The notes beneath the pieces are model-generated. The model was not told the DNA's origin and ran no database searches. It worked only from the letters and a program-made list of their open reading frames with translations. The translations under genes and the position numbers were made by a program. From an uncultured Hyphomicrobiales bacterium (GTDB lineage: Bacteria; Bacteroidota; Ignavibacteria; Kapaibacteriales; UBA2268): a stretch of 64,000 bases of DNA. The stretch covers positions 16,702 through 80,701 of the forward strand of contig CAYXMM010000011.1 of assembly GCA_964465945.1 (NCBI GenBank), given 5' to 3'. Position 1 is the first letter of the stretch; each line of letters starts with the position of its first letter. Of the stretch, positions 1 through 64,000 are shown piece by piece.

Positions 1-698
1 TGAAAGTTTTGTCGGAGTTTACATCTCCACATACTACGATAACGCAGTTTTCTGGTCTATAAAATCTTTTGTAGAATTCTTTGCTATATTCGTATTGGTT
101 TGGCATATCTTTGATGTCTGCTTCGTAGCCGATGGTTGTATGTCCGTAAGTGTGGACTTTGAAGGCAGTGGCAACTAATTCGGTGATTAGGTTTTCGATT
201 GGAATGGTAAGATTTTTTCTATACTCACCATAAACGGCACCTGACTCTGTTTGAAAATCGGGTTTTAAGTATGATAAATGTTGAAATCTTTCGCTTTCGA
301 TGTCGATGACTCTTTCTAAGTCTTCGGCAGCAATGTTTAGGTGGTAGCAGGTGTAATCGTCGGTTGTATAAGCGTTTGCATCTGCACCTAATGAGACTAC
401 GATAGAATCATAAACAGTTTTTGGGTATTTTTTTGTTCCACGAAACATCATGTGTTCGAAGAAGTGTGCGAAGCCGGTTTTGCCTTCTTCGACTTCGTCA
501 ACGGAGCCGGTCCTGACTATTGTGTAATAGCTTGCTAAGCCCTCGGATGCTATTGGAATTACATAAACTTTCAGCCCGTTATCGAGCGTTTTTACCTTAT
601 AATCGTAAGGAAAGATTTTTCCTTCTTTTGACGATAAGGGTAAATTAATTGCAGTCATAAGAAATATCGCTCCTACAATTTGTAGATAAAATTTCAAC
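1..698 (-). CDS. M16-family zinc peptidase (insulinase-like), N-terminal part; the gene runs off the window start
   Basis: The reverse-strand translation begins MLKFYLQIVGAIFLMTAINLPL, which is a signal peptide. It contains the inverted zinc motif HFFEHMMFRGT (HxxEH) typical of M16 peptidases. The start codon is at 696-698. Confidence 0.75.
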
Positions 699-974
699 AT
701 ATTTCCCCTAAAATTATTAATTAGTTCATTTGCATATATGAATATTGCGATATTAAGTTTCAATCCGATTCTAAAAAGACATTTACCTTCAAAAAAAAAC
801 GTAAAATTCAATTTTATATCTACAAATTTAAGAATAAAAATTGAGAAATACGAAAAAACCCATAAACCTGTAGGGAACGGTTTCAAACCGTTCCATACAT
901 CATCAAGCGAATCCAAAATAAACAAAATGAATAGCCACCTGCTTTAGCTGGTGGAATAAATAAATCAGAAAAAC

Positions 975-1275
975 CCTAATCACCCACACGTCATTCTGAG
1001 GCACAGCCGAAGAATCCAGTAAAACAAACCCGAATTTATAAAAATAGTAGGGAACGCAAATTTGCGTTCCTAAACTCCTACAAAGTTAAATATCAATAGC
1101 CCCGAGTTTCAACTCGGGGAAAAGAAACCAATCCCACCCGTCATTCTGAGGCGACCCGTATTGAGCGAAGCCGAAATAAGCCGAAGAATCCAGTAAAACA
1201 AACCCGAATTTGCGTCAGCAAATTCTCCAAAAAAAACTCCAACGAAGTTCAACATCAATAGCAAACAAAAAACAC
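975..1275. repeat. Composite intergenic repeat block 1. It holds two copies of the core CCCGTCATTCTGAGGCGAAGCCGAAGAATCCAGTAAAACAAACCCGAATTT plus three hairpin modules.
   Basis: The core occurs at about 983-1040 and 1133-1210; the second copy carries a 28-bp insertion. A perfect 20-bp palindrome GGAACGCAAATTTGCGTTCC lies at 1051-1070. A hairpin CCCCGAGTTtcaaCTCGGGG lies at 1100-1119. A hairpin GAATTTGCgtcaGCAAATTC lies at 1205-1224. The same modules recur at 1911-2230 and, degenerate and inverted, at 38420-38650. Confidence 0.8.
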
Positions 1276-1362
1276 CCTTTTCTGCAAAAACACACAATAA
1301 TTTGTAATATTAAAATAAAAAAATATTTAAAACGTAAGTAAAGGAAAAAATTGGAATAAAAA

Positions 1363-1590
1363 ATGGAAATGAAAAATATAAACTTAGAGCAAAAGAAAAT
1401 CAACATAATAGAAAACATATTAAAGATTGACAATTCTGAAATAATAAACGAATTGCAGTTTATGTTGAATCATACTTCAAAGCAATTCACAATAGAAGAA
1501 TATAAAAATGAAATATTAGAAGCAGAGGACGACATAAAAAACAACAGACTAATATCAAACGAAGATTTAAAAGTGAAATTAGGATTATGA
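1363..1590 (+). CDS. Putative antitoxin, resembling the 'addiction module component' family that pairs with RelE/ParE toxins in Bacteroidota
   Basis: The protein is 75 aa. Its stop overlaps the downstream toxin start in an ATGA arrangement. The pattern KINIIENILKIDNSEIINELQFML followed by EEYKNEILEAEDDIKNNRLISNEDL matches the small helical antitoxins found upstream of ParE/RelE genes. This recognition is from memory and was not searched. Confidence 0.5.
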   Translation: MEMKNINLEQKKINIIENILKIDNSEIINELQFMLNHTSKQFTIEEYKNEILEAEDDIKNNRLISNEDLKVKLGL

Positions 1591-1889
1591 AATTAAACAT
1601 TTTTTGGACTAAGAAAGCAGAAAATGATATTTCATCAATAATACAATATTACAATAGTTTAGAAATGTATTCCATTGCAAAAAACATTTCGAAAAATCTT
1701 TTTAAAACCATAGAAGTAATTTCAGAATATCCAAACTTAGGAAAAATAGATAAAATATTAGGTAACAATTATAAATATACTTTATCATCTGGAATTTATA
1801 AAATCGTATATAAAGTAAATAAAAACAATTTAATTATTTTAAAAATATTTGATGCAAGAAGAAATCCAAATCAAATTTTAGAAGATTAA
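1587..1889 (+). CDS. ParE/RelE-family type II toxin
   Basis: The protein is 100 aa. The N-terminal segment IFWTKKAENDISSIIQYY and the C-terminal segment YKIVYKVNKNNLIILKIFDARRNP follow the ParE pattern (W..A..DL..I..YI ... YRIIYRV....V.ILRI.H.RR). It is translationally coupled to the upstream small ORF. Confidence 0.6.
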   Translation: MKLNIFWTKKAENDISSIIQYYNSLEMYSIAKNISKNLFKTIEVISEYPNLGKIDKILGNNYKYTLSSGIYKIVYKVNKNNLIILKIFDARRNPNQILED

Positions 1890-1910
1890 TACTATACCAT
1901 CATTAAGAGC

Positions 1911-2230
1911 AATCCACCCCGTCATTCTGAGGCGAAGCCGAAGAATCTCCCAAATACACACCCGTCATTCTGAGGCGAAGCCGAAGAACCCAGTAAAACA
2001 AACCCGAATTTGCGTCAGCAAATTCTCATTTATAAAAATAGTAGGGAACGCAAATTTGCCTTCCTAAACTCCAGCGGAGTTCAACATCAATAGCCCCGAG
2101 TTTCAACTCGGGGAAAAGAAACCAACCCCCCTCCCCGTCATTCTGAGGCAACCTGTATTGAGCGAAGCCGAAATAAGCCGAAGAATCTCCCAAACACCTG
2201 CAAAGTCATTATGACCGAAGGAAAGAATCT
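1911..2230. repeat. Composite intergenic repeat block 2, of the same family as 975-1275
   Basis: Core copies lie at 1917-1950, 1961-2010 and 2135-2195, with a degenerate copy at 2205-2230. The hairpin GAATTTGCgtcaGCAAATTC is at 2003-2022. The near-palindrome GGAACGCAAATTTGCCTTCC is at 2045-2064. The CCCCGAGTTTCAACTCGGGG hairpin is at 2094-2113. Confidence 0.8.
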
Positions 2231-2349
2231 CTTCATTTATTAAAATAATAAATCGTATAATTCCTTTGATACCTCAAATATAATAATTAGTTTTGCATAA
2301 GTTAAATTAAAAATGAAATAAATTTGTTAAATTTAAATTTATTTAAATA

Positions 2350-2805
2350 ATGGAAAGCAAAACCAATATCTTTGAAAAAATAAGTTTATTACTTCCAGGT
2401 TATAAGGGTTATAATGAAAGGGATAATAAAAGAAATTCTGATAAAATATTAAGAGATTATATATTTATTGAAATTTCGAAATTGATCAAAGAAATTCTAT
2501 TTAATGTTGATGATAATTATTTGGGTGATGACATTAATAAAATTAATTTTATAATAAAAAAATTAAAAAAAATTCAAGATAATATTAGATTTACTGAATA
2601 TGGACATTCATCACTTTTTAGTCAGTATAAAATTGAATTAAAAGATTTAGAAAAAATTTATAACGTTGATTTCAAAATGCTTGAAAAAGTCAAGTTACTA
2701 GAAACATTTTTAATTGAAAAAGATTTTATGAATATTGAAACAACAATAAAAGATTTAGAGGATATGCTTAAGGATAGATATATACTACTTAAAGGGAATA
2801 TTTAA
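2350..2805 (+). CDS. Hypothetical protein, predicted all-helical; first gene of the 4-gene operon
   Basis: This is a 151-aa ORF that is Lys/Glu/Ile-rich with no recognisable motif. Its stop overlaps the start of the next gene at 2805. Confidence 0.5.
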   Translation: MESKTNIFEKISLLLPGYKGYNERDNKRNSDKILRDYIFIEISKLIKEILFNVDDNYLGDDINKINFIIKKLKKIQDNIRFTEYGHSSLFSQYKIELKDLEKIYNVDFKMLEKVKLLETFLIEKDFMNIETTIKDLEDMLKDRYILLKGNI

Positions 2806-3785
2806 TGCCAGAATTAATGGAATTGATTGAATTTTTAGATGAAAATGGGGATACTATAGTAAAAAGGATTCCTGAAAAAGGTAGTGGTGAATTTAAATTT
2901 GGTTCTCAACTAATAGTTCGAGAAAGTCAAAATGCTATCTTCTTTCGAGATGGAAAATGTTTAGATGTGTTTCCACCAGGAAGACATGTTCTAAGAACTC
3001 AGAATTTACCTTTAATAACAAAATTTGTAACTTCATTAGGATATGGTGAGAATAGTCCTTTTAAATCTGAAGTTTATTTTATTAATTTAAAATTATTTAG
3101 AAATTTAAAATGGGGTACAAAGGAACCAATATTATTTAGAGATGATGAATTTAAAATGGTTAGATTAAGAGGCTTTGGACTATTTTCTATTACAATAATT
3201 GAACCTACATTGTTTTTAAATAAAATAGTTGGAACTCAAAATACTTTTAAAGAATCAGATATTCTTGGTTATTTAAAATCAATAGTTATTCACAAATTAC
3301 AGATTGTTTTATCAAAGTCTTTTAAAGCTGTATTAGATTTACCAAGTAATCTTGATAAAATAAGTTTATTATTAAAAAAAGAAGTATTACTTGATTTTGA
3401 CTCACTTGGAATTGAGTTAAATGATTTTAATATTATATCATTATCGCTTCCTCCTGAAGTCCAAAAAATTATAGATACAAAAACTGGTATGACTGCAGTT
3501 GGTAATTTAGATGATTTTATGAAATTTCAATTAGGAAAATCTATTTTAAATTTATCTGAAAATAAAAGCGATAGTTTTGAAAATAGTTTTGCTTCTGGTT
3601 CAGGTATTGGAATGGGGATGCTAATACCTAACTTTTTAAATCAATCAGTTAAAAATAATACAGAAGACAAAGAAGAAGATATATATAGTAAATTAACTAA
3701 ATTGAAAGAGTTATTCGATAAAGGTATTATAAATGAAGAAGAATATACAAATAGTAAAAGAAAAATTTTAGATAATATAAAATAA
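2805..3785 (+). CDS. SPFH/Band-7-like (Band_7_1 family) protein with a C-terminal SHOCT domain and no transmembrane segment
   Basis: The N-terminal block EFLDENGDTIVKRIPEKGSGEFKFGSQLIVRESQNAIFFRDGK...PGRH.L.T.NLPLITK...SPFKSEVYFINLK matches the TM-less SPFH family that includes B. subtilis YdjI-like proteins; this is from memory. The C-terminal KLKELFDKGIINEEEYTNSKRKIL is a SHOCT motif. Confidence 0.65.
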   Translation: MPELMELIEFLDENGDTIVKRIPEKGSGEFKFGSQLIVRESQNAIFFRDGKCLDVFPPGRHVLRTQNLPLITKFVTSLGYGENSPFKSEVYFINLKLFRNLKWGTKEPILFRDDEFKMVRLRGFGLFSITIIEPTLFLNKIVGTQNTFKESDILGYLKSIVIHKLQIVLSKSFKAVLDLPSNLDKISLLLKKEVLLDFDSLGIELNDFNIISLSLPPEVQKIIDTKTGMTAVGNLDDFMKFQLGKSILNLSENKSDSFENSFASGSGIGMGMLIPNFLNQSVKNNTEDKEEDIYSKLTKLKELFDKGIINEEEYTNSKRKILDNIK

Positions 3786-3799
3786 ATAAACGAATTTAT

Positions 3800-4930
3800 A
3801 TGAATTGTCCAAATTGTGGTAGTGAAATCGAAGATGAAATCTATACTAAATCAATAGAATGCGAATATTGTGGTTCTACCATTAATTTTAACGATATAGA
3901 TTTAGATTCAGAAAAAATTAAATTCCAAAAAAATATAAATGAAATCTCAAGTTTAATTAATTTGGATAATATTAAACTAGCTACAAAAAAATTAAATTTA
4001 ATGTTTGAATCTTATTCGGATAATTACAAAGTTTGGGAATTATGTGGAAGATTTGAATTTATTAAGATTATAAATAAACTTAATAAAACTCCTAAGGATA
4101 ATAATGGTAGAGATGACAGCGTCCTTAAAATTGATATAATAAAGTCTTTTGAAAAGTCATTTAGTAAATCTCTTGAATTAGTTAATGAGAATAATAAAAT
4201 TGAAATAATAAATTCGTTAGATAATTGTCTTAATGATTGCACAGATGCTCTTATAAAATCAAAAGATATTATGTTTTATTATGGATTAACTGAAAATCAA
4301 TATTATGCAGATAGGAGGCTAGAACATTGGTATATTTTGATTGAACAATTAATTGAACTTAAATATTTAATATCACAATATTTCAATTCTATTGACTTTG
4401 TTAGAAGTGTTAAAATACTAATAAAAAAATATTGTTTTAGAAATTTTATAGATGGTATATATATCCATAATTACGTAATAGTAGATAAATTAGATAGATA
4501 TGGACATCGTGATAGGAATGAAGCAATTGAATTTTTTTGGTTTGTTCCTTTAAATGATAAATATTTAAAATGGTACAAAAACTTATATAATGAATATAAA
4601 ATTGAATTAGAAGAAGAAGAAAATCAAAAATTTAATATGAAAAGTGAAGCATCGCTATCTAGTAATGAAAGTAAATGTTTTATTGTAACTGCAACTCTGG
4701 ATAATCCAAATCACTTAATAATTAAGGAGTTGCAGTTTTTTAGGGATGAAATATTATTAAAAAATAACATTGGAGTATTTGCAATTAGATTATATTACAA
4801 ATTTGGTCCAATTATGGCAAATTTTATTTCTAAATCTGAATTGCTGAAGTTTTTATCATTACACATAATTGTATTACCAATTCATAAAATCGTGAAAATT
4901 ATATTTAAGAGGCTTTATAATGGATACTAA
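3800..4930 (+). CDS. Double zinc-ribbon protein with a central helical region and a conserved hydrophobic C-terminal anchor-like module
   Basis: The N terminus reads CPNCGSEIEDEIYTKSIECEYCGS, two CxxC pairs. The C terminus reads CFIVTATLDNPNHLIIKELQFFRDEILLKNNIGVFAIRLYYKFGPIMANFI followed by the hydrophobic stretch LKFLSLHIIVLPIHKIVKIIF. I recall this CF[IV]xTA...FRD...YY..P motif as a recurrent C-terminal module, but cannot name the family with certainty. Confidence 0.55.
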   Translation: MNCPNCGSEIEDEIYTKSIECEYCGSTINFNDIDLDSEKIKFQKNINEISSLINLDNIKLATKKLNLMFESYSDNYKVWELCGRFEFIKIINKLNKTPKDNNGRDDSVLKIDIIKSFEKSFSKSLELVNENNKIEIINSLDNCLNDCTDALIKSKDIMFYYGLTENQYYADRRLEHWYILIEQLIELKYLISQYFNSIDFVRSVKILIKKYCFRNFIDGIYIHNYVIVDKLDRYGHRDRNEAIEFFWFVPLNDKYLKWYKNLYNEYKIELEEEENQKFNMKSEASLSSNESKCFIVTATLDNPNHLIIKELQFFRDEILLKNNIGVFAIRLYYKFGPIMANFISKSELLKFLSLHIIVLPIHKIVKIIFKRLYNGY

Positions 4931-6089
4931 ATTAATTAGAACATTTCACCCAGTAGGTCAAGGTGCATTTTATACTGAAGAATTTTATAATATTGAAGAA
5001 AAAATATTTACTAGAATTGCATACGATTGTGGTGGTTCAAATAAACCATTAATGAAAAATTATATTGAAAATCAAAGCGGGTTTGAAAAGGATTTACAAT
5101 TTGATGCAGGTTTTATTTCACATCTTGACAGAGATCATATTAATGGTTTAGAATATTTATTACGTCATTGTAAAGTAAAAAAAATATTTTTACCATTGTT
5201 AACCCCAAATGAAAAAATATATTTATTCTCAAAATATCAATCTGACATTGAAGAGAATGAAGAAGAAAAAGAAAATGACATTAATTTTCTAAACAATTTA
5301 TTTTTTGATAATTCAATTGAGGAAACCAGAATTTATCGTATAGGTAAATCAGAAACCCCACCAGAGACTGAAGATGAAAATTATATTGATATTTCAGGGG
5401 AGATTAATCAAAATGATCATAATGAAACAGTTTTAAAAAATAAACAAATCAAATTAAATAAAAATTGGGTATTTTCACCATATAATCTTAATACAGAAAT
5501 TTATATTTTAAAATTTATTACAGAAATAAAAAAAGTATTTCCCGATTTAACTGATGAGAAAATTAAAGATATAATTAAAAATAAAAAGGATTTAGCAGAA
5601 CTAAAAAAAATCTATAGAAATATTTTTAATGATGACTTAAATTTGTCTAATATGATTGTTTATAGTGGATATGATTATAATTCAAGAAATAGAAAAGAAT
5701 ATTATCATCACTGTAGATATGTTATTCATAATAATTTTAGATTTTATTGTGATTGTCATCCAAAATATTGTTGTTGTGCTAATTGTATGTATTTCGGTGA
5801 TTTTAAATCAAAAAATAAATCAAATTGGGATCAATTTGAAAATTATTATAAAAAATATTGGGATAATGTTGGTATGGTTCAAATTCCTCATCATGGTTCG
5901 TGGATTGATTACAATGAAGAAATAAATAAAAATCCAAAATTATCAGTGATTTGTTCAAATCCAGAACACAAAAAATATAAACACCCTCATAAAGAAACAT
6001 TAATATCAATTTTAGAAAATAGTGGTATTCCATTTTTGGTAACAAAAGAAATTAAAACTTTAAAAATATTTGAATATCATTTAAGATAA
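4920..6089 (+). CDS. Metallo-beta-lactamase-fold hydrolase of the ComEC/Rec2 type, a predicted nuclease-like enzyme, carrying a Cys/His-rich zinc-knuckle insert
   Basis: The variant motif-2 GFISHLDRDHINGL reads HxDxDH. The later segment VQIPHHGSWIDYN carries the PHHGS signature of ComEC-type MBL domains. A cluster HHCRYVIHNNFRFYCDCHPKYCCCANCMY is present. The start overlaps the stop of the previous gene. Confidence 0.6.
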   Translation: MDTKLIRTFHPVGQGAFYTEEFYNIEEKIFTRIAYDCGGSNKPLMKNYIENQSGFEKDLQFDAGFISHLDRDHINGLEYLLRHCKVKKIFLPLLTPNEKIYLFSKYQSDIEENEEEKENDINFLNNLFFDNSIEETRIYRIGKSETPPETEDENYIDISGEINQNDHNETVLKNKQIKLNKNWVFSPYNLNTEIYILKFITEIKKVFPDLTDEKIKDIIKNKKDLAELKKIYRNIFNDDLNLSNMIVYSGYDYNSRNRKEYYHHCRYVIHNNFRFYCDCHPKYCCCANCMYFGDFKSKNKSNWDQFENYYKKYWDNVGMVQIPHHGSWIDYNEEINKNPKLSVICSNPEHKKYKHPHKETLISILENSGIPFLVTKEIKTLKIFEYHLR

Positions 6090-6240
6090 AAAATATGTTT
6101 AGTTCATTTTGGAATTTACCACTCGAAACGGTGCAATTAAAGGAAAAACTCAACTCAATTAGTTGAAAGGTTATGTAGGAAATTTTGGTGATCTAGTAAA
6201 AATTTACTACTTAAGTGTTAATGACTTAACAAAATTTGGT

Positions 6241-6306
6241 AATCCTGCTTGACTTTTAAAGTGGTCAAATTCAGCCACTTTAAAATCAGGATTATTTGTT
6301 TTTCAC
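6241..6306. terminator. Bidirectional rho-independent terminator between the convergent MBL gene and kdsA
   Basis: The sequence AATCCTGcttgACTTTTAAAGTGG-tcaaattcag-CCACTTTAAAAtCAGGATT forms a long inverted repeat and is followed by a T-rich tract. Confidence 0.6.
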
Positions 6307-6319
6307 TAATTTAATTTCA

Positions 6320-7084
6320 TTATTCATTCACCCCATCCACTTTCAAAACAGTAGCGATAAAGTTCTCCACTTCATCAAGTTTGATTTGTGTGGCGGCGTC
6401 GCTTTTTGCATTTTTTGGGTCGGGGTGGGTTTCAAGAAATATTCCATCAATTCCGATGGCTGTTGCTGCTTTTGCAAGTCCTAAGGCAAATTCTCTTTGT
6501 CCCCCGCTTACTTCGCTTATGCTTGGTTGTTGAACTGAGTGTGTTGCATCATAAACGACAGGGTATCCACTTTGTTTCATTATCATTAGGTTTCGCATAT
6601 CTACGACAAGGTCTCCATAACCGAAGAATGTTCCTCTTTCGCATAACCAGATATTTTTGTTGCCTGTTGAAGCAACTTTTTCTGCTGCTTTTAGCATATC
6701 TTTACCTGCCATAAATTGTCCTTTTTTGATATTAACAATTTTACCTGTTTCGCCTGAAGCGATTAGAAGTTCTGTTTGTCTTGCTAAGAATGCGGGGATT
6801 TGGAGTACATCAACATAATTGGATGCAAGGTGGATTTCTTCGACTGTGTGGACGTCAGTTAAGCATTCTAAGTTGTGTTTTTTAGCGGTTTCGCTTAGGT
6901 ATTGTAGAGCAAGTTCGTCTCCAATTCCTGTGAATGAGTTTAAACTTGTTCTGTTTGCTTTTTTATACGATGCTTTTAGGTATAATTTAAAATTATACTT
7001 TTTTGAAAGTTCGCTTAGTTTTTCTGCGACTTCTTCTATGAGTTCTTTTGATTCTAAGAGGCATGGTCCCGCGATTATAAACAT
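6320..7084 (-). CDS. kdsA: 3-deoxy-8-phosphooctulonate (KDO-8-P) synthase
   Basis: The 254-aa protein begins MFIIAGPCLLES and matches KdsA along its full length. Confidence 0.9.
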   Translation of the reverse strand: MFIIAGPCLLESKELIEEVAEKLSELSKKYNFKLYLKASYKKANRTSLNSFTGIGDELALQYLSETAKKHNLECLTDVHTVEEIHLASNYVDVLQIPAFLARQTELLIASGETGKIVNIKKGQFMAGKDMLKAAEKVASTGNKNIWLCERGTFFGYGDLVVDMRNLMIMKQSGYPVVYDATHSVQQPSISEVSGGQREFALGLAKAATAIGIDGIFLETHPDPKNAKSDAATQIKLDEVENFIATVLKVDGVNE

Positions 7085-7155
7085 ACATTTCTTTTGATAA
7101 TATAAAAACCAAAATTACGAAATTTTATATTTTTGAGGTAGATTAGATTTAAACT

Positions 7156-7788
7156 TTATTTATTTAGAATGATTAATCTGTTTTCGATAGAAAAAGAAGT
7201 AAAGTTAAAGAGGTTGGAAATTTTCTGGAATGTTTCGTTTTGATAGAAGAAAACATGTGTGGGGTCGTTTTTGTAATACCATTTATCAAAAATAATTTCG
7301 GAAGTGTATAGGTCAGTCATTATAAGTAATTTTCCATTGTCATTTAACATATTGTATAATAGTTGAAATTCTTTTTTTGGGTTGTGAAAATGTTCTATTA
7401 CTTCGCAACAAGCGATGAAGTCATACTTTTTGTTTAATAATTCATAGTTTGGGTGGAAAAATGGGTCATATTGTTGAATTTTAAAGTTATTATCTTGTAG
7501 TATTTTTGAAATGACTGGACCAGTTCCTGCTCCAAAGTCGAGACCATTACTTGTGGATGAAAATGAATCTAATATAGAATCGGTGATTGGACTTACAAAT
7601 TTTTTATAATCTGCATCATTAACATTGTTATTATGACGTTGGTAATGTTGTATTTCTAAGTCGGGTTTTAGGAAAAATTTTTCATCTAGGCTAATTCCTT
7701 TGCAGTTTCTACAAATATAGAATATTTTAGATTTAGAATAGAATAAGTCTATTCTTCCTTCGCATAATGTGCATTTCTTGCTATTCAC
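7156..7788 (-). CDS. Class I SAM-dependent methyltransferase with an N-terminal Cys4 zinc finger
   Basis: It carries the SAM-binding motif GLDFGAGTG and N-terminal CxxC...CxxC pairs. Confidence 0.6.
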   Translation of the reverse strand: MNSKKCTLCEGRIDLFYSKSKIFYICRNCKGISLDEKFFLKPDLEIQHYQRHNNNVNDADYKKFVSPITDSILDSFSSTSNGLDFGAGTGPVISKILQDNNFKIQQYDPFFHPNYELLNKKYDFIACCEVIEHFHNPKKEFQLLYNMLNDNGKLLIMTDLYTSEIIFDKWYYKNDPTHVFFYQNETFQKISNLFNFTSFSIENRLIILNK

Positions 7789-7890
7789 CTTTTTGGAAAT
7801 CCGTAATTTGTTAATTAATTAAATGCAAAATACAAAAAAAATAGGATTTTTTCAATAATTTTGTATATATAAATTAATAAGGAAAGTAAA

Positions 7891-8361
7891 GTGGTAGGTA
7901 TTGGGTATGATATGCATAGATTGGAGAAGGGTGAAACTCTTTTTCTTGGTGGTTTGAAGTTTGAGACTGATTATGGTACGGTTGCTCATAGTGATGGTGA
8001 TGTTTTAATTCATTCGGTGATTGATGCGATTTTAGGTGCGATGGGAAAGGGTGATATAGGGGATTATTTTTCAGACACGGATCCAAAATGGAAAGATGTT
8101 GATTCAACTTTTTTGTTGAAAGAAATTGTTAAAATCGTAAAGGATGAAAGTTTAAGGATAGTTAATATTGATTTGACTATTATAACTGAGAAGCCAAAAA
8201 TTAGTCCGTTTAAATCAAAATTGAAGAGTAATATGGCTATATTGTGTGGAATAGATGAGAATCGGATAAATATTAAGGCGACAACAAATGAGAAACGGGG
8301 GTTTATTGGACGAGAGGAAGGGATTGTTGTTTTGTCAATTTGCCAGATTGAGAAGGTTTAG
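7891..8361 (+). CDS. ispF: 2-C-methyl-D-erythritol 2,4-cyclodiphosphate synthase
   Basis: It uses a GTG start. The segments GIGYDMHRL and HSDGDVLIHSVIDAILGA are conserved metal- and substrate-binding regions of IspF. Confidence 0.85.
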   Translation: MVGIGYDMHRLEKGETLFLGGLKFETDYGTVAHSDGDVLIHSVIDAILGAMGKGDIGDYFSDTDPKWKDVDSTFLLKEIVKIVKDESLRIVNIDLTIITEKPKISPFKSKLKSNMAILCGIDENRINIKATTNEKRGFIGREEGIVVLSICQIEKV

Positions 8362-10337
8362 TCTTCATCTTTGATAAGTGTAGATTTGTTAAAAATTAAT
8401 TTTGCACGAGTTCCAGTTTTTCCATCGCTTTCATAATGTAATTTGCCGTTATGTGCGTGCATAAAATCTTTACAAATGACGACTCCGTAGCCGAAAGAGT
8501 TTTCTTCAACTCTTTCGAAGCTTAGGATTGAGTTATAGCTTGTACTTTCTAATGCATCGATTTGTTCTTTTTTCATTCCTATACCTTCGTCTTCAATTAC
8601 GATTATATAGTTGCTTTCAGTAAGGTATGAATATAATGTAATTTTTTTATGTGAATCTGAATATTTAGAAGCATTAGAAATTAAGTTTCTGAGTATTGTG
8701 CTCATAAGATTAGAATCAGCAGAAATTATATGATTTCTATTGATATTATTGATTAATATTTGGTTTTTGTTGTCTAATTGTAAGTGTAGGTATTCGTAAA
8801 TATTTTGGACTAAATTGAATATTCTAAATTCTGTAGGATTAAATTGATAAAGGTTGTGTTGGCTGATTTTCATCCAGTTTAGAATATCTTTTAATAAGTC
8901 ATAGGTGTTAATTGAAGCTCGGCTTAATTCTAAAATGATTTCATATTTTTCTGATTCGTCCATTGTGTAGAATTCATTTTTCAATAGGTCTAGTAATTGA
9001 GAAGAGGAATTGATAGGGTTAATTAGATCGTGAGAGAGTAAAGAAATTAGTTTGTTTTTATTATTTACTTCAATTTCTAATTCTTTTAGTGTGTTAATTT
9101 TGTCTTTTATTAATATTTGTTGATTTTTAACGGCATCTTTTAATTTTACGTTATAGTATATATAGAAGACAATGAATGCGGTTATCAGGATTGTAAGGGT
9201 GATTAGTATTGTGTTTAAAAATTGATAGTCTTGATTTTTTTTCTGTGATGCCTCTAATTTGCTTGAGGTCTTGTATAAACGAGTTATCATATTGATTTTT
9301 TCGATTTGAATTTTGTTTACTGAGTCTATGTGGTATTTGTAATTTTCAAATTCTTTTAGTTTAAGAGTGTCATTGGTGATTTTATATAAGTTTTCTAAAA
9401 ATTCTATGTTTCGAGTAATTATGGAATATGTTTTTGTTCTTTCTAACGAGTCTTTCATTGCTTCAAGGTAATAATATGCGGAGTCATATTGTTGGTGTTC
9501 CATAAACATTCTGCCTAAGTTATTTAAGGCAGAATAGTAATTTACTCTGTTGTTATCGTTTATTCTTGATTTTACAACAAGCCGTGAGTAATATATTGCA
9601 CTGTCTAAATCATTTTTTAAATAATAATAGTAAGCGAGAATGTTATAATAGATTGATTCATAATTGTAATTATTAAAATATTCTTTTACATGATATGTTT
9701 GAATTTTTATATCTATTGAATCCATTTGTAATAATGTAAAGTAAATATTAATGTATTTTTGAAATGAGTTTGCATATAATAGGGTTATGTTTAGTTGTTT
9801 AGATAATTCAATTGCTTTTAAGCTTACTATTTTAGCAGAGTCCATATCATTTTTCATTCTTAAAAAATCTGATAGACCATTTAGTGCTGTTACGTATTCT
9901 TCACTTGGCATTGATAGTCCTTTTAAATTTAGAACATATCTAAAATATTGCTCTGATAGGTCATACATTTGGTAATCTGCGTATACTGAGGCAATGTCGT
10001 TCAAGTAAATTGCTTTTGTGTTAGCTGAATATGTTCTTATTTTAAAAAGAAGATTGTTTAGAGTTCTTTTAGATAATTGAATTTCACCATAGTTAAGGGC
10101 GTATCGCCATTTATAAAATAGGTAATCTAGTCTGAGGATTGAATTTGTGTCGTTTTTAGAAAGTTGTTCTATTTCTTTTAGATAATTATAACTTGCGTCT
10201 TTATCGGAATATAGGTTTTGCATAAATGAAGAAGCAAATCTATCAAAACTCTCTCTTTTCCCTTCTCTTACTTTATTTTGAGAGAAAGAAAAGTGAATGA
10301 AAATAAAAAATATAATTATTTGTAAAATATATTTCAT
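8358..10337 (-). CDS. Sensor histidine kinase with a periplasmic TPR-like domain
   Basis: It has a signal peptide, one transmembrane segment, the H-box LSHDLINPIN and a C-terminal HATPase_c region reading GIGM...GYGVVICKDF. Confidence 0.75.
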   Translation of the reverse strand: MKYILQIIIFFIFIHFSFSQNKVREGKRESFDRFASSFMQNLYSDKDASYNYLKEIEQLSKNDTNSILRLDYLFYKWRYALNYGEIQLSKRTLNNLLFKIRTYSANTKAIYLNDIASVYADYQMYDLSEQYFRYVLNLKGLSMPSEEYVTALNGLSDFLRMKNDMDSAKIVSLKAIELSKQLNITLLYANSFQKYINIYFTLLQMDSIDIKIQTYHVKEYFNNYNYESIYYNILAYYYYLKNDLDSAIYYSRLVVKSRINDNNRVNYYSALNNLGRMFMEHQQYDSAYYYLEAMKDSLERTKTYSIITRNIEFLENLYKITNDTLKLKEFENYKYHIDSVNKIQIEKINMITRLYKTSSKLEASQKKNQDYQFLNTILITLTILITAFIVFYIYYNVKLKDAVKNQQILIKDKINTLKELEIEVNNKNKLISLLSHDLINPINSSSQLLDLLKNEFYTMDESEKYEIILELSRASINTYDLLKDILNWMKISQHNLYQFNPTEFRIFNLVQNIYEYLHLQLDNKNQILINNINRNHIISADSNLMSTILRNLISNASKYSDSHKKITLYSYLTESNYIIVIEDEGIGMKKEQIDALESTSYNSILSFERVEENSFGYGVVICKDFMHAHNGKLHYESDGKTGTRAKLIFNKSTLIKDED

Positions 10338-10393
10338 TAGTTTTGATTTTAAGTTATTGCAAATTTAACATTTTTGATAAAATATAAAACAAA

Positions 10394-11437
10394 ATGAGTT
10401 TATTACAATCAGATAAATCTAATTTATATAAAGTTTTAAAAGATTTTCCAAAGCAAATTGAGGAAGCATGTAGGATTGGTGAAACTTTGTCGGGAAAAAT
10501 TAAAATTGTTCCAAATAAAGTTTTAATATTAGGAATGGGTGGAAGTGCTATTGGCGGTGATTTATTACGTAATTATTTTGCAAATTTAGATGGGGCTAAT
10601 CATATTCAAATTGTTGTAAACCGGGATTATGATGTGCCGAATTATATTGATAGTTCTTGGTTAATTATAGCGAGTTCGTATTCAGGTAATACGGAAGAGA
10701 CGCTTAGTGCTTTGAAAAATGCGGAATTAAAAAGTAAAAATATAATTGGAATAACTACTGGCGGGAAATTAGAAAATTATTTGAATACATTTAATTATCC
10801 TGTGATTAAGGTTCCAGGTGGATTGCAACCACGTGCGGCTATTGCTTATTCGTTTTTTCCATTATTATACTTATTTATGTTAAATGGAGCAGTAAAAGAG
10901 AATGGAATAACAGAAATTGCAACTTCAATTAATAAAACATTGGAACTAGTAAATAAAAAGGTTGAGGTTTTCTCATTAGAGTCAGAGGAAAATGAGACTT
11001 ATATAATAGCGAGAAATATGTTTGAGTATTTACCTGTTGTTTATTCATCTGCAAAATATGAAGTTGCAAATCTAAGATGGCGAGGTCAATTCCAAGAGAA
11101 TTCAAATATACCAGCTTTTGGAAGTGTTTTACCTGAAATGAATCATAATGAAATTAATAGTTTAGATCATTCTAAGCTGAAAGAGTGTTATTTCTTTATT
11201 CTGAAAGATACTTATGAACAGGAAAGAATTGAAAAGAGATTTAGTTTTTTGAAGGATTTACTTAAAAGAAATAAGCATAAGTATGCAGTTGTTGAGTTAA
11301 ATGATAAGCATTTGTTAGTGAATTACTTTGAGTTTATTCAGCTTGCGGATTGGATTAGTTTTTGGGCTGGACTTATGCGAGGAGCGGACCCAAGTGAAAT
11401 TAAGAATATAATGGATTTGAAAGAGTATATGTCATAA
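10394..11437 (+). CDS. Bifunctional phosphoglucose/phosphomannose isomerase (SIS domain)
   Basis: The motif LGMGGSAIGGDLL and the overall length fit the archaeal-type PGI/PMI family. Confidence 0.7.
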   Translation: MSLLQSDKSNLYKVLKDFPKQIEEACRIGETLSGKIKIVPNKVLILGMGGSAIGGDLLRNYFANLDGANHIQIVVNRDYDVPNYIDSSWLIIASSYSGNTEETLSALKNAELKSKNIIGITTGGKLENYLNTFNYPVIKVPGGLQPRAAIAYSFFPLLYLFMLNGAVKENGITEIATSINKTLELVNKKVEVFSLESEENETYIIARNMFEYLPVVYSSAKYEVANLRWRGQFQENSNIPAFGSVLPEMNHNEINSLDHSKLKECYFFILKDTYEQERIEKRFSFLKDLLKRNKHKYAVVELNDKHLLVNYFEFIQLADWISFWAGLMRGADPSEIKNIMDLKEYMS

Positions 11438-11446
11438 TTCTTGCGA

Positions 11447-12223
11447 TTAAACTAAGTAGCCAAAAATAGCATCTAAAATAAGAATAGCAGCAGCAGAGAG
11501 TGTAAAGGCGCGAACAGTGCTTTTTCCAACTCCTTCTGCTCCACCTTTTGTGGAGAAGCCGACGTAAACACCAATTAGTGCAGTTCCACCACCAAAGACT
11601 AAAGATTTAAAGAGACCAATAAATACGTCAATGACAGAAAAATAAGCAATTATTGAATCGAAGAACACATCGCTTGAAAAGCCATATTTAATCATAGTGA
11701 GCATATAGCCACCAAGTAAGGCAACTATGTTTGAGAATATAGCGAGAATAGGCATCATAATAACTGCGGCAAGGACGCGAGGCATTGCTAAATATCTAAT
11801 TTTATCGATAGCCATCATTTCGAGTGCATCGATTTGCTCGGTAACTTGCATTGTTCCAATTTGGGCGGCAATAGCACCTCCTACCCTACCAGCTATTACA
11901 AGTGCAAGTAAGACAGGAGTTAATTCGGTAAATACGACTGTGGCGATTGAAGAGCCGATGAATGGGGTTGCAATACCAATGAGGTTAAATTTATCAAATA
12001 AATTTGTTGCTTGTAGGGCTGCAATTGCGCCAGTAAATGAGCCGATTAAAATAACAAGAGGGAGAGAATCCGAGCCAACAACAGCCATTTGTTCTATTAC
12101 TAATTTTTTATCTTTAAAAATTCTATTTGCATATTTTATGACTTTAAATAAAAGAACCATTAATGCTCCAAAGTGAGCAAAGAACTTTATGACTTTCTTA
12201 CCGATGACTCTAAAAAACTTCAA
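11447..12223 (-). CDS. mlaE: MlaE-family ABC transporter permease
   Basis: The protein is 258 aa with 5-6 TM segments. The TEQIDALEMMAIDKIRYLAMPRVLAA region is conserved in MlaE. Confidence 0.8.
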   Translation of the reverse strand: MKFFRVIGKKVIKFFAHFGALMVLLFKVIKYANRIFKDKKLVIEQMAVVGSDSLPLVILIGSFTGAIAALQATNLFDKFNLIGIATPFIGSSIATVVFTELTPVLLALVIAGRVGGAIAAQIGTMQVTEQIDALEMMAIDKIRYLAMPRVLAAVIMMPILAIFSNIVALLGGYMLTMIKYGFSSDVFFDSIIAYFSVIDVFIGLFKSLVFGGGTALIGVYVGFSTKGGAEGVGKSTVRAFTLSAAAILILDAIFGYLV

Positions 12224-12246
12224 ATTATTGTTTTCCTCTGTTTATT

Positions 12247-13773
12247 TTATTTATTTTTTCTTTGTAAGGAGGATAATCGCATAAGAATCAAATCTTGAAT
12301 GTTGCGAATAGTACTTGACGGCGCAGTGAAGTTATTAAAGAATATTGCGAAGCAAAAAAGTTCTCCATCGCTTGAAACTAAATAACCAGCAACATTGTTA
12401 ACGTAGTTCATTGAGCCAGTTTTTACCCAAACTCTATCTTCGGCAGATGTTCCTTTTAGTCTATTCTTAAATGTTCCATTTAATTTTGGTCTTGAAAATG
12501 AGTTTCTAAAAGAGTTAAAGTCTCTTTGTGAAGAGATGTAATTCAAGAGACGAATAATAGAAATAGGCGAAACTAAGTTTAGTCTTGATAATCCGCTTCC
12601 GTCGAACATTTTTAAGCCAGTGGATGGGATACCGATTTCTTCTGCTAATTTCTGAACTTGTTGAATTCCTTTTTCGGTTGAGCCAACGCCAGCTTTTTCA
12701 GTTCCTAATATTTTTAGTAAAATTTCTGCACTAAGATTATTGCTATTTGTGTTAATGTCTCTAACAATACTTAATACGTTGTCTCCGGTGGCTCTTGACA
12801 TTAAATTAAATGGGGCGTAATCGAGGTCATTGTCATCGTCAGTGTGTTCGATTATGTTTCCGTTGAATGAAATATTATTTTCATTTAGATATTTGAATAG
12901 GATATTTGCAAAGTATAAAGATGGGTTGTCAACGCTAATTTCTAATCTATAAGGTTTTTTTGTATAATCGTTTTTCTTTAAATCGCCCCAAATTTCAATT
13001 ATATTTGAAGAAATTAATCTATCGTAATAGATATTGCTATTTCCATTGTTGATTACTTGGACTTCGTTTTCTATTGTAAAATAGTCAGTATTTGGATTAA
13101 AAACTAATCTGGCATTTCCATCAATTGTTGTATCAGAATATAATTCGATATCCATTAAATTTTCGTTAAAATTAACTGCTGAAATTTGAGCGGAATATTC
13201 ATATTTAATATCATCAATAGCCCAGCCAGCAGGATAATATATATTGTCGAAGTAGCTATTGTCTATTACTAAATTACCTTTTATGGATTGGATGCCTACG
13301 GAATCTAATGAAGCAACTAAGTCAGAAAAAATTAGTTCGTAATTTGAATTTTTAATATTTAAGTTCCCGTTACTAAATACTATCAAATCTCCTAATAGGA
13401 CTCCTTTTTTGGTGATTATTCCGTTTGTGTAGAATTCCGTGTAGGTGCTAAAGTTTCCACCCAAGTAATGCAAACCTGCATAGCTTGAGAAAAGTTTCAT
13501 TAGCGATGCGGGTGTAAAATTTTTATTTTGATTATAATTATATAGATATTGATTTCTTGTAATTGAATAAATGCTAACTCCAATGTTTGCATTGAAAAGT
13601 TCGGGGGAACTTATTAGATTATCAATATCTTTAATTAGGTCTTTGGTTGCGTCATAGTTTGAGTAAGATAATGAGTCATTATTGTGAGATTTTGACTTCT
13701 CAATATTCTGAGTAAAAGCAATAGAATAATTAATGGCTATAATAAGAGTTATGACTCGAAATTTCATTTTCAA
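12247..13773 (-). CDS. dacB: D-alanyl-D-alanine carboxypeptidase/endopeptidase (PBP4, S13 family)
   Basis: It has a signal peptide and the SxxK motif PASLMKLF. Confidence 0.75.
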   Translation of the reverse strand: MKMKFRVITLIIAINYSIAFTQNIEKSKSHNNDSLSYSNYDATKDLIKDIDNLISSPELFNANIGVSIYSITRNQYLYNYNQNKNFTPASLMKLFSSYAGLHYLGGNFSTYTEFYTNGIITKKGVLLGDLIVFSNGNLNIKNSNYELIFSDLVASLDSVGIQSIKGNLVIDNSYFDNIYYPAGWAIDDIKYEYSAQISAVNFNENLMDIELYSDTTIDGNARLVFNPNTDYFTIENEVQVINNGNSNIYYDRLISSNIIEIWGDLKKNDYTKKPYRLEISVDNPSLYFANILFKYLNENNISFNGNIIEHTDDDNDLDYAPFNLMSRATGDNVLSIVRDINTNSNNLSAEILLKILGTEKAGVGSTEKGIQQVQKLAEEIGIPSTGLKMFDGSGLSRLNLVSPISIIRLLNYISSQRDFNSFRNSFSRPKLNGTFKNRLKGTSAEDRVWVKTGSMNYVNNVAGYLVSSDGELFCFAIFFNNFTAPSSTIRNIQDLILMRLSSLQRKNK

Positions 13774-13820
13774 TAATTATTTAGTAAATTCGTAAAATTA
13801 TAAATTATATTTACAAAATT

Positions 13821-14345
13821 ATGTTAAAGGTTTCAAATATGAAAAGATTATTACTAATAATTTGTATATTTTCTTTTTTATTTATTTCTTGCGAGGAATC
13901 AAAGTTAAAAGAAGAGGCGTACAAAATAGAAAGAAGTGAGTTAGATAATTCACTTGGGTTTGATTGGTTCAGACAAAATTATAATGATTATACTCCAAAT
14001 GCAAACTCTATAAGTGTTATTTCATCGGAGTATAACAGCGATTATAAGTTTGTGATTTTTGTTAAGCCGACTTGTTCTTGTCAGGGTACTCAGTTTGATT
14101 TTCCTCATTTGGTGAAGACTTTTGATAATTCTAATGTTCCTACTTCGAGTTATGAGATTTGGTCATGTGCGAAAGAAAGTTATGAACATCCATATATGGC
14201 TCAATTAAAAATAATGGATTTACCAGCGTGTTTTATATTCAAAAATGGTGTTCCAGTTTATTCGGTATTGGATACTTTTAATTTAAGAAATCTAAGTGAC
14301 ACAGTGATGGTTGAAGATATTATTATGGAAGCGATTAGTAAGTAA
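13821..14345 (+). CDS. Hypothetical lipoprotein
   Basis: The lipobox LFISC follows a signal peptide. No other motif was recognised. Confidence 0.5.
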   Translation: MLKVSNMKRLLLIICIFSFLFISCEESKLKEEAYKIERSELDNSLGFDWFRQNYNDYTPNANSISVISSEYNSDYKFVIFVKPTCSCQGTQFDFPHLVKTFDNSNVPTSSYEIWSCAKESYEHPYMAQLKIMDLPACFIFKNGVPVYSVLDTFNLRNLSDTVMVEDIIMEAISK

Positions 14346-14749
14346 TGGCTTATTGGATTGTGAAATCGGACCCAGAGAGTTATTCTTGGGAGCAGATGAA
14401 GTTTGATAGGCAGACTTTTTGGAATGGTGTCAGGAATTATCAGGCAAGGAATAATTTGAAGTTAATGAGAGAGGGTGATATTGCTTTATTTTATTTATCG
14501 AATTCTGATAAAGCGATAGTTGGTGAACTCGAAATTGTGAAAGAGTATTATCCTGACCCGACGACGGTAGATGATAGGTGGGTTTGCGTTGATGTTAAGT
14601 ATAGGCGAGATTATAAGAGACCTTTAACATTACAAGAGATGAAAAGTAAAAAGGGGTTCGCTAATATAGGGTTAATTAAGCAGAGTAGATTGTCTGTTAT
14701 GCCAATAACTACGAACGAATATAAACTAATTTTAAGCTTTGTTGAATAG
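14345..14749 (+). CDS. EVE-domain (PUA-like) protein
   Basis: The segment YWIVKSDPESYSWEQM...WNGVRNYQARNNLKLMREGDIALFY is a canonical EVE-domain N terminus. Confidence 0.75.
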   Translation: MAYWIVKSDPESYSWEQMKFDRQTFWNGVRNYQARNNLKLMREGDIALFYLSNSDKAIVGELEIVKEYYPDPTTVDDRWVCVDVKYRRDYKRPLTLQEMKSKKGFANIGLIKQSRLSVMPITTNEYKLILSFVE

Positions 14750-14916
14750 GTTGAAAAGCTTTTTGAGGAATATTATTCAGTATTTTGAGAGAAATTATAA
14801 GTTGTTATATTTTCTCTCTTTTGTTTTTTGGTGGTAATTTTGGACTGCATATCCGTTTACACTTATTTACTTGTCGATTTCATTTAATAAGCATTTAATT
14901 AATAGAGCATACAACA

Positions 14917-15924
14917 TTGCATAGTCCAAAGAAAATATTAGTTATTCAAACGGCATTTATTGGCGATTTAATTATGAGTACGGGGATTTTTCCGGCACTC
15001 AAGGAATTGTTTCCAGATAGTCAAATTGATGTGATTGCAATTCCTGCTTCGGCAATTATTTTAAAATATAATCCATATCTAAATCAAGTTTATTCTTTTG
15101 ATAAGAAGACTACTTTTTTGAATAAAATAAAGTCTTTTTTTAGTTTAGTTTTCAAACTACGTAAGAATAAGTATGATATTGGGATTTCGATTCAGCATTA
15201 TTTAACGAGTTCGTTTTTGATGTTGCTTTCTAATATTAGACTTAAAGTAGGCAGACAAAGTATGAAGTTTGTGGATATTAATGTAATAATTCCTTCTGGG
15301 CTTCATAATAAGGATAAGACGCTTGCTTTGCTTAAAGCGTTTTCGGAAAAAGATTTTACAAATAATTCTGAAATTTTTATTCCAGAAGATATTATTGAAA
15401 AAATAAAACAGAAACTTCTTCATAATTCAAAGAAAAATATTTGTATAGCACCTGGTTCGGTTTGGGAGACTAAGAAACTGCCGGCAAAGAAGTATATTGA
15501 GATAATTAATAAATTAACTGATTTCAATATTTATCTTATTGGGGCAAAAAATGAGTTTGAACTTTGCGACGGCATTCAAAAACAAGTAACTAATCAGAAT
15601 GTAATAAATTTTGCAGGTGAGTTGAATTTACTTGAATCATCTGCTCTAATTAAGATTTCGGATTTGTTACTTTGTAATGATAGTGCGCCTTTGCATATTG
15701 CAAATGCAGTTGAAACGCCAGTTTTTGCGTTTTTTGGTCCGACGGTTAGAAAGTTTGGTTGCTATCCTTATCGAGAGAATGACCAAATGATTGAAATTGA
15801 TTTAGATTGCCGACCTTGTAGTAAGCACGGGACAAATGTCTGTCCTTTAGGACATCATAATTGTATGAATTTAATTAATATAAATGATGTATTTATGAAA
15901 ATAATAAAGTTATTAGGTAACTAA
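14917..15924 (+). CDS. Glycosyltransferase family 9 (ADP-heptose:LPS heptosyltransferase-like)
   Basis: It has a TTG start. The N terminus ILVIQTAFIGDLIMSTGIFPAL matches the GT9 N terminus. Confidence 0.7.
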   Translation: MHSPKKILVIQTAFIGDLIMSTGIFPALKELFPDSQIDVIAIPASAIILKYNPYLNQVYSFDKKTTFLNKIKSFFSLVFKLRKNKYDIGISIQHYLTSSFLMLLSNIRLKVGRQSMKFVDINVIIPSGLHNKDKTLALLKAFSEKDFTNNSEIFIPEDIIEKIKQKLLHNSKKNICIAPGSVWETKKLPAKKYIEIINKLTDFNIYLIGAKNEFELCDGIQKQVTNQNVINFAGELNLLESSALIKISDLLLCNDSAPLHIANAVETPVFAFFGPTVRKFGCYPYRENDQMIEIDLDCRPCSKHGTNVCPLGHHNCMNLININDVFMKIIKLLGN

Positions 15925-15926
15925 AA

Positions 15927-16961
15927 ATGGTATTTTCTGAATATATATTGAAGATTCCATATTCTGTTATTTGGTATATGAGGAGATTGTTTAGAAGTAA
16001 AAGAGAAGTTATTTTTTATTGTGATAATATTTTAGATTATTTATACTTTAAAAATGATTTAAAATATTTGCCTGAGGTTAAAGTTGTTGCTAAAAATAAG
16101 AAGGTTCAGTTTGAGTTAAATAGGTATAATGTAATATCTACTTTATATCCTGCATTTCCTGATGTTTTAATTACTGCTCGCCACCCATTGCATAAGTTTC
16201 CAGTGAAATTGATTTATAAAATTGGAGTAAGGCACGGCGTATATCATTTTAAAAATTTCATTGCAACTGAGAAGTTTAATAGATTCGATGCGTATTTTAT
16301 GTCTTCTAAGTATGAAGTTGAAGAAGCGAAGCATCTGGGAATTAGGAATGTTTATTCTTGCTCTACACCCAAGAGTGATGATTTTTTTGATGATGAAAAG
16401 ATTAATGACTTTAAGGAGTTTAGAAAGCAATTTGATGATAGGGAAATTATATTATTTAGTGCAACATGGGATAAATCTGGGTTAGGTGCTGTAGAGAAAT
16501 GGTATGATAAGTTAGATTTACTTTCGGGTAAGTTTAATATTATAGTTACTCTGCATCCGTGGATAAGTCAGGAATATAAGGAGAAAGTCAAATCAAATAA
16601 GAATATACATTTTATTGAAGATAATGACTTAAATAAATATTTATATATTAGCGATTACTTGGTGAGCGATACGAGTTCGATAATTGGTGAATTTGCTTGT
16701 TTGCAAAAGCCAATCATTACATTCAAAATTCCAGTTCAAGGCAGATTAATTCAGAATGTTGTAGATATGCTTGAAGAGATGAGTTACAGGGTTGATGATT
16801 TTGAAGAGATTGAAGGTGTTATAGGATTAATTCAAGCGAATGGTGATGTTAAAGCACCAATTTATGAGAAATATCTAAATATTTTATATGATTTACCTTT
16901 TGGTAACAATGGAAAAAAGCGAGCAGAAATGATTCGAAAGTTAATTGAAGAGAATACTTAA
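15927..16961 (+). CDS. CDP-glycerol glycerophosphotransferase family protein (TagB/TagF-like)
   Basis: The motifs IILFSATWDK, IVTLHPW and SDTSSIIGEFACLQKPII resemble those of TagF. Confidence 0.55.
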   Translation: MVFSEYILKIPYSVIWYMRRLFRSKREVIFYCDNILDYLYFKNDLKYLPEVKVVAKNKKVQFELNRYNVISTLYPAFPDVLITARHPLHKFPVKLIYKIGVRHGVYHFKNFIATEKFNRFDAYFMSSKYEVEEAKHLGIRNVYSCSTPKSDDFFDDEKINDFKEFRKQFDDREIILFSATWDKSGLGAVEKWYDKLDLLSGKFNIIVTLHPWISQEYKEKVKSNKNIHFIEDNDLNKYLYISDYLVSDTSSIIGEFACLQKPIITFKIPVQGRLIQNVVDMLEEMSYRVDDFEEIEGVIGLIQANGDVKAPIYEKYLNILYDLPFGNNGKKRAEMIRKLIEENT

Positions 16962-18103
16962 TTTCGTTTGTTGATACTTTCTAATCTTTGTTTCGCTCGT
17001 GCGTGAGTGTCGTCATAATCGTCATCTTTTAGGCATTGTTTATAAACTTCTTTTGCTTTTTTATAATCTTTTAGCATTTCATAGCTGTAACCGAGTTTAT
17101 ATTGTGCTGATAGATAAAAACCTTTGTCTTCTTCGTCGATAAAGTCTGCAACTTCCATAGTTTTTTTGAAGTATTTTATTGCATCTTCTTGTTTGCCTTT
17201 GCGTTGTAGAGCGATGCCTACATAGTATAAACCCTCGAGAGCAGTTTTGTTGTTATAACCTTCCATACGAGCAATAGAGCGTTTGATTATTTCTCTCCAT
17301 TCTGTTTCGAGTTCGTCCCATTTTCCAAATTTATTCATACATCGAGCATAGTATCTATGGAAATATGGGTTGTTTGGGTACTTTGTGTGTAGTTTTTCAA
17401 TCCATAGAAAGGCATTATTGTAGTCTTTCTCGAAAGTGTAATATGCTTGCATTAAAACGACCATTGCTTCGACATTAGAGTATCTTGCTTCGTAGGCGGC
17501 TGCTTTTAGTTGGTATAGTCCGAGTTGCTTATCGGCAGGTGGCAGGAATGTCATTAGTGGTTTAGCTAGAGGGAATTGCTCTGGAAAAACTGCTGCGAAG
17601 TAGTTATATATTCCTGTTCCAAGCATAATGTCATGGTTGCCTGGGGCTGTTTTATGGCATTCATTCATTATGTCATAAGCGGTTTTACCATCAGACGCTG
17701 CATCGAACCAGTCTTCTTTTTCGCCATAATATCTTGCTCTGTAACCTAAAGCACCACCCTTGAAGAATAGTGCTGTTATGTCTTTAGGTTTATCTTCGAG
17801 AATGTCATCGCATTTATCGATTACTCTTTCAATTTTTTTTAAAAATTCACCTTCAAAAGCTGCGTCGTTTCTATGAATTGTGATTTTCCACCATGAGACC
17901 ATAGCATCAAGGAAATAACCAGCTGGATGCTTTGGATATAGTGTTATTAATTTTTCAAATTCATTATGGGCTGAATCGAATTGGACGTTGTAAATGTAAT
18001 TACTTCCATTTATAACAAGAGAATCAGCTTCTTCGCTCAGAATTGAAATTTGAGCATAGTTTGATGTTGTAAATAATATTAATAGAAATATTAGTGTTTT
18101 CAT
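16958..18103 (-). CDS. Secreted tetratricopeptide-repeat protein
   Basis: It has a signal peptide and TPR-like helical repeats. Confidence 0.55.
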   Translation of the reverse strand: MKTLIFLLILFTTSNYAQISILSEEADSLVINGSNYIYNVQFDSAHNEFEKLITLYPKHPAGYFLDAMVSWWKITIHRNDAAFEGEFLKKIERVIDKCDDILEDKPKDITALFFKGGALGYRARYYGEKEDWFDAASDGKTAYDIMNECHKTAPGNHDIMLGTGIYNYFAAVFPEQFPLAKPLMTFLPPADKQLGLYQLKAAAYEARYSNVEAMVVLMQAYYTFEKDYNNAFLWIEKLHTKYPNNPYFHRYYARCMNKFGKWDELETEWREIIKRSIARMEGYNNKTALEGLYYVGIALQRKGKQEDAIKYFKKTMEVADFIDEEDKGFYLSAQYKLGYSYEMLKDYKKAKEVYKQCLKDDDYDDTHARAKQRLESINKRN

Positions 18104-18130
18104 AGTAATTGTAATGACGTAAAATTATTG

Positions 18131-18928
18131 TTATTGTTTGGTTGTTTGTTTATTATTTAATTTATAAATATAATAGGAAAGGCAAAGTAAGATAATTGTG
18201 CATATTAGTCCTGATTCAAAACCAAATTCGTTTCCGATTATAATTTTGCTAAGATATGAGTTGTTAATTTTTGTAGAAATGATTGATTCGGAACTCTCTA
18301 AGCCACTTACTGCTACTCCAAAAACATAACTTTGTGTGAAATTCCAAAAGAAGTGGAATGAGATTGTATTGAAGATTGATTGTGTTTTATAGTAAATTAA
18401 GCCAAGTAAAACGCCAGCTAAAAATATATTTAGTAATGCAAGGAAATTAATTGAAAAGTTGTCGATATGTACGAATGCAAATAATATAGATGAAACTAAT
18501 AGCGAAATTATTAGGTTGTATTTTGCATTTATTAAATTGAAGATTACTCCTCTAAAAACTACTTCTTCTATGATTGATTGAAAGAAAATTAAATAGAAAG
18601 TAAAAGAAAGTAAGTTTAAACTAAAAGTTTGAAAATATATTTCACCACCCATAAATATATTTGCAATACTCATAATTATCATCGCTAAGAAAGCTAAGCC
18701 AGCAAAAGAAATAAATAATTTAAAATTAAAATTTAATTTGATTGGTGAGAATTTAAAGGTAAAAAGGAAGGACAAGCCCAATAAATAGAAGAAATAAATT
18801 AAATAAAGACCTAATATACCTAATGGTAGAATTGAAAAGCCCCCAAAGAATAAAAAATATCCGGCTATGACTAAAAGTGCATACGCCGGAATTTGATATA
18901 AGGGGTTTCTTATAATATCAATTTTCAT
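18131..18928 (-). CDS. CPBP-family (CAAX/Abi) intramembrane metalloprotease
   Basis: It is multi-TM. The EEVVFRGVIFN (EExxxR) and FAFVH (FxxxH) motifs are present. Confidence 0.75.
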   Translation of the reverse strand: MKIDIIRNPLYQIPAYALLVIAGYFLFFGGFSILPLGILGLYLIYFFYLLGLSFLFTFKFSPIKLNFNFKLFISFAGLAFLAMIIMSIANIFMGGEIYFQTFSLNLLSFTFYLIFFQSIIEEVVFRGVIFNLINAKYNLIISLLVSSILFAFVHIDNFSINFLALLNIFLAGVLLGLIYYKTQSIFNTISFHFFWNFTQSYVFGVAVSGLESSESIISTKINNSYLSKIIIGNEFGFESGLICTIILLCLSYYIYKLNNKQTTKQ

Positions 18929-19110
18929 TATAAAGAGGCGATATGCTCTTCTATTACTTTTTCCATTGCTTCTTGAACTTCAATATGTTCTGTTCCAACT
19001 AACATTTTGTTTAATTGTGGGCAGTAAGAAGCGTAGTTGCTCCCGCCTTGCTTTCTTATTAAGATTTCATAGTCAAATTTATTTTTGCTTTGCGAAACTT
19101 TTACTTCCAT
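18928..19110 (-). CDS. HicB-like (UPF0150) small protein, coupled to the CPBP protease
   Basis: The segment YEILIRKQGGSNYASYCPQL...GTEHIEVQEAMEKVIEEHI fits the HicB N-domain pattern. There is a TAATG stop/start overlap with the downstream gene. Confidence 0.5.
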   Translation of the reverse strand: MEVKVSQSKNKFDYEILIRKQGGSNYASYCPQLNKMLVGTEHIEVQEAMEKVIEEHIASL

Positions 19111-19184
19111 TTTATAAACCTTTCAAATAAAAATTGTAATTTTGGTGCTATAACGAAAATATTAGAAATTTATTTAAAAACATA

Positions 19185-21140
19185 TTGCCAATTTTATCTA
19201 AAATATATAAAATTCAGAATATTCCAAAGGAAGTTTTACAACGAAAGTTGAAAAAGAAACTATTTAGGGAGAGTCCTGCTTCTTTTGACTCATCATATAT
19301 TTTAGCTGGTGATGTTCATCTTAAGAATGGGTTGTTTCCTATTGATGTCAACTTTTTCAAGCGGTATTCTATTCAATTTGAAGATTTGATTGATAATACA
19401 TTGGAGAATAAAGTAAAGATTTTTAGTAATAATTATGTTAAGATTAGCGATGAAATAAAAAAAGATTATTGCAAAATTAATTGGCAGAAAGATTATTTAT
19501 CTGAATTTGAGTGGGATGTGAATACACCATCAAAGGATATTAAGTTTGGCTATGGAGAAAACGAAAAGGATGTTAATCTTCGCAAGTATATTGGTGCAGA
19601 GATAAAGTTTCCTTGGGAAGTTGGTCGCCAGCAGGATTTAGTTCCTCTTGCAATTTATTACTCAATTTCTGACAATGAAAGAAAACAAGAAATTATTGAT
19701 TTTTATGAAAATAGGATTAATGATTTTAGCACCAATAATCCTATTGGCTTTGGTGTTCAATGGCAGACATCAATGGATATTGCGTTAAGGGCAGTGAATT
19801 ATCTTATTTCCTATGATATTTTGAAGAGTAATGGGGCGAGTTTTACAGTTGGATTTGAAGAGCATTTAGCTCAAGTTATTCAAGATCATTATTTTTATAT
19901 TTATAAGCATTTAGAGTTTAATGATGGATTAAGAGGTAATCATTACTTTGCTAATTTAATGGGTTTGATTATAATTTATATTTATATGGACTATAGTCCT
20001 AATCCGGATTATGATGATTTTGAAGAAATTTTTAGTTTTGCGGTTCAATCTTATTCTGAGGAAGTTCTTTATCAGTTTAATAGCGATGGAGGGAATTTTG
20101 AGGCGTCTATCCCCTATCATTATTTTGCGAGTGAGATGTTATTTTTAACGTTATTTTTTTTAGAGAAGTGTGAGCCGGGAGAGTTTGTTAGGTTGTATCA
20201 AGATGGCATTGAAATTAAGTTTGAAGGTGAGTTAAAGAATAGAATTTTGAATATTTTAGAGTTTAGTAGGAACTTTTTAATTGAGGAAAATATCCCTAAT
20301 ATTGGAGATAATGACTCTGGTTTTGTGCTAAATCTTCTGCCTTTTGAGAATATTCGATATTCATTTTATTTGCTTTTATATAAGTATGAGATTGGTATTA
20401 AGGATTTGAAATTTGCTGTGATAAAGCAGATTTTGAGTGGGTTATTGTTTAAGAATAATTCTTATTACTTTGCAGAAAAGTTTGGAATTGCTCGAACTTC
20501 AAATAAGAATTTTGATTTAGTGGTTTTTGCTGGAAATAAAGGGCAAAAAGGAAAAGGTGGGCATTCGCATAATGATAAATGTTCTTTTGAATTGTATTTC
20601 AACGGGCAGCCGTTGATTGTTGATTTGGGTAGTGCTTTTTATACATCAAATTGGGGCAAAAGGAATTATTATCGTTCTGTGCGTCAGCATAATACGTTAC
20701 ATAATGGTTATGAGCAAGACGTTTATCTCGCTGATGAACGCGATGATTTATTTTGGCTTTATGGAAATAAAACGAAATCTGAAATTGTTTATGCAAATGA
20801 CGAGCATATCACTTGCTCTCATTTTGGATTTGGGAAGCAGTATACGAGAGAAATTTTTGTTAAAGAAAATTCTATTGAGGGAATAGAAAATTTACAAAAT
20901 AATAAACAAAAATTCTTAAATTTTCATTTTCATCCCGAATGTCAAGTTGAAATTGAAAATTCTTTTGTAAAAATAAGTTGTAATGGAAGTAGGTTTCTGC
21001 TAATGTGTGAAAATGTAGAGTTAAAATTGGAAGATGCTGTTTATTCTTCTGGTTATGGAATTGAAAATAAGTGTTTGAGATTAGTGTTGTTAAGTAAAGA
21101 GTTTGAAATTAAATGGAAGTTAGAGTTAATTGAAAGTTAA
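19185..21140 (+). CDS. Heparinase II/III-like family protein
   Basis: The block GGHSHNDKCSFELYFNGQPLIVDLGSAFYTS...YRSVRQHNTLHNGYEQ matches the C-terminal domain of the Hepar_II_III family. Confidence 0.65.
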   Translation: MPILSKIYKIQNIPKEVLQRKLKKKLFRESPASFDSSYILAGDVHLKNGLFPIDVNFFKRYSIQFEDLIDNTLENKVKIFSNNYVKISDEIKKDYCKINWQKDYLSEFEWDVNTPSKDIKFGYGENEKDVNLRKYIGAEIKFPWEVGRQQDLVPLAIYYSISDNERKQEIIDFYENRINDFSTNNPIGFGVQWQTSMDIALRAVNYLISYDILKSNGASFTVGFEEHLAQVIQDHYFYIYKHLEFNDGLRGNHYFANLMGLIIIYIYMDYSPNPDYDDFEEIFSFAVQSYSEEVLYQFNSDGGNFEASIPYHYFASEMLFLTLFFLEKCEPGEFVRLYQDGIEIKFEGELKNRILNILEFSRNFLIEENIPNIGDNDSGFVLNLLPFENIRYSFYLLLYKYEIGIKDLKFAVIKQILSGLLFKNNSYYFAEKFGIARTSNKNFDLVVFAGNKGQKGKGGHSHNDKCSFELYFNGQPLIVDLGSAFYTSNWGKRNYYRSVRQHNTLHNGYEQDVYLADERDDLFWLYGNKTKSEIVYANDEHITCSHFGFGKQYTREIFVKENSIEGIENLQNNKQKFLNFHFHPECQVEIENSFVKISCNGSRFLLMCENVELKLEDAVYSSGYGIENKCLRLVLLSKEFEIKWKLELIES

Positions 21141-22416
21141 AGATCATATTGGCAAAATATCATGGTCCTTTCTTGATAAATTTGTGATGATTCTTTTTGG
21201 ATTATTCACTTTGTATCAATTGAAGTTTTTATCTCCGAGTGAGTATGCTTTTTATGCGGCTTTGTTGAATATCAATAATTGGATATTAATGGCAACAGAC
21301 GGATTTGCCTTACAGGGACTTGTTCAATTCGGACATAAGAATAAAGAATCTGCTAATAAGATTGGCTTGATTACAGCTTTCACTTTTAGTATTGGGCTGT
21401 CTCTAATAATTTTCTTTGCACGTGGTATTTTTGCATTTATCGCAGATGATAGTAATTATTCCGCAGCTTTAATTGTGTTACCTTTAACGGTTGTGCTGAC
21501 TATTCCTAAAAATTATATTACAAAAATCTTTTATCGCGAACTTAAGTTTAATTTAGTTTTTTATTTGAATTTAATATTTTTTGGAACTCAAGTAGTTGCG
21601 ACATTTTATTTTTTAAATCTACACAATTATTTGAATTTTGATTTGATGTTGTTAATATATTTTTTTGGTGCTATGATTAGTGGATTAGTTGCATTAATTA
21701 TGTCGTTGAAATACTTGAAGTTTAGGAGTAAAGAGAAAATTTCTATAAAGGAATATTTGTTTTTTGGGGTAACAGTATCGCAACAATCGATTTTACATAG
21801 CATTCCTAAGGTATATGATTTATTTATTGTTTCTCATTTTTTTGGACCAGCAGGAGCCGGTGTATATCAATCAGCAAAAACGTTATATAGAGCATTTGAT
21901 GAGGCAGCATCAGCAGCTCATGGGTTAATATACCCAGCAGCAGTTAAGCTTATTGCATACAAAGATAATGTTGGGCTTAAATCAATGCTTACCAAAGCAA
22001 TATCTATGATGTTATTTGTTTTTATATTCTTGATAATAGTTTTGAATCTTGGGTTAACAGATTTTATTATTAATGGGTTTGGCCTAACTAAATACATTTC
22101 TGCAATTAATATTTTCAATATTTTAATTTTATCTGCGTTATTTGTTCCTTTGGTGTTAATCACACCTATTATGAATGCAATGAATCAGCATAAACTTGTG
22201 TTAAAATATGTATTTTTTTCAGTTATAGCGTCGATGATTAGTTTTGTTGTCATTGGAAAATATTTAAGTTTAGAATTTATGGGTTTAGGATTGTTTGTTT
22301 ATAATGTTGTTTTAGGGGTTTGGAGTTATATATATATTAGGAATAGTTTGGGGATAAGGTTTAAAGATTTGTTTCGCTCATACTCTGATATATTAAATTT
22401 TATAAATAAAAAATAA
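21130..22416 (+). CDS. Polysaccharide biosynthesis/export flippase (Wzx/MOP-type)
   Basis: It is a 428-aa protein with about 12 TM segments and follows the heparinase-like gene. Confidence 0.6.
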   Translation: MKVKDHIGKISWSFLDKFVMILFGLFTLYQLKFLSPSEYAFYAALLNINNWILMATDGFALQGLVQFGHKNKESANKIGLITAFTFSIGLSLIIFFARGIFAFIADDSNYSAALIVLPLTVVLTIPKNYITKIFYRELKFNLVFYLNLIFFGTQVVATFYFLNLHNYLNFDLMLLIYFFGAMISGLVALIMSLKYLKFRSKEKISIKEYLFFGVTVSQQSILHSIPKVYDLFIVSHFFGPAGAGVYQSAKTLYRAFDEAASAAHGLIYPAAVKLIAYKDNVGLKSMLTKAISMMLFVFIFLIIVLNLGLTDFIINGFGLTKYISAINIFNILILSALFVPLVLITPIMNAMNQHKLVLKYVFFSVIASMISFVVIGKYLSLEFMGLGLFVYNVVLGVWSYIYIRNSLGIRFKDLFRSYSDILNFINKK

Positions 22417-22418
22417 TT

Positions 22419-23507
22419 ATGATGAATATTATTGATAGATATATAATTAAGACTTTTATATCGACATTGTTTTTTTCAATGATTGCTTTGTACATAATAT
22501 TCATTGTTGTTACTTTGATGGAAAATCTTGATGAGTTTATAGATAATGCTGTGAAGTTTGATATTATTTTAGAATATTATTTGAGTTATTTTCCAGAAAT
22601 AGTGAAGTTATTAACTCCGGTTTCCCTTCTTCTTGCTTCGTTGTTTTCTGTTGGCAAGCTTTCGCAGAATAATGAGATTACAGCAATGAAAAGTGGTGGG
22701 TTGTCATTGTATAGATTAATGCTACCATTATTTGTGTTTTCGGTTGTTTTAAGTTTTGGGCAATTTTATTTTAATGGAAATATTGTACCTAAGGCGATAG
22801 AAAGAAAAAATGAAATTGAAAGAGAGTATTTGAAGAAGAATAGATCTACAAGTTCTATTTATGATTTATATTTTCGAGATTCGCCTAAGTTAAACCTAAC
22901 TATGCAATATTATTCATCAACAGGGAAATTTGGAAGAAGGGTGATGATAAATGAATTTGAGAAAGATAATTCGGAGAAACTTACTAAAACAATTGAAGCA
23001 AATAGTATAATATGGAATGATTCTTTGAGTAATTGGGTGCTTAAAAATGGTCTCACTCGATTGATTAAAAATGGCAAGGTAATTGACATAATACCATTTG
23101 ATTCTACGACAATAAAACTAAATATTAATCACGAAAGATTAGTGCGATTAAAAAAAGATTATGATGAGATGACTTTTGATGAATTGAAAGAGTATATTGA
23201 AATGATGAAGGTAGGTGGAAAAGATGTTTCTTATCAGCTTATTAATTATCATTCAGAGATGGCTTTTCCTTTTGCTAATGTTATTGTTATTCTTTTTGGT
23301 ATTCCTTTTGCGAGTATTAAGCGAAAGGGTGGAATGGCGGTTCAAATTGCGGCTGCTTTAACAATATCATTTGCTTATTTAATTTTTACTCAGGTTGGAA
23401 AGCAACTTGGTCTGGCTCTTGCACTTGACCCAGTGCTTACGGGTTGGCTGGCAAATGGTATATTTTTTATTTTAAGTATAATTGTTATATTCAAAACAAG
23501 GACATAA
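22419..23507 (+). CDS. LptF/LptG-family LPS export permease
   Basis: The N terminus MMNIIDRYIIKTFISTLFF matches the YjgP/YjgQ family. The topology is TM segments, then a periplasmic domain, then TM segments. Confidence 0.7.
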   Translation: MMNIIDRYIIKTFISTLFFSMIALYIIFIVVTLMENLDEFIDNAVKFDIILEYYLSYFPEIVKLLTPVSLLLASLFSVGKLSQNNEITAMKSGGLSLYRLMLPLFVFSVVLSFGQFYFNGNIVPKAIERKNEIEREYLKKNRSTSSIYDLYFRDSPKLNLTMQYYSSTGKFGRRVMINEFEKDNSEKLTKTIEANSIIWNDSLSNWVLKNGLTRLIKNGKVIDIIPFDSTTIKLNINHERLVRLKKDYDEMTFDELKEYIEMMKVGGKDVSYQLINYHSEMAFPFANVIVILFGIPFASIKRKGGMAVQIAAALTISFAYLIFTQVGKQLGLALALDPVLTGWLANGIFFILSIIVIFKTRT

Positions 23508-23509
23508 GA

Positions 23510-24289
23510 ATGCAGACTATTGAAACTATAGCAAGTATTGAAGGGCGGCGTCTCCTCCACTCTATTTTTAGGGAGTTAAGATTTGAAAGGCAATTAAATT
23601 CATTTAAAATTCTATTAACTACATGGAAGATTTGTACGAGTGAGTTAAAAATAGGTAACTATTCAAATCGTGATATAACTATACTTCATAAGATTGGATT
23701 TTGGAAAGGGACATTGCTTTGGATGGAAGAAATTGTTAATAGGTTTTTCTTTTCGTCGGTTTTATCGCTTGTTTATTTTGGGGCGGCTTTTCTGATACTT
23801 GTGATTGGTTTAAATCGATTTACTGATTTTGTTCCGCTTTTTTTACTAATTACTGCTGTTATCTTTGAAAGTACTATGCTTATAGTGATGTTTTTAACAA
23901 TGCTTTTTTCTCCGAAAGATGATTCGTATTATGAAGAAGACCACAATTCAAATGAGATAAAAGATGAGTTGTTGCTTGAAATTGGTGAAATTGGGCGAGA
24001 TTTAGCATCTGCTGTGGTTCAATTAGAAAATGTGAATGATGCTTTTAAGAGTATTGTGGCAATTCAGAGTGATTTGGTTGAATCTCTTAAAGAGGCAAAT
24101 AGAATTAATATGGAACTGGCTCAACCAAATCCGGATTTAATTGAGCATTTGAAGAAAACAAATACTGAGTTAGAGCAGTTTAAAAATTCTTTTGCTGATA
24201 TTAATAATGTTATTGAGCAAATAAAAGATGAGAAAATTGAGGAAAAAGTGAAAGAACAAATTTCAAAAATCATAAAAAATAGTATTTGA
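23510..24289 (+). CDS. Hypothetical membrane protein with a C-terminal coiled coil
   Basis: The ORF track starts it at 23444, overlapping lptF/G. The ATG at 23510 is the more plausible start. It has 2-3 TM segments followed by an acidic coiled coil. Confidence 0.45.
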   Translation: MQTIETIASIEGRRLLHSIFRELRFERQLNSFKILLTTWKICTSELKIGNYSNRDITILHKIGFWKGTLLWMEEIVNRFFFSSVLSLVYFGAAFLILVIGLNRFTDFVPLFLLITAVIFESTMLIVMFLTMLFSPKDDSYYEEDHNSNEIKDELLLEIGEIGRDLASAVVQLENVNDAFKSIVAIQSDLVESLKEANRINMELAQPNPDLIEHLKKTNTELEQFKNSFADINNVIEQIKDEKIEEKVKEQISKIIKNSI

Positions 24290-24342
24290 TTTTATGTATA
24301 ATGTGTTTATATTTGTAAATATTTATTTGAAGGGTTAACGAA

Positions 24343-24654
24343 ATGTTAAGACAAGGTGATGTTGTTGATCATAGTAGTGAATTAGTTAAGGAATTAGCTA
24401 TGAAGTTAATTAATTCTGATTTTCGTGAAAAGACAACACATCAATTAGCAAAGTATATAAACAGACTAAAATTTAGTGTAGAATCTACGCAATATCATCA
24501 TTATAATTGTGTTAGATTAGTAAAACTAATTAATCAAGAAATTAGTGAGTATTATTTTGAGAAATATGGCGACCCTGAAAGAGCAATGAATCATGAGTGT
24601 CTAATATATATTAAGTTATTAAATACATTAGTTAATAAATATCATAATGTGTAA
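24343..24654 (+). CDS. Hypothetical protein, coupled to the downstream nuclease gene
   Basis: It is 103 aa and overlaps the next gene by 1 nt. Confidence 0.4.
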   Translation: MLRQGDVVDHSSELVKELAMKLINSDFREKTTHQLAKYINRLKFSVESTQYHHYNCVRLVKLINQEISEYYFEKYGDPERAMNHECLIYIKLLNTLVNKYHNV

Positions 24655-27600
24655 TGAAGTATTTAATACATAGTAAGTTAGTTGAAGAATTAAGCCAATA
24701 TTATAATGAAAAGAATATTGAAGAAATTCTGATAAGCCAAGAAAAACAACATTCAAAAAACAAGACTATAATTGTTTATCCTACTACAAGACTTAAAACA
24801 TATCAAGAAAAAGAATTTATAAATAAACTTTGGGAAAATTCTAAAACTCCTTATTCACGTGATATATTCTTTAATTTTAGTGGTTTTTTATCTCATATTA
24901 AGCATTTAACTAATTTTAAAGAAGATAAAAGTTTAATAAAAGAAGATGAATTTTATGCGATAATGAAGCTTGTTTATGATGAAGTTGAGTTATCATATTT
25001 TGCGAAGGAAAATGAAAAGCCACGAAGGAAAATAAATAATTTGCTTTCAAGTGTTATATTTGGTTTCTTAAAAAAGGGTGTTAGTTTAACAGATTTAGAG
25101 TCAAAATTAAATGATAACTCAACAAATAGTGATAGACTTCAAGATATTATATTGATTTATAAAACATTTTTAGAAAAGACAAGTAACTATACTAATGAAA
25201 CTAAGCAAATTTATGATTTTAATGAATTTATTATTAACAACAATGTTGATTTTTCACAATTAACTAACGACATTTTTTACTTTGAGCATTTTAAGGAGTT
25301 TAATAGAAATGAAATTGAGTTGCTAAACACTTTGTTTAAACACAATTTAAAATTAATTATTAATTTTAAATATTTGAGTAAAAATAATCCGAGTGGTAAT
25401 ATTTTTGGAATTGGATATATTTTGTCTGATTGTTGTACTATAACTGAATTGAATAATGAGAGTGAAGTTTATAATAATATATCAACGCAATTGTTTTCTA
25501 ATAATTATGATGATAATAATGTTAAAAGTGATACTCATAGTAAAATAAATATTGTAGAGTTAGAGAATGATAAAAGAGAAATTAAGTATATTACTACTCT
25601 TGTTAAAAAATTAATAGTTGAAGATAATATTCTCCCAAAAGATATATTAATTTTAGCGCGAAATCCAAAAGGATATTCAAAATTACTAAAAAATGAATTT
25701 GATAAGAATAGTATACCTTTAAATGTCAGTGATAGACCAGCATTAAAAGAGTCTTCGATTATTGATTTAATTATTAATTATTTAAAATTAATTGATGCTA
25801 ATTTTAAATTATTAAATTTAGAAAAGGTAATTAAATCACCTTTTTTAGTTTATGATAGAGATAAGATTAATATTAATAAATTTATTAGTATTACTAAAAA
25901 ATATAGAAGTTTTTATGGTAATTATAATGAAAGACAAGATTATTTTAATAAAATATTAAATAATAATAATAATAATGAAGAAATTAGAGGTTATATTTCT
26001 CAATTAGAGTATATATTTGATTTTTTACATATAATAAATATAAAGAGTTCGTTTAGTAAGGCTGATTTTCTTGGTTTGGTTACAAGTTTTGTTAATTTAT
26101 TAAAATTAGATAATTTGAATAATATTATTAGTAGTGAAGGTGCAAGTTTTAATGATTTTTTAGTAACTCGTGAGAAAGAGAGGATATATAGTGCTATTGA
26201 CGCTTTGCTTGTTTCTATTGAGAGTGTTTATGATGTTAATTATAAAATTAATAATAAATTGGAATTGAGACTTAGTGAAATAATTGAAGAGCTTGATTTT
26301 ATTAAAGAGAAAAATAGATTTCAAATTAGAGAGTTATTTGATACTTCAGTTACGTTCACTTCAGTGGAACAGGCACGTGGTGTTGATAGGAAAGTAACAA
26401 TAATATGCGGGTTATTAGAAGGGGAATTTCCACTTCATTATAAAACAGATGAGGTTTTAGGAATTGATTTAACAAGTTCTGAGAATAAGCATATTGCGTT
26501 AGAGGAAGAATTATTTTTTGAAGCGATTTTTGTGAATGAAGCTTTGCCGGAACATCTTTATTTGACTTATTATAATAAAAAGGGAGTAAAAGATGTCATT
26601 CCTTCTCATTTTATGAATGAATTAAAGCGAGTTTTAAATAATAATTCTATTAATTTAATAAATATAGAAGAATCAGGTAATTTTATTAATAAATATAGTT
26701 TAATTAAGATTATTAATAAATTAAATAATATTGATTCTTTATTAGATAATTCTATAATTAATGGTTATTTAAGTGAATTAACTCAAACAAATAAATATAG
26801 AATAATAGGATATAAGCGTAATACTTTTTCGGCTTCACGTTTGGATAATTTTTATCATTTTCCATATTATTTTCTTTATAATAGTATTTTTAATATGAAG
26901 GAATTGGATAGTTATGAAGAAGAGCCAATGATAAAAGAAGTGGGGACTATTAATCACGAGATTTTATTTGAATTGTATACATTATTAAGTAATAATTCAA
27001 ATCTTAATAATTTGTCTCCATTTTATTTGCAATCTGTAAATGATAATTATAATAATATTTATCCTATAAGTTTTTTTAATTTTGATGTGGAATTTATTAA
27101 AAGTCAATTAGACAAAATTATTAATAATGTGTTTAATAAATTTCCACAAAATGAGTTTTTTAGTTTACAGAAGTACATTTCAAAGAAAATAATTTTAAAG
27201 ATATTAAATAACGAAATTAATTTAAAAAAATCAACTGATGGATTTGCTTTTCCAAGTGCTTTTGAGTTCAAATTTGGCTATAATAATGATAATTTTACAA
27301 TTCAGAATACTCACAGTCAAACGATTAATTTTAAAGGTAATATTGATAGGGTTGATTTAGATTTTGATGGTAGTAATTTATTATTAAGCGTTGTAGATTA
27401 CAAGTCAAGTGATAAAGATATTAAATATAGCTCTAGTTTTATTAAAGATGAATATAGCTTTCAGATGTTTTTATATCTTAAAGCAATGAAATCTGTTTTG
27501 ATTAATAATTTTAAATTGATAAAAGATGGGGTTGAATATATATTAAATGAAGATAATGTTATTTATAATTATGCTGCGTATTATAATATAAATAAAATAA

Positions 27601-27788
27601 GTTTAAACTATTATTTAAATAGAAGTAAACTTAAAGAGAAAGATGACCCTAATACTATAATTAGTTCAAAATTTGATGAAATGGAAAGTGAAATATTTAA
27701 TGTCTTTACCAAATTCGATAGTTTGGATTTAGCGCATTTGAATAAGGTTAATAAATACTCACCACAAACAAGTTTATTAATTAGATGA
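24654..27788 (+). CDS. PD-(D/E)XK nuclease family protein, AddB/RexB-like, with a degenerate helicase-like N-terminal region
   Basis: The C-terminal RecB-type nuclease motifs GNIDRVDLDFDGSNLLLSVVDYKSS are present. There is no Walker A motif and no adjacent AddA/UvrD partner. Confidence 0.65.
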   Translation: MKYLIHSKLVEELSQYYNEKNIEEILISQEKQHSKNKTIIVYPTTRLKTYQEKEFINKLWENSKTPYSRDIFFNFSGFLSHIKHLTNFKEDKSLIKEDEFYAIMKLVYDEVELSYFAKENEKPRRKINNLLSSVIFGFLKKGVSLTDLESKLNDNSTNSDRLQDIILIYKTFLEKTSNYTNETKQIYDFNEFIINNNVDFSQLTNDIFYFEHFKEFNRNEIELLNTLFKHNLKLIINFKYLSKNNPSGNIFGIGYILSDCCTITELNNESEVYNNISTQLFSNNYDDNNVKSDTHSKINIVELENDKREIKYITTLVKKLIVEDNILPKDILILARNPKGYSKLLKNEFDKNSIPLNVSDRPALKESSIIDLIINYLKLIDANFKLLNLEKVIKSPFLVYDRDKININKFISITKKYRSFYGNYNERQDYFNKILNNNNNNEEIRGYISQLEYIFDFLHIINIKSSFSKADFLGLVTSFVNLLKLDNLNNIISSEGASFNDFLVTREKERIYSAIDALLVSIESVYDVNYKINNKLELRLSEIIEELDFIKEKNRFQIRELFDTSVTFTSVEQARGVDRKVTIICGLLEGEFPLHYKTDEVLGIDLTSSENKHIALEEELFFEAIFVNEALPEHLYLTYYNKKGVKDVIPSHFMNELKRVLNNNSINLINIEESGNFINKYSLIKIINKLNNIDSLLDNSIINGYLSELTQTNKYRIIGYKRNTFSASRLDNFYHFPYYFLYNSIFNMKELDSYEEEPMIKEVGTINHEILFELYTLLSNNSNLNNLSPFYLQSVNDNYNNIYPISFFNFDVEFIKSQLDKIINNVFNKFPQNEFFSLQKYISKKIILKILNNEINLKKSTDGFAFPSAFEFKFGYNNDNFTIQNTHSQTINFKGNIDRVDLDFDGSNLLLSVVDYKSSDKDIKYSSSFIKDEYSFQMFLYLKAMKSVLINNFKLIKDGVEYILNEDNVIYNYAAYYNINKISLNYYLNRSKLKEKDDPNTIISSKFDEMESEIFNVFTKFDSLDLAHLNKVNKYSPQTSLLIR

Positions 27789-28910
27789 TTAATATTCTAA
27801 TTTTCTATATGGAATGCAGAAAGTAATTTTAGTAAATTTGCCCTCTACGGATTCAATGTTAAATGTTCCATCGTGAAGTTCGACCATTCTTTTAGCAATC
27901 ACTAAGCCCAAGCCAACACCTTGTTGTTCGTACATTGTTCTTTCAAATTGCGTATAAGCACCAATATTGTTTATTTGTTCTTGGGACATTCCGCGACCTT
28001 TATCCTCTATTGAAATACAGAATGAGTGAGGAATTTCTTTGTCATTTAGCCACATTTTTATTGTAATTTCAGTTCCTTGTTGTGAGAATTTAAAAGCATT
28101 ATCAAGCAGTTCATCAACGACTTTATAGAAGCTTTCAGAGGACATTTCTAATAAGATTGAATCTGGGGCATCACCGATATTGACATCATCAAATCTATTA
28201 AATCGCATTCCAATTATGCTTACCATATCGAACATTAGTGCAGCTGGCTCGTGGGTTTCTTGCAATCTTAAGCGTTCTTGTAATTTTGGATTGCTTGCAT
28301 AAGATTCAATTCTTACATAAAGTAAAAAGTTTTCAGTGATTTTTAATAGTCTATCACAAGATGAAATAATGTCTGATGTTAATTCACTAACTTCTTCTGT
28401 TGTAAAAGAGGAGTTACTATTTTCTAATAATTTAGCTGAACCTTTAACTTGATTAATAACTGTTCGAAATTCGTGTGGTAAGGCGTAGTTTAAGTTTTTG
28501 CCTAATTCATCAACTTTTGATTGGATTTTGTCTTGGACGATTTGATTTTTTTTCCATTGTGAATCGATAGCGGCAAGTAATTCATCTCTGGTATATGGTT
28601 TAATAAGGAAATCGTCTGCACCGAGTTCCATACCCATACGCATATTTTGTTTTTCTGCGAATGCAGTAAGAAAAATAAAAGGGGTTGCGGAAGTTTCTTT
28701 GTTTTTTCTTAAGATATCAATAACACCATACCCGTCTAAATTTGGCATTGAGATATCGCAAAGAATTAAGTCAGGAAGATGTTCTTTGGCAGCAGCGACG
28801 CCTTCGACACCATCACTTGCTGTTACTACTTCATATCCTTCAAATGATAATAAGGTCGAAGTACTTTCTAAAATAAATTCTGCATCATCAATAACTAGTA
28901 TTTTTTTCAT
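27789..28910 (-). CDS. Hybrid two-component protein: REC domain, then HisKA, then HATPase_c
   Basis: The N-terminal segment ILVIDD...DLILCDISMPNLDGYGV is a REC domain. The H-box HEFRT is present. The C-terminal GRGM...GVGLGL marks the HATPase_c region. Confidence 0.7.
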   Translation of the reverse strand: MKKILVIDDAEFILESTSTLLSFEGYEVVTASDGVEGVAAAKEHLPDLILCDISMPNLDGYGVIDILRKNKETSATPFIFLTAFAEKQNMRMGMELGADDFLIKPYTRDELLAAIDSQWKKNQIVQDKIQSKVDELGKNLNYALPHEFRTVINQVKGSAKLLENSNSSFTTEEVSELTSDIISSCDRLLKITENFLLYVRIESYASNPKLQERLRLQETHEPAALMFDMVSIIGMRFNRFDDVNIGDAPDSILLEMSSESFYKVVDELLDNAFKFSQQGTEITIKMWLNDKEIPHSFCISIEDKGRGMSQEQINNIGAYTQFERTMYEQQGVGLGLVIAKRMVELHDGTFNIESVEGKFTKITFCIPYRKLEY

Positions 28911-28929
28911 CTATTTCATCTCAAATATT

Positions 28930-29379
28930 TTAAAAATAGTGGTTAATTGTAATTTCCCTTTCATTCAAATCAATATTGTTTATATTTATTTTAATCTTTA
29001 TATGGTTCTCAGGCAGTTCATCATAGGAGTTTTCTGCCCATTCTATTAGCGTAATTGCTGAATCTTGAAACACATAATCATAATAGCCAATATTGATTAA
29101 TTCTTCCTGTTTTTTAATTCTATACAAATCTAAATGGTAAATTGTAAGTTCTTCTTCTTTACTTTTACCAATATACTCATTAATTATAGTGTAAGTTGGA
29201 CTTGAAACACCATAGTTAATATTAAAGTAATTACATATACCTCTAATGAACTCTGTCTTTCCTACTCCTAAATTTCCATAAAAAGCAATAATATCGCCTT
29301 TATTTAACATTTTAGCAAAATTAAAGCTAATATTTTTAGTTTCTTCAATACTTTTGCTAATATATTTTTCTTGCTTCAT
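28930..29379 (-). CDS. tsaE: tRNA threonylcarbamoyladenosine biosynthesis ATPase TsaE
   Basis: It carries the P-loop YGNLGVGKTEFIRG and is 149 aa. Confidence 0.8.
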   Translation of the reverse strand: MKQEKYISKSIEETKNISFNFAKMLNKGDIIAFYGNLGVGKTEFIRGICNYFNINYGVSSPTYTIINEYIGKSKEEELTIYHLDLYRIKKQEELINIGYYDYVFQDSAITLIEWAENSYDELPENHIKIKININNIDLNEREITINHYF

Positions 29380-29387
29380 TGATTAAA

Positions 29388-30335
29388 TTAAGAATGTTCT
29401 GCAAGCCATCTTTCTGCATCTATAGCTGCGGAACAACCAGTCCCCGCTGCTGTAACTGCTTGTCTATAAGTCCAATCCATAGCATCACCACAGGCAAAAA
29501 CACCTTCGATATTAGTATAAGTTGATTTACCTTTTGTCATAAGGTATCCAACTTCGTTCATATCGATTATTCCATTAAAAATCTCTGTGTTTGGTTTATG
29601 ACCGATTGCGATAAACACACCTCCGGCTTCGATTTCCCAAGTTTTACCAGTATTTACGTCTTTTAATCTTGCACCAGTCAAACGCTTTACTCCATTATTA
29701 TTAGTTCCTAAAAACTCATCTATCACAGCGTTTTCAATAATTTCTATTTTTTTATGATTTCTTGTTCTTTCAAGCATAATTTTAGATGCTCTGAAATTAC
29801 TACTTCTATTTATAAGAGTAACTTTTTCTCCGAAGTTAGTTAAATAATTAGCTTCTTCCATTGCAGTGTCTCCTCCACCAATGACAATTATATTCTTTTC
29901 GCCTCGGAAAAAGAACCCATCACAGGTAGCACAAGCAGAAATGCCGGCGCCCCAGAAGAAGTCTTCTGATTCTAAGTTTAATAACTTAGCAGTAGCACCA
30001 GTGGCAATAATTACTGCATCAGATGTATATTTTTTTCTATCAGTAGTCATTTTAAAGGGTCTGCTTGAAAAATCAACTTCAGTAACGGTTTCAAATCTTG
30101 TTTCAGCGCCAAATTTAGTTGCTTGTTTTTTAAATTCTTCCATCATTTCAGGACCCATAATTCCATTTGGATAGCCAGGGTAGTTCTCAACGTCGGTTGT
30201 GATAGTTAATTGTCCTCCTGGTTGTTGTCCTTCGAAAATTAGAGTATCTAAACTCGCTCTCGAAGTATATAAGCCCGCTGTGAAGCCCGCTGGACCTGAA
30301 CCAATTATAATTACTCGTCTATGTTCTACCATCAT
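29388..30335 (-). CDS. trxB: Thioredoxin-disulfide reductase
   Basis: The motifs GSGPAG, CATCDG and GGGDTAMEEA are present. Confidence 0.9.
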   Translation of the reverse strand: MMVEHRRVIIIGSGPAGFTAGLYTSRASLDTLIFEGQQPGGQLTITTDVENYPGYPNGIMGPEMMEEFKKQATKFGAETRFETVTEVDFSSRPFKMTTDRKKYTSDAVIIATGATAKLLNLESEDFFWGAGISACATCDGFFFRGEKNIIVIGGGDTAMEEANYLTNFGEKVTLINRSSNFRASKIMLERTRNHKKIEIIENAVIDEFLGTNNNGVKRLTGARLKDVNTGKTWEIEAGGVFIAIGHKPNTEIFNGIIDMNEVGYLMTKGKSTYTNIEGVFACGDAMDWTYRQAVTAAGTGCSAAIDAERWLAEHS

Positions 30336-30476
30336 TTCCTCTATTATTTATCTTAACTTATTTATTTTTATTTCTAAAATTATCATATTAAATTTGAATA
30401 CAAAAATAATTAATCTTTGTATCAAAATCAAAAATATAATTTTAATTATTTTTAAATAGTTGTAAAATTAATTAAA

Positions 30477-31415
30477 TCAACTAATTTTATTTAATACTTC
30501 AAGTGAGTTTCGTTTCATTCCGCTAAGTTTAGTTCTTTTAACTGGACTTGACATAAATCTAATACTAAACTCCTCTTCTTCCATATTAACTAGGTCTTCT
30601 AATTTGATTGAAACTTCATTATTCCTTGGTAAAAAGTCGAGTTCTTTCGAAATTAGATTTCTATGATTATTCCAAGGGCATACTTGCTGACAAATATCAC
30701 AACCAAAAATCCAGTTATTCAAATTTTCAGAAATGTGTTTAGGAAGTTTTTCGTCTCTATTTTCTATAGTCCAGTAAGATAGGCATTTGTTTGCATCTAC
30801 GACTTTATTTTCGATTATTGCATTAGTTGGACAAGCATCAATACATTTAGTGCATTCACCACAATAATCTCTATATGGCTTATCGGCTGGTATTTCAATA
30901 TTTAAAAAGCCGACAGAGATAAAGAAATATGAACCTAATGACCTGTTAATAACAAGTCCATTTTTACCCTGCCAACCGAGTCCTGACCTTACCGCCCATT
31001 GCTTATCTAAACAAGGACCTGTATCGGTGTAAAATTTTGATTTAATACCTAAAGTTTCAAGTTCTGTTCTAAATTTTTTATTTCGTTTATCAAGAATTTT
31101 ATGATAATCTCTCCCCCAAGCATAGCGAGAAATCTTACCAAAACCATCTGTTTCAATATGGCTAATTCCAAAGTTGTAAGAACTTGCCATTACAATAACT
31201 GACTTGATTTCTGGAAAAATTAATTGTGGGTCTTCGCGTTTGTCGACATTACTTTCCATCCAAAGCATATCTACATTATAATTCTTAGCAAGAAAAGATT
31301 TGAAGTATTCTATTTCTTTTGATAGTTTATCATATTTCGCAAATTTTATTAAGTCAAAACCTAAATCACTCGCAATTTGAGTAATTTTACTTTTTATATC
31401 AGCAAATTCTTCCAT
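30477..31415 (-). CDS. queG: Epoxyqueuosine reductase
   Basis: Two 4Fe-4S motifs, CGECTKCIDACP and CDICQQVCPWN, are present, and the overall pattern matches QueG. Confidence 0.85.
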   Translation of the reverse strand: MEEFADIKSKITQIASDLGFDLIKFAKYDKLSKEIEYFKSFLAKNYNVDMLWMESNVDKREDPQLIFPEIKSVIVMASSYNFGISHIETDGFGKISRYAWGRDYHKILDKRNKKFRTELETLGIKSKFYTDTGPCLDKQWAVRSGLGWQGKNGLVINRSLGSYFFISVGFLNIEIPADKPYRDYCGECTKCIDACPTNAIIENKVVDANKCLSYWTIENRDEKLPKHISENLNNWIFGCDICQQVCPWNNHRNLISKELDFLPRNNEVSIKLEDLVNMEEEEFSIRFMSSPVKRTKLSGMKRNSLEVLNKIS

Positions 31416-31440
31416 TTACAAATTTACTAAATTTTTAAAT

Positions 31441-31470
31441 GTAAAAAAAAAAAGAGGCGATTGCCTCTTT
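31441..31470 (-). terminator. Rho-independent terminator of purM
   Basis: The minus strand reads AAAGAGGCaatcGCCTCTTT followed by a T10 run. Confidence 0.7.
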
Positions 31471-31473
31471 GAA

Positions 31474-32463
31474 TTATTCTACACTTCCGATTATTTTAGG
31501 ATTTGAACCCGAGCAAGCTTTCATTACTTCATCGACATATTTTTTATCAACTATTAGAATCATTCCTATGCCAAGATTAAATACTTTTCTCATCTCTTCA
31601 TCACTAATTTTGCCTGTTTCTTGAATAAGATTAAAAATAAAAGGAATTTCCCAAGAGTTCCAATCAATTTTTAAAGATAAAGGATTTCTAACCACTCGGC
31701 TTGTGTTTCCAATAATTCCACCACCAGTTATATGACTTATTCCGTTTAATAAGCCCTTATCTGCAAGAGGGTGAACTTCTTTCAAATATGATTTATGAAT
31801 TGAAAGTAATTCAGATGCAAGAGTTGTTCCTCTATCTTCGAAATGGTGATTTAAGCTATATGCGCTTAATAAAACTTTTCTAGCGAGAGAGTAGCCATTT
31901 GTTTGAAGTCCAGAGGATTCAAGTCCTATCAGTATATTCCCTTTTTCAACTTTATCGCCTGTTATAGCTTTTGCTTTATCTACAACACCAACAATAGTTC
32001 CTGAAACATCGAAATCACCATCAGCATAAATACCAGGCATTTCTGCAGTCTCACCACCAATTAAAGCACAATCATTTTCATAGCATGCAGTAGCAAATCC
32101 TTTAACTACTTCTGCACCCATATCAGGGTCAAGCTTTCCTGTTGCGAAGTAATCTAAAAAGAAAAGTGGCTTTGCTCCACAGCATAAAATATCATTAGTA
32201 CAATGATTTACAAGACATTGACCGATTGTGCCATAAATACCAGCTTCCGCTGCAATTTTCAATTTAGTTCCAACACCATCGACAGAGGAAACTAAAACTG
32301 GTCTTTCATAGCCAGCAAAATCAGCTTCGTAAAAGCCACCGAAAAGCCCAAGTCCGCTTAAAACTTTATTATTATGAGTTTTCTTGACGTACGGCTTAAT
32401 CATTTCAACCATTTTTTCGCCGGCATCTATATCAACGCCAGCTGCTTTATAAGTATTTTCCAT
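31474..32463 (-). CDS. purM: Phosphoribosylformylglycinamidine cyclo-ligase (AIR synthetase)
   Basis: The N terminus YKAAGVDIDAGEKMV and the full-length pattern match PurM. Confidence 0.9.
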   Translation of the reverse strand: MENTYKAAGVDIDAGEKMVEMIKPYVKKTHNNKVLSGLGLFGGFYEADFAGYERPVLVSSVDGVGTKLKIAAEAGIYGTIGQCLVNHCTNDILCCGAKPLFFLDYFATGKLDPDMGAEVVKGFATACYENDCALIGGETAEMPGIYADGDFDVSGTIVGVVDKAKAITGDKVEKGNILIGLESSGLQTNGYSLARKVLLSAYSLNHHFEDRGTTLASELLSIHKSYLKEVHPLADKGLLNGISHITGGGIIGNTSRVVRNPLSLKIDWNSWEIPFIFNLIQETGKISDEEMRKVFNLGIGMILIVDKKYVDEVMKACSGSNPKIIGSVE

Positions 32464-32472
32464 TTTTTCCTT

Positions 32473-33210
32473 TTATCGAACGAGTTCCCACTCTTTTGAA
32501 TAAGATTTTCCAGTAAACATCACAGCAATACCATTTAAAAACCATTTTAAAATTGTGTTAAAATACCCTTTCTGTCTAAATCGACGTGGAGATTCTAAAA
32601 CAATTATATCATTAGCAAAAGTAACTTTTTCAGTTTTTGCAATTCGTCTAAATAAGTCAAAGTCTTCACCAGCAGCAATATTTGGGTTGTACCCCCCTAC
32701 TTTATTGAAGTTTTCTTTATATAAAATCTGACACTCACCACGTCCCATTCCTAAGCCAATTACATTTAGTAATTTAAAGTAAGAATTAAAGAAAGCATAG
32801 AAACATAAATCTTTGAATCCTTTGTCTTCAGGGAATGGCTCAACTTTACCAGCAAGAGCGCTTGATTTTGAATAAATTTTACCTTTACCAAAATCAGCAA
32901 TTTTTCTTAAAAAAACTTCTGTATTCTTTGGCATAGTGTCAGCATTAATAAAAACTAATACGTTTCCATTTGCTTGCTCGGCACCAAGGTTCCGCCCTTC
33001 ACCAATAGTCTGCCTTTCGCCAGTCAAATTATTCACCACCTTAACATCAAAACTTTTAAGAATATTCAGAGTATCGTCAAAAGAGCCACCATCAGAGATG
33101 ATAATCTCGAAATTAAATTGTCCCTTAAATTTCAAAAGTTCGCTGAGGAGTCCTCCGATTAATTTTTCTTCATTATAAGCTGGAATAATAATACTAAAAT
33201 CGAACTGCAA
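32473..33210 (-). CDS. Glycosyltransferase family 2
   Basis: The IIIPAYNEE motif and a DxD-type fold pattern are present. Confidence 0.7.
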   Translation of the reverse strand: MQFDFSIIIPAYNEEKLIGGLLSELLKFKGQFNFEIIISDGGSFDDTLNILKSFDVKVVNNLTGERQTIGEGRNLGAEQANGNVLVFINADTMPKNTEVFLRKIADFGKGKIYSKSSALAGKVEPFPEDKGFKDLCFYAFFNSYFKLLNVIGLGMGRGECQILYKENFNKVGGYNPNIAAGEDFDLFRRIAKTEKVTFANDIIVLESPRRFRQKGYFNTILKWFLNGIAVMFTGKSYSKEWELVR

Positions 33211-33237
33211 ATTAATTTTCTTTTTGTTAAATTAGAA

Positions 33238-33264
33238 TTTCAAATATAAGGAATTTTTAAAAGT
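33238..33264. repeat. 27-bp perfect direct repeat, left copy (TTTCAAATATAAGGAATTTTTAAAAGT)
   Basis: An identical 27-mer recurs at 34282-34308. Together the two copies bracket a cassette of about 1 kb. Confidence 0.85.
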
Positions 33265-33327
33265 GATGTGTGAAAATTGAAATTGAAATTATAAATGAGA
33301 GATAATTGAACAATTTAATTGTGCTAA

Positions 33328-33597
33328 TTATTTATTTTTAACTTTGTATTCTACAACCCAAGCGATCATACTTTCAATAATATCTTTAAATATTAAAGCA
33401 TTTATATCATTTGGGTTATACTTCTCACTTTCTAAGCTAGTTACATAATCAAGAGTAAATTCATTGTATGCAAACCAAATTTCTTTGTATTTTGGAATAT
33501 TTTCTATATTTATTTTAAACCAGTCCCTAATTATTTTAATTATTTCTTCAGATTCATTTCTATGTGCTTTAATATTATTACCTGAGATATCGGACAT
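33328..33597 (-). CDS. Hypothetical small protein
   Basis: It is an 89-aa ORF lying inside the direct-repeat-bounded cassette. Confidence 0.35.
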   Translation of the reverse strand: MSDISGNNIKAHRNESEEIIKIIRDWFKINIENIPKYKEIWFAYNEFTLDYVTSLESEKYNPNDINALIFKDIIESMIAWVVEYKVKNK

Positions 33598-33663
33598 TAC
33601 TTTTTGATATCTATAAGGTTCTTTATCTAATATTAAAATTTGTTTTGAAGAGTAGATTGAGTT

Positions 33664-33939
33664 TTAAAATTTTAAACTAAAATCAATACCACACTCAAAA
33701 GGCATATTGAATCTTGGCAAACCATTTTGTAAGGTTTCCATCCTCGAAATATCATGAATAGAATACAACGACTTCATCATTAAATCTTTTATTCTATGTA
33801 AACGTACTTCACCTGAGTTTGCCGTTTCAGAAATTTGAGGTGATAAGTCTAAGTAAATTATTGTAAAAAGTATAGATTTTAAAAGTGGAAAATATTCATT
33901 ATCAAAAGGGCAATTAATAAACACATTCTTTAAATTCAT
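33664..33939 (-). CDS. Hypothetical small protein
   Basis: It is a 91-aa ORF (MNLKNVFINCPFDNEYF...HDISR...PRFNMPFECGI). No family was recognised. Confidence 0.35.
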   Translation of the reverse strand: MNLKNVFINCPFDNEYFPLLKSILFTIIYLDLSPQISETANSGEVRLHRIKDLMMKSLYSIHDISRMETLQNGLPRFNMPFECGIDFSLKF

Positions 33940-33950
33940 TTATTTGCCTT

Positions 33951-34190
33951 CTAATTTTCTAAGATTGAACCATCTTTTTTATGGATTATTATTTTCTTTG
34001 AAGTTTTTACTCTATTTACACTTTCAATAGCTTCTTCCAATGTGTTCGCTAATGAATATACTTTTTTGGTACCTTCTTTTTTTATCGCCCATTTACTTCA
34101 AGTAGGTATGATATGTATATTGCCACTTTTTGTTGAAGCAGCTAATTTCAACCTACTTTTTAGCTTAGTAATATCTTTTGTTGGTGGCAT
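33951..34190 (-). pseudogene. DUF2188-family small protein gene interrupted by an in-frame TGA
   Basis: The reverse-strand translation is MPPTKDITKLKSRLKLAASTKSGNIHIIPT*SKWAIKKEGTKKVYSLANTLEEAIESVNRVKTSKKIIIHKKDGSILEN. The second part matches the DUF2188 pattern (HVVP.G.GWAVK.EG...S.....EAI..A.......L.IH..DG.I). The stop codon, TCA on the plus strand at 34098-34100, falls exactly where the family has a conserved Gly. Confidence 0.6.
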
Positions 34191-34281
34191 TATAATCCTT
34201 GATAAAATTAAAATTCCATGAAATTAATTTAAAATATTTTAAATTTTTCATATATCTAAACGAAAAATTAAAAAAGTTACT

Positions 34282-34308
34282 TTTCAAATATAAGGAATTT
34301 TTAAAAGT
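34282..34308. repeat. 27-bp perfect direct repeat, right copy
   Basis: It is identical to 33238-33264. Confidence 0.85.
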
Positions 34309-34397
34309 TAATAGAATATTAAAAATGATTGTTTTTCATTTGGGAATCAAAGACTGCTAAAAGAATGTCAGGAATGTAATTTGTGGAAAATTTAAAA

Positions 34398-34438
34398 TAA
34401 AGGGTTGAATCTTAATTTAAACTAAATTCAACCCTTTA
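34398..34438. terminator. Hairpin terminator downstream of the merR-family gene
   Basis: The sequence AAAGGGTTGAAT-cttaatttaaactaa-ATTCAACCCTTT forms the hairpin. Confidence 0.55.
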
Positions 34439-34442
34439 TTTG

Positions 34443-35195
34443 CTATAAGTTATTCTCTACATAGTAGTTCATTGCTTCTTTTAAGAATTTTCCCATTTCA
34501 GGATATTCAATGCCGTTGATTGTAGTGAATCGATTATCTTCAATGTATAGGTCTGCTAATCCGAGATACTGCTCTTTTTCTATGTCTTCAATTTCAACAC
34601 CCCAAAAAAGTGAAATTAAATGGAAATGTTGGTTGATTAAAACTTGGACTTCATTTGAATCTGTGGGAAGTTTAGTGCTTTCAGCAAGTTCTTGCCATAA
34701 TTCTTTAAATTCTTGATTTAATTCATCAAAGTCTATTTTGTCCATCTTAATTAAATTATTTTCAGATTGATGGACTTTATCGCCCCATCGAGATATTGCT
34801 TCTTCTCTTAATTCTTTTGATTCAGGGAAGCCCGCATATAATTCTTCAATTTTCATAGAGATACCTTTATTTAGTTTTACAATAGTTTTTTCAAGAGTAA
34901 CAAGGATATTTTTAAACATTTTTTGCTTTTTTAACAAATTTACTTTTTGAACTTCTAAGGACTTAACTAAATCGAAATCTGATTTATCTAGAATTTTTTT
35001 GATTTCGTTTAAGTTATAGTCGAGGGCTTTATAGAATAAAATTTGTTGTAGGCGTAAAGTGTCATCTTCGTTATATAAGCGATAGCCTGATTCTAAGATT
35101 TCACTTGGAAGTAATAGTTCAATTTCTTCATAGTATCGCAAAGTTCGGATACTAACTCCGCTTTTCTTAGCAAGGACACCAATTTTCACTAACAT
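34443..35195 (-). CDS. MerR-family transcriptional regulator with a TipAS-like C-terminal domain
   Basis: The N-terminal segment KIGVLAKKSGVSIRTLRYYEEIELL is a MerR helix-turn-helix. Confidence 0.75.
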   Translation of the reverse strand: MLVKIGVLAKKSGVSIRTLRYYEEIELLLPSEILESGYRLYNEDDTLRLQQILFYKALDYNLNEIKKILDKSDFDLVKSLEVQKVNLLKKQKMFKNILVTLEKTIVKLNKGISMKIEELYAGFPESKELREEAISRWGDKVHQSENNLIKMDKIDFDELNQEFKELWQELAESTKLPTDSNEVQVLINQHFHLISLFWGVEIEDIEKEQYLGLADLYIEDNRFTTINGIEYPEMGKFLKEAMNYYVENNL

Positions 35196-35276
35196 TTTGC
35201 TACTCTGATAAAAAATAATTGCAAATCTAAATAATTACGTTAGGTACGAGTCAAGTATTATTTTTAATAAAAATAA

Positions 35277-35308
35277 AAAAGTCCATTTACTCTTAAATGG
35301 ACTTTTGA
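35277..35308. terminator. Hairpin terminator downstream of rpsD
   Basis: The sequence AAAAAGTCCATTTActcttAAATGGACTTTT forms the hairpin. Confidence 0.55.
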
Positions 35309-35330
35309 ATAATTTAATATTTTTAAAGTA

Positions 35331-35933
35331 TTATCTTGAGTAAAACTCTACAACTAATGAAATTTCGCATTCAATTGGAATTTCTTCTCTTGTAGGAACG
35401 TGAAGGTATTTAACAGAAAAATCTGATTTAGAAAGTTCCAAATATTCAGTAGGTGCAGCGCCTCTAACAGCGTCTTGGAAGCATTCAAGTTTTCTTGATT
35501 TTTCTTTGATAGATACTACATCGCCTGGTTTAACTCTATAAGAAGCGATATCAACTTTTTTGCCATTAACTAAAATATGACCGTGACCAACATATTGTCT
35601 TGCAGCATAAATAGAAGGAGCAAACCCTGATCTGTAAACTACAGCGTCTAATCTTTGCTCTAACAACTGCATAAAGATTTCACCAGTGTTTCCAGTGATA
35701 GCAACTGATTGGTCATAGTAGCTTGACATTTGTTTTTCAGAGATATTGTATTGTAGTCTTAATCTTTGTTTTTCAAGTAATTGTTTACCGAAGTCAGATT
35801 GTTTTGCTCTACGTTTTGAAGCTCCGTGTTGCCCAGGTGGGTAAGGTTTTTTAGTAGTAACTTTACCTGCTTTTGCAGTTAAATTGATTCCTAATTTTCT
35901 TGAAATCTTTACTTTTGGTCCGTTATATTTCAT
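35331..35933 (-). CDS. rpsD: 30S ribosomal protein S4
   Basis: The N terminus MKYNGPKVKISRKLG and the full-length pattern match S4. Confidence 0.9.
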   Translation of the reverse strand: MKYNGPKVKISRKLGINLTAKAGKVTTKKPYPPGQHGASKRRAKQSDFGKQLLEKQRLRLQYNISEKQMSSYYDQSVAITGNTGEIFMQLLEQRLDAVVYRSGFAPSIYAARQYVGHGHILVNGKKVDIASYRVKPGDVVSIKEKSRKLECFQDAVRGAAPTEYLELSKSDFSVKYLHVPTREEIPIECEISLVVEFYSR

Positions 35934-36137
35934 TATTAATAACCTATTGAAAAAAACTTTTTATTTATATTCTAACAATTAGAATTACAAAAATAAGTAA
36001 TAAATTTAAAATAAAAAATATTTTTAAAAAAAATTTCTATAATTCTTATATTTTTCATTGAAATATTGTGAAATTTATCTAAATTTGTAGTTTAAATTTT
36101 GTATATTACTAATAATTATTTTTAAAGGACTTTTACA

Positions 36138-38318
36138 ATGGGTGTTTTCGAGAGAATCAGGACAATGTCGCCATACTTTTTAGCTGCATTTGCAGTTATG
36201 TTTATTCTCTTTATGGTGATTTCTGATATGGATCCCACAACATTAATGAACCAAGGGAATAGCCCTCAAACTGCTGCTATAGCAGAAGTAAATGGTGATG
36301 AGATTGCATACTTAGAATTTGAAGGGCTTGTAAGAGAGCAACTTGAAAGGCAAAAAGCTCAACAAAAAGAAAGTGGCGAAGAAGTCGAAATTGACGAAAC
36401 TGCAATTCGTTCTCAAGTCTATCAAGATTTAGTTGATTTAAAGCTAAGTGAGCAATTATTTAATAAAATGGGGCTTGTAACTAACGAGATTGTTATTGCA
36501 GACCAATTAATTAATAATCCTCCTCAAAATCTTAGAAGAATGTTTTCTGATTCAGCTGGACAATTCAACAGAAATATGTATTTAAGCGTTGTTACTAATC
36601 CTGATAAATTAGGTGATTTAATGGGGAAAGCATCAGCAGAACAAAAAACTCAATTCATTACTGATTTTAGAAAAGATTTAATCACAATGGGTGAGCAAAT
36701 TAAATTACAGCTTATCGGAACAATGGTTAATGTTTCTATGAATTCTGCTGGTTCAATTTTATCCCCTACTTATGTAAAAGAAAAATATATTGGTGAAAAT
36801 TCAAATGCAGATATTACTTATGTTAGATTAGATGTTAATACTGTTTCTAATGATCAAGTAAAAGTAACAGATGAGGACTTACAAAAATATTACGATGAGC
36901 ACAAAGAGTATTTCAAACAAGATGCAGGTAGAAAATTAAAGTATATGATTTTTCCGCTTAAACCATCAAAACAAGATACGCTTAATGCTGAGAAAAAAGT
37001 TCAAAAAATTAATACTGCTTTAAATAGTGCTACTGATAGTATTGCAAAAATGGATTTATTCAATCGCTTTGTTGATGAATATAATGGGAATGTTTCTGAA
37101 TTTACTTTAATTAAAGATATTGACCCACAAGCAGCAGTTTATGTAGCCAATGCTACACCTGGGACTGTTGTTGGTCCAATTTTATCTAATGGTGAAACAA
37201 AATATTATATGTTGAATGATGTTAGAGATGGTGAAAATACTGTTGTAAAAGCAAGTCATATCTTAATTGAAAAAGGTGCAAATCCTGATTCATCTAAAGC
37301 TTTTGCAGAGGATATACTTAAAAAGGCGAAAGACGGTGCAAATTTTACAGAGCTTGCAACTGAATTTTCTGCTGATAAAGGTTCTGCTGCTCAAGGTGGT
37401 GATTTAGGTTGGTTTGGTAAAAATCAAATGGTTAAGGAGTTTGAAGATGCTGCTTTTGCTGCAATTGTTGGGGTTCCAACTGGTATTGTTGAGTCTCAAT
37501 TTGGTTACCATATTATTCTTGTTAGTGATAAATCTACTAAAGAAGTTAAATATAGTGAGCTTGTAATTGCTCCAAAAATGACTGGTACAACTAAAAATGC
37601 AATTAAAAGAGAGGCTATTTCTTTCTATAATCAAGTAAAAGAAGGTGCTAAATTTGAAGATATAGCAAAGAAACTTGGTATGGCTGTTACAGAAACTGCT
37701 TATTTTAAACAAGACCAAACAATTTTAGGAAATAATTGGGTTAATTATTTTGCTTTTAATAACGAAGTTGGGACTGTGTCAGAAGTTCAAGAATTTGATG
37801 GCTATGGTATGGTGGTAATGGCTGTTTCTGGTAAAAGAGATAAAGGTATTATTCCTTTTTCTGAGAAAAAATCTGATATTAAACTTGTTGTAACAAATCA
37901 AAAGAAACTTGATTATTTAAAACCTATTGCTGAAAAAATTGCCTCAAGAGTTAAGTCAGGTCAAATAGATGAAAGTGTTAAATCTGAATATGCTCCGGCA
38001 GAAGTAGCTACAACTCAAATTAAGAATAATGGGATTATTAATGGTATTTCAGCAAGGGAGTTTACTCTTACTAATTCGGCTTTTAAACTTAATCAAGGTG
38101 GTGTTTCAAAAGCAATTAGAGGAGTAAAGGGTTATTATATCGTTCAAATGAATAATAAAACTATGGTTCAAAACGATAAGGTTAAAGCCGATTTCCCTGA
38201 GTATTATAAAACTCAAAGTAAATCTTTAGAAAATCAAATTTTCTATCAATGGTTTAAAGATGTTAAGGATAATTCTAACATTGTAGATTATAGGGCAAAA
38301 TTCTATAAGAACTATTAA
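36138..38318 (+). CDS. ppiD: Periplasmic chaperone and peptidyl-prolyl isomerase PpiD/SurA-like (parvulin domain)
   Basis: It has an N-terminal TM anchor and the parvulin motif ASHILI...GGDLGWFGKNQMVKEFEDAAFA. Confidence 0.75.
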   Translation: MGVFERIRTMSPYFLAAFAVMFILFMVISDMDPTTLMNQGNSPQTAAIAEVNGDEIAYLEFEGLVREQLERQKAQQKESGEEVEIDETAIRSQVYQDLVDLKLSEQLFNKMGLVTNEIVIADQLINNPPQNLRRMFSDSAGQFNRNMYLSVVTNPDKLGDLMGKASAEQKTQFITDFRKDLITMGEQIKLQLIGTMVNVSMNSAGSILSPTYVKEKYIGENSNADITYVRLDVNTVSNDQVKVTDEDLQKYYDEHKEYFKQDAGRKLKYMIFPLKPSKQDTLNAEKKVQKINTALNSATDSIAKMDLFNRFVDEYNGNVSEFTLIKDIDPQAAVYVANATPGTVVGPILSNGETKYYMLNDVRDGENTVVKASHILIEKGANPDSSKAFAEDILKKAKDGANFTELATEFSADKGSAAQGGDLGWFGKNQMVKEFEDAAFAAIVGVPTGIVESQFGYHIILVSDKSTKEVKYSELVIAPKMTGTTKNAIKREAISFYNQVKEGAKFEDIAKKLGMAVTETAYFKQDQTILGNNWVNYFAFNNEVGTVSEVQEFDGYGMVVMAVSGKRDKGIIPFSEKKSDIKLVVTNQKKLDYLKPIAEKIASRVKSGQIDESVKSEYAPAEVATTQIKNNGIINGISAREFTLTNSAFKLNQGGVSKAIRGVKGYYIVQMNNKTMVQNDKVKADFPEYYKTQSKSLENQIFYQWFKDVKDNSNIVDYRAKFYKNY

Positions 38319-38329
38319 AAATATATTTT

Positions 38330-38362
38330 AAAATCCGACTTTAAAGTCGGATTTTTTTTTTG
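38330..38362 (+). terminator. Rho-independent terminator of ppiD
   Basis: The hairpin AAAATCCGACTTtaaAGTCGGATTTT is followed by a T10 run. Confidence 0.75.
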
Positions 38363-38419
38363 TTTGTTTTTTAAATCTTCGGAAGGGTTTGAAATCTTGC
38401 GAAGGTGGCGTATAAATTT

Positions 38420-38650
38420 AATTAGTCATTCTGAGCGAATGCGAAGAATCCAGAATTTTTTAAATTCAATAATATTATCATTAAATAATTGTTTCATTTA
38501 CTAGTAAATGATGAATTTTTTTGCTGGATATTTCGCTGCGCTCAATATGACGGCTTTCTTGGATTTATCTCACCCGTCGCCCTAAAGGGCACTTCCCTCA
38601 ATGAAAGAGAGAATCTGGATTTTTCGCTCCGCTCAGAATGACGTTTATCT
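38420..38650. repeat. Repeat block 3: inverted degenerate copies of the GTCATTCTGAGCGAAGCGAAGAATC core in a MITE-like arrangement
   Basis: A forward copy AGTCATTCTGAGCGAATGCGAAGAATCCAGAATT lies at about 38437-38470. A reverse-complement-type copy GAATCTGGATTTTTCGCTCCGCTCAGAATGACG lies at about 38613-38646. A further degenerate copy GCGCTCAATATGACGG lies between them. The family is the same as at 975-1275 and 1911-2230. Confidence 0.7.
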
Positions 38651-38723
38651 TTAGTATATCTGTATTTTTTCTGAATTATGTATAAAAAAATCCTAACTTT
38701 GTTCTAAGTTAGGATTTTTTTTG

Positions 38724-38796
38724 TGGTCAAGGAGGGAATTGAACCCCCGACACAAGGATTTTCAGTCCTTTGCTCTACCAACTGAGCTACTTGACC
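38724..38796 (-). tRNA. tRNA-Phe (anticodon GAA)
   Basis: The reverse complement folds as a cloverleaf: acceptor stem GGTCAAG/CTTGACC, D stem GCTC/GAGC, anticodon stem AAGGA/TCCTT with loop CTGAAAA, and T stem GGGGG/CCCTC. There is no encoded CCA. Confidence 0.85.
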
Positions 38797-38888
38797 AGGA
38801 AAGAATTCAAAATTAAGAACAATTAATTTATTTTCCAAATTTTTCTTTTCGTTTTTTTTACTTATTTTGCTTTATTTTCATTTTAATT

Positions 38889-39995
38889 TTGCTTATGGTT
38901 AAAGGTTGGGCTACTGAAGATATTCTTAAGCTATCTTTTTATAAAGGTGTTAGTGATAGTTTAATATATGAAATAATTGATTTATATAGTTCTTTCGATG
39001 AATTTATAAATGCAAATCTACCCTCAAAAATAAATTTAATTTTAAATCAAGGGGAACTTTTTCAAAGTAATAAGTTTAAGCCAGAGGATAAAGTTCAAAA
39101 GCAATTGGAAATTTGTAATAATAATAATTTCAAGATTATTTCTTTTTGGGACGATGACTATCCAAAGTATCTTAAACATATTTATTTACCACCGCCTTTT
39201 ATTTTTGTTCGTGGTTCGTTGGAAAGCTTGGAAAAGGAATGTATTGCAATAGTGGGGACTCGTAAAAATTCGAGTTATGGGAAGATTCAGACTGAAAGGT
39301 TTGCAGAGTATTTTGCAAATCGAGATATAGTGGTTGTTAGTGGACTTGCTTATGGGATAGATACTTTAGCTCATAAAGCGGCAATTAAAACTGGTGGGAA
39401 AACTATTGCTGTGATTGCTTCTGGCTTAGATTGTGTTAGTCCTTCAACTATGGAGAAGAATGCTGATGAGATTGTAGAAACGGGTGGTTGTGTAATTTCT
39501 ACTTTTAAGTGTGGGGTAAGAGCTTTGCCACCTTATTTTTTAGCAAGAAATAGAATTATTTCTGGGTTGTCAAAGGCAGTTTTAGTAATTGAAAGTAGAT
39601 ATAAGGGCGGGGCATTAAATACTGCAAGATTTGCATTAGACCAGAATCGCGACTTGTATGCTTTGCCTGGGAATGTGTCAAGTGAAACAAGCGATGGAAC
39701 GAATAAATTAATTGCTGATTCATCTGCAAAAGCAGCTCTTAGCCCCGAATTTGTATATTTAGACTTAGGGTTTAAAAATAGTTTTAATATCACAATAAAT
39801 GATATTAAAAAAGTTGAGTTTCAATCTAAATCTGAAGAGATGATATATAATACTTTAAGTCAAGAACCATTGCATATTGATGAGATTATTAATATAACTG
39901 AACTTGAAACATCTATTGTTATGGTTGATTTGCTTAATCTTGAGTTTAGGAACTTAATTAGGCAGTCTGCTGGAAAGCAATATTATAAATTATAG
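38889..39995 (+). CDS. dprA: DNA-protecting protein DprA (SMF)
   Basis: The start is TTG at 38889; an ATG at 38895 is an alternative. The segment IAIVGTRKNSSYGK...VVSGLAYGIDTLAHKAA is the DprA Rossmann core. Confidence 0.8.
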   Translation: MLMVKGWATEDILKLSFYKGVSDSLIYEIIDLYSSFDEFINANLPSKINLILNQGELFQSNKFKPEDKVQKQLEICNNNNFKIISFWDDDYPKYLKHIYLPPPFIFVRGSLESLEKECIAIVGTRKNSSYGKIQTERFAEYFANRDIVVVSGLAYGIDTLAHKAAIKTGGKTIAVIASGLDCVSPSTMEKNADEIVETGGCVISTFKCGVRALPPYFLARNRIISGLSKAVLVIESRYKGGALNTARFALDQNRDLYALPGNVSSETSDGTNKLIADSSAKAALSPEFVYLDLGFKNSFNITINDIKKVEFQSKSEEMIYNTLSQEPLHIDEIINITELETSIVMVDLLNLEFRNLIRQSAGKQYYKL

Positions 39996-40829
39996 ATTTA
40001 ATTTTTCTTCTAATGCTTTGATTAGACTATCTCGTTCTGGATTTGGAATATCTTTAACTACAAAAACTTGTGTTAAGCTATTATAGTTTACAAGTGGTCG
40101 GACTTTAATATCAAGGAAAAGTGAATTTGTTGATTTATTAATTTTACTTACTCGACCAATTGGAATACCTTCTGGAAAGCGGTTGCTAAAATTTGAGGTA
40201 ATGACTAAATCGCCTTCGTTGACATCATAGGAGTTTGGGATATTAGACAGGATATATTCTTCCCCACCTTCCCACTCAATTAGCCCATTGACAGCGGTTC
40301 TTAATACTTTTGCGGCTACTTTTGTGTCTCTATTTTTGAGAGTTTCGACTAAGCAATGATTATCTGAGACAAGATTTACAATACCTACAAGTCCTGCGTC
40401 AGTTCTTACAGGCATATTTCTTCTTATTCCATTGTTTCGACCAACTTCAAGCGAGAGAAATAATTTAAAATTGTATTGAGAAAATCCATTTACTTCTGCG
40501 GGGATAATATCTTTATCGAAAGTTTCTTTAAAGCCGATAATTCCGCGTAGTCTATCATTTTCAGCGATGGCTTCGCGGTTTCTGATAAGTTCTTTTGATA
40601 GTCGTAAATTGTAATCACGCAGGGCTTTATTTTCAGCTTGTATTGAAGATGAATTTGCAAGGAATGGGGCAATATCTTGGGCTTTTATCATATTTGTAAT
40701 CATAAATATTTTAAAGCCACTAATTTTATTTGCGTTACCATAGTTAAGCATAACAAGAGATAGCATAAACAATCCTATAAATATAAGATAGTCTTTATAT
40801 TTATTTAATATCTCTGTGAAGCTATTCAT
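39990..40829 (-). CDS. mreC: Rod shape-determining protein MreC
   Basis: It has an N-terminal TM segment, a coiled coil and a beta-rich C-terminal region. It lies directly downstream of mreB. Confidence 0.8.
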   Translation of the reverse strand: MNSFTEILNKYKDYLIFIGLFMLSLVMLNYGNANKISGFKIFMITNMIKAQDIAPFLANSSSIQAENKALRDYNLRLSKELIRNREAIAENDRLRGIIGFKETFDKDIIPAEVNGFSQYNFKLFLSLEVGRNNGIRRNMPVRTDAGLVGIVNLVSDNHCLVETLKNRDTKVAAKVLRTAVNGLIEWEGGEEYILSNIPNSYDVNEGDLVITSNFSNRFPEGIPIGRVSKINKSTNSLFLDIKVRPLVNYNSLTQVFVVKDIPNPERDSLIKALEEKLNL

Positions 40830-40832
40830 TTA

Positions 40833-41858
40833 TTAGAATCTATTGCTTTTGAGTAAGACGTCGGAATACTCGGAGAAGTTCTCCAGCACTTTTCCAACGC
40901 CTTTTACTACAGTTAATAATGGGTCGTCGGCAACGTGAACGGGAAGTTGAGTTTCTATTCTTAACTTTTCATCTAGACCTTTTAATAATGCTCCGCCACC
41001 ACTAAGCATAATGCCTCTATCGTAAATGTCGGCAGAGAGTTCAGGAGGAGTGACTTCAAGTAAGTTTAGCACTTCTTTAACTATTAAACTGATTGGTTTA
41101 GATAGAGATTCTCTAATATCTGCAGAGGAAACTTGAATCATTTTAGGAACTCCATTGAGTAAGTCTCTTCCTTTTACTTCAATTTCGATTTCTTCGGCAA
41201 GAGGAACGGCAGAGCCAACTTCGCATTTGATAAGTTCAGCGGTTTTTTCGCCGATTAGGATGTTGTGTTCATTTTTAAAATAATCTAAAACAGATTGAGT
41301 TAATTCATCACCGGCTACTCTAAAAGATTTGTCTTTTACGATGCCAGATAGGGCGATAACAGCTATTTCAGTTGTTCCTCCTCCGATGTCAACTATCATA
41401 TTTCCTAATGATTCTTGGACGTCAAGACCAACTCCAATAGCGGAAGCCATTGGTTCGGCAATTAGATGGACTTCTTTTGCTCCAGCGTGCTCGCAACTAT
41501 CTCTTACGGCTCTTTTCTCAACTTCTGTTAAGCCAGAAGGAACAGATACGACTACTCTTCTTGCTGGTTGCCAAGACATAGAAACTTTTCTGATGAATGC
41601 TCTAATCATACCTTCAGTGATTTCAAAATTAGCAATAGCACCATCAGCAATAGGTCTAACAATCTCAATATCTTTATGAGTTCGTCCTAACATTGCTTTA
41701 GCATCATGTCCGATTGCAATTAAGTTTTTTGTGCTTTTATTGTAAGCAACGATAGAAGGTTCATTTAAAACAATCCCTTTGTTTTTCATCCATACAAGAG
41801 AGTTTGCAGTGCCTAAGTCAATAGCAACGTCGTTTGAGAATAAATTAAATCGAGCCAT
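40833..41858 (-). CDS. mreB: Rod shape-determining protein MreB
   Basis: It is an actin-like ATPase with the segments DLGTANSLV and DIGGGTTEIAVI. Confidence 0.9.
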   Translation of the reverse strand: MARFNLFSNDVAIDLGTANSLVWMKNKGIVLNEPSIVAYNKSTKNLIAIGHDAKAMLGRTHKDIEIVRPIADGAIANFEITEGMIRAFIRKVSMSWQPARRVVVSVPSGLTEVEKRAVRDSCEHAGAKEVHLIAEPMASAIGVGLDVQESLGNMIVDIGGGTTEIAVIALSGIVKDKSFRVAGDELTQSVLDYFKNEHNILIGEKTAELIKCEVGSAVPLAEEIEIEVKGRDLLNGVPKMIQVSSADIRESLSKPISLIVKEVLNLLEVTPPELSADIYDRGIMLSGGGALLKGLDEKLRIETQLPVHVADDPLLTVVKGVGKVLENFSEYSDVLLKSNRF

Positions 41859-41986
41859 TTAATTGTTATTTTAGATTTTAGTGAGAATATAAACACAAAA
41901 TTAACAATAATTTTTAGAATAAAATAGAATTGTTAAGTAATGAAAATAAATATTATTAAATTATTTTTAAATATAGAAAATTCAAA

Positions 41987-43291
41987 TTAGTTCATTAATT
42001 CTTCATCAATTCCATCACCTAATTCTAATGTTTTAACGGGTTGAATAGCGTTCCCTGCAATGCCTTTGATTGAGCCATACATACTTGTTGTGTTTTCGAG
42101 AACTTTTTCTATTTGTTTTTCACGTTTTTTCCAAATACTATTCATAGCGTTTTTTTCTTTATCAAGGTCTGTTTTCATTTGTGAAAAGCCCTCAACGATG
42201 GCTTCAATTTGAGACCTAAATTCATTTCCTGTAAGAAAGTCATATAGCATATTCATTTTGTCGCCTTTGTTTTCTTGGGCTGCGGTAGCATAATTTAAAT
42301 CGATGAGATATTGTCTTAGAACAGCGGATAAGCCCTTAAATTCTTCAAAATTGCAAATCCAGACGCCGTCTTTTAACCCCATTCTCTCCATTTCTTTAGG
42401 CATAACTTCTGTTACTAAAACACCAAGTCGAATATTTGCATTCCGCATATCATTTTTAAATTTTTCAATCCAATCACCTGCAAATGCTTTTGTTCTTTTG
42501 CTTTCGTAATAAATAGCCCCGCATTCAATACCTCTTTCATTTCTAACAATTTGGACGCAATCTGCGCCGGAAGCTCCTTTTTTAACTTCGTTAATTTGGT
42601 CGAAGGGGTATTGATTTTTTAGATAATTTTCGATAGCGAGTTCTTGGACTTCGCCTTGCGTTTGCATAGAACCTTGATTTGCTTTTTTACTGCTTTCTTC
42701 GATTGATTTTTTTAAATCTGCAATTTGCTTGTCTTTATCTAAGTTTATCATTTCATTCTTGATTTGCTCTTCTTTTCTAATTCTTTCGGCGTTTTCACTT
42801 AATTTTTGGTTTAATTGAATTTGATTTTCGGCATCAAGTTTCTCTTTCATTTCGTTTTTCTCGCGTTCTAAACGAGCAATATCAGCTTGTAGCTTGTGAA
42901 ATTCTTTTAACTCCGCTGATTTTTTATCAAGTTCTTCTTGTTGGGATTTTAATTGTTCTGAGAATTCTGTTTTTACTTTGTCGATTACTTCTTTTTCAAG
43001 TTGTGATTCTCTGATTTTCACTTGATTTTTTACTGCTTCATCAATTTTAGATTGCGAATCTGCTTTTTCTTTTTGTAATTTTTCTTTTTCAGATTGAATT
43101 AGTTCACGTTCTTTGTCATAATTCTTTTTTATTTCTTCAAATTCATATTTTTTATTTTCAATTTCTTTTAATTTATTCTGATACTTATTTTCGGCATCTT
43201 GGTTTGCTTTTTCTTGTAATTGGTGAAAAACTAAATTATTAACATCAATGTTTGTTCCGCAATTTGGGCAATTTATAGTGTTCTGGCTCAT
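41987..43291 (-). CDS. DUF2130-like protein: an N-terminal zinc ribbon, a long coiled coil and a conserved C-terminal domain
   Basis: The N terminus MSQNTINCPNCGTNI and a Glu/Lys-rich coiled coil of about 200 aa are present. The C-terminal domain includes CGAIYYESKR. Confidence 0.5.
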   Translation of the reverse strand: MSQNTINCPNCGTNIDVNNLVFHQLQEKANQDAENKYQNKLKEIENKKYEFEEIKKNYDKERELIQSEKEKLQKEKADSQSKIDEAVKNQVKIRESQLEKEVIDKVKTEFSEQLKSQQEELDKKSAELKEFHKLQADIARLEREKNEMKEKLDAENQIQLNQKLSENAERIRKEEQIKNEMINLDKDKQIADLKKSIEESSKKANQGSMQTQGEVQELAIENYLKNQYPFDQINEVKKGASGADCVQIVRNERGIECGAIYYESKRTKAFAGDWIEKFKNDMRNANIRLGVLVTEVMPKEMERMGLKDGVWICNFEEFKGLSAVLRQYLIDLNYATAAQENKGDKMNMLYDFLTGNEFRSQIEAIVEGFSQMKTDLDKEKNAMNSIWKKREKQIEKVLENTTSMYGSIKGIAGNAIQPVKTLELGDGIDEELMN

Positions 43292-43362
43292 TTTATTTTA
43301 CTTAGTATTTATGTATTTTGAATTAAGCTAAATTACGATTTTTTTAAGTAAAAAATCAAATA

Positions 43363-43392
43363 AAAAAGCCAAGAAATTATTCTTGGCTTTAG
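43363..43392. terminator. Hairpin terminator downstream of the GT2 gene
   Basis: The sequence AAAAAAGCCAAGAAattaTTCTTGGCTTT forms the hairpin. Confidence 0.5.
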
Positions 43393-43418
43393 GATATTTA
43401 TACATAGTAATTTGTTAT

Positions 43419-44870
43419 TTAACGAGTTAAAGCGTGTTTCAAGGACATAATACCAATAGTTCCGAAGCCAATTAAGAACATAAGTTGGAATGGAATAGCG
43501 GCTATTTCTAAGTAAAAGATAGAAATAGAAATACCAAACACGAAGTATAATGCGAGTCCTAATTCGAAGAAGACTACTGGGGAGATTTTTCTTTGTCTGT
43601 ATTTTATGTCTTTAGCTTTTTCTTTTAAGATATCCCCTTGTTTAGGAGTTCTTGCAAATTCAGATTTCTTACCAATTAAACCTTCAAAAACGGCTTTAGT
43701 GTTAGTTACTGCAAATCCCATAGAGCCAGCGAGGAAAACAGGAAATAGCATTAATCTGCGTTGCCAATCCCAGTGAATTGCTTTTTGGCTAAATGTATAG
43801 AATAAAAAAGTAGAAACTGATGCTAATACAAAAACTGACATTAAAGAGTAATAAACATCAACTCCGGCTACTGTGTTTTTAATTATAACGAGTGGCACAT
43901 TTAATAATGCAACAAGAATAATGAAAGGGAACACAATATTACTTGTTAGATGAATAAAGCATTCAAATTTAACTTTTGGTGGTAAATCGGCTTTCCAAAC
44001 TTTTGGTAAAATTTTCACTGCTGTTTCGACTGCGCCTTTAGTCCATCTAAATTGTTGTGTTTTAAGTGCATTAATATCAGCAGGTAATTCAGCAGGTGAA
44101 GTAACATTGTTTAAGAAAACAAATTTCCAGCCCTTTAATTGTGCTCTATAACTAAGGTCTAAGTCCTCAGTTAGAGTGTCAGCTTGCCAGTTGCCTGCGT
44201 CTTCTATACAGGATTTTCTCCAAATCCCAGCAGTTCCATTAAAGTTAATGAAAAAGCCAGCTTTATTACGAACTTGTTGCTCAATAACAAAATGTCCATC
44301 AAGGGCAAGTGCTTGCGCTTTAGTTAAATAGGATTCATCTTCGTTAAGATGTTCCCATCTAGTTTGCACCATTCCAATGTTAGGATTTTGGAAATGTGGT
44401 ACGGTTTTCATCAAGAACTCTCTTTTTGGAATGAAGTCGGCGTCGAAAATGGCAACGAATTCACCTTTAGCAACGACAAGTCCTTCTTTTAAAGCACCTG
44501 CTTTAAAACCTTGTCGATTAGTTCTATGAATATAGCTTATATCGAACCCTTTCATCTGATACTCTTTAACAATGTTTTGGCAGATTGTTTGAGTTTCGTC
44601 AGTGGAGTCGTCCAATATTTGAACTTCCAATTTATCTTTTGGATATTCAATATTGCAGACAGATTTAATCAATCTTTCTACAACATACATTTCGTTGTAC
44701 ATTGGAAGTTGAATAGTAACCTGCGGGAGATCTTCAGGAATTAATAATTCCTTTGGTGTCTCTTTTGAAGTTTTGCGATAATAAATTAGCAAAACCAGAC
44801 CATGAATCCCAAATCCGAATAGGATACTTAGGGACAAAAAGTATAGAGAAAGAATAAAATTTTCCATCAA
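43419..44870 (-). CDS. Processive family-2 glycosyltransferase (cellulose-synthase-like, membrane-embedded)
   Basis: The motif QLPMYNE, the DDSTD/DxD motifs and the QQFRW (QxxRW) motif are present, together with multiple TM helices. Confidence 0.7.
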   Translation of the reverse strand: MMENFILSLYFLSLSILFGFGIHGLVLLIYYRKTSKETPKELLIPEDLPQVTIQLPMYNEMYVVERLIKSVCNIEYPKDKLEVQILDDSTDETQTICQNIVKEYQMKGFDISYIHRTNRQGFKAGALKEGLVVAKGEFVAIFDADFIPKREFLMKTVPHFQNPNIGMVQTRWEHLNEDESYLTKAQALALDGHFVIEQQVRNKAGFFINFNGTAGIWRKSCIEDAGNWQADTLTEDLDLSYRAQLKGWKFVFLNNVTSPAELPADINALKTQQFRWTKGAVETAVKILPKVWKADLPPKVKFECFIHLTSNIVFPFIILVALLNVPLVIIKNTVAGVDVYYSLMSVFVLASVSTFLFYTFSQKAIHWDWQRRLMLFPVFLAGSMGFAVTNTKAVFEGLIGKKSEFARTPKQGDILKEKAKDIKYRQRKISPVVFFELGLALYFVFGISISIFYLEIAAIPFQLMFLIGFGTIGIMSLKHALTR

Positions 44871-44915
44871 ACTTTATATTTGTTCGATAATTAAACAGCT
44901 AAATTAAAAAAATTT

Positions 44916-45428
44916 TTACCAACCCGAAACAACTGCTATCAAAATATCGTTACTCAATTGTTCAATAACTGCATTTGCTGCGTTGTCTCTGTTTATTTGA
45001 GCATTGCTAATACTATAGTTCTGATACTTAGAAAAAGACTTAGACCAGATTTCTTTTTCAAGCACATTATCGTAATAATCTGCTTTAACTGAAATGGTAA
45101 GTCGTCTTTCTGACTCTAATTCAGAACCTTGCACGGCAACAGTCTCATCTTTGATGTTAGTAATTACAACTTCTAACTTTGCATCACCATTATAGTTTGC
45201 TAAAGTGAAAGAGTTGTCATTTCTAAATACTTCTAATAACTTTGTGTTTGCTTCATTTCTATATTGAGGATAACCATAACCTGAATTATCTTCAATAGGA
45301 GTGATATAAATTGATTTCAAATGAGACGGAATCGCCCCACCTGTAAATGAATAACAACCACTTAAAACAAGCAAAGGAAAAAGTATTTTTAGAACAATAA
45401 TCCTTATTTTCAAGAAACTTTTGTCCAT
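44916..45428 (-). CDS. LptE-like LPS-assembly lipoprotein
   Basis: It has the lipobox LSGC and the size and pattern of LptE. The assignment is tentative. Confidence 0.45.
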   Translation of the reverse strand: MDKSFLKIRIIVLKILFPLLVLSGCYSFTGGAIPSHLKSIYITPIEDNSGYGYPQYRNEANTKLLEVFRNDNSFTLANYNGDAKLEVVITNIKDETVAVQGSELESERRLTISVKADYYDNVLEKEIWSKSFSKYQNYSISNAQINRDNAANAVIEQLSNDILIAVVSGW

Positions 45429-45623
45429 TTTGTACCAACAGCAAATACAAAATTCAGAAAAAAAAGTAAATAAAAAAATTTTTTTGTGTTTTTTTATTTT
45501 TTTGACTAAAATAGTTTCCTTAAAAGTTGTGTTTGTCTATTATTTTCGACAAAATAATTTTTGAATATTTTGTGATAGGTATTCATTTTGTTAATTTACT
45601 TTTTTTATAAATTAATTTTACAA

Positions 45624-47432
45624 ATGAAAAAATACATTCCAGTCATAGTTTCAATCTTTGGTTTTATTATTTATGCTTTAACGGCTTTTCAACATCTTAC
45701 ATATACCGATAATGGTGAATTAGCAGCAGTGGCAGTTACTCTTGGTATCTCCCACCCTACTGGATATCCTTTGTTTATTATTTTATCACATATCTGGAGT
45801 ATGTTACCATTTGGGCTAGACATTGTATATAAATTGAATTTATTTTCTGGTTTTGCAATATCAATTTCTTTATACTTTATTTATAGAATATTTGAAATGA
45901 TTTTAGTTAGTTTTCAAGCGAAGGAATCTACAAATATAATTTTATCTTCAAGTTTGACATTGGCTTTAGCGTTTGGAAATTTAATATGGCAACAAGCAGG
46001 TAATTTTGAAGTATATCCTTTACATATTTTATTTCTTGTTCTGATTATAAACTTTTCGTTAAAGTTGATTTATAGTTTTAATGAGAAGACTTTATTTATT
46101 TTGTTTTTTCTTTTGGGATTAAGTTTTACAAATCATCTAACAACTATACTTATTGTGCCGTCAATGTTATTTTTATTACTTTTTGATACAAATTTTAAAA
46201 TTAGAAGCTTAGAAAGGAAGGTTTATTTAATTGGTTTTGGTCTTTTCTTCTTAGCATTATCAATATATTTATATTTACCAATACGCGCGAGTATGCAACC
46301 TCTATTTAACTGGGGAGATGTGAGTCGAAGTTGGGATAAATTTTTATATCATGTTTCAGGTAAGCAATATCAAGTTTGGATGTTTACAGGGACTGAAGCA
46401 ATGAAAGCAAATTTAGCGAAATTGCCTGAAATACTTTGGGGACAATTTCAATTTTTACTTTTTCCAATTGTTTTGGGTTTGTATTATGCATTTAAAAAGT
46501 CAAGATATATATTCACGTTTTTATTAATTGCAGCTTTGACAACTACTTTTTATTCAATCAACTATACAATTCATGATATTGAACCATATTTTAACTTATT
46601 GATTATTTCACTTGGAGTATTTTCAGTTTACGGAATGATATTGTTAATTAAGAGAAATTCTTATGTTAAATATGTTCCTTTTTTAATTTTCTTTTCGTTG
46701 TTTATCACAAATTATAAGTCGAATGATGATTCTGAAAATAACATTGTTGAGGTGTATACACATAATATGGTTGATTTGTTGGAGCCAAATGCGGTTATTT
46801 TATCTGCACAATGGGATTTTTGGGTGTCGGCTTTCTGGTTTGAGCAATTTATTGAAAATCGAAGAAAAGATGTCATTGTGATAGAGAAAGAGATATTGCG
46901 AAGAACTTGGTATCCTAAGCAATTATTACAATGGTATCCTACTTTAAATTCTTCAAAGCCAGAACTTGATAGATATATGCCACAACTTATGTTATTTGAA
47001 GCGGAAAAACCATATAATCAAATAGAAATCCAAGAATCTTTTGTTAGTTTGCTTAAATCATTTATTGAAAGAAATATTGATAAAAGACCGATTTATTTAA
47101 CATTAGATGTGATGCAAACTGAACCAGAATTGATGAAATCATATATATTAAAGCCAGAGGGCTTGGCGTTCCGTGTTTATAAAGAAGAGCCAATCGTCCA
47201 TTATAGTAAATTGAATAGTTTAATATTAGATGATATTCTTAAAAAGGAGAGTGATTATTTAAATCATTTAGATATTGGAATGAGACAAAATATTGCAACG
47301 ACTTATGTAAATATTGCGAGATTTCATTATAGACAGAATCAATTGGACTCGGCTTTAGTGGCAGCGAAGAAGTCTTTACTTTTTGAAAAGAACAACCAAT
47401 TTGCGAATCAAATGATAAATGAGTTAAAGTAA
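45624..47432 (+). CDS. DUF2723/PMT-like membrane glycosyltransferase family protein with a C-terminal TPR region
   Basis: The likely start is the ATG at 45624 (MKKYIPVIV), although the ORF track begins at 45588. It has more than 10 TM helices followed by a soluble helical-repeat tail. Confidence 0.5.
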   Translation: MKKYIPVIVSIFGFIIYALTAFQHLTYTDNGELAAVAVTLGISHPTGYPLFIILSHIWSMLPFGLDIVYKLNLFSGFAISISLYFIYRIFEMILVSFQAKESTNIILSSSLTLALAFGNLIWQQAGNFEVYPLHILFLVLIINFSLKLIYSFNEKTLFILFFLLGLSFTNHLTTILIVPSMLFLLLFDTNFKIRSLERKVYLIGFGLFFLALSIYLYLPIRASMQPLFNWGDVSRSWDKFLYHVSGKQYQVWMFTGTEAMKANLAKLPEILWGQFQFLLFPIVLGLYYAFKKSRYIFTFLLIAALTTTFYSINYTIHDIEPYFNLLIISLGVFSVYGMILLIKRNSYVKYVPFLIFFSLFITNYKSNDDSENNIVEVYTHNMVDLLEPNAVILSAQWDFWVSAFWFEQFIENRRKDVIVIEKEILRRTWYPKQLLQWYPTLNSSKPELDRYMPQLMLFEAEKPYNQIEIQESFVSLLKSFIERNIDKRPIYLTLDVMQTEPELMKSYILKPEGLAFRVYKEEPIVHYSKLNSLILDDILKKESDYLNHLDIGMRQNIATTYVNIARFHYRQNQLDSALVAAKKSLLFEKNNQFANQMINELK

Positions 47433-47526
47433 ATTAAATGTTTTTAAAATTTATAACTTTATATTTATCTTTACGTTATTAGAAAACTTAGTTTTATTAA
47501 TTACAAATTACAATTATTTACATTTT

Positions 47527-49914
47527 ATGAAGTATATTATTTTTTTGTTATTGCTCTTTACTTATTTGTCAATTAAATCGGCTGTGATATCAGGGAATAT
47601 AAGTGATAAGACAAGCGGAGAAGTGATTATAGGGGCTTCAGTGTCTATTCACGTTATTACTTCTTCTACGGATAGTAGCTTATATAGTATAGTCGAAGGG
47701 CAAAAGGTTATGAATACACCTGTGAAAGGTGCATTTTCTAATCAATATGGCTTTTATTCGATTGCTAATGTAAATGGGGGGAAATATGCTTTAGTAGTAA
47801 AGAGCATTGGCTATGAGGTTTATTATAGAATAATAGAAGTGAAGGAAAATAATATTAGAGTAAATATTGAAATTAATTCAAGTTCGGTTTTGACAGAAGA
47901 GGTTACAGTTGTAGGTGATAAAGATTTTACACCAACAGCGAAGATTTCAAGTGTTGAAATTTCACCTACATTTATAAATAAGATGCCTCAACTTTTTAGT
48001 GAGGTTGATGTGTTTAGAACATTGCAGTTACTTCCTGGGGTAGCATCTGCGAATGAGCTTTCATCTGGTTTGTATGTTAGAGGTGGATCGCCAGACCAAA
48101 ATTTAATATTACTTGATGGAGTAATAGTTTATAATCCATCTCACATGGCTGGATTTTTATCTACATTTAATTCAGATGCTCTCAATGATATAAAATTAAT
48201 AAAGGGGGCGTTGCCTGCTGAATATGGTGGAAGATTATCAGCAGTGCTTGATATGTATATGAAAGAAGGGACAAAAGAAAGGGTATCTGGTAAAGGGGCA
48301 ATTAGTTTAATAAGTTCGAAATTGACATTGGAGGGTCCTATTACGGAGGATGCAACTTTTATGGTTTCTGGGAGGCGGTTTTATTTTGATTTGTTAACAG
48401 CGGCTATGCCTGATGATAATATGCCACAGTATTACTTTTATGATTTGAATGGGAAAGTGAATATAAAGTTAGGTGAAAATGATAGGATTTTTGCTTCTGG
48501 TTATTTTGGAAGAGATGTAATGGATTATAATGAGAAGAATTTTTCTGATGAGGAGGGCATAGATTTTAATTGGGGAAATAAGACGTTTAATTTAAGGTGG
48601 AAGCATATTGCGAGTCCTGTTCTCTTTACAAACTTTTCTTTAATTTACACAAACTATAATTCTAAACTTTCATTAACTAATTCATTCAATACAGGGGAAG
48701 GTGTTGATAATTCATCTTTTGCTTCTGTTTCTGGGATTGAAGATTTTACATTTAATGGAAAAAGTGAGTATTTTGGAATTGATAATCATTTAATAAAAGT
48801 TGGGTTTGAATTTACTAAACATCAGTTTGTATCAGGGGTTACAAGTAATTTTGCACCTGGTGAATTTATAGATGGGTTGATTAATGATAGAAAAATTGAT
48901 GCGATAGATTTAGCGATTTATGCGCAAGATGAATGGAAAATTACTGATAAGTTATCTACGAATTATGGTACAAGGTTGTATTATTTCCAACAGGGTGATT
49001 ATATTAAATTTGAACCTCGATTTTCTCTTTCTTACCAATTAACTGATAGAACTACGCTTGTTGGTTCAGCAGCAGCGGCAAATCAGTTTTTACATTTGAT
49101 TGTTAGGAATGATATTAATCTACCGACTGATTTGTGGTTTCCATCTACAAGCAAGGTTGCTCCAGAGTATTCAACTCAAGCGGTTCTTGGGGTACATAAT
49201 AAGTTAGGTAAAGATAGGTCTTGGACTTTGAATATTGAAGGTTATTATAAAGATATGCAGAATTTGTTAGAGTATAAGCAGGATGCTCAGTTTACACTTG
49301 GGACTCCTGTTGAATCTCAATTTACAAAAGGATTTGGTTGGGCTTATGGATTGGAAGTGTTTTTAGAAAAGAAGATTGGAAAGTTTACAGGTTGGATCGG
49401 TTATACACTTGCTTTGACGAAAAGAAAATTTGCTGAATTAAATAATGGAAATTCTTTTTTTCCAAGGTATGATAGGCGACATGATTTTTCAATTGTTACT
49501 ACATTTGAGATAAGTGAAAGTTGGGAAGTGGGTGCTTCATGGATTTATGCGACAGGGCAAGCTTATACAATGCCAACTGGACTTTATCAAGATGTAGGTT
49601 TGAATGGAACAATAAATGGCGGGTTTGATGGTATGAGTTCAGTTTGGGGCTCAAAGTATCAATATACTGATAGGAATGGTTTTAGGTTGCCAAGTTATCA
49701 TCGTTTAGATTTGAATTTAATGTATAAATATAAGTGGTTTGGCTTGCCTTGGGTGGCGTCAATTAATGTGTTTAATACTTATAATAGGAAAAATCCTTTT
49801 GCTTGGTATATTGATACAGATTATGATGAGAGTAGGGGTAAGGATGTTAAAAAACTTACTCAAATGACATTATTTCCAATTATTCCAACTGTTGGTTTGA
49901 GTTTTGAATTTTAA
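47527..49914 (+). CDS. TonB-dependent receptor with an N-terminal carboxypeptidase-regulatory-like domain
   Basis: It has a signal peptide, a CarbopepD_reg-like segment (ISGNISDKTSGEVIIGASV), a plug/barrel and a C-terminal Phe. Confidence 0.8.
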   Translation: MKYIIFLLLLFTYLSIKSAVISGNISDKTSGEVIIGASVSIHVITSSTDSSLYSIVEGQKVMNTPVKGAFSNQYGFYSIANVNGGKYALVVKSIGYEVYYRIIEVKENNIRVNIEINSSSVLTEEVTVVGDKDFTPTAKISSVEISPTFINKMPQLFSEVDVFRTLQLLPGVASANELSSGLYVRGGSPDQNLILLDGVIVYNPSHMAGFLSTFNSDALNDIKLIKGALPAEYGGRLSAVLDMYMKEGTKERVSGKGAISLISSKLTLEGPITEDATFMVSGRRFYFDLLTAAMPDDNMPQYYFYDLNGKVNIKLGENDRIFASGYFGRDVMDYNEKNFSDEEGIDFNWGNKTFNLRWKHIASPVLFTNFSLIYTNYNSKLSLTNSFNTGEGVDNSSFASVSGIEDFTFNGKSEYFGIDNHLIKVGFEFTKHQFVSGVTSNFAPGEFIDGLINDRKIDAIDLAIYAQDEWKITDKLSTNYGTRLYYFQQGDYIKFEPRFSLSYQLTDRTTLVGSAAAANQFLHLIVRNDINLPTDLWFPSTSKVAPEYSTQAVLGVHNKLGKDRSWTLNIEGYYKDMQNLLEYKQDAQFTLGTPVESQFTKGFGWAYGLEVFLEKKIGKFTGWIGYTLALTKRKFAELNNGNSFFPRYDRRHDFSIVTTFEISESWEVGASWIYATGQAYTMPTGLYQDVGLNGTINGGFDGMSSVWGSKYQYTDRNGFRLPSYHRLDLNLMYKYKWFGLPWVASINVFNTYNRKNPFAWYIDTDYDESRGKDVKKLTQMTLFPIIPTVGLSFEF

Positions 49915-49923
49915 GGTAGAAAT

Positions 49924-50790
49924 ATGAGAAAGATAATATATTTATTAATTTTAGTTGTTTTAGTTTCTTGTGAGGAAGATGTAAATGGTGAATTACCGTT
50001 TAAAGAGCAAATAGTGATTAGTTCAATTTTGAGTTCAAACCAGAAATTAACAAAGATTGCAACAAGTGTTTCAAGTGGTGAGTCTTTCGTGCATCTCGGC
50101 AAGACAATTTATCCTCTTGATGAATTAGACACAAATAATGCCTTTATTAAAGTAGCAAAGGTAACTATAAGTTCGGAGAATCAAAATTATCAACTAAGAT
50201 ATTCTAAAATGGGTTATTGGGTTAATGATGAGTTTATCCCAGAAGAAGGTGAAAAATACAAGATTGAAGTTATTTATAATGGGAAAACGGCGACGGCTGA
50301 AACTACAGTTCCGATTTATTCAGTTGAGAAGATTAAATTAGAACATATTATAAGAAAAGTTAATAGCCCGTTTGATGGTAGTGAAGTTTATTTATTAGGG
50401 TTTCTTCAAACATTGAAAGTCAATACTTCTGAATTCTTTTTAATTATTTCAGATATAAACTATTATGATAATTTAATTTATAGTAAGAATTTTGATAATT
50501 TAGCTATAACAAATAGAACTGTGAGTGGCGAATTTAAGTATGCAATTTTAAGTTACCAATTACAAGATTTATCAGATACATTAAGTTTAAAAGAGGTTAG
50601 ATATTTTTCTTATGATTTATTCGACCCTTCAATTCAAAAATTTTGGGATTCAAGATATGAAGGAAGTGAGTCAAATGGGCTATTCAGTTCGGGTGGCTTG
50701 AATAGAGAAGGGAACATCAAAAATGGAGTTGGTTTCTTTTATGGAAATACATATAAGATTGATTCAATTGATGTTGATTTTAGTCGTTAA
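49924..50790 (+). CDS. DUF4249-family lipoprotein, the usual partner of Bacteroidota-type TonB-dependent receptors
   Basis: It has the lipobox LVSC and sits immediately downstream of the receptor gene. Confidence 0.6.
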   Translation: MRKIIYLLILVVLVSCEEDVNGELPFKEQIVISSILSSNQKLTKIATSVSSGESFVHLGKTIYPLDELDTNNAFIKVAKVTISSENQNYQLRYSKMGYWVNDEFIPEEGEKYKIEVIYNGKTATAETTVPIYSVEKIKLEHIIRKVNSPFDGSEVYLLGFLQTLKVNTSEFFLIISDINYYDNLIYSKNFDNLAITNRTVSGEFKYAILSYQLQDLSDTLSLKEVRYFSYDLFDPSIQKFWDSRYEGSESNGLFSSGGLNREGNIKNGVGFFYGNTYKIDSIDVDFSR

Positions 50791-51046
50791 TTTCCACTTC
50801 CCATGAATCATTTGTTAGGTGAATAATTTTTAAATTCACGGTTTTAAACTTGTTAAGTTTGAATAGTTCTTTAATATAAACAACAAAGGGGTCTTTGTGA
50901 CTTGTGTTTGTTGGTTTATATTCATCTTTAGAAATTTTTAATGGAATGAGTTTAAATTCAATTCCATTTTTAATTACTCCACCATAGAAAGTAATATGGT
51001 CGTTAATTATAGCACCATTATCTCGATTAATTACCCCTTTTAACAT
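50780..51046 (-). CDS. Hypothetical small protein downstream of the methyltransferase
   Basis: It is an 88-aa ORF. No family was recognised. Confidence 0.3.
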   Translation of the reverse strand: MLKGVINRDNGAIINDHITFYGGVIKNGIEFKLIPLKISKDEYKPTNTSHKDPFVVYIKELFKLNKFKTVNLKIIHLTNDSWEVEIND

Positions 51047-51179
51047 AATTACCTTAAAATTTGTCGTTTATTTTAAGTAATTAATAATTTAGATGCGATT
51101 TTGTTACATTTTTTTGAAAATATTTTTAAAATGTTGAAAAGTTTGTATTTTAAAAAGTAAATTTTTGTCATATTTTATT

Positions 51180-52154
51180 TCAGTTATGTTTACTTTTAAT
51201 TAGTATTCTAAAATAAGGATATTTGCCATTAATTGACAAATCTTTACCATCGTTCCCTTTTCTGAATTTAACTATTTCAAATTGCTCGGGATTAAATTTA
51301 TGTAAAAAAGTAATAGGTACCCCCATATAGCCCTTATAGTCTATCGGTATATCTTGTGTCTGATTTACATTAATTCCCTCATAATTATCATATTTTGGAT
51401 ATTCATTTTCATTACCTATATATCTTTTAGTAAGTTTAATATTTTTATGTCGCTCAGAAATATCTAAGTTGGTAAGCCACAAGCAATTATTTGGAGATAC
51501 TATTCTGTTACCTAAATTATCAATACGTGCCTCTGTACCATAAAGATTATAATACTCTGGAACAATAAAACCTGAAATACCTCTTCCTAGATTTATACCT
51601 AACCATGCTTTATTTTCTTTAATTAGTTTAAAAATTTCTTTATAGGTTATTGCATTAATATTTCCAATTATTAAGAACTTTTTATCGTATTTAACTAGTT
51701 GAGCAACATACTCTCTAAATAGTGAAAAAGGAGGGTTGGTAACAACAATATCAGATTGCTTTAATAAATTAATACTTTCTGAACTACGAAAATCTCCATC
51801 GCCATTAAAATATATAATATCTAGTGAACTAAATGTATTCTCATCTAATTCTTTACCAACATACTCACAGAAAAATCCTTTTTTCTCTTCTTGATTGCTA
51901 AATAAATCGTTGTTTCGTTCTATATAACATGAAGCAATTAATTTCTTAAGACCTAATTCTTTAAAGTTTAGGGCAAAGTATTTGAAAAAATTACTACTTC
52001 GGGGGTCATCGCAGTTACAATAAACTACTTTATTTTTAAAATGATCTTTATAATGTTTTAATTCACTTTCAATATCAATAAGTTGAGTGTAAAACTCATC
52101 ACTCTTTGATTTTTTTGCTTTTTGCAATAATTTATTTGTTGAATTTCTTGCCAT
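51180..52154 (-). CDS. N6-adenine DNA methyltransferase of the EcoRI type, predicted to modify GAATTC
   Basis: It is 324 aa. The N terminus MARNSTNKLLQKAKKSKSDEFYTQ...VVYCNCDDPRSSNFFKYFALNF...VTNPPFSLF is near-identical to my recollection of M.EcoRI (MARNATNKLLHKAKKSKSDEFYTQ..., 326 aa). The NPPF catalytic motif is present. Confidence 0.8.
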   Translation of the reverse strand: MARNSTNKLLQKAKKSKSDEFYTQLIDIESELKHYKDHFKNKVVYCNCDDPRSSNFFKYFALNFKELGLKKLIASCYIERNNDLFSNQEEKKGFFCEYVGKELDENTFSSLDIIYFNGDGDFRSSESINLLKQSDIVVTNPPFSLFREYVAQLVKYDKKFLIIGNINAITYKEIFKLIKENKAWLGINLGRGISGFIVPEYYNLYGTEARIDNLGNRIVSPNNCLWLTNLDISERHKNIKLTKRYIGNENEYPKYDNYEGINVNQTQDIPIDYKGYMGVPITFLHKFNPEQFEIVKFRKGNDGKDLSINGKYPYFRILIKSKHN

Positions 52155-52178
52155 TTTAAATCTTTCTTGCTTAATAAA

Positions 52179-53013
52179 TTACTTTTGTTTTGTTAACTGA
52201 ACAAATAGATCGCTACCTAATATTTGAAGAGAGGTTTTGGAAATATCAAGCATAATATCAAACATACTTTTTTCATTCCACTTCCCACCTTTTCCTTGAG
52301 TATATATAGATGTTGATTGAAGCATTATTGATTTATCTTTATGCTTAATGTACTTATTCTTGCACAAGTTAGTGTTAATTGGTAATCCATAGTTTGCAGA
52401 AGTTAATCTATCTAATCTATTAAGCATTCCTGAATTGTATTCTAATGTAACAACTCTACCATCTGGTCTTTTAATTGAAATAGTTTCGGTTAGAAAATTT
52501 GAACCTTCAAGAAATAAGACGTAAGGAAAATGAGATTCTGATAACATTAAATTAGCGATTTCTGAAATGTTTTTATGTGACCTTTCAATTGCATTACCAG
52601 CTGCCATAAGGTCTTGATTATTTCCTTTACCAACAAGTTTTCCACTTTTGATATTTTCTATATCTTTTCCTTGATGTTTAGCTTCAGATATTAATATTAT
52701 TCTCCAATTTCCATAATCATCTTTAACTTCTATTATTCCTCCATCGGGTTTAATACTTGAATTTGATACAAACAGAGTTTGCCCTAATTCAGGATCAATT
52801 TTTTGTAATGCTTCATTAATTTCCTTTTACTTATATTTGTCTTGTATTTAAAAGATAATTGTGGAAAATCTTTTTTAAGTTGGTTAATTATTTGGTTTGA
52901 AATTTTTCCAACAGTGGGGTCAAGTGATTTTGCTCCATCACCAAATATACCAACAACTCCTTTAGATTCTTCGTGCTGATTCGTTAATCTTTCAGATTGA
53001 TTTTTTTAGACAT
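52179..53013 (-). pseudogene. R.EcoRI-homologue restriction endonuclease gene disrupted by two -1 frameshifts
   Basis: Its C-terminal 142 aa (MAAGNAIERSHKNISEIANLMLSESHFPYVLFLEGSNFLTE...) is near-identical to EcoRI endonuclease residues about 137-277 as I recall them. The N-terminal half is readable only across three frames. MSKK reads in frame 0. Then QSERLTNQHEESKGVVGIFGD...QLSFKYKTNISK follows after a slip in the A7 run (plus-strand T7 at 53001-53007). Then KEINEALQKIDPELGQTLFVSNSSIKPDGGIIEVKDDYGNWRIILISEAKHQGKD follows after a slip in an A4 run (plus-strand TTTT at 52826-52829). Restoring one A at each site would give a continuous protein of about 278 aa with the PD...EAK catalytic residues. 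Confidence 0.75.
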
Positions 53014-53190
53014 ATATTTATTTTATAATGTTATTTAATGCAAAAATACAAACTTTATTCTTTTACTAAAAAAATAAAAGCAGTCTTTATCATTGAAATA
53101 AATTCGTTTTTATAATTAAAAGTTTTAGTTTATAATTTTTCATATAAAATAAAAAAAGAAATATTAATCAGAATCTTGGATTTTAAGGTT

Positions 53191-54348
53191 TTAAAAGAAA
53201 GGAAAGAGTTTTACAATTATGATAAAAGCAATTAAAATTTGGAATACATATTTGCTAACTTTGTATTTTTTTAGTAGGAAATCAATCATATATACTGACA
53301 ATAGGGTAAGGGAAACTACTAGAAAGACAAGTAGCAAAGTTTTGCTTAAATCAAATATGTTTAGCTTAAAGTATCCTTGGAATGCGGGGGTGTATAGAAA
53401 GAAATTATAGATGAAATATAGGTGTATAACATAAACTAATAATGATCTTTTTCCGAACATTAAGACAATGTGTTTTTTGGTTAGTAATTCATCAATAAAG
53501 CTTGCGATAAATATGTATACAAATGTAATGGATAATCTAAAAAGTATTAAACCAATAGATAGTCTATCCATATATAAAATGGATTGAAAGAAACTGCCTT
53601 CATAACTATGTTGTAAATAGAAGATTATGAATATTGTAGTTGCTAATATAAGTGACGATATTCTGATATAAGATTTATGTTCATATTTAGTTTTCTTTAA
53701 CATTAGTCCAAAAACAATTCCAGCAAAGAAGTATGCTGCTGTTGGAAAAATTGGGAAAATTGAGCCGTAATTAAAAGTAAAATAAGAAGCAAAGAATGGG
53801 TGTATACCTTCGTATAATTTATAACTTTCAATTAAATGCCCACCAAAGCTGAATATTAATATAAGAAATCCTGAAACAATTAGATGTGCAATTTCACTTT
53901 TGATGAATTTCATTAAAATGACGTTCATTATTAAACAAACGCCAATTAGTTGAAGGATATTAACTTCAAATAATCGTAAAAGACGCTGGTCGCTCATTAC
54001 AAGCATATCCATTAATGAGCCAGGTAAATGTAAAAGTAGTGAGAGAATAACTAATGAAATACCGAGGATAATTCGTTTACGAAAAGTTTTTTTATGAATA
54101 TTCCCAAATTCATCTCTTTTATTTGCGAAGATTTGGACAGCGCCTGACACGACTAAAAAGACGGGTGCAGTAAATCCCCTATTTAGTTCCCAAAGTAGCC
54201 ACCAGAATGAGCCAGTGTGAATAGTAGTTGTGTCTAAAAAAGCATAGATTGTGTGACCTTGCATCATTAAAACCATAGCAATAAAACGGGTTAAATCAAA
54301 GATAGTAATCCGTTTTTTTGGTTTTTCTATGATGTGGTCTTTTGTCAT
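53191..54348 (-). CDS. Acyltransferase-3/DUF1624-like integral membrane protein
   Basis: It has about 10 TM helices, and the N terminus reads RITIFDLTRFIAMVLMMQGH. Confidence 0.5.
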   Translation of the reverse strand: MTKDHIIEKPKKRITIFDLTRFIAMVLMMQGHTIYAFLDTTTIHTGSFWWLLWELNRGFTAPVFLVVSGAVQIFANKRDEFGNIHKKTFRKRIILGISLVILSLLLHLPGSLMDMLVMSDQRLLRLFEVNILQLIGVCLIMNVILMKFIKSEIAHLIVSGFLILIFSFGGHLIESYKLYEGIHPFFASYFTFNYGSIFPIFPTAAYFFAGIVFGLMLKKTKYEHKSYIRISSLILATTIFIIFYLQHSYEGSFFQSILYMDRLSIGLILFRLSITFVYIFIASFIDELLTKKHIVLMFGKRSLLVYVIHLYFIYNFFLYTPAFQGYFKLNIFDLSKTLLLVFLVVSLTLLSVYMIDFLLKKYKVSKYVFQILIAFIIIVKLFPFF

Positions 54349-54349
54349 A

Positions 54350-54997
54350 TTAAAATAATGTTAAACCACTATCGACTTGCTCTTCTTCTTTAATTTCTTC
54401 TCTTTTTAAAATTGGATTTTCAGGGTCAATAACTTTTAAATCAACTAAGTCCCAGAATATTTTTGCTGTGTTTTGAATATCAATAAGAGCATTGTGGGCA
54501 TCTTTAAATGCTTCGCCATAAAGTTTTCTGCTTAGGTCGGCTAGACTTGGGAATTTATATCCTCCTCTTGTACTTGGTAATTTTAAGTAATCTACAGTCG
54601 ATTCCATTGTGCAGATTTTCTTTTTATTTGGTAGAGAGCTTGTGATAAATTCGCGTAAGAATTCTGCGCTTAAGACTTTATCATCGAAGTTGATATTATG
54701 TGCGATGATGTAATCAGACTTATCAATAATTGCATTAAATATATTTAAAACTTTTTTCAATGGTGCGCCAAATTTAATTGCATCATCATTGTAAATTTTA
54801 TGAATGCGAGATACCTCAGCAGGAATGGAAAAACCATCTGGTTTAATTATATAATCACCTTGTGAAATTAATTTTCTATTAATATCATATTCAACCCACG
54901 CAATTTGAACTATTCGGGGCCAATTACTTAAATCTTTAATTGGGGCATTCCAATCTCTTGGAAGTCCAGTTGTTTCTGTGTCAAAAAATAAATACAT
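54350..54997 (-). CDS. DEDD-type 3'-5' exonuclease (DnaQ/epsilon-like)
   Basis: The motifs FFDTETTGLP (Exo I), AHNINFDDKVL (Exo II) and HNALIDIQNTAKIF (Exo III) are present. Confidence 0.8.
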   Translation of the reverse strand: MYLFFDTETTGLPRDWNAPIKDLSNWPRIVQIAWVEYDINRKLISQGDYIIKPDGFSIPAEVSRIHKIYNDDAIKFGAPLKKVLNIFNAIIDKSDYIIAHNINFDDKVLSAEFLREFITSSLPNKKKICTMESTVDYLKLPSTRGGYKFPSLADLSRKLYGEAFKDAHNALIDIQNTAKIFWDLVDLKVIDPENPILKREEIKEEEQVDSGLTLF

Positions 54998-55003
54998 TAG
55001 TTC

Positions 55004-55675
55004 TTATAAATTATTAACTACTAAATAAATTGAACCCTTATATCTTTTACCTTTTGCTTGTTTGCCTTGAGGTGGTAAATTTTGAGGGTCATAAACTGCT
55101 TTTGAATCTATGTTTAGCTCTGCTCTAACTCTATTATTTTGAAAATACTTTTTTAATTCTTCTGCTCTTTGCATAGTTACTGTGTTGTTTCCTTCTTTTT
55201 CTGGATAAACTTCAATAGTAAATTTTGCTCGTGGGTTAGAACGTAATATTTTTACATAATCATCTAAAAACAAGTCAGAGCCAGGTCTTATTTTGCTACT
55301 TCTTGTATCAAATGGAATGACTTTGAAAGCTAATTTAGCTCCTGCTTCCATAATTTTCATTTCGACATCTTTTGAAAGTTCGCTATATTTGTCAGTGTTT
55401 GGGACATTAATTTCGAAAGTGTTTTCGAAATACCCTTTTGAGTCAATAGTAATGTGATATGTTTCACCAGGTTTCAACCCTGTAATAAAGTATTTACCAT
55501 TGCAACGAGTTTTGTTGATTGTTTCACCTTTATCATTAGTAACAATTACGTTTCCGTTAACAGGAGCATTGTCTACATTTTTAACGACCCCAGTAACTGA
55601 CACAACTGTTTCCATATATTGCGCTTGCAATGAAAAAGTTATCAAAAAAATTATTAAGAATAGGTAAAATTTCAT
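55004..55675 (-). CDS. OmpA-family protein with an N-terminal carboxypeptidase-regulatory-like domain
   Basis: It has a signal peptide, a beta-sandwich region, and a C-terminal OmpA-like segment. Confidence 0.5.
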   Translation of the reverse strand: MKFYLFLIIFLITFSLQAQYMETVVSVTGVVKNVDNAPVNGNVIVTNDKGETINKTRCNGKYFITGLKPGETYHITIDSKGYFENTFEINVPNTDKYSELSKDVEMKIMEAGAKLAFKVIPFDTRSSKIRPGSDLFLDDYVKILRSNPRAKFTIEVYPEKEGNNTVTMQRAEELKKYFQNNRVRAELNIDSKAVYDPQNLPPQGKQAKGKRYKGSIYLVVNNL

Positions 55676-55709
55676 TTGACCCCCGTAATTATAAATAAAA
55701 ATATATTTT

Positions 55710-56918
55710 CTAAGCGTTAAGTTCTTTATTTTCTTTAAATACTATGGCTTTCCAAAAGGCAATATTTAAAAATAGTATAGAGATTGAAAGTAAAAGCACA
55801 CTAATAAAATTAGCCATATACATATTTTTAATTTCTAATATACTCAAAGAATTAATAAATAAGAACAATTCGCTGTTTAGAAATACAATTACAAAAATAA
55901 TAATATATTTCATAAAACTTGCACTTTTAATTATATAAATGTTAATCAAGTAGAGTAACAAGGGAGTGATTACACCTAAGAAATTCAAATGAAGAAATAA
56001 AATGATTAAAGGACGATTGCTATAAACTGCATTTGGAATGATAGGTGCTACGACTTGGCTTATCAATCTTGTAATAAATAATATAATTACCATAATTGCC
56101 ACGTAGCGACCAAGTTTGAAATCAAATTTTGGGGAAATGTGCTTACTTAATACGAATAGTTTAATAATTAAGAATAATTGAAGAGCCGAGCCAATAAATG
56201 CTATTATGTTTATAATGATATTTGGTTTTGAGAATAAAATTGATAGAGCGTAAGTCAGGATTATAGAGATTAGAAATAAATTTATATAGTTTTTTGGTAG
56301 AATAATTTTTAAGCTAATTTTATCCCAATAATTAATTAAAAACCCTAATATAGCAAGTAAAAAGAAGCCATTATATTGAAAATGTAAATAAAAATATATT
56401 GAACTATAATATAAATCAGAATATTTATAACCCATTGCTGATATTGGACCTAACATTATTGTTCCGAGATAGGAAATTGACATTAAGATATACCCAATTT
56501 TCAAAAGATATGTTCCTGGTAATGACTTGTCTGCATTTTTAATAAATCTCACGGCGAAATGAACAGTAGAGTATGCGTGAAGAGATAGAAAAGTAATTGC
56601 AAGTACTTTATAGCCCCAAATAAGTAAAGAACTTGCTATCATAATAGTAGCAAATTGAAATAAAAGAAAAAAAAGTTTATAGTTTAGAAATTTACAATTT
56701 TCAAGGACATTTGGGTATTGCTTTAATGTGATAATGTATATTATATTAAAAATCCACCCAAGAAAAGCAATATGAGAATGAGTTTGTAATAATCGTTCGT
56801 AATTCCAAACAATCTCACCCTCATAAAGCGGAATGTATCTCAATAAAACACCAAAGCAACTAACTACGAAAAAGAAGAAAAGAGATACCTTAGTGTAATT
56901 TTCTAAATCCTTTTTCAT
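55710..56918 (-). CDS. NnrS-family membrane protein (tentative)
   Basis: It is 402 aa with about 12 TM segments. The segment THSHIAFLGW resembles the NnrS HAHxMxFGW motif. It lies adjacent to ric. Confidence 0.45.
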   Translation of the reverse strand: MKKDLENYTKVSLFFFFVVSCFGVLLRYIPLYEGEIVWNYERLLQTHSHIAFLGWIFNIIYIITLKQYPNVLENCKFLNYKLFFLLFQFATIMIASSLLIWGYKVLAITFLSLHAYSTVHFAVRFIKNADKSLPGTYLLKIGYILMSISYLGTIMLGPISAMGYKYSDLYYSSIYFYLHFQYNGFFLLAILGFLINYWDKISLKIILPKNYINLFLISIILTYALSILFSKPNIIINIIAFIGSALQLFLIIKLFVLSKHISPKFDFKLGRYVAIMVIILFITRLISQVVAPIIPNAVYSNRPLIILFLHLNFLGVITPLLLYLINIYIIKSASFMKYIIIFVIVFLNSELFLFINSLSILEIKNMYMANFISVLLLSISILFLNIAFWKAIVFKENKELNA

Positions 56919-57634
56919 TAAGCAATGAATTCAATTCTTTTTTCGATTTCTATCGCTCTTGGAAATAGAATGTTATTTTCTTTATGTATATGTTGAAATA
57001 AATCATCTTGAAACTCTTTTAACTTACTATACAAGTATTTATATGAATTGCAAGCATCAGCTGGCGGAGTGTAATTATTTGTTAGTCTTTCAATTTTTTC
57101 AAATCTTTCACCTTCATCTGCGTGGTCTTTCATCATTCTTGCAATAGGATTATTCACAGTTACAAAGTGAGGTCTTGGAATTTGGTTTCCTTCTTTGTCC
57201 GCCTTTGTAATGAGGTTAATAAATGGAAACAATACATTTTCTTCCCTTTGCATGTGCATATTAAATTCATTTACACTATCGAAGTATAAGTATTTTATTT
57301 CTTTCAGTTCGGGGTGGGCTTCGCCATGGACTTCATAAACCTTTTTCACCAAAGGAGAAAGTATTTCGAAAGATTCTTTGACATATTTATGATGAGTATT
57401 TACAATATTGTCAATTAATTCAGCGTTCGAGAGATTAGAAAAATCTCCTTTATCATTTTCATTTAGAATTTCTTGAATTTGTTTAAGAATTTCTTCTTCA
57501 TTTAATTCTTTTTCTTTGACTACGTCAGAAAGTAATAAATTACCTTTACAACAAAAATCAATTTTATTTTTTGCAAATATATCCGCTGTTTTAATATTTT
57601 TTGCTACTATTTCGCCTACTGTCATATTTAACAT
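56918..57634 (-). CDS. ric: Iron-sulfur cluster repair di-iron protein (RIC/ScdA/YtfE family)
   Basis: The N terminus TVGEIVAKNIKTADIFAKNKIDFCCKG matches the ScdA_N domain. Hemerythrin-like His/Glu pairs lie downstream. Confidence 0.75.
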   Translation of the reverse strand: MLNMTVGEIVAKNIKTADIFAKNKIDFCCKGNLLLSDVVKEKELNEEEILKQIQEILNENDKGDFSNLSNAELIDNIVNTHHKYVKESFEILSPLVKKVYEVHGEAHPELKEIKYLYFDSVNEFNMHMQREENVLFPFINLITKADKEGNQIPRPHFVTVNNPIARMMKDHADEGERFEKIERLTNNYTPPADACNSYKYLYSKLKEFQDDLFQHIHKENNILFPRAIEIEKRIEFIA

Positions 57635-57741
57635 ATTGAAAATCCTCTTTTTTAATTAAGACCAAATTAATCGGTTTTATTTGTTATTAAAGACTATTTT
57701 ATCTTAATTATATTGTAAAAAAAAAAAATAAATTTAAAATT

Positions 57742-58920
57742 TTATAAAGAAATAGCCCCTAAACGAACTTTTCTTCTTGCTCCAGTTGCTGAGGGTAAGT
57801 TCCCATACATTCCGCCGATACTACGCCAAGCAATGTAAGCAAAGCCAATTGCTTCTTTTAAATCACCATTAATTCCAATAGTATCAATCATTTGTATTTC
57901 ATGATTAGATAAATATTTCTTTAATTGCCTTACTAATTCTGTATTTTTCCTGCCACCACCTGAGATATAAATTTTAGCATTAGTACTTATAAAATTATTT
58001 ATTGCATCTGAAATAGTTTTTGCTGTAAAATTACATAAAGTAGAAACGAAATCTTCATTGCTAATCTTCAATTCTTCTTTATACTCAATGATTTTATTAA
58101 AATATTCATCATTAAATTTCTCACGTCCTGTAGATTTGGGAGGTGGAGTTTTGAAAAATGTATCAGTTAGCAAATAGTTTAATAGCTCTATTTTAACATT
58201 CCCCGATTTTGCTATTTCACCATCTTTGTCATATTTTTTTCCAAAGAATTGGTTAACAGCTAAGTCAATTAGCATATTGCCTGGACCAGTATCAAAGCCA
58301 GTGATTTTCTCGTCATTTGCTTGCTTTGGAATATAGGTTAGATTAGAAATTCCTCCGATATTAAGGGCTATCACGTCTGTTGAAACATCTTTGAGAAAAT
58401 GATAGTCAAAAATTGGGATTAATGGAGCGCCATTTCCTCCTAACGCAATATCATTTGCTCGGAAATCATAGACTACTGGAATTTCTAAAATACTTGAAAG
58501 TGTTGTCCCTGAAACGGATTGATAAGTATGAGATAAATCAAAATTAAATAAGTTTTCTTTTTTTGGTTCGTGCCAAAGAGTTTGTCCGTGAACTGAAATG
58601 GCATCAATTTTATCTTTAATTTCAAATTCTTTAATTAAAGTTTTAATTGCTTCTGCAATTAGATTTGAGTATGCAACTTGAAATAAAGAGTAGTCTGCAA
58701 TTCTATTTTTCTTGTTGATTAATTTAAGGACGTGGTTTCTATATTTTACAGGAAATTTATATTCTCTCCCAGCGACTAAATTAAAAGAGTGTTCTCCCCT
58801 GTTGTTATTTTCAAACTTCACAAAAGCAATATCAATAGAATCAAGTGAGGTGCCTGTCATCACACCGCAAATAAGACGTGGCTTAACAAACCAAATTTTG
58901 CTATTTAGTAAATCACCCAT
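57742..58920 (-). CDS. anmK: Anhydro-N-acetylmuramic acid kinase
   Basis: The segment GVMTGTSLDSIDIAF matches AnmK across its length. Confidence 0.8.
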   Translation of the reverse strand: MGDLLNSKIWFVKPRLICGVMTGTSLDSIDIAFVKFENNNRGEHSFNLVAGREYKFPVKYRNHVLKLINKKNRIADYSLFQVAYSNLIAEAIKTLIKEFEIKDKIDAISVHGQTLWHEPKKENLFNFDLSHTYQSVSGTTLSSILEIPVVYDFRANDIALGGNGAPLIPIFDYHFLKDVSTDVIALNIGGISNLTYIPKQANDEKITGFDTGPGNMLIDLAVNQFFGKKYDKDGEIAKSGNVKIELLNYLLTDTFFKTPPPKSTGREKFNDEYFNKIIEYKEELKISNEDFVSTLCNFTAKTISDAINNFISTNAKIYISGGGRKNTELVRQLKKYLSNHEIQMIDTIGINGDLKEAIGFAYIAWRSIGGMYGNLPSATGARRKVRLGAISL

Positions 58921-60029
58921 TAAACATTAAATCTAAAATGACAGACGTCTCCGTCTTTAACAATATATTCTTTACCTTCAATTCTTAATTTACCAGCATC
59001 TTTAATTCCTTGTTCACTTCCAAACTTAAATAAATCTTCGCAATGATAAACTTCTGCTTTGATAAACCCACGTTCAAAATCTGTGTGAATAACTCCTGCT
59101 GCTTGTGGTGCAGTTGAACCTTCTTTAAAAGTCCATGCTCTAACTTCTTTTTCACCTGCTGTGAAGTAAGTTTTTAAATTTAAAATATCATAACCCTTTT
59201 TGACAAGTTTATCAAGTCCAGATTCCTCTAAGCCCAAGTCTTTTAAGAACTCTGCTTTTTCTTCTGGAGTGTCTAATTTAGAAATTTCGGCTTCCATTTG
59301 AGCAGATATGACAACTACTTCGGAACCGTTATCGGCAGCAATTTTCTTTACAATTTCAACGTATTGATTATCACTATTAATGCTATTTTCATCAACATTA
59401 CAACAATAAACTTGTTTCTTTAATGTTATAAGATGTAAATCTCTTATTAACTCTAATTCTTCAGGTTCAAGTTCTAACATTCTTGCTGGTTTTCCTGCAC
59501 CAAGGCAATCAGAGAGTTTTTCAAGAATTGGTTCTTGTTCTTTAGCTTTTTCGGCTACTTTTTTGTCTTGAGAGCGAATAAATTTTTGATTTTTATCTTT
59601 TCTTGAAAGCACTGATTCGTAATCAGCATAAGCAAGTTCTGTTTCAATGGTGTCAATATCGCGTTTTGGGTCAATATTTCCTTCCACGTGAATAATATTA
59701 TCGTCGTCAAAGCATCTAACTACATGAACTATAGCTCCTACTTGTCTAATATTGCCTAAGAATTTATTTCCTAATCCCTCGCCTTTTGAAGCGCCTTTTA
59801 CAAGACCTGCTATATCAACAAATTCAACGATAGTTGGAATTGTTTTTTGCGGTTTAATAAATTGAGTAATTTTCTTTAACCTAATATCTGGGACTTCAAC
59901 AATTCCGACGTTTGGCTCGATAGTGCAAAAAGGATAGTTAGCAGCTTCGGCTGGAGCAGAAGTAATTGCTTGAAATAAAGTAGATTTTCCGACATTTGGG
60001 AGACCAACAATTCCGCAGTTCAATGACAT
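58920..60029 (-). CDS. ychF: Ribosome-binding ATPase YchF
   Basis: It has the P-loop [14 protein letters not shown] and a C-terminal TGS domain. Confidence 0.9.
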
Positions 60030-60140
60030 ATTAATTCAATATTATAATTTATAAAACTGCAAAATTAAGATATTTTTGTCTATCACTCAAATATAATAAT
60101 TTATATATCAAATATGATTATGATTTGTTAGGATTGAGAA

Positions 60141-61541
60141 TTAATGACCAGATTTTTTCACACGATAATTGCTTACTTCTATATTGTATTTTCTAATTTT
60201 ACTATGCAGTGTTTCACGTGACACTCCTAGTTTTGCGGCTGCTTTTGAAACATTTCCATTTGTTAAAGAAAGAGTAGCTTCGACTTTCTTTTTATCTACT
60301 TCTTCAATATCTTCTTTTAATGTTCTGATATCTTCAAAACTAGATGAATGGTGAACTTTATTTCTGCTTTCGAGATGCAATGTTTTATGCAAATCAGCAA
60401 CTTCAATTACTTCTTTTTGGATAGTTTGCAGAGAAAGTTTTAAACTTGAAATTAATTCTCTTATATTACCAGACCAGTTTTGTTCTGTTAAATATTCAAT
60501 TGAAGATGGGGAGAAAACTTTTTGTTCAGAGAACATTTCGTTGTGTGATTTTAGATAATAATCGCATATATCTGGAATATCTTCTTTCCTTTCTCTCAAA
60601 GGTCTTAAATGTATTTCACATTCGCGAAGACGATGATATAGCTGCTCTCGGTATTTATTATCTTTTATTGCGTTTAACAAATTTTTATCTGTTGCAGAAA
60701 TGAATCTAATATCAATAGTTTCAGTTTCAATTGCACCAACTCTTCTAATTGTCCTGTCTTCAATTGGTAAGAGTAAATTTGATTGGAGTTCAATTGGTAA
60801 ATCACCAATTTCGTCTAAAAATAGTGTTCCTTTGTTTGCTTGGTGGAAAAGTCCTTTTTTGTTATCAATCGCTCCAGAGAATGATCCTTTAATATGTCCG
60901 AAGAGTTCGGATTGGAAAAGGTCGTGAGGAATATTGGGGATATCAACGGTAACAAATGCTTGTCGACTTCTACGGCTGATACTATGTAATGCTTTTGCAA
61001 CAAGTTTTTTCCCAGTTCCAGTTTCACCTGTAATTAAAACATTTAGTTCGGTTCTACCAAATCTTATTATGTTATCACCAAGTTCGACCATAGTTTTACT
61101 TGAACCAATAATTCCATTTGCAGTTAAGAACTTTTGAATTTCTTGAGCTTCGATATTGTCTTTGTCGTTAAGACCAATAACTGAATTAATAACTTCAAAG
61201 ATTTTGTCTTTTGAAATTAGGGATTTTTCAATAAAATTAGATGCTCCAAATTTTGTGGCTTTAACAGCAGTTTCTATTGTGCCTTTGCCAGAAATCATAA
61301 TAGCTGGGATTTGAGGAAAGTTTTTACGACTAAAATCAAGAATATCAAGTCCATTTTTTTCTTCGCCTGGACCAAACTCAATGTCTAACAATAATAGAGC
61401 GATTTTGCTGTTATTATTTGATATATAATTTATAGTTGATTCTGGGTCATTAAAGGTGACGGTTTCGAAATTAAATGAATCTACAATTTCTGCAAGTGTA
61501 GAGCAGAAGTGTTTGTTATCATCAGCGATTAATATCTTCAT
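60141..61541 (-). CDS. Sigma-54-dependent response regulator (NtrC family)
   Basis: It consists of a REC domain, an AAA+ domain with GETGTGKKLVAKALH and a GAFTGA-like region, and a C-terminal Fis-type helix-turn-helix. Confidence 0.85.
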   Translation of the reverse strand: MKILIADDNKHFCSTLAEIVDSFNFETVTFNDPESTINYISNNNSKIALLLLDIEFGPGEEKNGLDILDFSRKNFPQIPAIMISGKGTIETAVKATKFGASNFIEKSLISKDKIFEVINSVIGLNDKDNIEAQEIQKFLTANGIIGSSKTMVELGDNIIRFGRTELNVLITGETGTGKKLVAKALHSISRRSRQAFVTVDIPNIPHDLFQSELFGHIKGSFSGAIDNKKGLFHQANKGTLFLDEIGDLPIELQSNLLLPIEDRTIRRVGAIETETIDIRFISATDKNLLNAIKDNKYREQLYHRLRECEIHLRPLRERKEDIPDICDYYLKSHNEMFSEQKVFSPSSIEYLTEQNWSGNIRELISSLKLSLQTIQKEVIEVADLHKTLHLESRNKVHHSSSFEDIRTLKEDIEEVDKKKVEATLSLTNGNVSKAAAKLGVSRETLHSKIRKYNIEVSNYRVKKSGH

Positions 61542-61546
61542 AATTT

Positions 61547-62056
61547 TTAGTCTTTAAATTCAAAATTAAAATATGTTTTTTTACCATCTTGGTCAGATGG
61601 CAATGCTTTATTAAGTTTTTTAAAAATCTCTCTAAATCCTTTTGAGCCAATTGTTTCGTAGTTAGGGTTCCATATTGCTCTAAAATTATAGTTCATATCA
61701 GGGTTATCAAAAGTGATAAAAGCATTTGTGTCCGCTGGTACATTCAGAGTTTGTGTTTTGATAATTTCTTTGTTGATGCTGAAATATAAATCGCAATACT
61801 CTTCTTTGCTTAGGGTTAAAAGTAAAGATTCGTCAACTTTATTCTTATCAATAAGGAAGCACTGTCCTTTTGTATCTAGTTTAAATCCATATAGTTCTTT
61901 TGATTCAGCGATATAAAATCCCCACTTAATCTCAATGTTTTTGGACTTTTCGTTAATACAAGGATGATTGGTGTAAAAATCCTTTTTAAACAATGAGCAA
62001 GAGGAAATTAGAATCGCTAAAAAAATAAAATATATACTAGATCTCACCATTTTCAA
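61547..62056 (-). CDS. Hypothetical lipoprotein
   Basis: It has a signal peptide with the lipobox ISSC. It overlaps the gltX start by 20 nt. Confidence 0.45.
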   Translation of the reverse strand: MKMVRSSIYFIFLAILISSCSLFKKDFYTNHPCINEKSKNIEIKWGFYIAESKELYGFKLDTKGQCFLIDKNKVDESLLLTLSKEEYCDLYFSINKEIIKTQTLNVPADTNAFITFDNPDMNYNFRAIWNPNYETIGSKGFREIFKKLNKALPSDQDGKKTYFNFEFKD

Positions 62057-63497
62057 CTTTCTTTAAAAATAACTGAATTCTTTCAATACTTTCTTGTTTT
62101 CCTAATATGAGCATAGTTTCAAACATACCAGCACCAACGGCTTTACCTGTTATAATTAATCTAAGTGGATTCATTAATTTACCGAATCCAATACCTTTAG
62201 CTCCTAAATAATCTTCAACTTTTTTATGTAAAGCATTATATTCCCATTCTTCTGCATCTTTAAAGATTTGAAGTATATCATTAATTAATTCGGGCGTTTC
62301 TGCTTTCCATTGTTTCGCTTTATACTCTAAGTCATAAGAAACAGGTTTTGCCCACATATAGTCAGCAAAATCAATTAAATCAATAGCAAAATGAATTCTT
62401 TCTTTCAGTAAGTCAATAACTTTAAGAATATATTCTTTGCTTTGATTTATATTACTTTCTTTTAAATTTGCTTCAAGCATTGAATAAATTTCTTCGGCTG
62501 ATTGTTTTCTAAGATAAATTGAATTCATCCAGAGTAATTTAGGTCTATCGAAAATAGCACCACCTTTATTAACTTTTTCAAGGTTAAAATGTTCAATCAA
62601 ATAATCCATAGAATGAATTTCATTATCACCGGAAGGATTCCAACCCAGCAAGGCAACAAAGTTTACAAATGCTTCTTTAATATATCCTTTAGTTTTGAAG
62701 TCTTCAACAGCCACATCTCCATGTCGCTTTGATAATTTTGTTTTGTTATTATTTAAAAGTAATGGAAGGTGAGCGAATTGAGGCATATCCCACCCAAATG
62801 ATTTATATAATAACACGTGCTTAGGAGTAGAAGGTAGCCATTCTTCTCCGCGGATAACGTGAGTGATTTCCATTAAATGATCATCTACTACATTTGCCAA
62901 GTGATAAGTAGGAAATCCATCAGATTTTAGAAGAATTTGGTCGTCAACGTCTTTTGTTTTAACACTGACATCGCCTCGAATAATATCTTTAAATTTAACT
63001 TCTTCATTGAATGGAACTTTTAGGCGGATTACATATTCAATGCCGTTATTTATTAGATTTTGAGTTTCTTGTTCGCCTAAAGTATATTGATTTTTCATAG
63101 AAGTTCTGTCATACTTAGGTGCTATACCTGCTTGCTTTTGTCTTTCACGCATTGCTTCGATTTCTTCTGGGGTATCAAAAGCATAATATGCGGTGCCGTT
63201 TTGAATTAGTTGTTCAGCATATTTTGCGTATAGATCAAATCTTTCGCTTTGAATGTATGGTCCGAAATCGCCACCGAATCCTGGTCCTTCGTCGAAGGTA
63301 ATGCCTGCCCATTCAAGAGATTTAATTAAATTTTCTTGTGCGTTTTCTACAAGTCTTGTTCTATCAGTATCTTCAATTCTCAAAATCATTTTGCCACCTT
63401 GATTGCGAGCGAACAGGTAATTATATAGTGCTGTTCTTAAACCACCTACGTGTAAGTATCCTGTTGGTGAAGGTGCAAATCTAACTCTAACAGACAT
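62037..63497 (-). CDS. gltX: Glutamate--tRNA ligase
   Basis: It carries the HIGH motif RFAPSPTGYLHVGG and the KMSKS variant KLSKR. Confidence 0.9.
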   Translation of the reverse strand: MSVRVRFAPSPTGYLHVGGLRTALYNYLFARNQGGKMILRIEDTDRTRLVENAQENLIKSLEWAGITFDEGPGFGGDFGPYIQSERFDLYAKYAEQLIQNGTAYYAFDTPEEIEAMRERQKQAGIAPKYDRTSMKNQYTLGEQETQNLINNGIEYVIRLKVPFNEEVKFKDIIRGDVSVKTKDVDDQILLKSDGFPTYHLANVVDDHLMEITHVIRGEEWLPSTPKHVLLYKSFGWDMPQFAHLPLLLNNNKTKLSKRHGDVAVEDFKTKGYIKEAFVNFVALLGWNPSGDNEIHSMDYLIEHFNLEKVNKGGAIFDRPKLLWMNSIYLRKQSAEEIYSMLEANLKESNINQSKEYILKVIDLLKERIHFAIDLIDFADYMWAKPVSYDLEYKAKQWKAETPELINDILQIFKDAEEWEYNALHKKVEDYLGAKGIGFGKLMNPLRLIITGKAVGAGMFETMLILGKQESIERIQLFLKKVENGEI

Positions 63498-63646
63498 TTT
63501 ATTCCTTTGTTTTTAATATAATTCAATTTAAAGATTATAAACGTAAAAAAATAGTAAAATTTATGTCATTTTACTATTTTAGTTACAAAATTAAGAAATT
63601 TAGAGATGAATTGTGTAGATTTCTTTACAATATTGAGGTTATTTGC

Positions 63647-64000
63647 TTATTTTTTCTTTTCTTTATCCTTATTTACTTGTTTTATATCTTTAGCTTCATA
63701 AGTTTGTTGGTCAGTATTTACAGGAGGAGTTGTAACTCTTCCTATTTGGACTTTTTTACTTTTAATATCAATTCGAGTGGAAAGTTTAGAAGATTGAATA
63801 AAGTGTTGAGTCCAGCCGGCTAAATCTCCATAAAGTAAAGTTGTTGCTATATCTGTTGGGGTTGGTAAGTATCCAATTTCATCTGTATGGGTATGGTATG
63901 ATTGGGTGAAGAGAGTATCTTTAGCATAAGGAACAGGAATTATTGTCTTATGATAGTCGGTAACTTTAGTTATTTTATAATTTTCATCCATATCTAAGCA
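63647..64000 (-). CDS. Hypothetical protein, partial; it may continue past the window end
   Basis: An ORF of more than 114 aa with a Lys-rich C terminus. No family was recognised. Confidence 0.3.
   Translation of the reverse strand, partial: CLDMDENYKITKVTDYHKTIIPVPYAKDTLFTQSYHTHTDEIGYLPTPTDIATTLLYGDLAGWTQHFIQSSKLSTRIDIKSKKVQIGRVTTPPVNTDQQTYEAKDIKQVNKDKEKKK

Follow-up and report, generated by a model that had tools for sequence, protein, structure and literature searches.

The window (the whole 64,000-nt stretch of DNA that we analyzed) comes from an uncultivated member of the Kapaibacteriales. Near its left end, an M16-family peptidase gene and kdsA enclose two repeat blocks, a toxin-antitoxin (TA) pair, and a short operon. 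A preliminary description had reported a ParE-type pair bracketed by two hairpin-rich blocks, at 975-1275 and 1911-2230, and the sequence confirms this. The genes and blocks are:

1-702, minus strand: M16-family peptidase gene, 5' part, which is the conserved gene to the left of the proposed hotspot (from its translation and from orthologues with Pfam Peptidase_M16)
975-1275, plus strand: left repeat block, two tandem units (alignment, RNA fold)
1363-1590, plus strand: presumed antitoxin gene, 75 amino acids (ORF; homologues lie upstream of ParE-type genes)
1587-1889, plus strand: ParE-type toxin gene, 100 amino acids (Pfam PF05016)
1911-2230, plus strand: right repeat block, comprising a short and a full unit, a nested REP, and a degenerate copy (alignment, RNA fold)
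2350-6089, plus strand: strain-specific cargo, a four-gene low-GC operon (ORFs, G+C content, profile searches)
6320-7084, minus strand: kdsA (3-deoxy-8-phosphooctulonate synthase), which is the conserved gene to the right of the proposed hotspot (NCBIfam equivalogs above their cutoffs)

The toxin matches PF05016 (ParE_toxin) with E = 1.8e-9 and 38.5 bits, where the cutoff is 23. The two genes overlap by 4 nt with the antitoxin first, which is the layout of a ParE-type type II TA system. The 75-amino-acid antitoxin has no match in Pfam, NCBIfam, or PADLOC, but it has nine homologues, and in the contexts that we looked up, each of them is followed by a ParE-type gene or by what is left of one. 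Exact searches for the window's toxin, for its antitoxin, and for a 100%-identical antitoxin (P0122) returned no record. To the right of the pair, the four cargo genes overlap or abut, as in an operon, and their G+C content is 22-28% (in 1-kb windows) as compared to about 30% for the genome. When we ran PADLOC on the pair and the island, it reported weak MBL-fold matches only. Among the ORFs of at least 120 amino acids across the 64 kb, there were no matches to transposase, Y1 transposase, or integrase families. The window also contains dprA (38889-39995), which is a widespread gene.

Were the two blocks built from the same modules in shuffled order, as the preliminary description had it? They were not: 975-1191 and 1949-2188 form a colinear direct repeat (217 and 240 bp, with 90.8% identity over aligned columns), whose copies differ by a 20-nt and a 3-nt indel and are spaced 974-997 nt apart. 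Each block amounts to roughly two tandem units of ~130-175 nt each, and the units align in register, with optional hairpin inserts of 20-38 nt. The hairpins are 40-65% G+C and the spacers 7-50%, and the spacers between embedded hairpins are rich in C and A. An inverted-repeat search of 700-2400 found no terminal inverted repeats at the limits of any block or unit, just small local palindromes, and the unit alignments showed no flanking duplications such as mark the target site of a MITE. A literal sequence search of the literature gave chance primer matches only. As a caution for annotation, the short ORFs that run across the blocks are spurious.

The family of repeats extends beyond 975-2230, with more hairpins at 870-896 and 935-954 and a cluster at 38424-38643. 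The individual hairpins are:

870-896, plus strand: GTAG-tagged palindrome GTAG-GGAACGGTTT-C-AAACCGTTCC, kept in the related locus L121 (repeat search)
935-954, plus strand: small palindrome CCACCTGCTTTAGCTGGTGG with ATAG before it (read from the sequence)
989-1018, plus strand: CGTC-tagged REP no. 1, CGTC-ATTCTGAGGC-ACA-GCCGAAGAAT-CCA (motif search)
1047-1072, plus strand: GTAG-tagged REP, GTAG followed by GGAACGCAAATTTGCGTTCC (repeat search, DNA fold)
1100-1119, plus strand: palindrome CCCCGAGTTTCAACTCGGGG with ATAG before it (repeat search, DNA fold)
1139-1192, plus strand: CGTC-tagged REP no. 2, whose loop holds a second, smaller hairpin of this type, TATTGAGCGAAGCCGAAATA (repeat search, unit alignment)
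1206-1225, plus strand: palindrome GAATTTGCGTCAGCAAATTC (repeat search; DNA fold, -7.1 kcal/mol, z = -6.0)
1920-1949, plus strand: CGTC-tagged REP no. 3, where the similarity to relatives stops (motif search)
1963-1992, plus strand: CGTC-tagged REP no. 4 (motif search)
2006-2025, plus strand: second copy of palindrome GAATTTGCGTCAGCAAATTC (repeat search)
2041-2066, plus strand: second copy of the GTAG-tagged REP, with one stem mismatch (repeat search)
2094-2113, plus strand: second copy of palindrome CCCCGAGTTTCAACTCGGGG (repeat search)
2136-2189, plus strand: CGTC-tagged REP no. 5, of the nested type, 96% identical to no. 2 (repeat search)
2204-2228, plus strand: degenerate CGTC-like copy GTCATTATGACCGAAGGAAAGAATC (read from the sequence)
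38424-38643, both strands: second REP cluster with three CGTC-type copies, at 38424-38452 (plus), 38524-38552 (minus), and 38615-38643 (minus) (motif search)

Some of the modules had been described before, with mixed accuracy. A 51-mer had been quoted that occurs nowhere exactly, as its best copies have one mismatch (at 1961) and three mismatches (at 987). A 27-mer, GTCATTCTGAGGCGAAGCCGAAGAATC, is truly repeated, with three copies at up to three mismatches as compared to none in 100 shuffles, and there are two further copies with a 24-nt insert in the loop. The 20-bp palindrome GGAACGCAAATTTGCGTTCC is perfect at 1051-1070, as stated, but the copy at 2045-2064 has one mismatch. The GAATTTGCGTCAGCAAATTC hairpin (1206 and 2006) and the CCCCGAGTTTCAACTCGGGG hairpin (1100 and 2094) do occur in both blocks. 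Going by its sequence, the "core" of the preliminary description is a CGTC-tagged REP, and the GGAACGCAAATTTGCGTTCC module is a GTAG-tagged REP.

CGTC-tagged REPs are defined by an unpaired CGTC (or TGTC or CCTC), a stem of 8-9 positions that starts with AT, a loop of 4-5 nt, and a tail of about CCA, and their reported range covers several phyla, Chlorobi and Bacteroidetes included (Di Nocera, De Gregorio and Rocco 2013, BMC Genomics 14:522; PMC3733652). Four families have been published. The superfamily takes in dRS3 of Neisseria and RPE-4 and RPE-6 of Rickettsia; enlarged loops are reported for some families, and a dedicated transposase is reported to be lacking (PMC3733652). The window has nine CGTC-type copies at two loci in its 64 kb. 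The tag is CGTC in 7 of the 9 copies and AGTC in the other 2, and the tail is CCA in 6 and CTC in 3. The stem is ATTCTGAGG/CCGAAGAAT, with nine positions, seven of them Watson-Crick plus a tandem G.A. In all nine copies the stem begins with AT and ends with AT, and one copy has the compensatory variant ATATT/AATAT. The center is 5 nt in most copies (CGAAG or CACAG in the simple copies of the blocks, CGNAG in two minus-strand copies at 38.5 kb); the exceptions are one copy with 6 nt and two with 29 nt that include the nested mini-hairpin. As for the other type, the GTAG-plus-palindrome elements at 870, 1047, and 2041 each have what is expected of a GTAG-tagged REP: the GTAG, a palindrome of 5-13 bp, and a short loop.

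Similar elements turned up on viral contigs. A generic pattern, GTCATTCTGAG-N4-34-CGAAGAATC, found more than 120 stretches whose inner stems are complementary yet varied in sequence. Among copies of 25 nt, 47 of 65 have a CGNAG center. In a sister type, GTCATTGCGAGCGNAGCGAAGCAATC, there is a C before GTC in 89/133 copies and a CCA tail in 70/133. We also tested the outer stem for covariation, using an open pattern. This confirmed the tag and the tail, but since a single stem type (ATTGC/GCAAT) dominated, with 125 of 133 copies, the test was uninformative about covariation.

The predicted stability of these elements varies. By DNA folding, the GTAG-tagged REP at 1047-1072 reaches -8.9 kcal/mol (z = -5.4) and the CCCCGAGTTTCAACTCGGGG palindrome -9.0 kcal/mol (z = -5.0), and the CGTC hairpin is weak by nearest-neighbor DNA parameters (-3.7 kcal/mol, z = -0.9); its nested form folds unconvincingly. 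The status of the CGTC element as a putative hairpin rests on its conserved symmetry with tandem G.A mismatches rather than on predicted stability. Mini-hairpins of the GCGAAGC type are unusually stable, and the folding model used here does not capture this stability.

We compared the window to seven related loci from Kapaibacteriales assemblies. The M16 orthologues in L121, L217, L219, and L227 match Pfam Peptidase_M16. The pair is at the M16-kdsA locus in all six REP-bearing relatives, while the array around it varies: the numbers of units to the left and right of the pair are 2/3 or more in the window, 2/0.5 in L121, 1/2 in L217 and L219, and ?/1 in L218, and L227 has none. Whole hairpins are gained or lost between close strains. 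For example, the GTAG-tagged REP of 1047-1072 is missing from the orthologous unit of L121, the CCACCTGCTTTAGCTGGTGG palindrome lies within a ~58-nt stretch that the window and L219 share and L121 lacks, and the CCCCGAGTTTCAACTCGGGG palindrome is present in some units and not in others. The toxin is inactivated by an in-frame stop in L121 and is nearly deleted in L227. What follows the array varies as well: the window has its low-GC island, which is missing at the equivalent position in L121, L218, and L227, and elsewhere there is a secreted protein, or an integron-type integrase and a RiPP cluster. The metagenome contigs (L216, L217, and L218-L221) have breaks or runs of N inside the array.

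Sequence identity changes abruptly along the locus. From the left end to about position 560, the window is ~75-79% identical at the nucleotide level to L121, L217, and L219, and from there through the array and the pair it is 90-98% identical. Then, near position 1935, in or just past the loop of REP no. 3, the window ceases to resemble L121 and L218. Similarity resumes at kdsA (3 nt before the stop codon in L227, and at the stop codon in L218), where nucleotide identity to these two is ~76%. Also, M16 is 96% identical among L121, L217, and L219, and yet the array and cargo of L121 are unlike those of the other two. The pair and the array look as if they have been exchanged laterally between lineages. 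Because the jump in identity falls at the same place in all of the comparisons, we infer only one exchange event. We could not use M16-based relatives from metagenomes as empty sites because the best of them is only 68% identical and they are almost free of these hairpins.

We think it probable that the blocks are a REP mosaic array in a hotspot of gene exchange between the M16 gene and kdsA. The array is a known kind of element in a little-studied lineage. The idea that a REP-like family marks a recombination hotspot and delimits the island was among those put forward in the preliminary description, and it has fared well: the marks of REPs are present, synteny and high identity end inside a REP, and the cargo downstream differs. 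At the DNA level, the repeats would offer substrates to unequal or illegitimate recombination and let incoming DNA cross over, with the second crossover falling within a conserved flank, and single hairpins would be added beside a short tag in the manner of REPs. The TA pair would be a resident that tends to preserve the segment rather than a passenger on a transposon. The 91% direct repeat around the pair would be a by-product of the growth of the array, and it could lead to RecA-mediated loss or looping-out of the pair.

Some observations do not fit the REP mosaic so easily. As mentioned above, the CGTC hairpin is weak by DNA parameters. CGTC REPs are typically dispersed in many copies per genome, mostly as head-to-head dimers, with negligible head-to-tail pairs and rare clusters (PMC3733652), whereas the five copies in the blocks are all head-to-tail. 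(In the cluster at 38.4 kb, the outer pair is head-to-head, with the tags outward.) There is just one such hairpin in 682 kb around the M16 genes of more distant relatives. And a 22-nt spacer module, CCAGTAAAACAAACCCGAATTT, was found at a single locus, in one related MAG, in a search of 185,579 representative genomes. This implies that the spacers here are not dispersed, unlike the RS families of Neisseria.

Alternatively, the array might act mainly at the level of RNA or transcription, as 3'-UTR stabilizers or attenuators, as terminators or insulators against minus-strand read-through to M16, or as a structured non-coding RNA. All of the hairpins in the blocks are sense to the TA pair and to the downstream operon, and a CGTC REP begins ~20-45 nt past the toxin's stop codon in every REP-bearing relative that reaches that far (the contig of L220 ends earlier). 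At 38.4 kb, where the cluster has a SurA-like gene on one side and tRNA-Phe on the other, each copy points the same way as the gene upstream of it. Most REPs are reported to follow genes, and they are presumed to be transcribed. Also, the RNA folds are better than shuffled sequences on the plus strand (z = -4.3 for the left block and -3.0 for the right) and less so on the minus strand (z = -1.5 and -1.3), and there are five terminator-like sites where 1.2 are expected, four of them on the minus strand. On the other hand, the left block occupies the gap between divergent genes, ahead of a conserved A/T-rich stretch of 85 nt that precedes the antitoxin's start, so it is probably outside of the pair's mRNA. 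The orientation bias of the copies on viral contigs is weak (51 are in the same orientation as the neighboring ORF and 31 are opposite, with crude ORF calling), and an RNA-level role leaves the breaks in gene content unexplained. The preliminary description had raised a structured RNA family as a possibility, and the results do not support it: Rfam has no relevant match at the gathering threshold or even at E ≤ 10, the spacer modules are confined to one locus, and whole hairpins come and go between close strains. Overall, we consider a mainly RNA-level role to be unlikely.

We are more doubtful that the blocks are the ends of a mobile cassette, in which case the pair would move by transposition, or by site-specific excision and integration at the CGTC hairpins, and would leave a copy of the site on each side. 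The direct repeat around the pair is what such a cassette might leave behind, and the part of this earlier suggestion that stands is that the pair and the array, at 90-98% identity, are far more alike between lineages than the flanks are (~75-79%), which has the look of lateral exchange. Furthermore, the similarity stops within a hairpin loop, a 24-nt insert sits exactly in the loop of two REPs, and a recombinase gene lies past a half REP in L121. Finally, filamentous prophages are known to integrate at Neisseria dRS3, a member of this superfamily (PMC1797815). But other observations speak against mobility. The pair is at the same M16-kdsA locus in all six REP-bearing relatives, and its toxin has a single homologue in a collection of 5.8 billion proteins. 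L227 has the antitoxin at the same locus without REPs, and REPs are also missing around a 68%-identical homologue that lies in another context. Also, there is no recombinase or transposase among the window's ORFs of at least 120 amino acids.

The recombinase of L121 deserves more discussion. Its gene starts ~60 nt past the half REP, and there is sequence like the right half of a REP on the far side of the gene. It is a tyrosine recombinase of the integron type: its best NCBIfam match is "site-specific tyrosine recombinase/integron integrase," with 215.7 bits as compared to a cutoff of 220. With this protein as the query, tblastn found no match in the 64-kb window, and neither did the Phage_integrase profile among the ORFs. 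Many relatives of the recombinase are on contigs of ~1 kb. We considered whether it might be a REP-specific, integrase-only element that is nested in a REP, and we rejected this, as the contexts of two of its relatives, P0003 and P0025 (L204-L215), show divergent gene cassettes beside the integrase. With P0025, the contigs share the AAC|TCATTT junction but have different first cassettes there. More broadly, the relatives in L208-L215 have ordinary attI junctions, and attC-like core boxes (in L208/L211, and also in L204), rather than REPs, which is another argument against a cassette that moves at the CGTC hairpins.

A related idea is that the CGTC REPs at this locus are landing sites for a site-specific or single-strand-specific recombinase, which would make the array an active gene-capture platform, or a NIME-type system outside of Neisseria. 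The end of the similarity in a hairpin loop, the two REPs with a mini-REP exactly in the loop, and the integrase and cargo of L121, which start past a half REP with right-half-like sequence on the far side, are all compatible with this. Still, we would be surprised if it were correct.

Last, the units could be attC-like sites of an integron, or of a cassette array without an integrase, with the TA pair as a stabilizing cassette. Chromosomal integrons commonly carry TA cassettes, the units closely resemble one another, as attC sites do in sedentary integrons, and the integrase of L121 adjoins a half REP, but this reading seems very improbable and is already largely refuted here: neither strand of 700-6400 contains a RYYYAAC...GTTRRRY pair at the spacing of attC, the folds of both blocks show no overall dyad symmetry of the units, there are no intergenic sites between the four overlapping or abutting genes downstream, the window has no integrase, and in L121 the array follows the 3' end of the integrase gene while attI and the cassettes would be expected on the other side.

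If the blocks are a REP mosaic, then an arrangement that is best known from Neisseria, with mosaic arrays of CGTC-type REPs and variable cassettes, also occurs in uncultivated Kapaibacteriales. The locus is a compact natural test case, as it has two conserved flanks, at least five states among relatives, and a crossover that maps into a hairpin. It could help to decide if REP arrays favor gene exchange, and to find out what it is that acts on CGTC REPs.

How does the locus compare to known systems? The TA pair resembles type II systems of the ParDE type, in that a small upstream gene overlaps a gene for a 100-amino-acid toxin with the ParE fold by 4 nt, although its antitoxin matches no described family and its toxin is very rare in public data. 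Unlike MITEs, the units lack terminal inverted repeats and target-site duplications. Like an integron's attC array, the locus has homogeneous structured repeats around small genes, including a TA pair, and an integron-type integrase beside the array in one relative; in contrast to such an array, it has no R''/R' boxes, no dyad symmetry, and no integrase in the window, and it is on the wrong side of the integrase in L121.

The resemblance to REPs is closer. As in other CGTC-tagged REPs, there is an unpaired CGTC, a stem that starts with AT, a 5-nt center, and a CCA tail, and the copies are intergenic and have no transposase adjacent. We matched the window's copies to the definition of the superfamily, and they differ in having the stem ATTCTGAGG/CCGAAGAAT with its conserved tandem G.A mismatch and an apex of the GNA type, in being arranged head-to-tail in an array, and in that two of them have a second mini-REP in the loop. 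Similarly, as in GTAG-tagged REPs and the BIMEs of E. coli, GTAG is followed by a palindrome of 8-10 bp with a short loop, and these elements are clustered with other REPs in a mosaic. However, the three GTAG copies in the window are all at the M16-kdsA locus, the window's ORFs of at least 120 amino acids include no RAYT (TnpA-REP, Y1_Tnp) gene, and the array lacks the alternating orientation of BIMEs.

The NIMEs of Neisseria are arrays in which dRS3 hairpins are separated by RS spacers of 50-150 nt, which gives a wave of G+C content (Bentley et al. 2007, PLoS Genet 3:e23; PMC1797815), and the authors had not seen such arrays elsewhere (PMC1797815). The window array likewise has short, GC-richer inverted repeats from the same superfamily, lower-GC spacers, and a wave of G+C content. 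As with NIMEs and minimal mobile elements, the length of the array varies between strains, recombination end points fall within arrays, and different cassettes lie between conserved flanks. The phyla and the sequences are different: the stems in the window are ATTCT/AGAAT rather than the ATTCCC-N8-GGGAAT of dRS3, and its spacers are specific to one locus, with two arrays in 64 kb, rather than forming over 100 dispersed RS families. Given these stems and undispersed spacers, the array is not a member of the NIMEs, but it appears to work like one.

The locus is real. CGTC- and GTAG-tagged REPs form a mosaic array that surrounds a resident ParE-type toxin-antitoxin pair, and the array lies in a gene-exchange hotspot between an M16 peptidase gene and kdsA. 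Its parts are:

1-702, minus strand: M16 peptidase gene (left flank)
870-896: hairpin beyond the blocks
935-954: hairpin beyond the blocks
975-1275: left repeat block
1363-1590: presumed antitoxin ORF (75 aa), the upstream member of the pair
1587-1889: ParE-family toxin ORF (100 aa; PF05016, E=1.8e-9)
1911-2230: right repeat block
6320-7084, minus strand: kdsA (right flank)

Both ORFs of the pair are as the preliminary description claimed, and the second is a ParE toxin. They overlap by 4 nt, and the 75-aa ORF has no match in Pfam, NCBIfam, or PADLOC. The 27-mer GTCATTCTGAGGCGAAGCCGAAGAATC has three copies with at most 3 mismatches (at 990, 1921, and 1964), versus none in 100 shuffles, and two more copies of this type (1137-1190 and 2134-2187) have a 24-nt insert in the loop. 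Three other palindromes are also where they were first described. On the other hand, the 51-mer core as quoted there has no exact copy (the best have 1 and 3 mismatches), and the modules are not in shuffled order: 975-1191 and 1949-2188 are colinear, with 90.8% identity and two indels, so the pair is bracketed by a direct repeat of ~220-240 bp. Each block contains about two tandem units of ~130-175 nt apiece, in the order C/A-rich leader, CGTC hairpin, CAGTAAAACAAACCC, GAATTTGC hairpin, A-rich stretch, AACTCC..GGAGTT, and CAACATCAATAGC; the hairpin inserts (20-38 nt) are optional. The blocks within 975-2230 stand, but the family is not confined to that range, as hairpins are also found at 870-896 and 935-954, along with three CGTC-type copies at 38424-38643.

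Short ORFs (43-69 aa) extend over the REP blocks (738-947, 1210-1341, and, on the minus strand, 1109-1297 and 2026-2193) and read through the hairpins (e.g., ...VGNGFKPF...). They are almost certainly not genes; such REP-spanning ORFs are a recognised origin of spurious "hypothetical proteins." Also, an A-rich motif, AAAAACNC..TTTTCTGCAAAAA, lies ahead of the pair at 1268-1300 and recurs at two related loci (L121:7835-7866 and L227:2685-2715), in the A-rich stretch around HicB-like small ORFs; the copy in L227 is directly ahead of kdsA. This motif may be a shared promoter/operator or part of the spacer repeat.

The CGTC hairpin has the symmetry CGTC / ATTCT-GA-GGC / GAA / GCC-GA-AGAAT / CCA: the tag comes first, then an imperfect palindrome that contains a tandem G.A mismatch, and last the tail. 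Di Nocera et al. (2013; PMC3733652) recognized two superfamilies of REPs, GTAG-tagged and CGTC-tagged. In CGTC REPs the CGTC is unpaired, the stem spans 8-9 positions and starts with AT, the loop has 4-5, and the tail is approximately CCA. Such REPs are known from Proteobacteria, Chlorobi, Bacteroidetes, Spirochaetes, and Thermotogae; the dRS3 of Neisseria is among them, and no dedicated transposase is known for the superfamily (PMC3733652). Among the nine CGTC-type copies in the window, all have the AT-start stem, seven have the CGTC tag, and six have the CCA tail; they fit this definition. GTAG, the mark of the other superfamily, is directly ahead of both the GGAACGCAAATTTGCGTTCC and GGAACGGTTTCAAACCGTTCC palindromes. 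In public viral-contig data, the generic pattern GTCATTCTGAG-N4-34-CGAAGAATC is common: more than 120 stretches have it, the inner stems vary in sequence while complementarity is kept, and the tag and tail are mostly a TGTC/CTC variant. In a sister type with ATTGC/GCAAT stems, C precedes GTC in 89 of 133 copies and CCA is present in 70 of 133. A caveat is that the CGTC hairpin comes out weak under nearest-neighbour DNA parameters (-3.7 kcal/mol, z=-0.9): its nested form has no convincing fold, and the perfect palindromes reach -7 to -9 kcal/mol (z=-5 to -6). Rfam gave no match at the gathering threshold, nor with the limit relaxed to E<=10.

The hairpins alone are members of wide families. Among 185,579 representative genomes, the spacer 22-mer CCAGTAAAACAAACCCGAATTT is found in a single stretch, at the same locus in L121, a MAG of Candidatus Kapaibacteriales. 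The composite block is therefore specific to this locus. Within the window, a second REP cluster (38330-38720) occupies the convergent intergenic region between a SurA-like gene and tRNA-Phe, and dprA (38889-39995) comes next. Its three CGTC-type copies are each sense to their own upstream gene and lie 3' of that gene's terminator-like hairpin; one copy has a compensatory stem (ATATT/AATAT), and the cluster also holds the GCCCTTTAGGGC mini-palindrome.

Homologues of the antitoxin and toxin led to seven related loci. The M16 gene forms the conserved left flank and kdsA the conserved right flank (the window's kdsA exceeds the cutoffs of NCBIfam equivalogs and has ~76% identity to those of L218 and L227).

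Array and cargo at the window and the related loci
Window: two units left; pair intact; three or more units right, then a four-gene low-GC island
L121: two units left, without GTAG or CCCCGAG inserts; toxin with in-frame stop; right of the pair, half a nested REP, a tyrosine recombinase gene, a RiPP-like cluster, and HicB-like small ORFs
L217, L219, L221: one unit left; pair intact; two units right, followed in L217 (the only one of these contigs to extend further) by the first part of a gene whose product is probably secreted
L218: contig begins within a unit; pair intact; one nested REP right, then an FG-GAP/T9SS gene and kdsA
L227: no REPs, and left of the pair another gene abuts the antitoxin; toxin cut to ~10 codons; HicB-like small ORFs and kdsA right

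Although the M16 genes of L121, L217, and L219 are 96% identical, the array and cargo of L121 are unlike those of the other two, which implies recent turnover. Several contigs begin, stop, or have runs of N within the array. The toxin is decaying in some relatives: in L121 (L121:3625-3927) TAA replaces the window's GAA, and in L227 (L227:2028-2060) everything past the first ~10 codons is deleted, while the antitoxin is intact in both. In another lineage (L222-L226), a 68%-identical pair has a different context, 3' of a Rieske-protein gene and followed by small unannotated genes that vary by contig (e.g., 124/188 aa or 192/181/135 aa); neither REPs nor attC candidates were found around it.

The four-gene operon right of the array (2350-6089) has 22-28% G+C in 1-kb windows and is missing from this position in the relatives. 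It encodes a 151-aa protein with a weak match to the LIMLP_15305 family, an SPFH/Band 7 protein that carries a SHOCT tail, a zinc-ribbon protein that also has a CFI-box-CTERM domain, and a 389-aa MBL-fold protein with weak matches to the LmuA, RTasMBL, Avs1a, and 6A-MBL models. The operon may be a defence or stress island. Another possibly acquired gene is a 1044-aa ORF (24654-27788) with a PD-(D/E)XK nuclease domain, in a stretch of 21-25% G+C, well under the window's ~30%.

Identity to L121, L217, and L219 is also mosaic. It is ~75% over the M16 coding sequence up to about position 560, and 90-98% beyond, through the 5' end of M16, the intergenic region, the left array, and the pair; the kdsA flank is ~76% identical. 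On the M16 side, L227 has no such jump. The match to L121 and L218 breaks off near position 1935, within a CGTC REP (1920-1949; GGCGA/AGCC); when L121 is aligned with the nested REP at 2136-2189 instead, the break falls within that hairpin. The simplest reading would be a single lateral replacement between window-like and L121-like lineages, with ends in M16 and in the array. The family marks, the make-up of the array, its variation among strains, the mosaic identity that stops in a REP, and the lack of transposase, integrase, and attC in the window are shown; we infer that the array itself promotes the recombination, and likewise the mode of hairpin addition.

Any role as RNA is putative. The hairpins may be 3'-UTR elements or insulators, as is typical for REPs: every block hairpin is sense to the pair and the operon, and the plus-strand folds beat shuffles (z=-4.3 and -3.0, versus -1.5 and -1.3 for the minus strand). 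There are also five terminator-like sites, versus 1.2 expected, and four of the five are on the minus strand; these hairpin-plus-U-tract sites arise because the plus-strand linkers are A-rich. The turnover of individual hairpins and the single locus make a dedicated structured RNA family unlikely.

The window's ORFs of at least 120 aa are ordinary chromosomal genes, except for an EcoRI-type restriction-modification pair, and they gave no match to any transposase, Y1 transposase, or integrase family; there are no canonical attC candidates, and tblastn with the L121 integrase found no matches. In the restriction-modification pair (51180-52607), the methylase is full length, and the endonuclease is probably truncated, as its ORF is just 142 aa (profile positions 121-257 of 257) and no upstream ORF provides the N-terminal part.

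At L121:4024-6755 (CBFIFP010000004.1), a 274-aa tyrosine recombinase adjoins the array, and divergent from it are a small precursor-like ORF, a gene for an MvdD-type ATP-grasp protein, and a 170-aa ORF; together they look like a microviridin-like RiPP cluster. Because the recombinase gene is flanked by the left part of the nested REP and a right-half-like GGTCGGAATAAGCCGAAGAGACC, we considered a REP-targeting element, and rejected it, as its relatives are in ordinary integron layouts. The family is large (at least 7096 proteins at E<=1e-20 among 8000 candidates scored), and the best NCBIfam match, slightly below cutoff, is "site-specific tyrosine recombinase/integron integrase." The relatives have core boxes of the GCCCAAC and GTTAGGC types, and one integrase and attI junction (AAC/TCATTTATTTACG) occurs with varying first cassettes (a LinB-like nucleotidyltransferase or a pterin-binding enzyme). 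Those with integron behaviour come from FCB-group metagenomes (L204-L215). Many relatives of the recombinase are on ~1-kb contigs. We therefore treat the recombinase as cargo that abuts the array by chance, and not as the enzyme of the REPs. It is improbable that a recombinase truly targets the hairpins; if one did, that would inform the question of what moves CGTC REPs.

In Neisseria, arrays of dRS3 and RS elements vary among strains and contain the end points of recombination, and "minimal mobile elements" sit between conserved genes (Bentley et al., PMC1797815). The one-replacement pattern in the window resembles those arrays and minimal mobile elements. The array works like a Neisseria NIME or minimal mobile element, but it is not a member of either.

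Follow-up and report, generated by a model that had tools for sequence, protein, structure and literature searches.

A predicted SPFH and zinc-ribbon membrane cassette with an appended ComEC-like hydrolase gene

Four tightly packed genes, designated here g1 to g4, raise the question of whether they form a single membrane-stress or defence system, as the first-pass annotation proposed, or a cassette to which one gene has been joined. The locus and its immediate surroundings in the window, the whole stretch of 64,000 nucleotides that was analysed, contain the following features.

969-1262 and 1918-2190, no strand: two repeat blocks of roughly 250 nt each, with five copies of CGTCATTCTGAGG
1363-1590, + strand: antitoxin-like ORF, adjacent accessory context outside the operon
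1587-1889, + strand: ParE toxin, outside the operon
2265-2326, + strand: putative single operon promoter, two tandem matches to TTTG-N17-23-TAnnTTTG (Bacteroidetes-type pattern)
2350-2805, + strand: g1, 151 aa, predicted soluble four-helix protein, upstream partner of the SPFH gene
2805-3785, + strand: g2, 326 aa, Band_7_1 domain, low-complexity linker and C-terminal SHOCT
3800-4930, + strand: g3, 376 aa, zinc ribbon, TPR-like helical middle, CFI-box C-terminal domain and hydrophobic helix
4920-6089, + strand: g4, 389 aa, predicted MBL-fold enzyme of ComEC-like type (phosphodiesterase or nuclease), Cys/His-rich insertion at aa ~262-290

The four co-directional ORFs were confirmed, with junctions of -1 (g1/g2), +14 (g2/g3) and -11 nt (g3/g4), the g4 start overlapping the g3 stop by 11 nt. 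The second promoter-pattern match ends 24 nt upstream of the start codon (ATG) of g1. The pattern occurs 18 times in the window against 7.5 expected, two of these at 2265-2326 and several others just upstream of gene starts, and the window scan found none inside 2350-6089. The four tightly packed genes described earlier are upheld. Judged by the published Bacteroidetes consensus, the tandem motif is a putative promoter, and co-transcription of g1 to g4 is very probable. A functional unit and a chance capture would account equally well for the 11-nt overlap, the single promoter and the AT-rich composition, which is identical in g4 and g1-g3.

The flanking genes are those first annotated, namely an M16 peptidase gene (minus strand, HFFEH motif) with which the window begins and kdsA (DAHP_synth_1), and the nearby toxin-antitoxin pair is indeed of ParE type (ParE_toxin 1.8e-9, 38.5 bits versus a cut-off of 23). 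The segment was also correctly seen as AT-richer: g1-g4 and ParE have a GC of 0.20-0.25 and a GC3 of 0.10-0.15, against a mean GC of 0.306 (sd 0.043) and a GC3 mostly of 0.2-0.3 in window genes. The toxin-antitoxin pair has a GC of 0.197 and a GC3 of 0.14, and the compositional outlier is the entire block 1363-6089. The repeats were said to border the operon; they bracket instead the toxin-antitoxin pair, their unit being present five times in 969-2190 versus 0 expected by chance, and no copy lies downstream of g4. Position 2158 is where all metagenome contigs from this species break off. It is very unlikely, in our view, that the ParE pair and g1-g4 are a horizontally acquired island in which accessory genes of low expression and with no relation to one another are closely spaced through genome compaction. 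The outlier composition of the whole block, the upstream repeats where assemblies break, and an MBL family and a toxin-antitoxin pair that are typical island cargo agree with such an island. However, the block has no internal promoter-like motif and is kept essentially identical (0-1 differences) in strains 2.4% apart overall. Moreover, the order and spacing of g1-g2-g3 are kept across many genomes, and therefore at least three of the genes form a genuine operon.

Protein sequence analysis led to assignments for most of the products. The g1 protein matches no Pfam family, has a conserved N-terminal motif (NIFEK..PGYKGY..R..DK.LR) and belongs to a family of 1,700 representative clusters at E<=1e-3. 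All 23 of the 23 family members compared match LIMLP_15305_fam of NCBIfam, every match being below the cut-off, and g1 appears distantly related to that family. Its AF2 model (pLDDT 77.7, pTM 0.74) has helices at residues 33-56, 60-81, 97-122 and 126-149, and structure searches gave matches to generic helical bundles only. As the first-pass annotation held, the locus has no PspA homologue: hhalign of the g1 family to E. coli PspA detected no similarity (probability 0.9%). One example of a zinc ribbon fused to g1 was found (P0176). The g2 protein is, as previously described, an SPFH protein with SHOCT (Band_7_1 1.7e-60, SHOCT 6.7e-9) and has no hydrophobic segment of transmembrane grade, its maximum 19-residue Kyte-Doolittle value being 1.42. 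Band_7_1 with SHOCT is the commonest architecture of SHOCT (PMC3581485). The g3 protein had been read as a double zinc-ribbon protein with a hydrophobic C-terminal anchor. A single CxxC...CxxC ribbon is present at aa 3-26 (Zn_Ribbon_TF 1.1e-5). The C-terminal hydrophobic helix stands, although borderline (aa 351-369, Kyte-Doolittle 1.88), and accompanies a CFI_box_CTERM domain of NCBIfam at aa 293-352 (1.2e-13, 50.6 bits versus a cut-off of 40). An HMM of the g3-like cluster matches g3 over its full length (aa 2-368, 1.7e-29), and the single-sequence AF2 model was unusable (pLDDT 38.7). We regard g3 as a putative membrane-proximal adaptor.

The spread of these genes was followed at 72 genome loci with relatives of g2 (32-68% identity over the best aligned segment). 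A g1 homologue lies directly upstream of the g2 relative in 63 of them, so that the first cassette position is that of g1 and the MBL enzyme does not, as had been proposed, take the place of PspA. The dyad is limited to the g2 subfamily with members at least about 40% identical to g2, and is found in Bacteroidota, Ignavibacteria, Thermodesulfobacteriota, Nitrospirae, Aminicenantes, Acidobacteriota, Clostridia, NC10, Planctomycetota and others. It is followed by g3-like CFI-box proteins in about 15 of the 72 loci, and in other phyla by other proteins with an N-terminal zinc ribbon and C-terminal transmembrane segments (clusters c18, c15, c12 and c27). The invariant core would consist of g1 and, directly after it, a TM-less Band_7_1 SPFH protein, usually with SHOCT, a zinc-ribbon protein whose C-terminus is hydrophobic being a frequent third partner, in the window one of the CFI-box type. 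No MBL gene was found at any of the 72 loci by tblastn or by hmmsearch with the MBL profile, whose sole other match there was an 855-aa ComEC-like ORF, and g1, g2 and g3 were absent from all 137 loci (1.5 Mb) with MBL relatives. Co-occurrence of the four genes as one system, a test set beforehand, fails on these counts, their adjacency being limited to this species. Because the MBL gene and g1-g3 never co-occur elsewhere, the conserved unit is predicted to be g1 with the SPFH/SHOCT protein and the zinc-ribbon adaptor, a widespread and uncharacterised combination, and g4 to be lineage-specific cargo outside it.

The g4 protein itself has no Pfam match, and its 871 homologues carry Lactamase_B and PF23023. 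The first assignment to ComEC-type MBL hydrolases is borne out by the family profile, whose best match is to ComEC MBL domains (9ic4, 7.6e-8) and which also matches ComEC 30bt, RNase Z and Apyc1, and by a match of g4 to ComEC_Rec2 of NCBIfam (3.3e-7). Alignment gives a nearly complete set of candidate metal ligands (H68, D72, H73, D294, H324/H325 and H355), HLDRDH replacing the family consensus HLHxDH; this His-to-Asp change is common to 5 of 25 aligned homologues. The activity would be that of a nuclease or phosphodiesterase. The reported Cys/His knuckle is a Cys/His-rich, poorly conserved family loop and at most a putative zinc knuckle. Overall, the early domain assignments were mostly right, as for SPFH/SHOCT and the ComEC-like MBL fold, the double ribbon and the knuckle excepted. 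No conserved neighbour of the g4 family was found across 134 loci; relatives occur on 57 viral or prophage contigs and near LmuB_C/CTD7/MC3 and SduA_C genes (Lamassu, Shedu). It is conceivable, if improbable, that g4 is a counter-defence or signal-degrading enzyme of a prophage or mobile element, an Apyc1-like cyclic-nucleotide phosphodiesterase stranded beside an unrelated membrane cassette. Precomputed PF23023 (Anti-Pycsar_Apyc1) matches in most homologues, profile matches to the Apyc1 structures 7u2r (7.5e-5) and 7u2s, and the viral or prophage contigs point that way. Yet the Apyc1 match spans only the N-terminal ~75 residues, a generic HxHxDH region, whereas MBL domains of the ComEC nuclease type give both the best and the C-terminal matches (PHHGS ... 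GHP). Furthermore, the family proteins have ~370-390 aa with a Cys-rich insertion, against ~250 aa for Apyc1, and no relative was found among 50,697 deposited phage genomes.

Could the four genes nevertheless act together? The SPFH, zinc-ribbon and g1 proteins would then sense membrane perturbation (phage entry, lysis from within) and release or activate the MBL nuclease in abortive infection, with exchangeable effectors, the MBL enzyme here and other small nucleases elsewhere. Besides the tight coupling, the single promoter and the atypical composition common to g1-g4 and the ParE pair, several observations on related cassettes support this. In Flavobacteriia the position after g2 and before the g3-like gene is variable and taken by different small genes, spaced by 1-12 nt; c80, one of these, is similar to Eco15I/NhoI, which are methyl-directed restriction enzymes (PADLOC mREase_II 1.5e-5; PDB 8q5m 9.5e-4). 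The tight embedding of such variable genes hints at a possible functional integration of cargo of this kind. In many loci, cassettes of the CFI-box flavour are richer in AT than the DNA on either side (e.g. L013, 0.46 versus 0.57), a signature of horizontal transfer. Flanks of CFI-type cassettes match the PADLOC models PDC-S01, S02, S05, S22 and mad3/mad8 and a retron-type RT, against a single AbiE pair in equally many control flanks, a small comparison without per-protein counts and with largely unvalidated candidate models. MBL domains are also recurrent effectors in defence (bioRxiv 10.1101/2025.09.30.679545), and in Bacillus phage SPP1 induces pspA-ydjGHI, PspA is the conjugation partner of a CBASS cyclase, and this cyclase is co-purified with YdjI (PMC11153139). 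Because the Bacteroidota cassette looks horizontally mobile, being AT-richer than its flanks, with variable inserts and defence-candidate neighbours, we rate the exchangeable-effector reading as unlikely but not negligible. Against it, the MBL gene and the cassette meet in no second lineage, and in all other settings the MBL family evidently does without g1-g3. In several phyla the dyad sits in core-like, housekeeping contexts (GAPDH/PGK/TPI, ExbBD-TonB, SecDF, LptB) with matching composition, and g1-g3 match none of the PADLOC models. We find no support for a dedicated defence system made up of all four genes; the g1-g3 cassette may by itself have a defensive role.

We privilege, with modest confidence, the explanation that the locus is a composite in which a reduced copy of the uncharacterised g1-g3 membrane-scaffold cassette and a free-roaming MBL gene have been joined in this species. 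Most CFI-type cassettes have in addition a small 3-TM protein (c8) and a TPR protein (c22); the window cassette has neither and may not work like the full version. All functional statements on the composite are drawn by analogy, those on the cassette with SamG/SamH/SamI (YdjGHI). The zinc-ribbon adaptor g3 would be positioned on the inner surface of the cytoplasmic membrane and recruit the soluble g2, which would oligomerise into a sub-membrane scaffold. The g1 protein could be a dedicated partner or client of the SPFH protein, in the operon position that the non-homologous PspA has in Bacillus, and the module may sense or buffer membrane perturbation. The large g4 family of stand-alone, ComEC-like proteins appears to move among prophages and defence islands and to keep no constant partner. 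In this species g4 would have settled directly 3' of the cassette, to be co-transcribed and probably translationally coupled, and functional cross-talk between the two may exist.

Among known systems, the likeness first noted to ydjG/ydjI of B. subtilis is a good one: there the zinc-ribbon membrane protein SamG recruits YdjI/SamI, an SPFH protein without a TM segment (PMC8581546; bioRxiv 10.64898/2026.02.06.704340; PMC11237479). The cassette is analogous, not orthologous, to SamGHI, and lacks PspA. In both, one operon headed by a helical protein encodes a zinc-ribbon/hydrophobic-anchor protein and a TM-less SPFH protein, the latter having a low-complexity linker and a C-terminal domain that is short, and SPFH membrane association depends on partners (for g2, presumably). 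However, the heading protein here is not a PspA/ESCRT-III protein but the 150-aa four-helix g1, without detectable PspA similarity; the TPM-domain SamH is absent; g2 ends in SHOCT and SamI in a zinc finger. SamG has two ribbons, an NTF2-like domain and a TM helix, g3 one ribbon, a TPR-like region and a CFI box, the zinc ribbon and hydrophobic tail being their sole common features. The gene order also differs, and an MBL gene is appended here.

For g4, the C-terminal MBL domain of ComEC/Rec2 is the best solved-structure sequence match, with the motifs PHHGS and GHP and metal ligands of the HxHxDH type in common, but g4 is a stand-alone soluble protein without competence channel or OB domains, and differs further by the Cys/His-rich insertion and by D in place of H in motif 2. 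MBL-fold defence effectors (Lamassu LmuA hydrolase type, DRT RTasMBL, Avs1a, 6A-MBL, PDC-M48B) belong to the same superfamily, and one g4 homologue adjoins an LmuB_C gene. Their HMM matches to g4 are weak and partial, far below cut-offs (Avs1a 15 bits versus 420; 6A-MBL 15 versus 220), and their partner genes are all absent here. The Band-7/SHOCT operons of Ravi et al. 2024 (PMC11237479), including a polyamine-linked type, share Band-7 proteins with SHOCT-type C-termini, proposed as organisers of sub-membrane complexes (PMC11237479), but have neither g1 nor a CFI-box zinc-ribbon protein; exactly their DUF4178/DUF350/polyamine context surrounds a distant Band_7_1 relative encoded on a plasmid of Novosphingobium. 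In SPFH-NfeD operons (QmcA-YbbJ, HflK/C) the partner is a membrane NfeD/OB-fold protein, whereas here it is an upstream soluble helical protein and g2 lacks a membrane anchor of its own; common to both is a two-gene core of an SPFH protein and its dedicated small partner.

The window holds four co-directional, tightly packed ORFs, as the first-pass annotation had described, next to a toxin-antitoxin (TA) pair and direct repeats:

969-1262 and 1918-2190: direct-repeat blocks of ~250 nt each, with five copies of CGTCATTCTGAGG
1363-1889: ParE toxin and the small ORF upstream of ParE
2350-2805, plus strand: g1, four-helix protein of 151 aa
2805-3785, plus strand: g2, SPFH protein of 326 aa
3800-4930, plus strand: g3, zinc-ribbon/CFI-box protein of 376 aa
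4920-6089, plus strand: g4, metallo-β-lactamase-fold (MBL) hydrolase of 389 aa

The gene junctions measure -1 nt (g1/g2), +14 nt (g2/g3) and -11 nt (g3/g4). Two tandem copies of the Bacteroidetes promoter pattern TTTG-N17-23-TAnnTTTG are found at 2265-2326, immediately 5' of g1, and none within 2350-6089. This motif was searched in place of a sigma-70 scan, whose matches were not above shuffle expectation; it occurs 18 times in the whole window versus 7.5 expected, several copies preceding other genes. Since the pattern precedes g1 and has no copy inside the operon, co-transcription is likely and all four genes probably share one transcript. The block is a true compositional outlier, AT-richer than its surroundings as proposed: g1-g4 and ParE have a GC of 0.20-0.25 and a GC3 of 0.10-0.15, compared to a mean GC of 0.306 (sd 0.043) and a GC3 mostly of 0.2-0.3 for the window genes. 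The only other outlier of the window, 24343-27788 (GC 0.22, GC3 0.15), contains a 103-aa ORF and the gene for a protein of 1,044 aa in which a UvrD-like helicase region (PADLOC GajB, 1.9e-10) is combined with a PD-(D/E)XK nuclease domain (PDDEXK_1, 1.1e-12), and may represent another acquired defence-type gene. An Rfam search of window positions 1-8000 gave zero matches and a PHROGs search of g1-g4 nothing useful.

The genes neighbouring g1-g4 are the ParE pair, kdsA and a methyltransferase gene. Most of the anticipated flanks were recovered: the ParE-type TA pair adjoins the operon, kdsA (DAHP_synth_1) lies downstream in convergent orientation, and the M16-type peptidase gene, with its HFFEH motif, is on the minus strand and extends past the window start. 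The repeat blocks, previously read as borders of the operon, enclose the TA pair instead, and no repeat follows g4; a further copy of CGTCATTCTGAGG is found near 38631. Every metagenome contig of the species breaks off within the second repeat block, at 2158, which suggests a multi-copy element. The four-gene block is found in all contigs of the species, none of which is an island-free strain variant, and strains 2.4% apart differ there by 0-1; look-ups of the exact kdsA and g4 sequences yielded no record. Strain divergence is concentrated not in this block but in the TPR/histidine-kinase gene at 8358-10337, a locally hypervariable or recombined gene with 10.2% divergence versus <1.5% in every neighbouring gene.

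Protein sequence analysis led to domain assignments for g2 and g3. The g2 product has a Band_7_1 SPFH domain (1.7e-60) and, at the C-terminus, SHOCT (6.7e-9), a combination that is the most frequent of the known SHOCT architectures (PMC3581485), and its Kyte-Doolittle maximum of 1.42 leaves it without a TM-grade stretch, confirming the assignment as a TM-less SPFH protein with SHOCT. The N-terminus of the g3 protein carries a single zinc ribbon rather than the double one reported initially, and its middle region is helical and TPR-like. Residues 293-352 match NCBIfam CFI_box_CTERM (50.6 bits, cut-off 40), directly followed by a borderline hydrophobic helix (residues 351-369); box and helix lie in the C-terminal region read before as a hydrophobic anchor module. 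A word-based search for g3 homologues returned a sole match with 20% coverage, and homologues were thus collected from gene neighbourhoods; the HMM of the resulting g3-like cluster aligns to residues 2-368 of g3 (1.7e-29). A single-sequence AF2 model of g3 has low confidence (pLDDT 38.7).

No Pfam family covers the g1 protein. Its own family comprises ~1,700 representative clusters, and the 23 members tested all match NCBIfam LIMLP_15305_fam, in every case far below the cut-off. The only paper naming the LIMLP_15305 locus tag (PMC7567364) assigns no function to it, and none is reported for g1 in the literature searched. A 258-aa protein of the representative library, P0176, combines a g1-family domain with a zinc ribbon fused at its N-terminus, a fusion that may hint at a Rosetta-stone link of g1 to zinc-ribbon partners. 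PADLOC models gave zero matches to g1, g2 and g3.

Relatives of g2 were surveyed using one genome per species, yielding 72 loci with 32-68% identity over the best aligned segment, nearly all at 40-61%; the closest of them indicate no more than a Bacteroidota-like affiliation for the window. A g1 homologue is positioned directly upstream and co-directionally at 63 of them (tblastn), in at least 10 phyla; tblastn also places the g3 C-terminal region downstream at 8 of the 72, and clustering identifies g3-like proteins at ~15. This conserved g1-g3 order contradicts, for these three genes, the view of the locus as a mere island of unrelated genes, which we consider very improbable. Searches with tblastn found g4 at none of the 72 loci, while g1, g2 and g3 are absent from the 80 metagenome and 57 viral/prophage loci that carry g4 relatives (1.5 Mb). 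Co-occurrence of the four genes outside this genome, named beforehand as decisive for the proposed module, is therefore 0/72 at g2 loci and 0/137 at g4-relative loci, indicating that the four-gene unit is specific to this species. An MBL-family HMM had one other match among 1,004 neighbourhood ORFs, an 855-aa ComEC-like protein encoded directly after the SPFH gene of locus L040, which is probably a housekeeping competence gene. No g2 relatives were found on viral contigs, and g1 is absent beside distant plasmid-borne Band_7_1 genes. One of these, on the Vibrio coralliilyticus plasmid NZ_CP048695 (37% identity, without g1), is accompanied by a 352-aa hypothetical gene, the two standing divergent from genes for TIR-domain and TRAFs-binding-domain proteins.

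The g1-g2 dyad occurs in two flavours. The core type is found in Aminicenantes, Acidobacteriota, Desulfobacterota, Clostridia and NC10-type genomes among housekeeping genes (GAPDH/PGK/TPI, ExbBD-TonB, SecDF, LptB and a diacylglycerol-kinase-like gene); its composition is that of its flanks, and downstream there is often a gene for another type of protein that combines a zinc ribbon at the N-terminus with TM helices at the C-terminus. In five Aegiribacteria/Fermentibacteria loci (L026, L027, L030, L033, L038) an acyl-CoA-ligase-like gene and kdsA follow the dyad. The recurrence of kdsA, also a (convergent) neighbour in the window, may be a coincidence or reflect an old linkage to LPS/envelope genes. 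The second, CFI-type flavour is present in Bacteroidota, Ignavibacteria, some Desulfobacterota and the planctomycete Limihaloglobus sulfuriphilus, with the order g1, g2, small 3-TM protein, TPR protein and large adaptor, the two genes between g2 and the adaptor being present in most such cassettes. The adaptor is usually a zinc-ribbon/CFI-box protein. In the L. sulfuriphilus isolate (CP019646, locus positions 10001-15609), g1 and g2 precede a 117-aa ORF, a TPR gene and, in the place of the CFI-box adaptor, a gene for a 761-aa protein with faint GYF_2/TerB-like similarity; an IS element (rve transposase) comes after it. At many loci this flavour is AT-richer than its flanks (0.31 vs 0.375 at L006, 0.32 vs 0.41 at L011, 0.46 vs 0.57 at L013), which points to its horizontal transfer. 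The window copy belongs to this mobile flavour; it differs from most CFI-type cassettes in being devoid of the 3-TM (cluster c8) and TPR (c22) genes, and a search of the 64-kb window in all frames with HMMs of c8, c22 and c23 gave no match.

In Flavobacteriia (L015, L017, L019-L023, L070) different small genes, of clusters c80, c68, c83 and c39, occupy a variable slot that separates g2 from the g3-like gene, at spacings of 1-12 nt. The c80 proteins resemble the methyl-directed restriction enzymes Eco15I/NhoI (PDB 8q5m, 9.5e-4; PADLOC mREase_II, 1.5e-5) and c39 is Cys-rich. In a crude neighbourhood test, 113 ORFs within 6 kb of CFI-type cassettes matched 140 PADLOC models, including PDC-S01, S02, S05 and S22, a retron-type RT and mad3/mad8, and an equal number of ORFs from core-type loci matched 55, all those listed being AbiEi/AbiEii and consistent with a single AbiE pair. 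As counts are per family and not per protein, the richer defence-model matches of the CFI-type flanks are suggestive only. The mobile flavour could be a membrane-integrity-sensing immune platform with exchangeable effectors, of which the window would hold the MBL-armed form and flavobacteria forms whose intra-operon slot encodes either a small nuclease akin to Eco15I/NhoI or further small proteins of unknown kind, the g1-SPFH dyad of other phyla being its housekeeping ancestor; we regard this scenario as unlikely.

Analysis of g4 supports its designation as a ComEC-type MBL hydrolase. The protein itself has no Pfam match, and most of its 871 homologues, hundreds of which cover 96-100% of the query at 30-38% identity, match Lactamase_B and PF23023. 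In a 26-sequence family alignment, H68, D72, H73, D294, H324, H325 (PHHGS) and H355 (HPH) are invariant or near-invariant and g4 retains all seven; the family motifs tested (HxHxDH type, Asp of 'GD', PHHGS and GHP) are present. The metal-ligand set is thus nearly complete, the second His of the consensus HLHxDH being Asp in g4 (HLDRDH), a change shared by 5 of 25 aligned homologues, and g4 is predicted to be catalytically competent. The Cys/His-rich stretch, formerly taken for a knuckle, is a variable family loop and not a demonstrated zinc knuckle. Among solved structures, the family profile fits ComEC MBL domains best (9ic4, 7.6e-8; 30bt, 5.7e-7), followed by RNase Z and Apyc1, which align through the N-terminal motif only. 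A nucleic acid substrate is suggested by the ComEC, RNase Z, RNase J and CPSF-73 neighbours. A signal-degrading enzyme akin to Apyc1 is possible but carries a small probability, less likely because the match is confined to a generic N-terminal motif region: Apyc1 (7u2r) aligns to profile positions 11-74 only (7.5e-5), so that full-length similarity to the anti-Pycsar phosphodiesterases is lacking, and the C-terminal half fits ComEC. Assignment to Avs1, 6A-MBL, Lamassu or DRT was also rejected. Scores lie under the curated cut-offs (Avs1a, 15.2 bits vs 420; 6A-MBL, 15.1 vs 220), PADLOC LmuA, RTasMBL and PDC-M48B give partial matches only (1e-6 to 1e-8), and the partner genes (NTPase sensor, LmuB/C, reverse transcriptase) are absent at the locus.

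The loci of g4 relatives (n=134) have no conserved neighbour, and the family recurs at one position in a set of related prophage-like contigs. Deposited phage genomes contain no g4 relatives, an accompanying plasmid search gave four weak partial matches only, and a PHROGs search of phage genes adjoining MBL relatives gave nothing useful. Two g4 homologues adjoin LmuB_C/CTD7/MC3 genes and lie near an SduA_C gene; in GCA_017998135.1 (locus positions 2784-7766) a homologue with 36% identity is found 260 nt downstream of a CTD7-MC3-LmuB_C trio, a conflict-system-type neighbourhood.

On balance we privilege the reading that g1-g3 form a scaffold cassette and that g4 is a stand-alone cargo at the operon end. 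By analogy, g2 would be an oligomeric scaffold beneath the membrane, g1 its dedicated partner and g3 a membrane-proximal adaptor; g4 could have landed at the operon end and would be a metal-dependent phosphodiesterase with nucleic acids as substrates. The g3/g4 translational overlap, the composition common to g1-g4, the island-like flanks, the nuclease-like slot gene of relatives and the link of the PspA/YdjI platform to phage infection or CBASS (PMC11153139) would fit a genuine sensor-effector system of four components or, in broader terms, a platform whose effectors can be exchanged, but recurrence is completely lacking and the MBL family is autonomous everywhere else, making this rather unlikely. 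The first-pass proposal of a membrane-stress or defence module is thus partly supported: the conserved g1-g3 cassette stands, the four-gene unit does not recur and a new four-gene defence system does not hold. The main interest of the locus resides in the three-gene cassette and its mobile flavour, which possibly recruits nuclease genes and provides a test case for SPFH scaffolds coupling membrane damage to immune effectors.

Three components belong to known kinds (SPFH-SHOCT protein, ParE pair, MBL superfamily), while the g1-SPFH dyad and the CFI-box zinc-ribbon adaptor have no description in the searchable literature. The nearest studied system is pspA-samGHI (ydjGHI) of B. subtilis. In that system SamG, a zinc-ribbon membrane protein, and SamH, a TPM protein, bring SamI, a TM-less SPFH protein, to the membrane, where SamI itself recruits PspA; the complex functions as a sigma-W-controlled sensor of membrane stress (PMC8581546; bioRxiv 10.64898/2026.02.06.704340; PMC11237479). 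Like SamI, g2 is an SPFH protein that has no membrane anchor of its own. Unlike the Bacillus operon, the present one encodes no PspA/IM30 (ESCRT-III) protein, and a SamH counterpart is missing, with no TPM_phosphatase match in g1-g4 and no further ORF in the operon. SamG has two zinc ribbons, a YpeB/NTF2-like domain and a TM helix, whereas g3 has one ribbon, a CFI-box C-terminus and no PepSY/NTF2 match, so that the two have only the general layout of ribbon and hydrophobic tail in common. Since most testable defining features of the Bacillus module were not found here, the likeness is one of analogy, and the g1-SPFH dyad with its CFI-box zinc-ribbon adaptor represents a version of the SamGHI theme that does without PspA. 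The pairing of g1 with a TM-less Band_7_1/SHOCT SPFH protein is a deeply conserved two-gene unit, and its frequent association with zinc-ribbon membrane adaptors implies that the SamGHI principle, in which zinc-ribbon membrane proteins recruit a soluble SPFH protein, may be more general and extend, without PspA, far beyond Firmicutes.

Follow-up and report, generated by a model that had tools for sequence, protein, structure and literature searches.

The attL and attR sites of prophages, ICEs/IMEs and integrase-less cis-mobilisable elements are exact direct repeats of tens of bp that bound an acquired intergenic segment, and their identical core occurs as a single copy in uninserted relatives. 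The locus described here, part of a 64-kb window (the whole stretch of DNA that was analysed), resembles them in all of these points, its insert-free relatives having differing left flanks. Two copies of a 27-mer enclose an islet of two genes. Unlike the att-bounded elements, the islet is only 1 kb long, lacks an integrase, an excisionase and a dyad-symmetric core, and sits at a promoter and not at a tRNA or similar site. No excision polymorphism was seen in the contigs read, and the spread of the islet between species leaves the footprint of homologous recombination.

Three other kinds of element invite comparison. Transposons and insertion sequences are flanked by a direct duplication of their target, as is the islet. 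Their known target-site duplications are about 2-15 bp, whereas the islet's measures 27 bp and comes with neither terminal inverted repeats nor a transposase. Because 27 bp is far above that range, a simple staggered-cut insertion would be without a known enzyme here. Integron gene cassettes also carry small cargo without mobility genes of its own, and homologues of the module sit in attC-like cassettes of another Bacteroidota genome. The islet itself lacks an attC-like hairpin, the GTT/AAC core pair, an array and an integron integrase, and its bounds are direct rather than inverted repeats. XerCD-dependent elements (IMEX) and pdif modules have sites of about 28 bp around small integrase-less modules that are moved by host recombinases. 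In contrast to those sites, the 27-mer by inspection lacks two 11-bp inverted arms around a 6-bp spacer, and it is a conserved putative promoter ahead of one operon in all relatives.

All genes at the locus lie on the minus strand. The features, from the left host flank to the right, are:

34443 to 35195, minus strand: MerR/TipAS-family regulator, the left host flank (Pfam TipAS E 5e-22, MerR_1 E 2.6e-15)
34395 to 34441, minus strand: terminator-like hairpin of the MerR/TipAS gene, an inverted repeat with perfect 16-nt arms, 100% complementary
34282 to 34308, minus strand: distal 27-mer, exact match, a putative duplicate of the GT2-type promoter core with its -7 box (TATATTTG) at 34292-34285
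33951 to 34190, minus strand: DUF2188 gene, 79 codons (Pfam PF09954 E 7.9e-9; PADLOC PDC-S16 E 1e-8)
33328 to 33939, minus strand: 203-codon gene of an unnamed conserved family, both of its ORFs in one frame
33238 to 33264, minus strand: proximal 27-mer, exact match, the putative native GT2-purM promoter core with its -7 box at 33248-33241
32473 to 33210, minus strand: GT2 glycosyltransferase, first gene of the GT2-purM operon (Pfam PF00535 E 3.7e-17)
33129 to 34320, no strand: low-divergence block shared with the sister species, 2.1% diverged against 12.4% outside, which spans the insert with its two 27-mers and reaches ~80 bp into GT2

The 27-mer (TTTCAAATATAAGGAATTTTTAAAAGT, or ACTTTTAAAAATTCCTTATATTTGAAA when read on the minus, coding strand) is identical at 27 of 27 positions in its two copies, as the sequence-only reading had claimed, and the identity ends at exactly 27 bp on either side. 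The window holds no further match: a third copy is absent at up to three mismatches, and 100 dinucleotide shuffles gave 0 matches (chance expectation 0). If a GC-rich repeat cluster at 970-2190 is set aside, the pair is the sole exact direct repeat of at least 20 bp in the window. Other samples, assembled independently (L001, L002, L026 and L032), show both copies in the same arrangement, so an assembly artefact is ruled out. The expectation that the 27-mer is no common motif also held, since it was not found in GTDB representative genomes, IMG/VR or JGI metagenomes. In some strains an A>C SNP at 34292 breaks the distal box and leaves a repeat of 26/27. Upstream of queG and rpsD there are looser versions of the motif (78-88% over 25-27 nt), which have only the generic -7 box region in common with it; the GC content of the genome is about 30%.

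On its minus strand the 27-mer holds TATATTTG, which matches the -7 box TAnnTTTG of Bacteroidota sigma-A. The sigma-A promoter form of this phylum is -33 TTG / -7 TAnnTTTG, its -7 consensus being documented for Flavobacterium (PMC9723704), and the RpoD motif of Chlorobi resembles TAnnTTTG (10.1101/172254). In the window, about 15 genes that stand first in their operons have TAnnTTTG 27-62 nt upstream. The 27-mer is like these promoters in that its box stands at the expected distance from a gene start and the motif precedes many operons of the window; it is unlike them in that there is no clear -33 TTG 17-23 nt upstream of either copy. The proximal box lies 38 nt from the TTG start of GT2, and the distal 27-mer now precedes the start codon of DUF2188 by 91 nt.

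GT2 lies downstream of the proximal repeat, and its adjacency to purM is kept in all relatives. Five related lineages have no insert (L034, L035/37, L038/40, L042/43 and L017). Each has a different gene upstream of GT2 and a single copy of the promoter core, ACTTnnAAAnnTTCCTTATATTTG, just as far from the GT2 start, within intergenic DNA that otherwise differs; the element, seen in each as one ACTTnnAAAtTTTCCTTATATTTGTA at an equal distance, precedes the GT2-purM operon by about 30 nt. Counting all lineages, TATATTTG is kept upstream of GT2 in six. Because one conserved copy with its -7 box stands ahead of GT2 where there is no insert, the repeat appears to be a duplicated GT2 promoter: the proximal 27-mer is, on this conservation, the native GT2-purM promoter and the distal one its exact duplicate. 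We infer promoter activity of both copies from the same conservation. An earlier placement, with the GT2 promoter on one side of the repeats and the merR terminator on the other, was corrected: with the core conserved in insert-free lineages, the repeat itself would be the GT2 promoter.

Around the islet, the neighbours are MerR, rpsD, GT2 and purM, with DprA beyond tRNA-Phe. A hyper-divergent spacer (34394-34321), only 73% identical to the sister species, follows the MerR hairpin. No known RNA element was found in or around the islet; the only matches were sub-threshold ones to miRNA models, on the MerR terminator hairpin.

The islet contains two genes, and both are nonsense-inactivated. The DUF2188 gene, whose PF09954 match scores 36 bits against a gathering cutoff of 22, does carry the in-frame stop that had been noticed, a GGA>TGA change at codon 31 (34098-34100); the sister species, L026 and L032 keep Gly31 and an intact gene. 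What had been seen as small orphan ORFs of 91 and 89 aa is a single 203-codon gene, broken by TCA>TAA at codon 92 (33664-33666), and a reading with three ORFs was rejected because the two share a frame. This gene is intact in L032. Across the strains, G31* and S92* are found in all those of the window species, K106* is found in L026/27/28, and L032 is intact. In all, three independent nonsense mutations have inactivated the islet genes. The window's copy of the 203-aa gene is also without the family-invariant G88 and D122. At this site the sister species has the same islet, intact. Recoding or readthrough of the TGA was rejected: the sister species has GGA there, the second gene stops at TAA, and the host genes are normal in table 11. 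Short contigs have 79-aa products on record that run through the DUF2188 TGA and were therefore probably called under an alternative genetic code. The GC content of the insert is 23-28%, against ~28-39% for the flanking genes, in keeping with a foreign origin.

The idea that the repeats bound an accessory segment gained from the comparison with the sister species. A maximum-likelihood change-point analysis (likelihood-ratio gain 70) found the insert 2.1% diverged and the flanks 12.4%, which argues for recent horizontal exchange. Third codon positions are 1.2% and 2.9% diverged in the two genes of the insert and 15-30% diverged in the genes that flank it. The support interval of the left edge of the low-divergence block, 34326-34302, takes in the outer edge of the distal repeat, and that of its right edge, 33164-33125, falls inside GT2, 74-113 bp past the proximal repeat; identity profiles agree. 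At the left, 40 bp identical to the sister species (34320-34281) adjoin the 73%-identical spacer. The islet DNA is foreign and was exchanged between the two species long after their split. Because the young block overruns the proximal repeat into GT2, homologous rather than site-specific recombination seems to have been the route of this spread. The sharp left edge at the distal repeat is also compatible with a site-specific junction.

Based on these comparisons, the 27-mers are probably two copies of the GT2-purM core promoter which flank an acquired islet of ~1.0 kb, inserted just downstream of that promoter. The insertion would have duplicated its 27-bp target, perhaps when a staggered break was repaired, or when a DNA circle that carried a copy of the promoter integrated through one crossover. 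The duplication may have survived because islet and host operon each retain a promoter, the distal copy serving the islet and the proximal copy the purM (purine biosynthesis) operon. The later move to the sister species would have been by homologous recombination, with one crossover at the promoter repeat or close to it and the other within the 5' end of GT2. The module may be a costly conflict or defence system, and such a cost would explain its repeated inactivation. Altogether the structure looks like an acquisition scar with a promoter duplication, probably a fixed scar rather than a working excision site, and there is no sign of an active or new mobile element. Of the two origins that the sequence-only reading had offered, a duplication produced by an insertion event fits an acquired segment together with a single core copy in five insert-free lineages. 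The other, an att-like or excisable cassette, found no integrase, transposase, terminal inverted repeats or dyad symmetry behind it, and every cassette-region contig read from the two species was occupied. The cassette interpretation as a whole was supported in part: the accessory segment is real and horizontally exchanged, an insertion duplication fits, att sites and excision found no support, and the ORF content was misread.

It is unlikely that the 27-mers are instead the attL and attR of an integrase-less cassette, moved by a recombinase encoded elsewhere, whose att site copies the host promoter and so spares GT2-purM. Exact direct repeats do bound a horizontally exchanged accessory segment, the left edge of the young block lies at the distal repeat, and in other Bacteroidota recombinases move the homologous module as an integron-type cassette. 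In some strains (L008) a tyrosine integrase lies ~5 kb from the islet, beyond a SurA-like gene on the tRNA-Phe side of the window. That enzyme was rejected as the islet's own: only some strains have it, and it is absent from the window. No integrase or transposase was found in or adjoining the islet, which holds the DUF2188 and 203-aa genes only. Its ends showed no terminal inverted repeats, inspection found no dyad symmetry in the 27-mer and no inverted arms around a spacer, and there is no attC-like element between the stop of the 203-aa gene and the proximal repeat (33327-33265). As a test for dif arms, the left arm TTTCAAATAT was compared with the reverse complement of the right arm, ACTTTTAAAA, and matched at 3 of 10 positions. 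A dif/Xer site, transposon ends and an attC in the window were accordingly set aside, having no supporting features. A donor or attP bearing the 27-mer was found neither in the window, which has no further copy, nor in GTDB representatives, IMG/VR or JGI metagenomes. On the right the young block ends inside GT2 and not at the repeat, and modules in other genomes are without flanking direct repeats.

Empty sites bear on the same alternative. A precise deletion or empty site would read MerR spacer-27-mer-TTCTAATTTAAC across its junction, and a circular or tandem form ...TTTTCACACATC-27-mer-AGTAACTTTTTT. All contigs of the cassette region that were read, whether of the window species or of its sister, have the islet, and none is an empty-site strain; the populations sampled include SRR12898368, SRR25419749 and SRR29092740, the last being that of L032. 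The proposal that related strains might hold a single copy was borne out in part: five distant lineages have one core copy and no insert, but a strict empty site (MerR-spacer-single 27-mer-GT2) was not found among them, the upstream neighbour of GT2 being different in every insert-free lineage. In a more distant MAG, MerR and GT2 lie at separate places.

A Campbell-type origin is quite unlikely, although its outcome fits. A RecA-type single crossover of a circle with ~27-40 bp of the GT2 promoter would give promoter-islet-promoter, exactly the observed anatomy, with no dedicated enzyme. Since the promoter repeat was apparently a crossover point in the later transfer between species (the 40 identical bp beside the 73%-identical spacer), short-homology recombination there is plausible. 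On the other hand, 27 bp is near the lower limit of RecA-dependent recombination, a donor molecule with promoter and islet was not found in GTDB representatives, IMG/VR or JGI metagenomes, and promoter and islet would first have had to be joined.

It is more doubtful still that the islet is an old resident, with the distal 27-mer arisen in place by promoter duplication or gene conversion and selected to drive the islet genes. Both 27-mers do stand in promoter position to a downstream gene, and both are kept in two species. But the islet is ~6-10 times less diverged than its flanks and is missing upstream of GT2 in five related lineages, and gene conversion requires flanking homology, of which there is none beyond the 27 bp. 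With the islet genes inactive in this genome, nothing here selects for an islet promoter.

A bolder claim, that the 27-mer is a working recombination site and the module an integrase-less 'promoter-docking' cassette placed by a host or trans-acting recombinase, is very improbable. If it were true, the docked cassette would carry a promoter replica and capture host transcription without shutting off the host operon, and it would represent a new class of promoter-targeted mobile defence cassette. As it stands, the repeat is no evidence for a new mobility mechanism. Least credible of all is a chance or low-complexity AT-rich match or a generic regulatory motif repeated genome-wide, which the ~30% GC and the looser relatives upstream of queG and rpsD might suggest, but which is dismissed by the 27/27 identity, the 0/100 shuffles, the missing third copy at up to three mismatches, and relatives that share the generic -7 box region only.

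Read as a scar, the locus would be a well-resolved natural example of a small defence-type module that was gained, shared between species and lost: it landed behind the promoter of a housekeeping operon, the exchange seems to have crossed a species boundary of ~12% divergence, and three nonsense mutations then silenced the module. The cargo, more than the repeat, offers the wider lead. Its 203-aa protein is a member of a very large, highly conserved family that has no name; there are 7,533 homologues, and the 120 listed are ~200-223 aa long and 57-66% identical at 93-100% query coverage. The closest homologues of the islet cargo among the matches listed are only ~65% identical, so they identify no donor. 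The AF2 model (pLDDT 88.6) has its best Foldseek PDB matches in the SPARTA TIR domain, nucleoside deoxyribosyltransferases and DNPH1, and the match is modest (E 5.7e-4, TM 0.51); Pfam TIR models gave no match. The fold is thus predicted to be TIR/nucleoside-deoxyribosyltransferase-like, with E83, an invariant residue of the FECG motif, as the candidate for catalysis. A phage homologue of the protein was searched for and not found, and a phage origin was rejected on that ground.

In other Bacteroidota genomes the 203-aa gene follows DUF2188 at a fixed spacing in all five loci that were read. Defence-island-like neighbours of the homologues include AbiH, AAA_21/DUF4435 and a restriction endonuclease. 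DUF2188 is a predicted effector, and the configuration was predicted in the Yirmiya et al. 2025 preprint. The modest fold match, the gene neighbourhoods and these literature predictions make the DUF2188 and 203-aa module a candidate phage-defence system. It is like Thoeris-type pairs of TIR and effector in being a two-gene operon of a predicted TIR-like protein and DUF2188 with defence-island-like neighbours at its homologues, and unlike them in its modest fold match without a Pfam TIR hit and in that both genes are pseudogenes here. The intact L032 allele would be a candidate minimal TIR-DUF2188 defence system.

The predicted TIR/NDT-like family is found both in integron-type cassettes and on plasmids. 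One Bacteroidota genome carries the module in an attC-like cassette, in two identical copies of 1,864 bp, and the start of these cassettes is the reverse complement of the start of their own attC; an attC-like element is also present at the homologous modules of L023 and L024. The plasmids are alphaproteobacterial, and on them the family once lies beside a restriction endonuclease.

The 27-mer TTTCAAATATAAGGAATTTTTAAAAGT occurs exactly at 33238-33264 (the proximal copy, next to GT2) and at 34282-34308 (the distal copy), and about 1 kb of inserted DNA, the islet, lies between them. The pair had been noticed in a sequence-only reading of the window, and it is confirmed by exact matching and by independent assemblies from other samples in which both copies recur. 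Identity between the two copies stops precisely at the 27-mer boundary on both sides.

Features around the islet, in minus-strand order
35195-34443, minus strand: MerR/TipAS regulator
34441-34395, minus strand: hairpin with perfect 16-nt arms
34321-34394: spacer separating the distal 27-mer from the MerR terminator hairpin
34308-34282, minus strand: distal 27-mer
91 nt between the distal 27-mer and DUF2188, minus strand: leader
34190-33951, minus strand: DUF2188 gene
33939-33328, minus strand: 203-aa gene
63 nt between the 203-aa gene and the proximal 27-mer, minus strand: trailer
33264-33238, minus strand: proximal 27-mer
33210 onward, minus strand: GT2 (TTG start at 33210), then purM, then queG

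Read on the minus strand, the 27-mer is ACTTTTAAAAATTCCTTATATTTGAAA, and TATATTTG within it fits the sigma-A -7 box TAnnTTTG, a consensus documented for Flavobacterium (PMC9723704) and similar to the RpoD motif of Chlorobi (10.1101/172254). About 15 operon-first genes in the window have the same box 27-62 nt upstream of them. The host is a Kapaibacteriales-like member of the Bacteroidota whose closest genome match is 80% identical in GT2. Five related lineages, with GT2 78-85% identical to the window's, each carry a single ACTTnnAAAtTTTCCTTATATTTGTA, always equally far from the start of GT2. The intergenic DNA around it otherwise differs among them, and the gene upstream of GT2 varies (a YkuD-like gene, an AraC-family regulator, a SpoIIE-domain protein, a 1,016-aa ORF and an opposite-strand gene). 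Since one core is conserved at a fixed distance in five lineages, the 27-mer coincides almost exactly with the predicted promoter footprint that these relatives conserve ahead of GT2-purM. The original is the proximal copy, which has the native leader behind it, and the distal copy is its duplicate, now upstream of the inserted genes. The distal copy is polymorphic within the species: in L003, L011, L013, L014 and L015 an A>C change (plus strand) at 34292 turns TATATTTG into GATATTTG and breaks the -7 box, leaving a 26/27 repeat, so the full 27/27 identity is not kept in all strains.

The sister species, represented by contigs L026 and L032 (~99.7% identical to each other), has the insert at the same place with both 27-mers exact. 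Compared with L032, the window's flanking genes show an overall divergence of 10-12.5%, rising to 15-30% at third codon positions. For the two insert genes the overall figures are 1.2% and 2.1%, and those for third positions 1.2% and 2.9%. A maximum-likelihood change-point analysis placed the low-divergence block at 34320-33129 (2.1% versus 12.4% outside, log-likelihood gain 70). GC content is 23-28% in the insert and about 28-39% in the flanking genes. The insert is thus foreign DNA, recently exchanged; being far less diverged than its flanks, it passed from one species to the other long after the two had separated. The interval for the block's left edge, 34326-34302, takes in the outer edge of the distal 27-mer and adjoins the spacer at 34321-34394, which is only 73% identical to the sister species, with indels, against ~88% in neighbouring genes. 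The right edge (33164-33125) lies within GT2, 74-113 bp past the proximal 27-mer, and this overrun indicates exchange by homologous recombination, with the left crossover probably at or near the promoter repeat. There, the stretch identical between the window and the sister species is 40 bp.

An islet with flanking direct repeats is a genomic islet of a known kind. On balance we lean towards a fixed insertion scar, in which the insertion event would have duplicated a promoter-length target, the promoter-islet-promoter arrangement would have been retained, and the islet would later have spread by homologous recombination. We propose that the arrangement survived because the cargo and the purM-containing operon each keep a promoter. 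The five related lineages have a single core copy and no insert (0/5), and the earlier suggestion that an insertion event gave rise to the duplication is supported. Its other suggestion, an excisable att-bounded cassette, found no support: no recombinase or transposase was found in or beside the islet, nor terminal inverted repeats of it, nor, on inspection, a dif-like dyad within the 27-mer, and no cassette-region contig read from the window species or the sister species holds an empty site. No known RNA family was found there either. No third copy lies in the 64-kb window with up to 3 mismatches allowed, and no further copies were found in GTDB representative genomes, IMG/VR or JGI metagenomes. 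An att-bounded cassette mobilised in trans is unlikely. A RecA-type Campbell insertion of a circle already carrying the promoter seems slightly less likely again. Promoter duplication or gene conversion in place is improbable beside the five lineages with one core and no insert. A chance match can hardly be entertained, as the shuffled-sequence control gave 0 matches. The 27-mer is the sole exact direct repeat of at least 20 bp in the 64 kb, a GC-rich repeat cluster at 970-2190 excepted.

As a lead, the cargo family is more useful than the repeat or anything else here. The islet had been described as two small orphan ORFs and a DUF2188 gene with an in-frame stop. The DUF2188 stop stands, but the rest was misread: the supposed orphans of 91 and 89 aa lie in the same frame, are split by a single TAA (33664-33666), and joined give a 203-aa protein with full-length homologues, so the insert holds two genes with one in-frame stop each. 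DUF2188 is matched by Pfam, by an uncharacterised PHROG and by PDC-S16, a PADLOC candidate. Published work associates it with defence operons (10.1101/2022.04.27.489752), and it is listed beside TIR genes as a predicted, untested Thoeris-type effector (10.64898/2025.12.03.692087). The 203-aa protein has no match in Pfam, NCBIfam, PADLOC or PHROG. Its family is nevertheless very large and highly conserved, with 7,533 homologues in the database searched; the best 120 listed are ~200-223 aa long and 57-66% identical at 93-100% query coverage. About 43 residues are invariant in the family, including NC..D, E38-T39, PRFNMPFECG, RY, SD..GND and H128. An AlphaFold2 model built from the 120-sequence alignment is confident (pLDDT 88.6, pTM 0.88), and its top PDB match is the TIR domain of SPARTA TIR-APAZ (E 5.7e-4, TM 0.51); nucleoside 2-deoxyribosyltransferases come next, then DNPH1 and the TIR domains of SARM1 and plants. 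The model is suggestive of an N-terminal domain of flavodoxin type, similar to TIR and NDT, and a helical C-terminal part. The protein is thereby a candidate for the enzyme in a conflict system linked to DUF2188.

In the loci examined in other Bacteroidota genomes the order is DUF2188, a gap or 81-aa ORF, DUF2188 and the 203-aa gene, with identical spacing, and neighbours include AbiH, AAA_21/DUF4435, DUF4357 and TerB. Plasmids of alphaproteobacteria also carry the family, with a small ORF in front that in one case overlaps the gene start; one plasmid copy adjoins a restriction endonuclease. It was not found in phage genomes. One 6.09-Mb contig (ERZ21878363 ctg6995l) holds two 100%-identical 1,864-bp module copies in different contexts (L023 3196-5059 and L024 3196-5059), and a Saccharicrinis genome carries the module at 94% nucleotide identity across 1,429 bp without gaps. 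On the 6.09-Mb contig the unit opens with GTT, in the sequence GTTGGCGGTAATTTT, and closes with AAAACTACCGCCAAC, then ~115 nt, then ...ACAAGTGACC at the boundary with GTT. This ~145-nt end element is repeated between co-oriented ORFs (L023 7480-7620 and 8556-8612) and folds into a long imperfect hairpin (z = -3.4), and every unit opens with bases reverse-complementary to those that begin its own 3' element. In another locus, L020 (3197-3214 / 4607-4624), the pairing of the ends is preserved in a compensatory variant. By these sequence features the module in other Bacteroidota bears the hallmarks of an integron-type, attC-like cassette; none of them was found in the window islet.

Both cargo genes are intact in L032 (4021-4883). 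All contigs of the window species carry GGA>TGA at DUF2188 codon 31 (34098-34100) and TCA>TAA at codon 92 of the 203-aa gene (33664-33666), and L026, L027 and L028 carry a separate nonsense mutation, AAA>TAA, at codon 106 of the latter. In addition, Gly88 and Asp122, both invariant across the family, are lost from the window copy of the 203-aa protein. Three independent nonsense mutations in two cargo genes and two species, within ~2% divergence, suggest that selection was either relaxed or directed against an expensive module; in these hosts it may be costly or dispensable. Public 79-aa DUF2188 products from short AT-rich contigs of the window species (L011 4484-4723, L012 2785-3024, L013 1892-2131, L014 1992-2231) were considered as intact alleles and rejected: the DNA carries the in-frame TGA, which the products span, and they were probably called with an alternative, TGA-sense genetic code. 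These calls are a database artefact that masks a pseudogene.

Two other elements were noted. In one strain, L008 (1045-2319; ERZ781406 NODE_791) has a 424-aa tyrosine integrase and a NERD/UvrD-like helicase gene beyond a SurA-like gene; on the same side the window has tRNA-Phe (38723-38796) and then DprA. The two genes are probably a strain-specific element, putatively integrated at the tRNA-Phe position known from the window, and unrelated to the 27-mer islet. At 970-2200 the window has another small module bounded by direct repeats. Two GC-rich blocks of ~220 bp (975-1190 and 1949-2187), which are 87-96% identical, flank an overlapping gene pair, and the cluster contains the motif CCCGTCATTCTGAGGCGAAGCCGAAGAA four times, besides two degenerate copies. 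The pair consists of a 75-aa ORF (1363-1590) and a ParE-family toxin (1587-1889, Pfam E 1.8e-9).

Follow-up and report, generated by a model that had tools for sequence, protein, structure and literature searches.

Kobayashi-type selfish restriction-modification (R-M) elements are R-M complexes that act as mobile units and insert with short target repeats. The EcoRI system of E. coli plasmids pairs an endonuclease gene (ecoRIR) with a methyltransferase gene (ecoRIM), in that order and on the same strand, with a spacer of 29 nt; PDB entries 1ERI and 1CKQ represent the endonuclease (R). The promoters PM1,M2 of the EcoRI methyltransferase (M) gene are located within the coding sequence of ecoRIR, and antisense and internal promoters of the system have been described (PMC3141266). 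Orphan methylases that are specific to particular lineages are a recognised category (PMC12707154).

We analyzed a stretch of 64,000 nucleotides of DNA (hereafter, the window) from an uncultured bacterium, in which an EcoRI-family cassette lies on the minus strand. Gene order and strand are those of the plasmid system, and the spacer is similarly short. The two loci differ in that R is a pseudogene in the window, that the location is chromosomal, that the host is of FCB type, and that a Bacteroidota-type TAnnTTTG element lies upstream in place of the E. coli promoter region. The reading that we prefer, to which we assign a probability of roughly 85%, is that the cassette was acquired horizontally, that small deletions have subsequently inactivated R, and that M is intact and probably functions as a solitary methylase.

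A methyltransferase gene and a broken endonuclease gene

The M gene (positions 51180 to 52154, minus strand) is an uninterrupted open reading frame of 324 amino acids, in agreement with the first-pass annotation, and belongs to the M.EcoRI family of N6-adenine methyltransferases. It matches the Pfam model EcoRI_methylase (PF13651) with an E-value of 5.6e-133 and the PADLOC model for Type II methyltransferases (MTase_II) with 1.5e-153. Its gap-free alignment with E. coli M.EcoRI extends over 322 amino acids at 72.4% identity, and the motifs GDGDF (residue 118) and NPPF (the catalytic motif, residue 140) occupy the positions that they have in M.EcoRI. No solved structure resembling M by sequence was found.

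A spacer of 24 nt (52155 to 52178, minus strand) separates the M start from the stop codon of R. The R region (52179 to 53013, minus strand) is read in three successive frames, which comprise codons 1-4, codons ~5-63, and codon 64 to the stop. Insertion of one A into the A7 run at 53001 to 53007 and of one base at AGTAAAAGG, where an A4 run occupies 52825 to 52828, restores a protein of 278 amino acids. This repaired R covers 257 of 257 positions of the Pfam profile EcoRI (PF02963; E=3e-145), matches the PDB EcoRI chains (1CKQ) at 4e-133, and aligns without gaps to E. coli EcoRI over 277 amino acids at 72.6% identity. Judged by these alignments, the match to the EcoRI family is far beyond chance.

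The catalytic residues of the PD...(D/E)XK type (D91, E111, and K113) and the residues that recognize GAATTC (M137-R145, R200, and R203) are all present in the repaired protein at EcoRI numbering. M is predicted to share that specificity, and it probably methylates GAATTC, given that none of the EcoRI recognition residues has been lost from its cognate R.

Pfam, PDB, and gap-free alignments agree with the initial description of the locus as an EcoRI-like Type II operon in which R lies upstream of M. The identity to E. coli EcoRI had been overestimated at 80-85%; the values are those given above for the two proteins and 71.3% for the DNA, and it is the nearest environmental homologues that reach 82-85%.

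Lesions that inactivate R

The first lesion (site 1, 53001 to 53007, minus strand) lies in the A7 run of codons 3-5, which encode Lys-Lys-Asn and which read A8 or AAAAAGAA in intact homologues. It stops translation of R after 9 codons. The second (site 2, 52825 to 52828, minus strand) is the loss of one base in AGTAAAAGGAAATT, near codons 63-64. The missing base is ambiguous, as the sequence can be restored by an A, which converts A4 to A5, or by a G, which converts G2 to GGG. Two -1 frameshifts in A runs had been called previously; both lesions stand, with the second tract shifted by one position relative to the earlier coordinates and with the caveat that its lost base may be a G.

The longest open reading frame that remains in R is a C-terminal part of 142 amino acids without the catalytic residues. 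No in-frame ATG, GTG, or TTG was found between site 2 and Met137, and therefore no product containing D91, E111, and K113 is possible. We rejected a rescue by ribosomal frameshifting or transcriptional slippage, which would require two separate corrections, including one at a run of 4 nt. R in the window is a true pseudogene and no longer an enzyme gene. The window carries no second EcoRI-like copy that might serve as a partner for gene conversion.

We judged whether these lesions are real from independent assemblies of the same near-clonal organism, a comparison in which intact variants at low frequency within a sample would go unnoticed. An exact look-up of the M protein identified a Logan contig (L001, also numbered L085) that occurs in four samples and matches the window at 100% identity across 12.9 kb, including the two frameshifts. 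Further assemblies from other runs and projects, comprising Logan, SPAdes-style, and MEGAHIT-style contigs, were retrieved by using a neighboring gene that encodes 88 amino acids. Those that bear the cassette are at least 99.5% identical to the window in both flanks. Scans of JGI metagenome contigs with a conserved R 38-mer and with a 40-mer from the neighboring gene gave no matches.

R is broken in eight of the eight evaluable assemblies, which represent five cassette haplotypes from at least eight samples, and is open in none. Three different deletions of a single nucleotide are distributed among these assemblies in different combinations. The third (site 3) affects the ATG of Met137 (52605 to 52607, minus strand), with which the EcoRI recognition motif MAAGNAIER begins. 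The window retains this codon; the seven other assemblies that could be evaluated in full all lack the A at 52607, such that CTTATGG becomes CTTTGG, and the site is not a homopolymer. The window and L085 have deletions at sites 1 and 2; L083, L087, L088, and L091 at all three sites; L084 and L090 at sites 2 and 3; and L086 (the same as L002) at site 3 only. Hence the tract at site 1 is A7 in the window, L083, L087, L088, and L091, and A8 in L084, L086, and L090, and the site 2 deletion is common to all sampled haplotypes except L086.

One assembly, L088, has an additional deletion of 492 bp (52273 to 51782), bounded by AAAGTAT microhomology, that joins the 3' end of R to M, which loses its first 124 codons. 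Loss of M is tolerable only if R is already dead, and this deletion thus provides an internal consistency check on the inactivation of R. Except in L088, M has no interruption in the assemblies with full coverage of the gene, and R carries one to three lesions in all of them. Small indels number three in R and none in M; allowing for gene length, this difference is not significant (p about 0.1).

These comparisons bear on the possibility that the frameshifts are homopolymer errors of sequencing or assembly and that they conceal a functional GAATTC R-M system. Such errors can occur in metagenome-assembled genomes (MAGs), and both lesions of the window lie in A runs. However, the window is matched exactly by the k-mer-based assembly that occurs in four samples. 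Haplotypes from different projects and assemblers, which diverge by 6-19% in the rest of the cassette, carry the same deletion at site 2. An A4/A5 run is also not prone to error on short-read platforms, the lesion at site 3 in other strains is not in a homopolymer, and the partial deletion of M in L088 would be lethal beside an active R. In a search of 5.8 billion database proteins, no intact protein exceeded 85% identity to the repaired R; an intact allele from the same species would have scored 91-100%. We regard sequencing or assembly error as hardly credible.

A second possibility is that the A7/A8 tract is a slippage-prone switch for phase variation of restriction. The tract is indeed polymorphic among strains, and codons 3-5 are a typical place for a contingency tract. 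Yet all haplotypes with A8 also have a deletion at site 2, at site 3, or at both, so that tract length restores R in no haplotype, and neither the run of 4-5 nt at site 2 nor the non-homopolymer lesion at site 3 fits such a switch. Moreover, A8 in L084/L090 and in L086 lies within imported, divergent patches (see below) and not in the same background as A7. The tract is just 7-8 nt long, and it is not a conserved device, as only 11 of 49 intact homologues encode the N-terminal Lys-Lys-Asn as an A8 run; most interrupt it by using AAG. We consider a phase-variable switch highly improbable. On the pattern among homologues, the tract is instead a by-product of AT-rich codon choice that forms a mutational weak point. 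Of the three explanations offered by the first-pass annotation, decay toward a solitary methylase is consequently the only one that survives.

R decay in the EcoRI family

The EcoRI family is widespread. We found 5375 homologues of R, and homologues of M that are 76-82% identical occur in Bacteroidota, Cyanobacteria, Desulfobacterota, Chlorobi, and candidate-phyla genomes. The best M match in a collection of species-representative genomes is 82% identical. In protein searches, the nearest relatives are environmental cassettes with the same two-gene unit (for example, in a Bacteroidia MAG, a Melioribacteraceae MAG, and Microcystis), which reach 82-85% identity.

Intact R genes have a median GC content of 31.8%, and E. 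coli EcoRI has 32.6%. The cassette in the window is similarly low at 27.8% and shows no compositional anomaly against the window as a whole (29.9%). Across the homologues compared, the family is intrinsically AT-rich and strongly conserved among phyla, at 80-85%. The view that such a system is remarkable in an AT-rich FCB genome is therefore not upheld, given also the many Bacteroidota among the 80 best M loci and the Bacteroidota-type promoter motif described below.

To place the decay of R in context, we surveyed the 80 best M-homologue loci, taking one per species-representative genome. About 70 of these could be evaluated, and 10 are cut by contig ends. R is intact in 51, frameshifted in 7, interrupted by a premature stop in 1, reduced to a remnant in about 8, and absent from 2. 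The remnants include second copies in Microcystis in which only about 30 C-terminal codons of R are left. Decayed R genes adjoin a full-length M at about a quarter of the evaluable loci (about 18 genomes among the best 80 M-homologue loci). M is full-length at all surveyed loci but one (L036), which is cut by a contig end and whose M match has a stop; the list was ranked on M, and so it is biased toward intact M. Three R frameshifts that we inspected in other genomes also lie in short homopolymer runs.

The locus in the window resembles solitary Type II methyltransferases that arise by R decay, in that an intact M stands beside a frameshifted cognate R. It differs from them in that the decay is early, R being full-length except for point deletions.

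Insertion site and origin of the cassette

A sister lineage (contigs L093-L097), with flanks about 87% identical to those of the window, has a site that lacks the cassette. There, the stop codon of an acyltransferase gene is followed by 103 bp and then by the gene for the 88-amino-acid protein. Comparison of the junctions with this empty site bounds the insert at about 51156 to 53196 (~2.04 kb), and its content is a leader, R, and M only. The insert is flanked by imperfect direct repeats of TTTTAAAA(C/T), of which the sister lineage has one copy. On the minus strand, the left copy (TTTTAAAAC, 53188 to 53196) overlaps the acyltransferase stop codon, and the right copy (TTTTAAAAT) occupies 51147 to 51155.

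Judged from this empty site and the defined junctions, the cassette is a horizontal acquisition, as had been proposed from the window alone. It is comparable to Kobayashi-type elements in being a bare, intergenic R-M unit without a mobility gene, bordered by short and imperfect direct repeats and missing from the corresponding site of a relative. Because the repeat is a common AT-rich 8-9-mer, with 26 occurrences in the window, target duplication is not distinguishable from microhomology, and the repeat is compatible with either.

The YchF protein encoded in the window is 72-73% identical to proteins from MAGs of Candidatus Kapabacteria/Kapaibacteriales, which suggests an approximate placement of the host as an uncultured Kapaibacteria-like (FCB) bacterium. 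A non-coding leader (53014 to 53187, minus strand) precedes R, and its proximal ~60 nt are conserved in the cassettes of other FCB-type hosts. Since both the leader and the TAnnTTTG motif are shared with environmental cassettes of such hosts, the cassette is, on this evidence, drawn from a pool adapted to FCB hosts, and its occurrence in this genome is unremarkable. Most environmental cassettes have an intact R, as in the survey above, and for none of the blocks of the window cassette did the searches reveal a donor above 85% identity.

Expression and activity of M

A candidate promoter for the operon, TATTTTTG (53041 to 53048, minus strand), is situated 27 nt (about 30) upstream of the R start and matches the Bacteroidota -7 consensus TAnnTTTG. 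Matches to this consensus occur within the cassette at chance density (three, compared with about 2.6 expected). The motif recurs at the same distance from R in many homologous cassettes; together with the surrounding sequence, it is conserved in the cassettes of FCB-type hosts and absent from the cyanobacterial and E. coli versions. Only the copy upstream of R gains support, because it is the one conserved among homologous cassettes. Another match (52266 to 52259) lies 105 nt upstream of M, where its occurrence is at the chance density of such motifs. A scan for sigma-70 promoters was uninformative (21 sites versus 17.7 expected), and a scan for terminators found none.

In the scheme that we favor, a minimal Type IIP cassette of ~2.04 kb, composed of the leader with its promoter, R, the 24-nt spacer, and M, was inserted by horizontal transfer into the 103-bp intergenic region between the acyltransferase gene and the 88-amino-acid open reading frame. 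Small deletions then inactivated R. Transcription of M might proceed from the retained cassette promoter by reading through the R pseudogene, or from a promoter inside the 3' end of R, as in EcoRI. Its product would act on GAATTC as a solitary methylase. By definition, a solitary methyltransferase derived from an R-M system is intact and lacks a functional cognate R; this is the state of the locus, and M is probably still transcribed and acting in this capacity.

The frequency of GAATTC had been put forward as a check. The window holds 16 sites, whereas 27.7 (Markov) or 21.3 (order 0) are expected, which is a mild depletion at most. Within aligned flanks of 12 kb, the cassette-free sister lineage has no site and the cassette-bearing strains have three. 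A footprint of long restriction pressure is absent from these counts.

Low dN/dS in M was examined as a sign of selection and dropped. Between haplotypes, M has dN/dS values of 0.08-0.18, and patches of the R pseudogene have equal values (0.07-0.2), with dS up to 0.8. Because the R pseudogene values are just as low, those of both genes reflect divergence before import, when both were functional.

The whole cassette could instead be a dead relic, in which M is neither expressed nor selected and is intact merely for lack of time. The equally low dN/dS of the R pseudogene agrees with this alternative, as do the lack of a clear GAATTC signal and the loss of the 5' part of M in L088 without obvious consequence. 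It is opposed by the contrast between M, uninterrupted in all full-coverage assemblies but L088, and R, which has one to three lesions in each. NPPF and GDGDF are also retained at their EcoRI positions, the conserved upstream promoter motif is kept, and in the family M stays full-length beside decayed R in the genomes counted above. We consider a dead relic rather unlikely, and prefer the interpretation that M persists as a solitary methylase.

A mosaic of cassette haplotypes

Between about 53290 and 51000, the cassette is a patchwork of blocks that differ by 12-22%. At least five haplotypes are found, and they recur across samples and assemblers: L084 is the same as L090; L087 is the same as L091 and as the overlapping parts of L089 and L092; and the window is the same as L085, with its four samples. 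The extreme mosaicism of a 2-kb cassette within near-identical genomes is the sole feature of the locus that is less ordinary.

The divergent patches combine low dN/dS with a high dS (up to 0.8), a pattern which suggests that stretches of diverged, functional EcoRI-family cassettes have replaced the resident sequence repeatedly by homologous recombination. No clear donor of the patches emerged from the 120 best R homologues; the closest matches are 79-98% identical per block.

Assemblers might also produce such a mosaic by threading EcoRI-like alleles of other organisms into these contigs. The family is so highly conserved that alleles have k-mers in common (for example, an identical stretch of 85 bp), and many short contigs with the neighboring gene suggest that assembly graphs fragment at the cassette. 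Nevertheless, the same mosaic haplotypes are assembled from different samples and by different assemblers, and on either side every contig rejoins flanks with an identity of 99.5% or more. Furthermore, frameshifts are present within the patches, and functional foreign alleles would have none. An assembly artifact is improbable in light of these observations, and we take the mosaic to be a property of the population.

The null alleles are complementary. A block of L086 (I-b) is intact at sites 1 and 2, and a block of the window (II-a) is intact at site 3, such that joining the two would give an open R. No recombinant of I-b and II-a with an open R was seen among the sampled assemblies, and one may exist outside this sample. 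As a long shot, recombination may be concentrated at the cassette as a hot spot. The methylase already present would protect the genome in advance, EcoRI-family DNA arriving from other organisms would be tolerated, patches would be converted repeatedly, and complementary null alleles could regenerate the nuclease by recombination. If this were true, the cassette would constitute a recombination-based on/off switch for restriction at the level of the population, instead of a case of plain decay.

Implications

The locus is a real but ordinary case of R-M decay toward a solitary methylase. It is appropriately annotated as an EcoRI-family R pseudogene with a predicted, probably active solitary GAATTC methylase, and not as a functional defense system. 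Such an annotation alters the susceptibility to phages and plasmids, and the methylome, that would be predicted for the organism. The record includes several independent inactivating lesions, a strain in which loss of M has followed, and a clean unoccupied site. The locus is a well-documented natural example of what usually becomes of Type II systems: the loss of R comes first, and M is retained.

Insertion site and variability of the cassette

The ~2.04-kb cassette that carries the EcoRI-family R-M genes (~51156-53196, minus strand) can be compared with an empty insertion site. The loci of a sister lineage (L093-L097, ~87% identical) lack the insert, and there 103 bp separate the acyltransferase stop codon from the downstream gene for an 88-aa protein. 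The sequence TTTTAAAAC is found once at these empty sites and twice in the window, where the two copies enclose the cassette.

Window positions 51000-53290 were also compared with cassette-bearing contigs from other assemblies of the same near-clonal organism (L083-L092). Block identities of 78-88% and dS values of up to 0.8 mark the 2-kb cassette as hypervariable, within flanks that share 99.5% identity or more. The cassettes fall into at least five mosaic haplotypes, and these were seen again in different samples and with different assemblers.

Outside the cassette, strain identity also falls at two short spots: ~45900-46100 (96%) and ~47400-47600 (91%), the latter being intergenic between a TMEM260-like gene and a TonB-dependent receptor gene. 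At the start of contig L089 (positions 1-53) lies a 53-nt stretch of the acyltransferase 3' region in inverted orientation, and an R gene with large gaps comes next. This arrangement is probably an assembly artefact at the contig end.

Methylase alleles and a fusion of R with M

Several haplotypes (L084, L087, L089-L092) encode a methylase of 333 aa rather than 324 aa. The final codons and stop differ in these alleles (equivalent to window 51180-51190), such that the protein ends in …SKLNKPEQAKIQP rather than …SKHN, and the motif at residue 118 reads GNGDF, not GDGDF. One strain (L088) carries a 492-bp deletion with AAAGTAT microhomology at its ends (L088 2989-3951; window 52273-51782 is missing). 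The product is a 320-aa chimeric ORF in which the R 3' end is joined to M, and from which M codons 1-124 are gone.

Restriction-site counts

The window in full (1-64000) contains no NdeI site (CATATG), compared with 10.9 occurrences expected from a Markov model or 21.3 from base composition. ATGCAT is found 3 times versus 11.3 expected. These deficits suggest past or present restriction pressure by other R-M systems, encoded beyond the window.

The 1044-aa ORF at 24654-27788 (plus strand), which has no connection with the cassette, matches Pfam PDDEXK_1 (1.1e-12) through a PD-(D/E)XK nuclease domain at its C-terminus, and its product may resemble AddB.

Decay of R in other genomes

Frameshifted R genes are also found beside M.EcoRI-family genes elsewhere (L004 ~1555-1565, L066 ~3605-3612 and L048 ~1590). 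The three frameshifts with readable context all lie in short homopolymer runs: two genomes have theirs in the CATAAAAAC run at His147-Lys148-Asn149, and one in a GGG of the AAGN motif. These could be true hot spots or errors in metagenome-assembled genomes.

Single Microcystis genomes contain two M.EcoRI-family genes each (chromosomes L011/L013 and L008/L018). An intact R gene lies beside one member of the pair, and R is reduced to ~30 C-terminal codons beside the other. This remnant represents the same decay as that of the window cassette, at a later stage.
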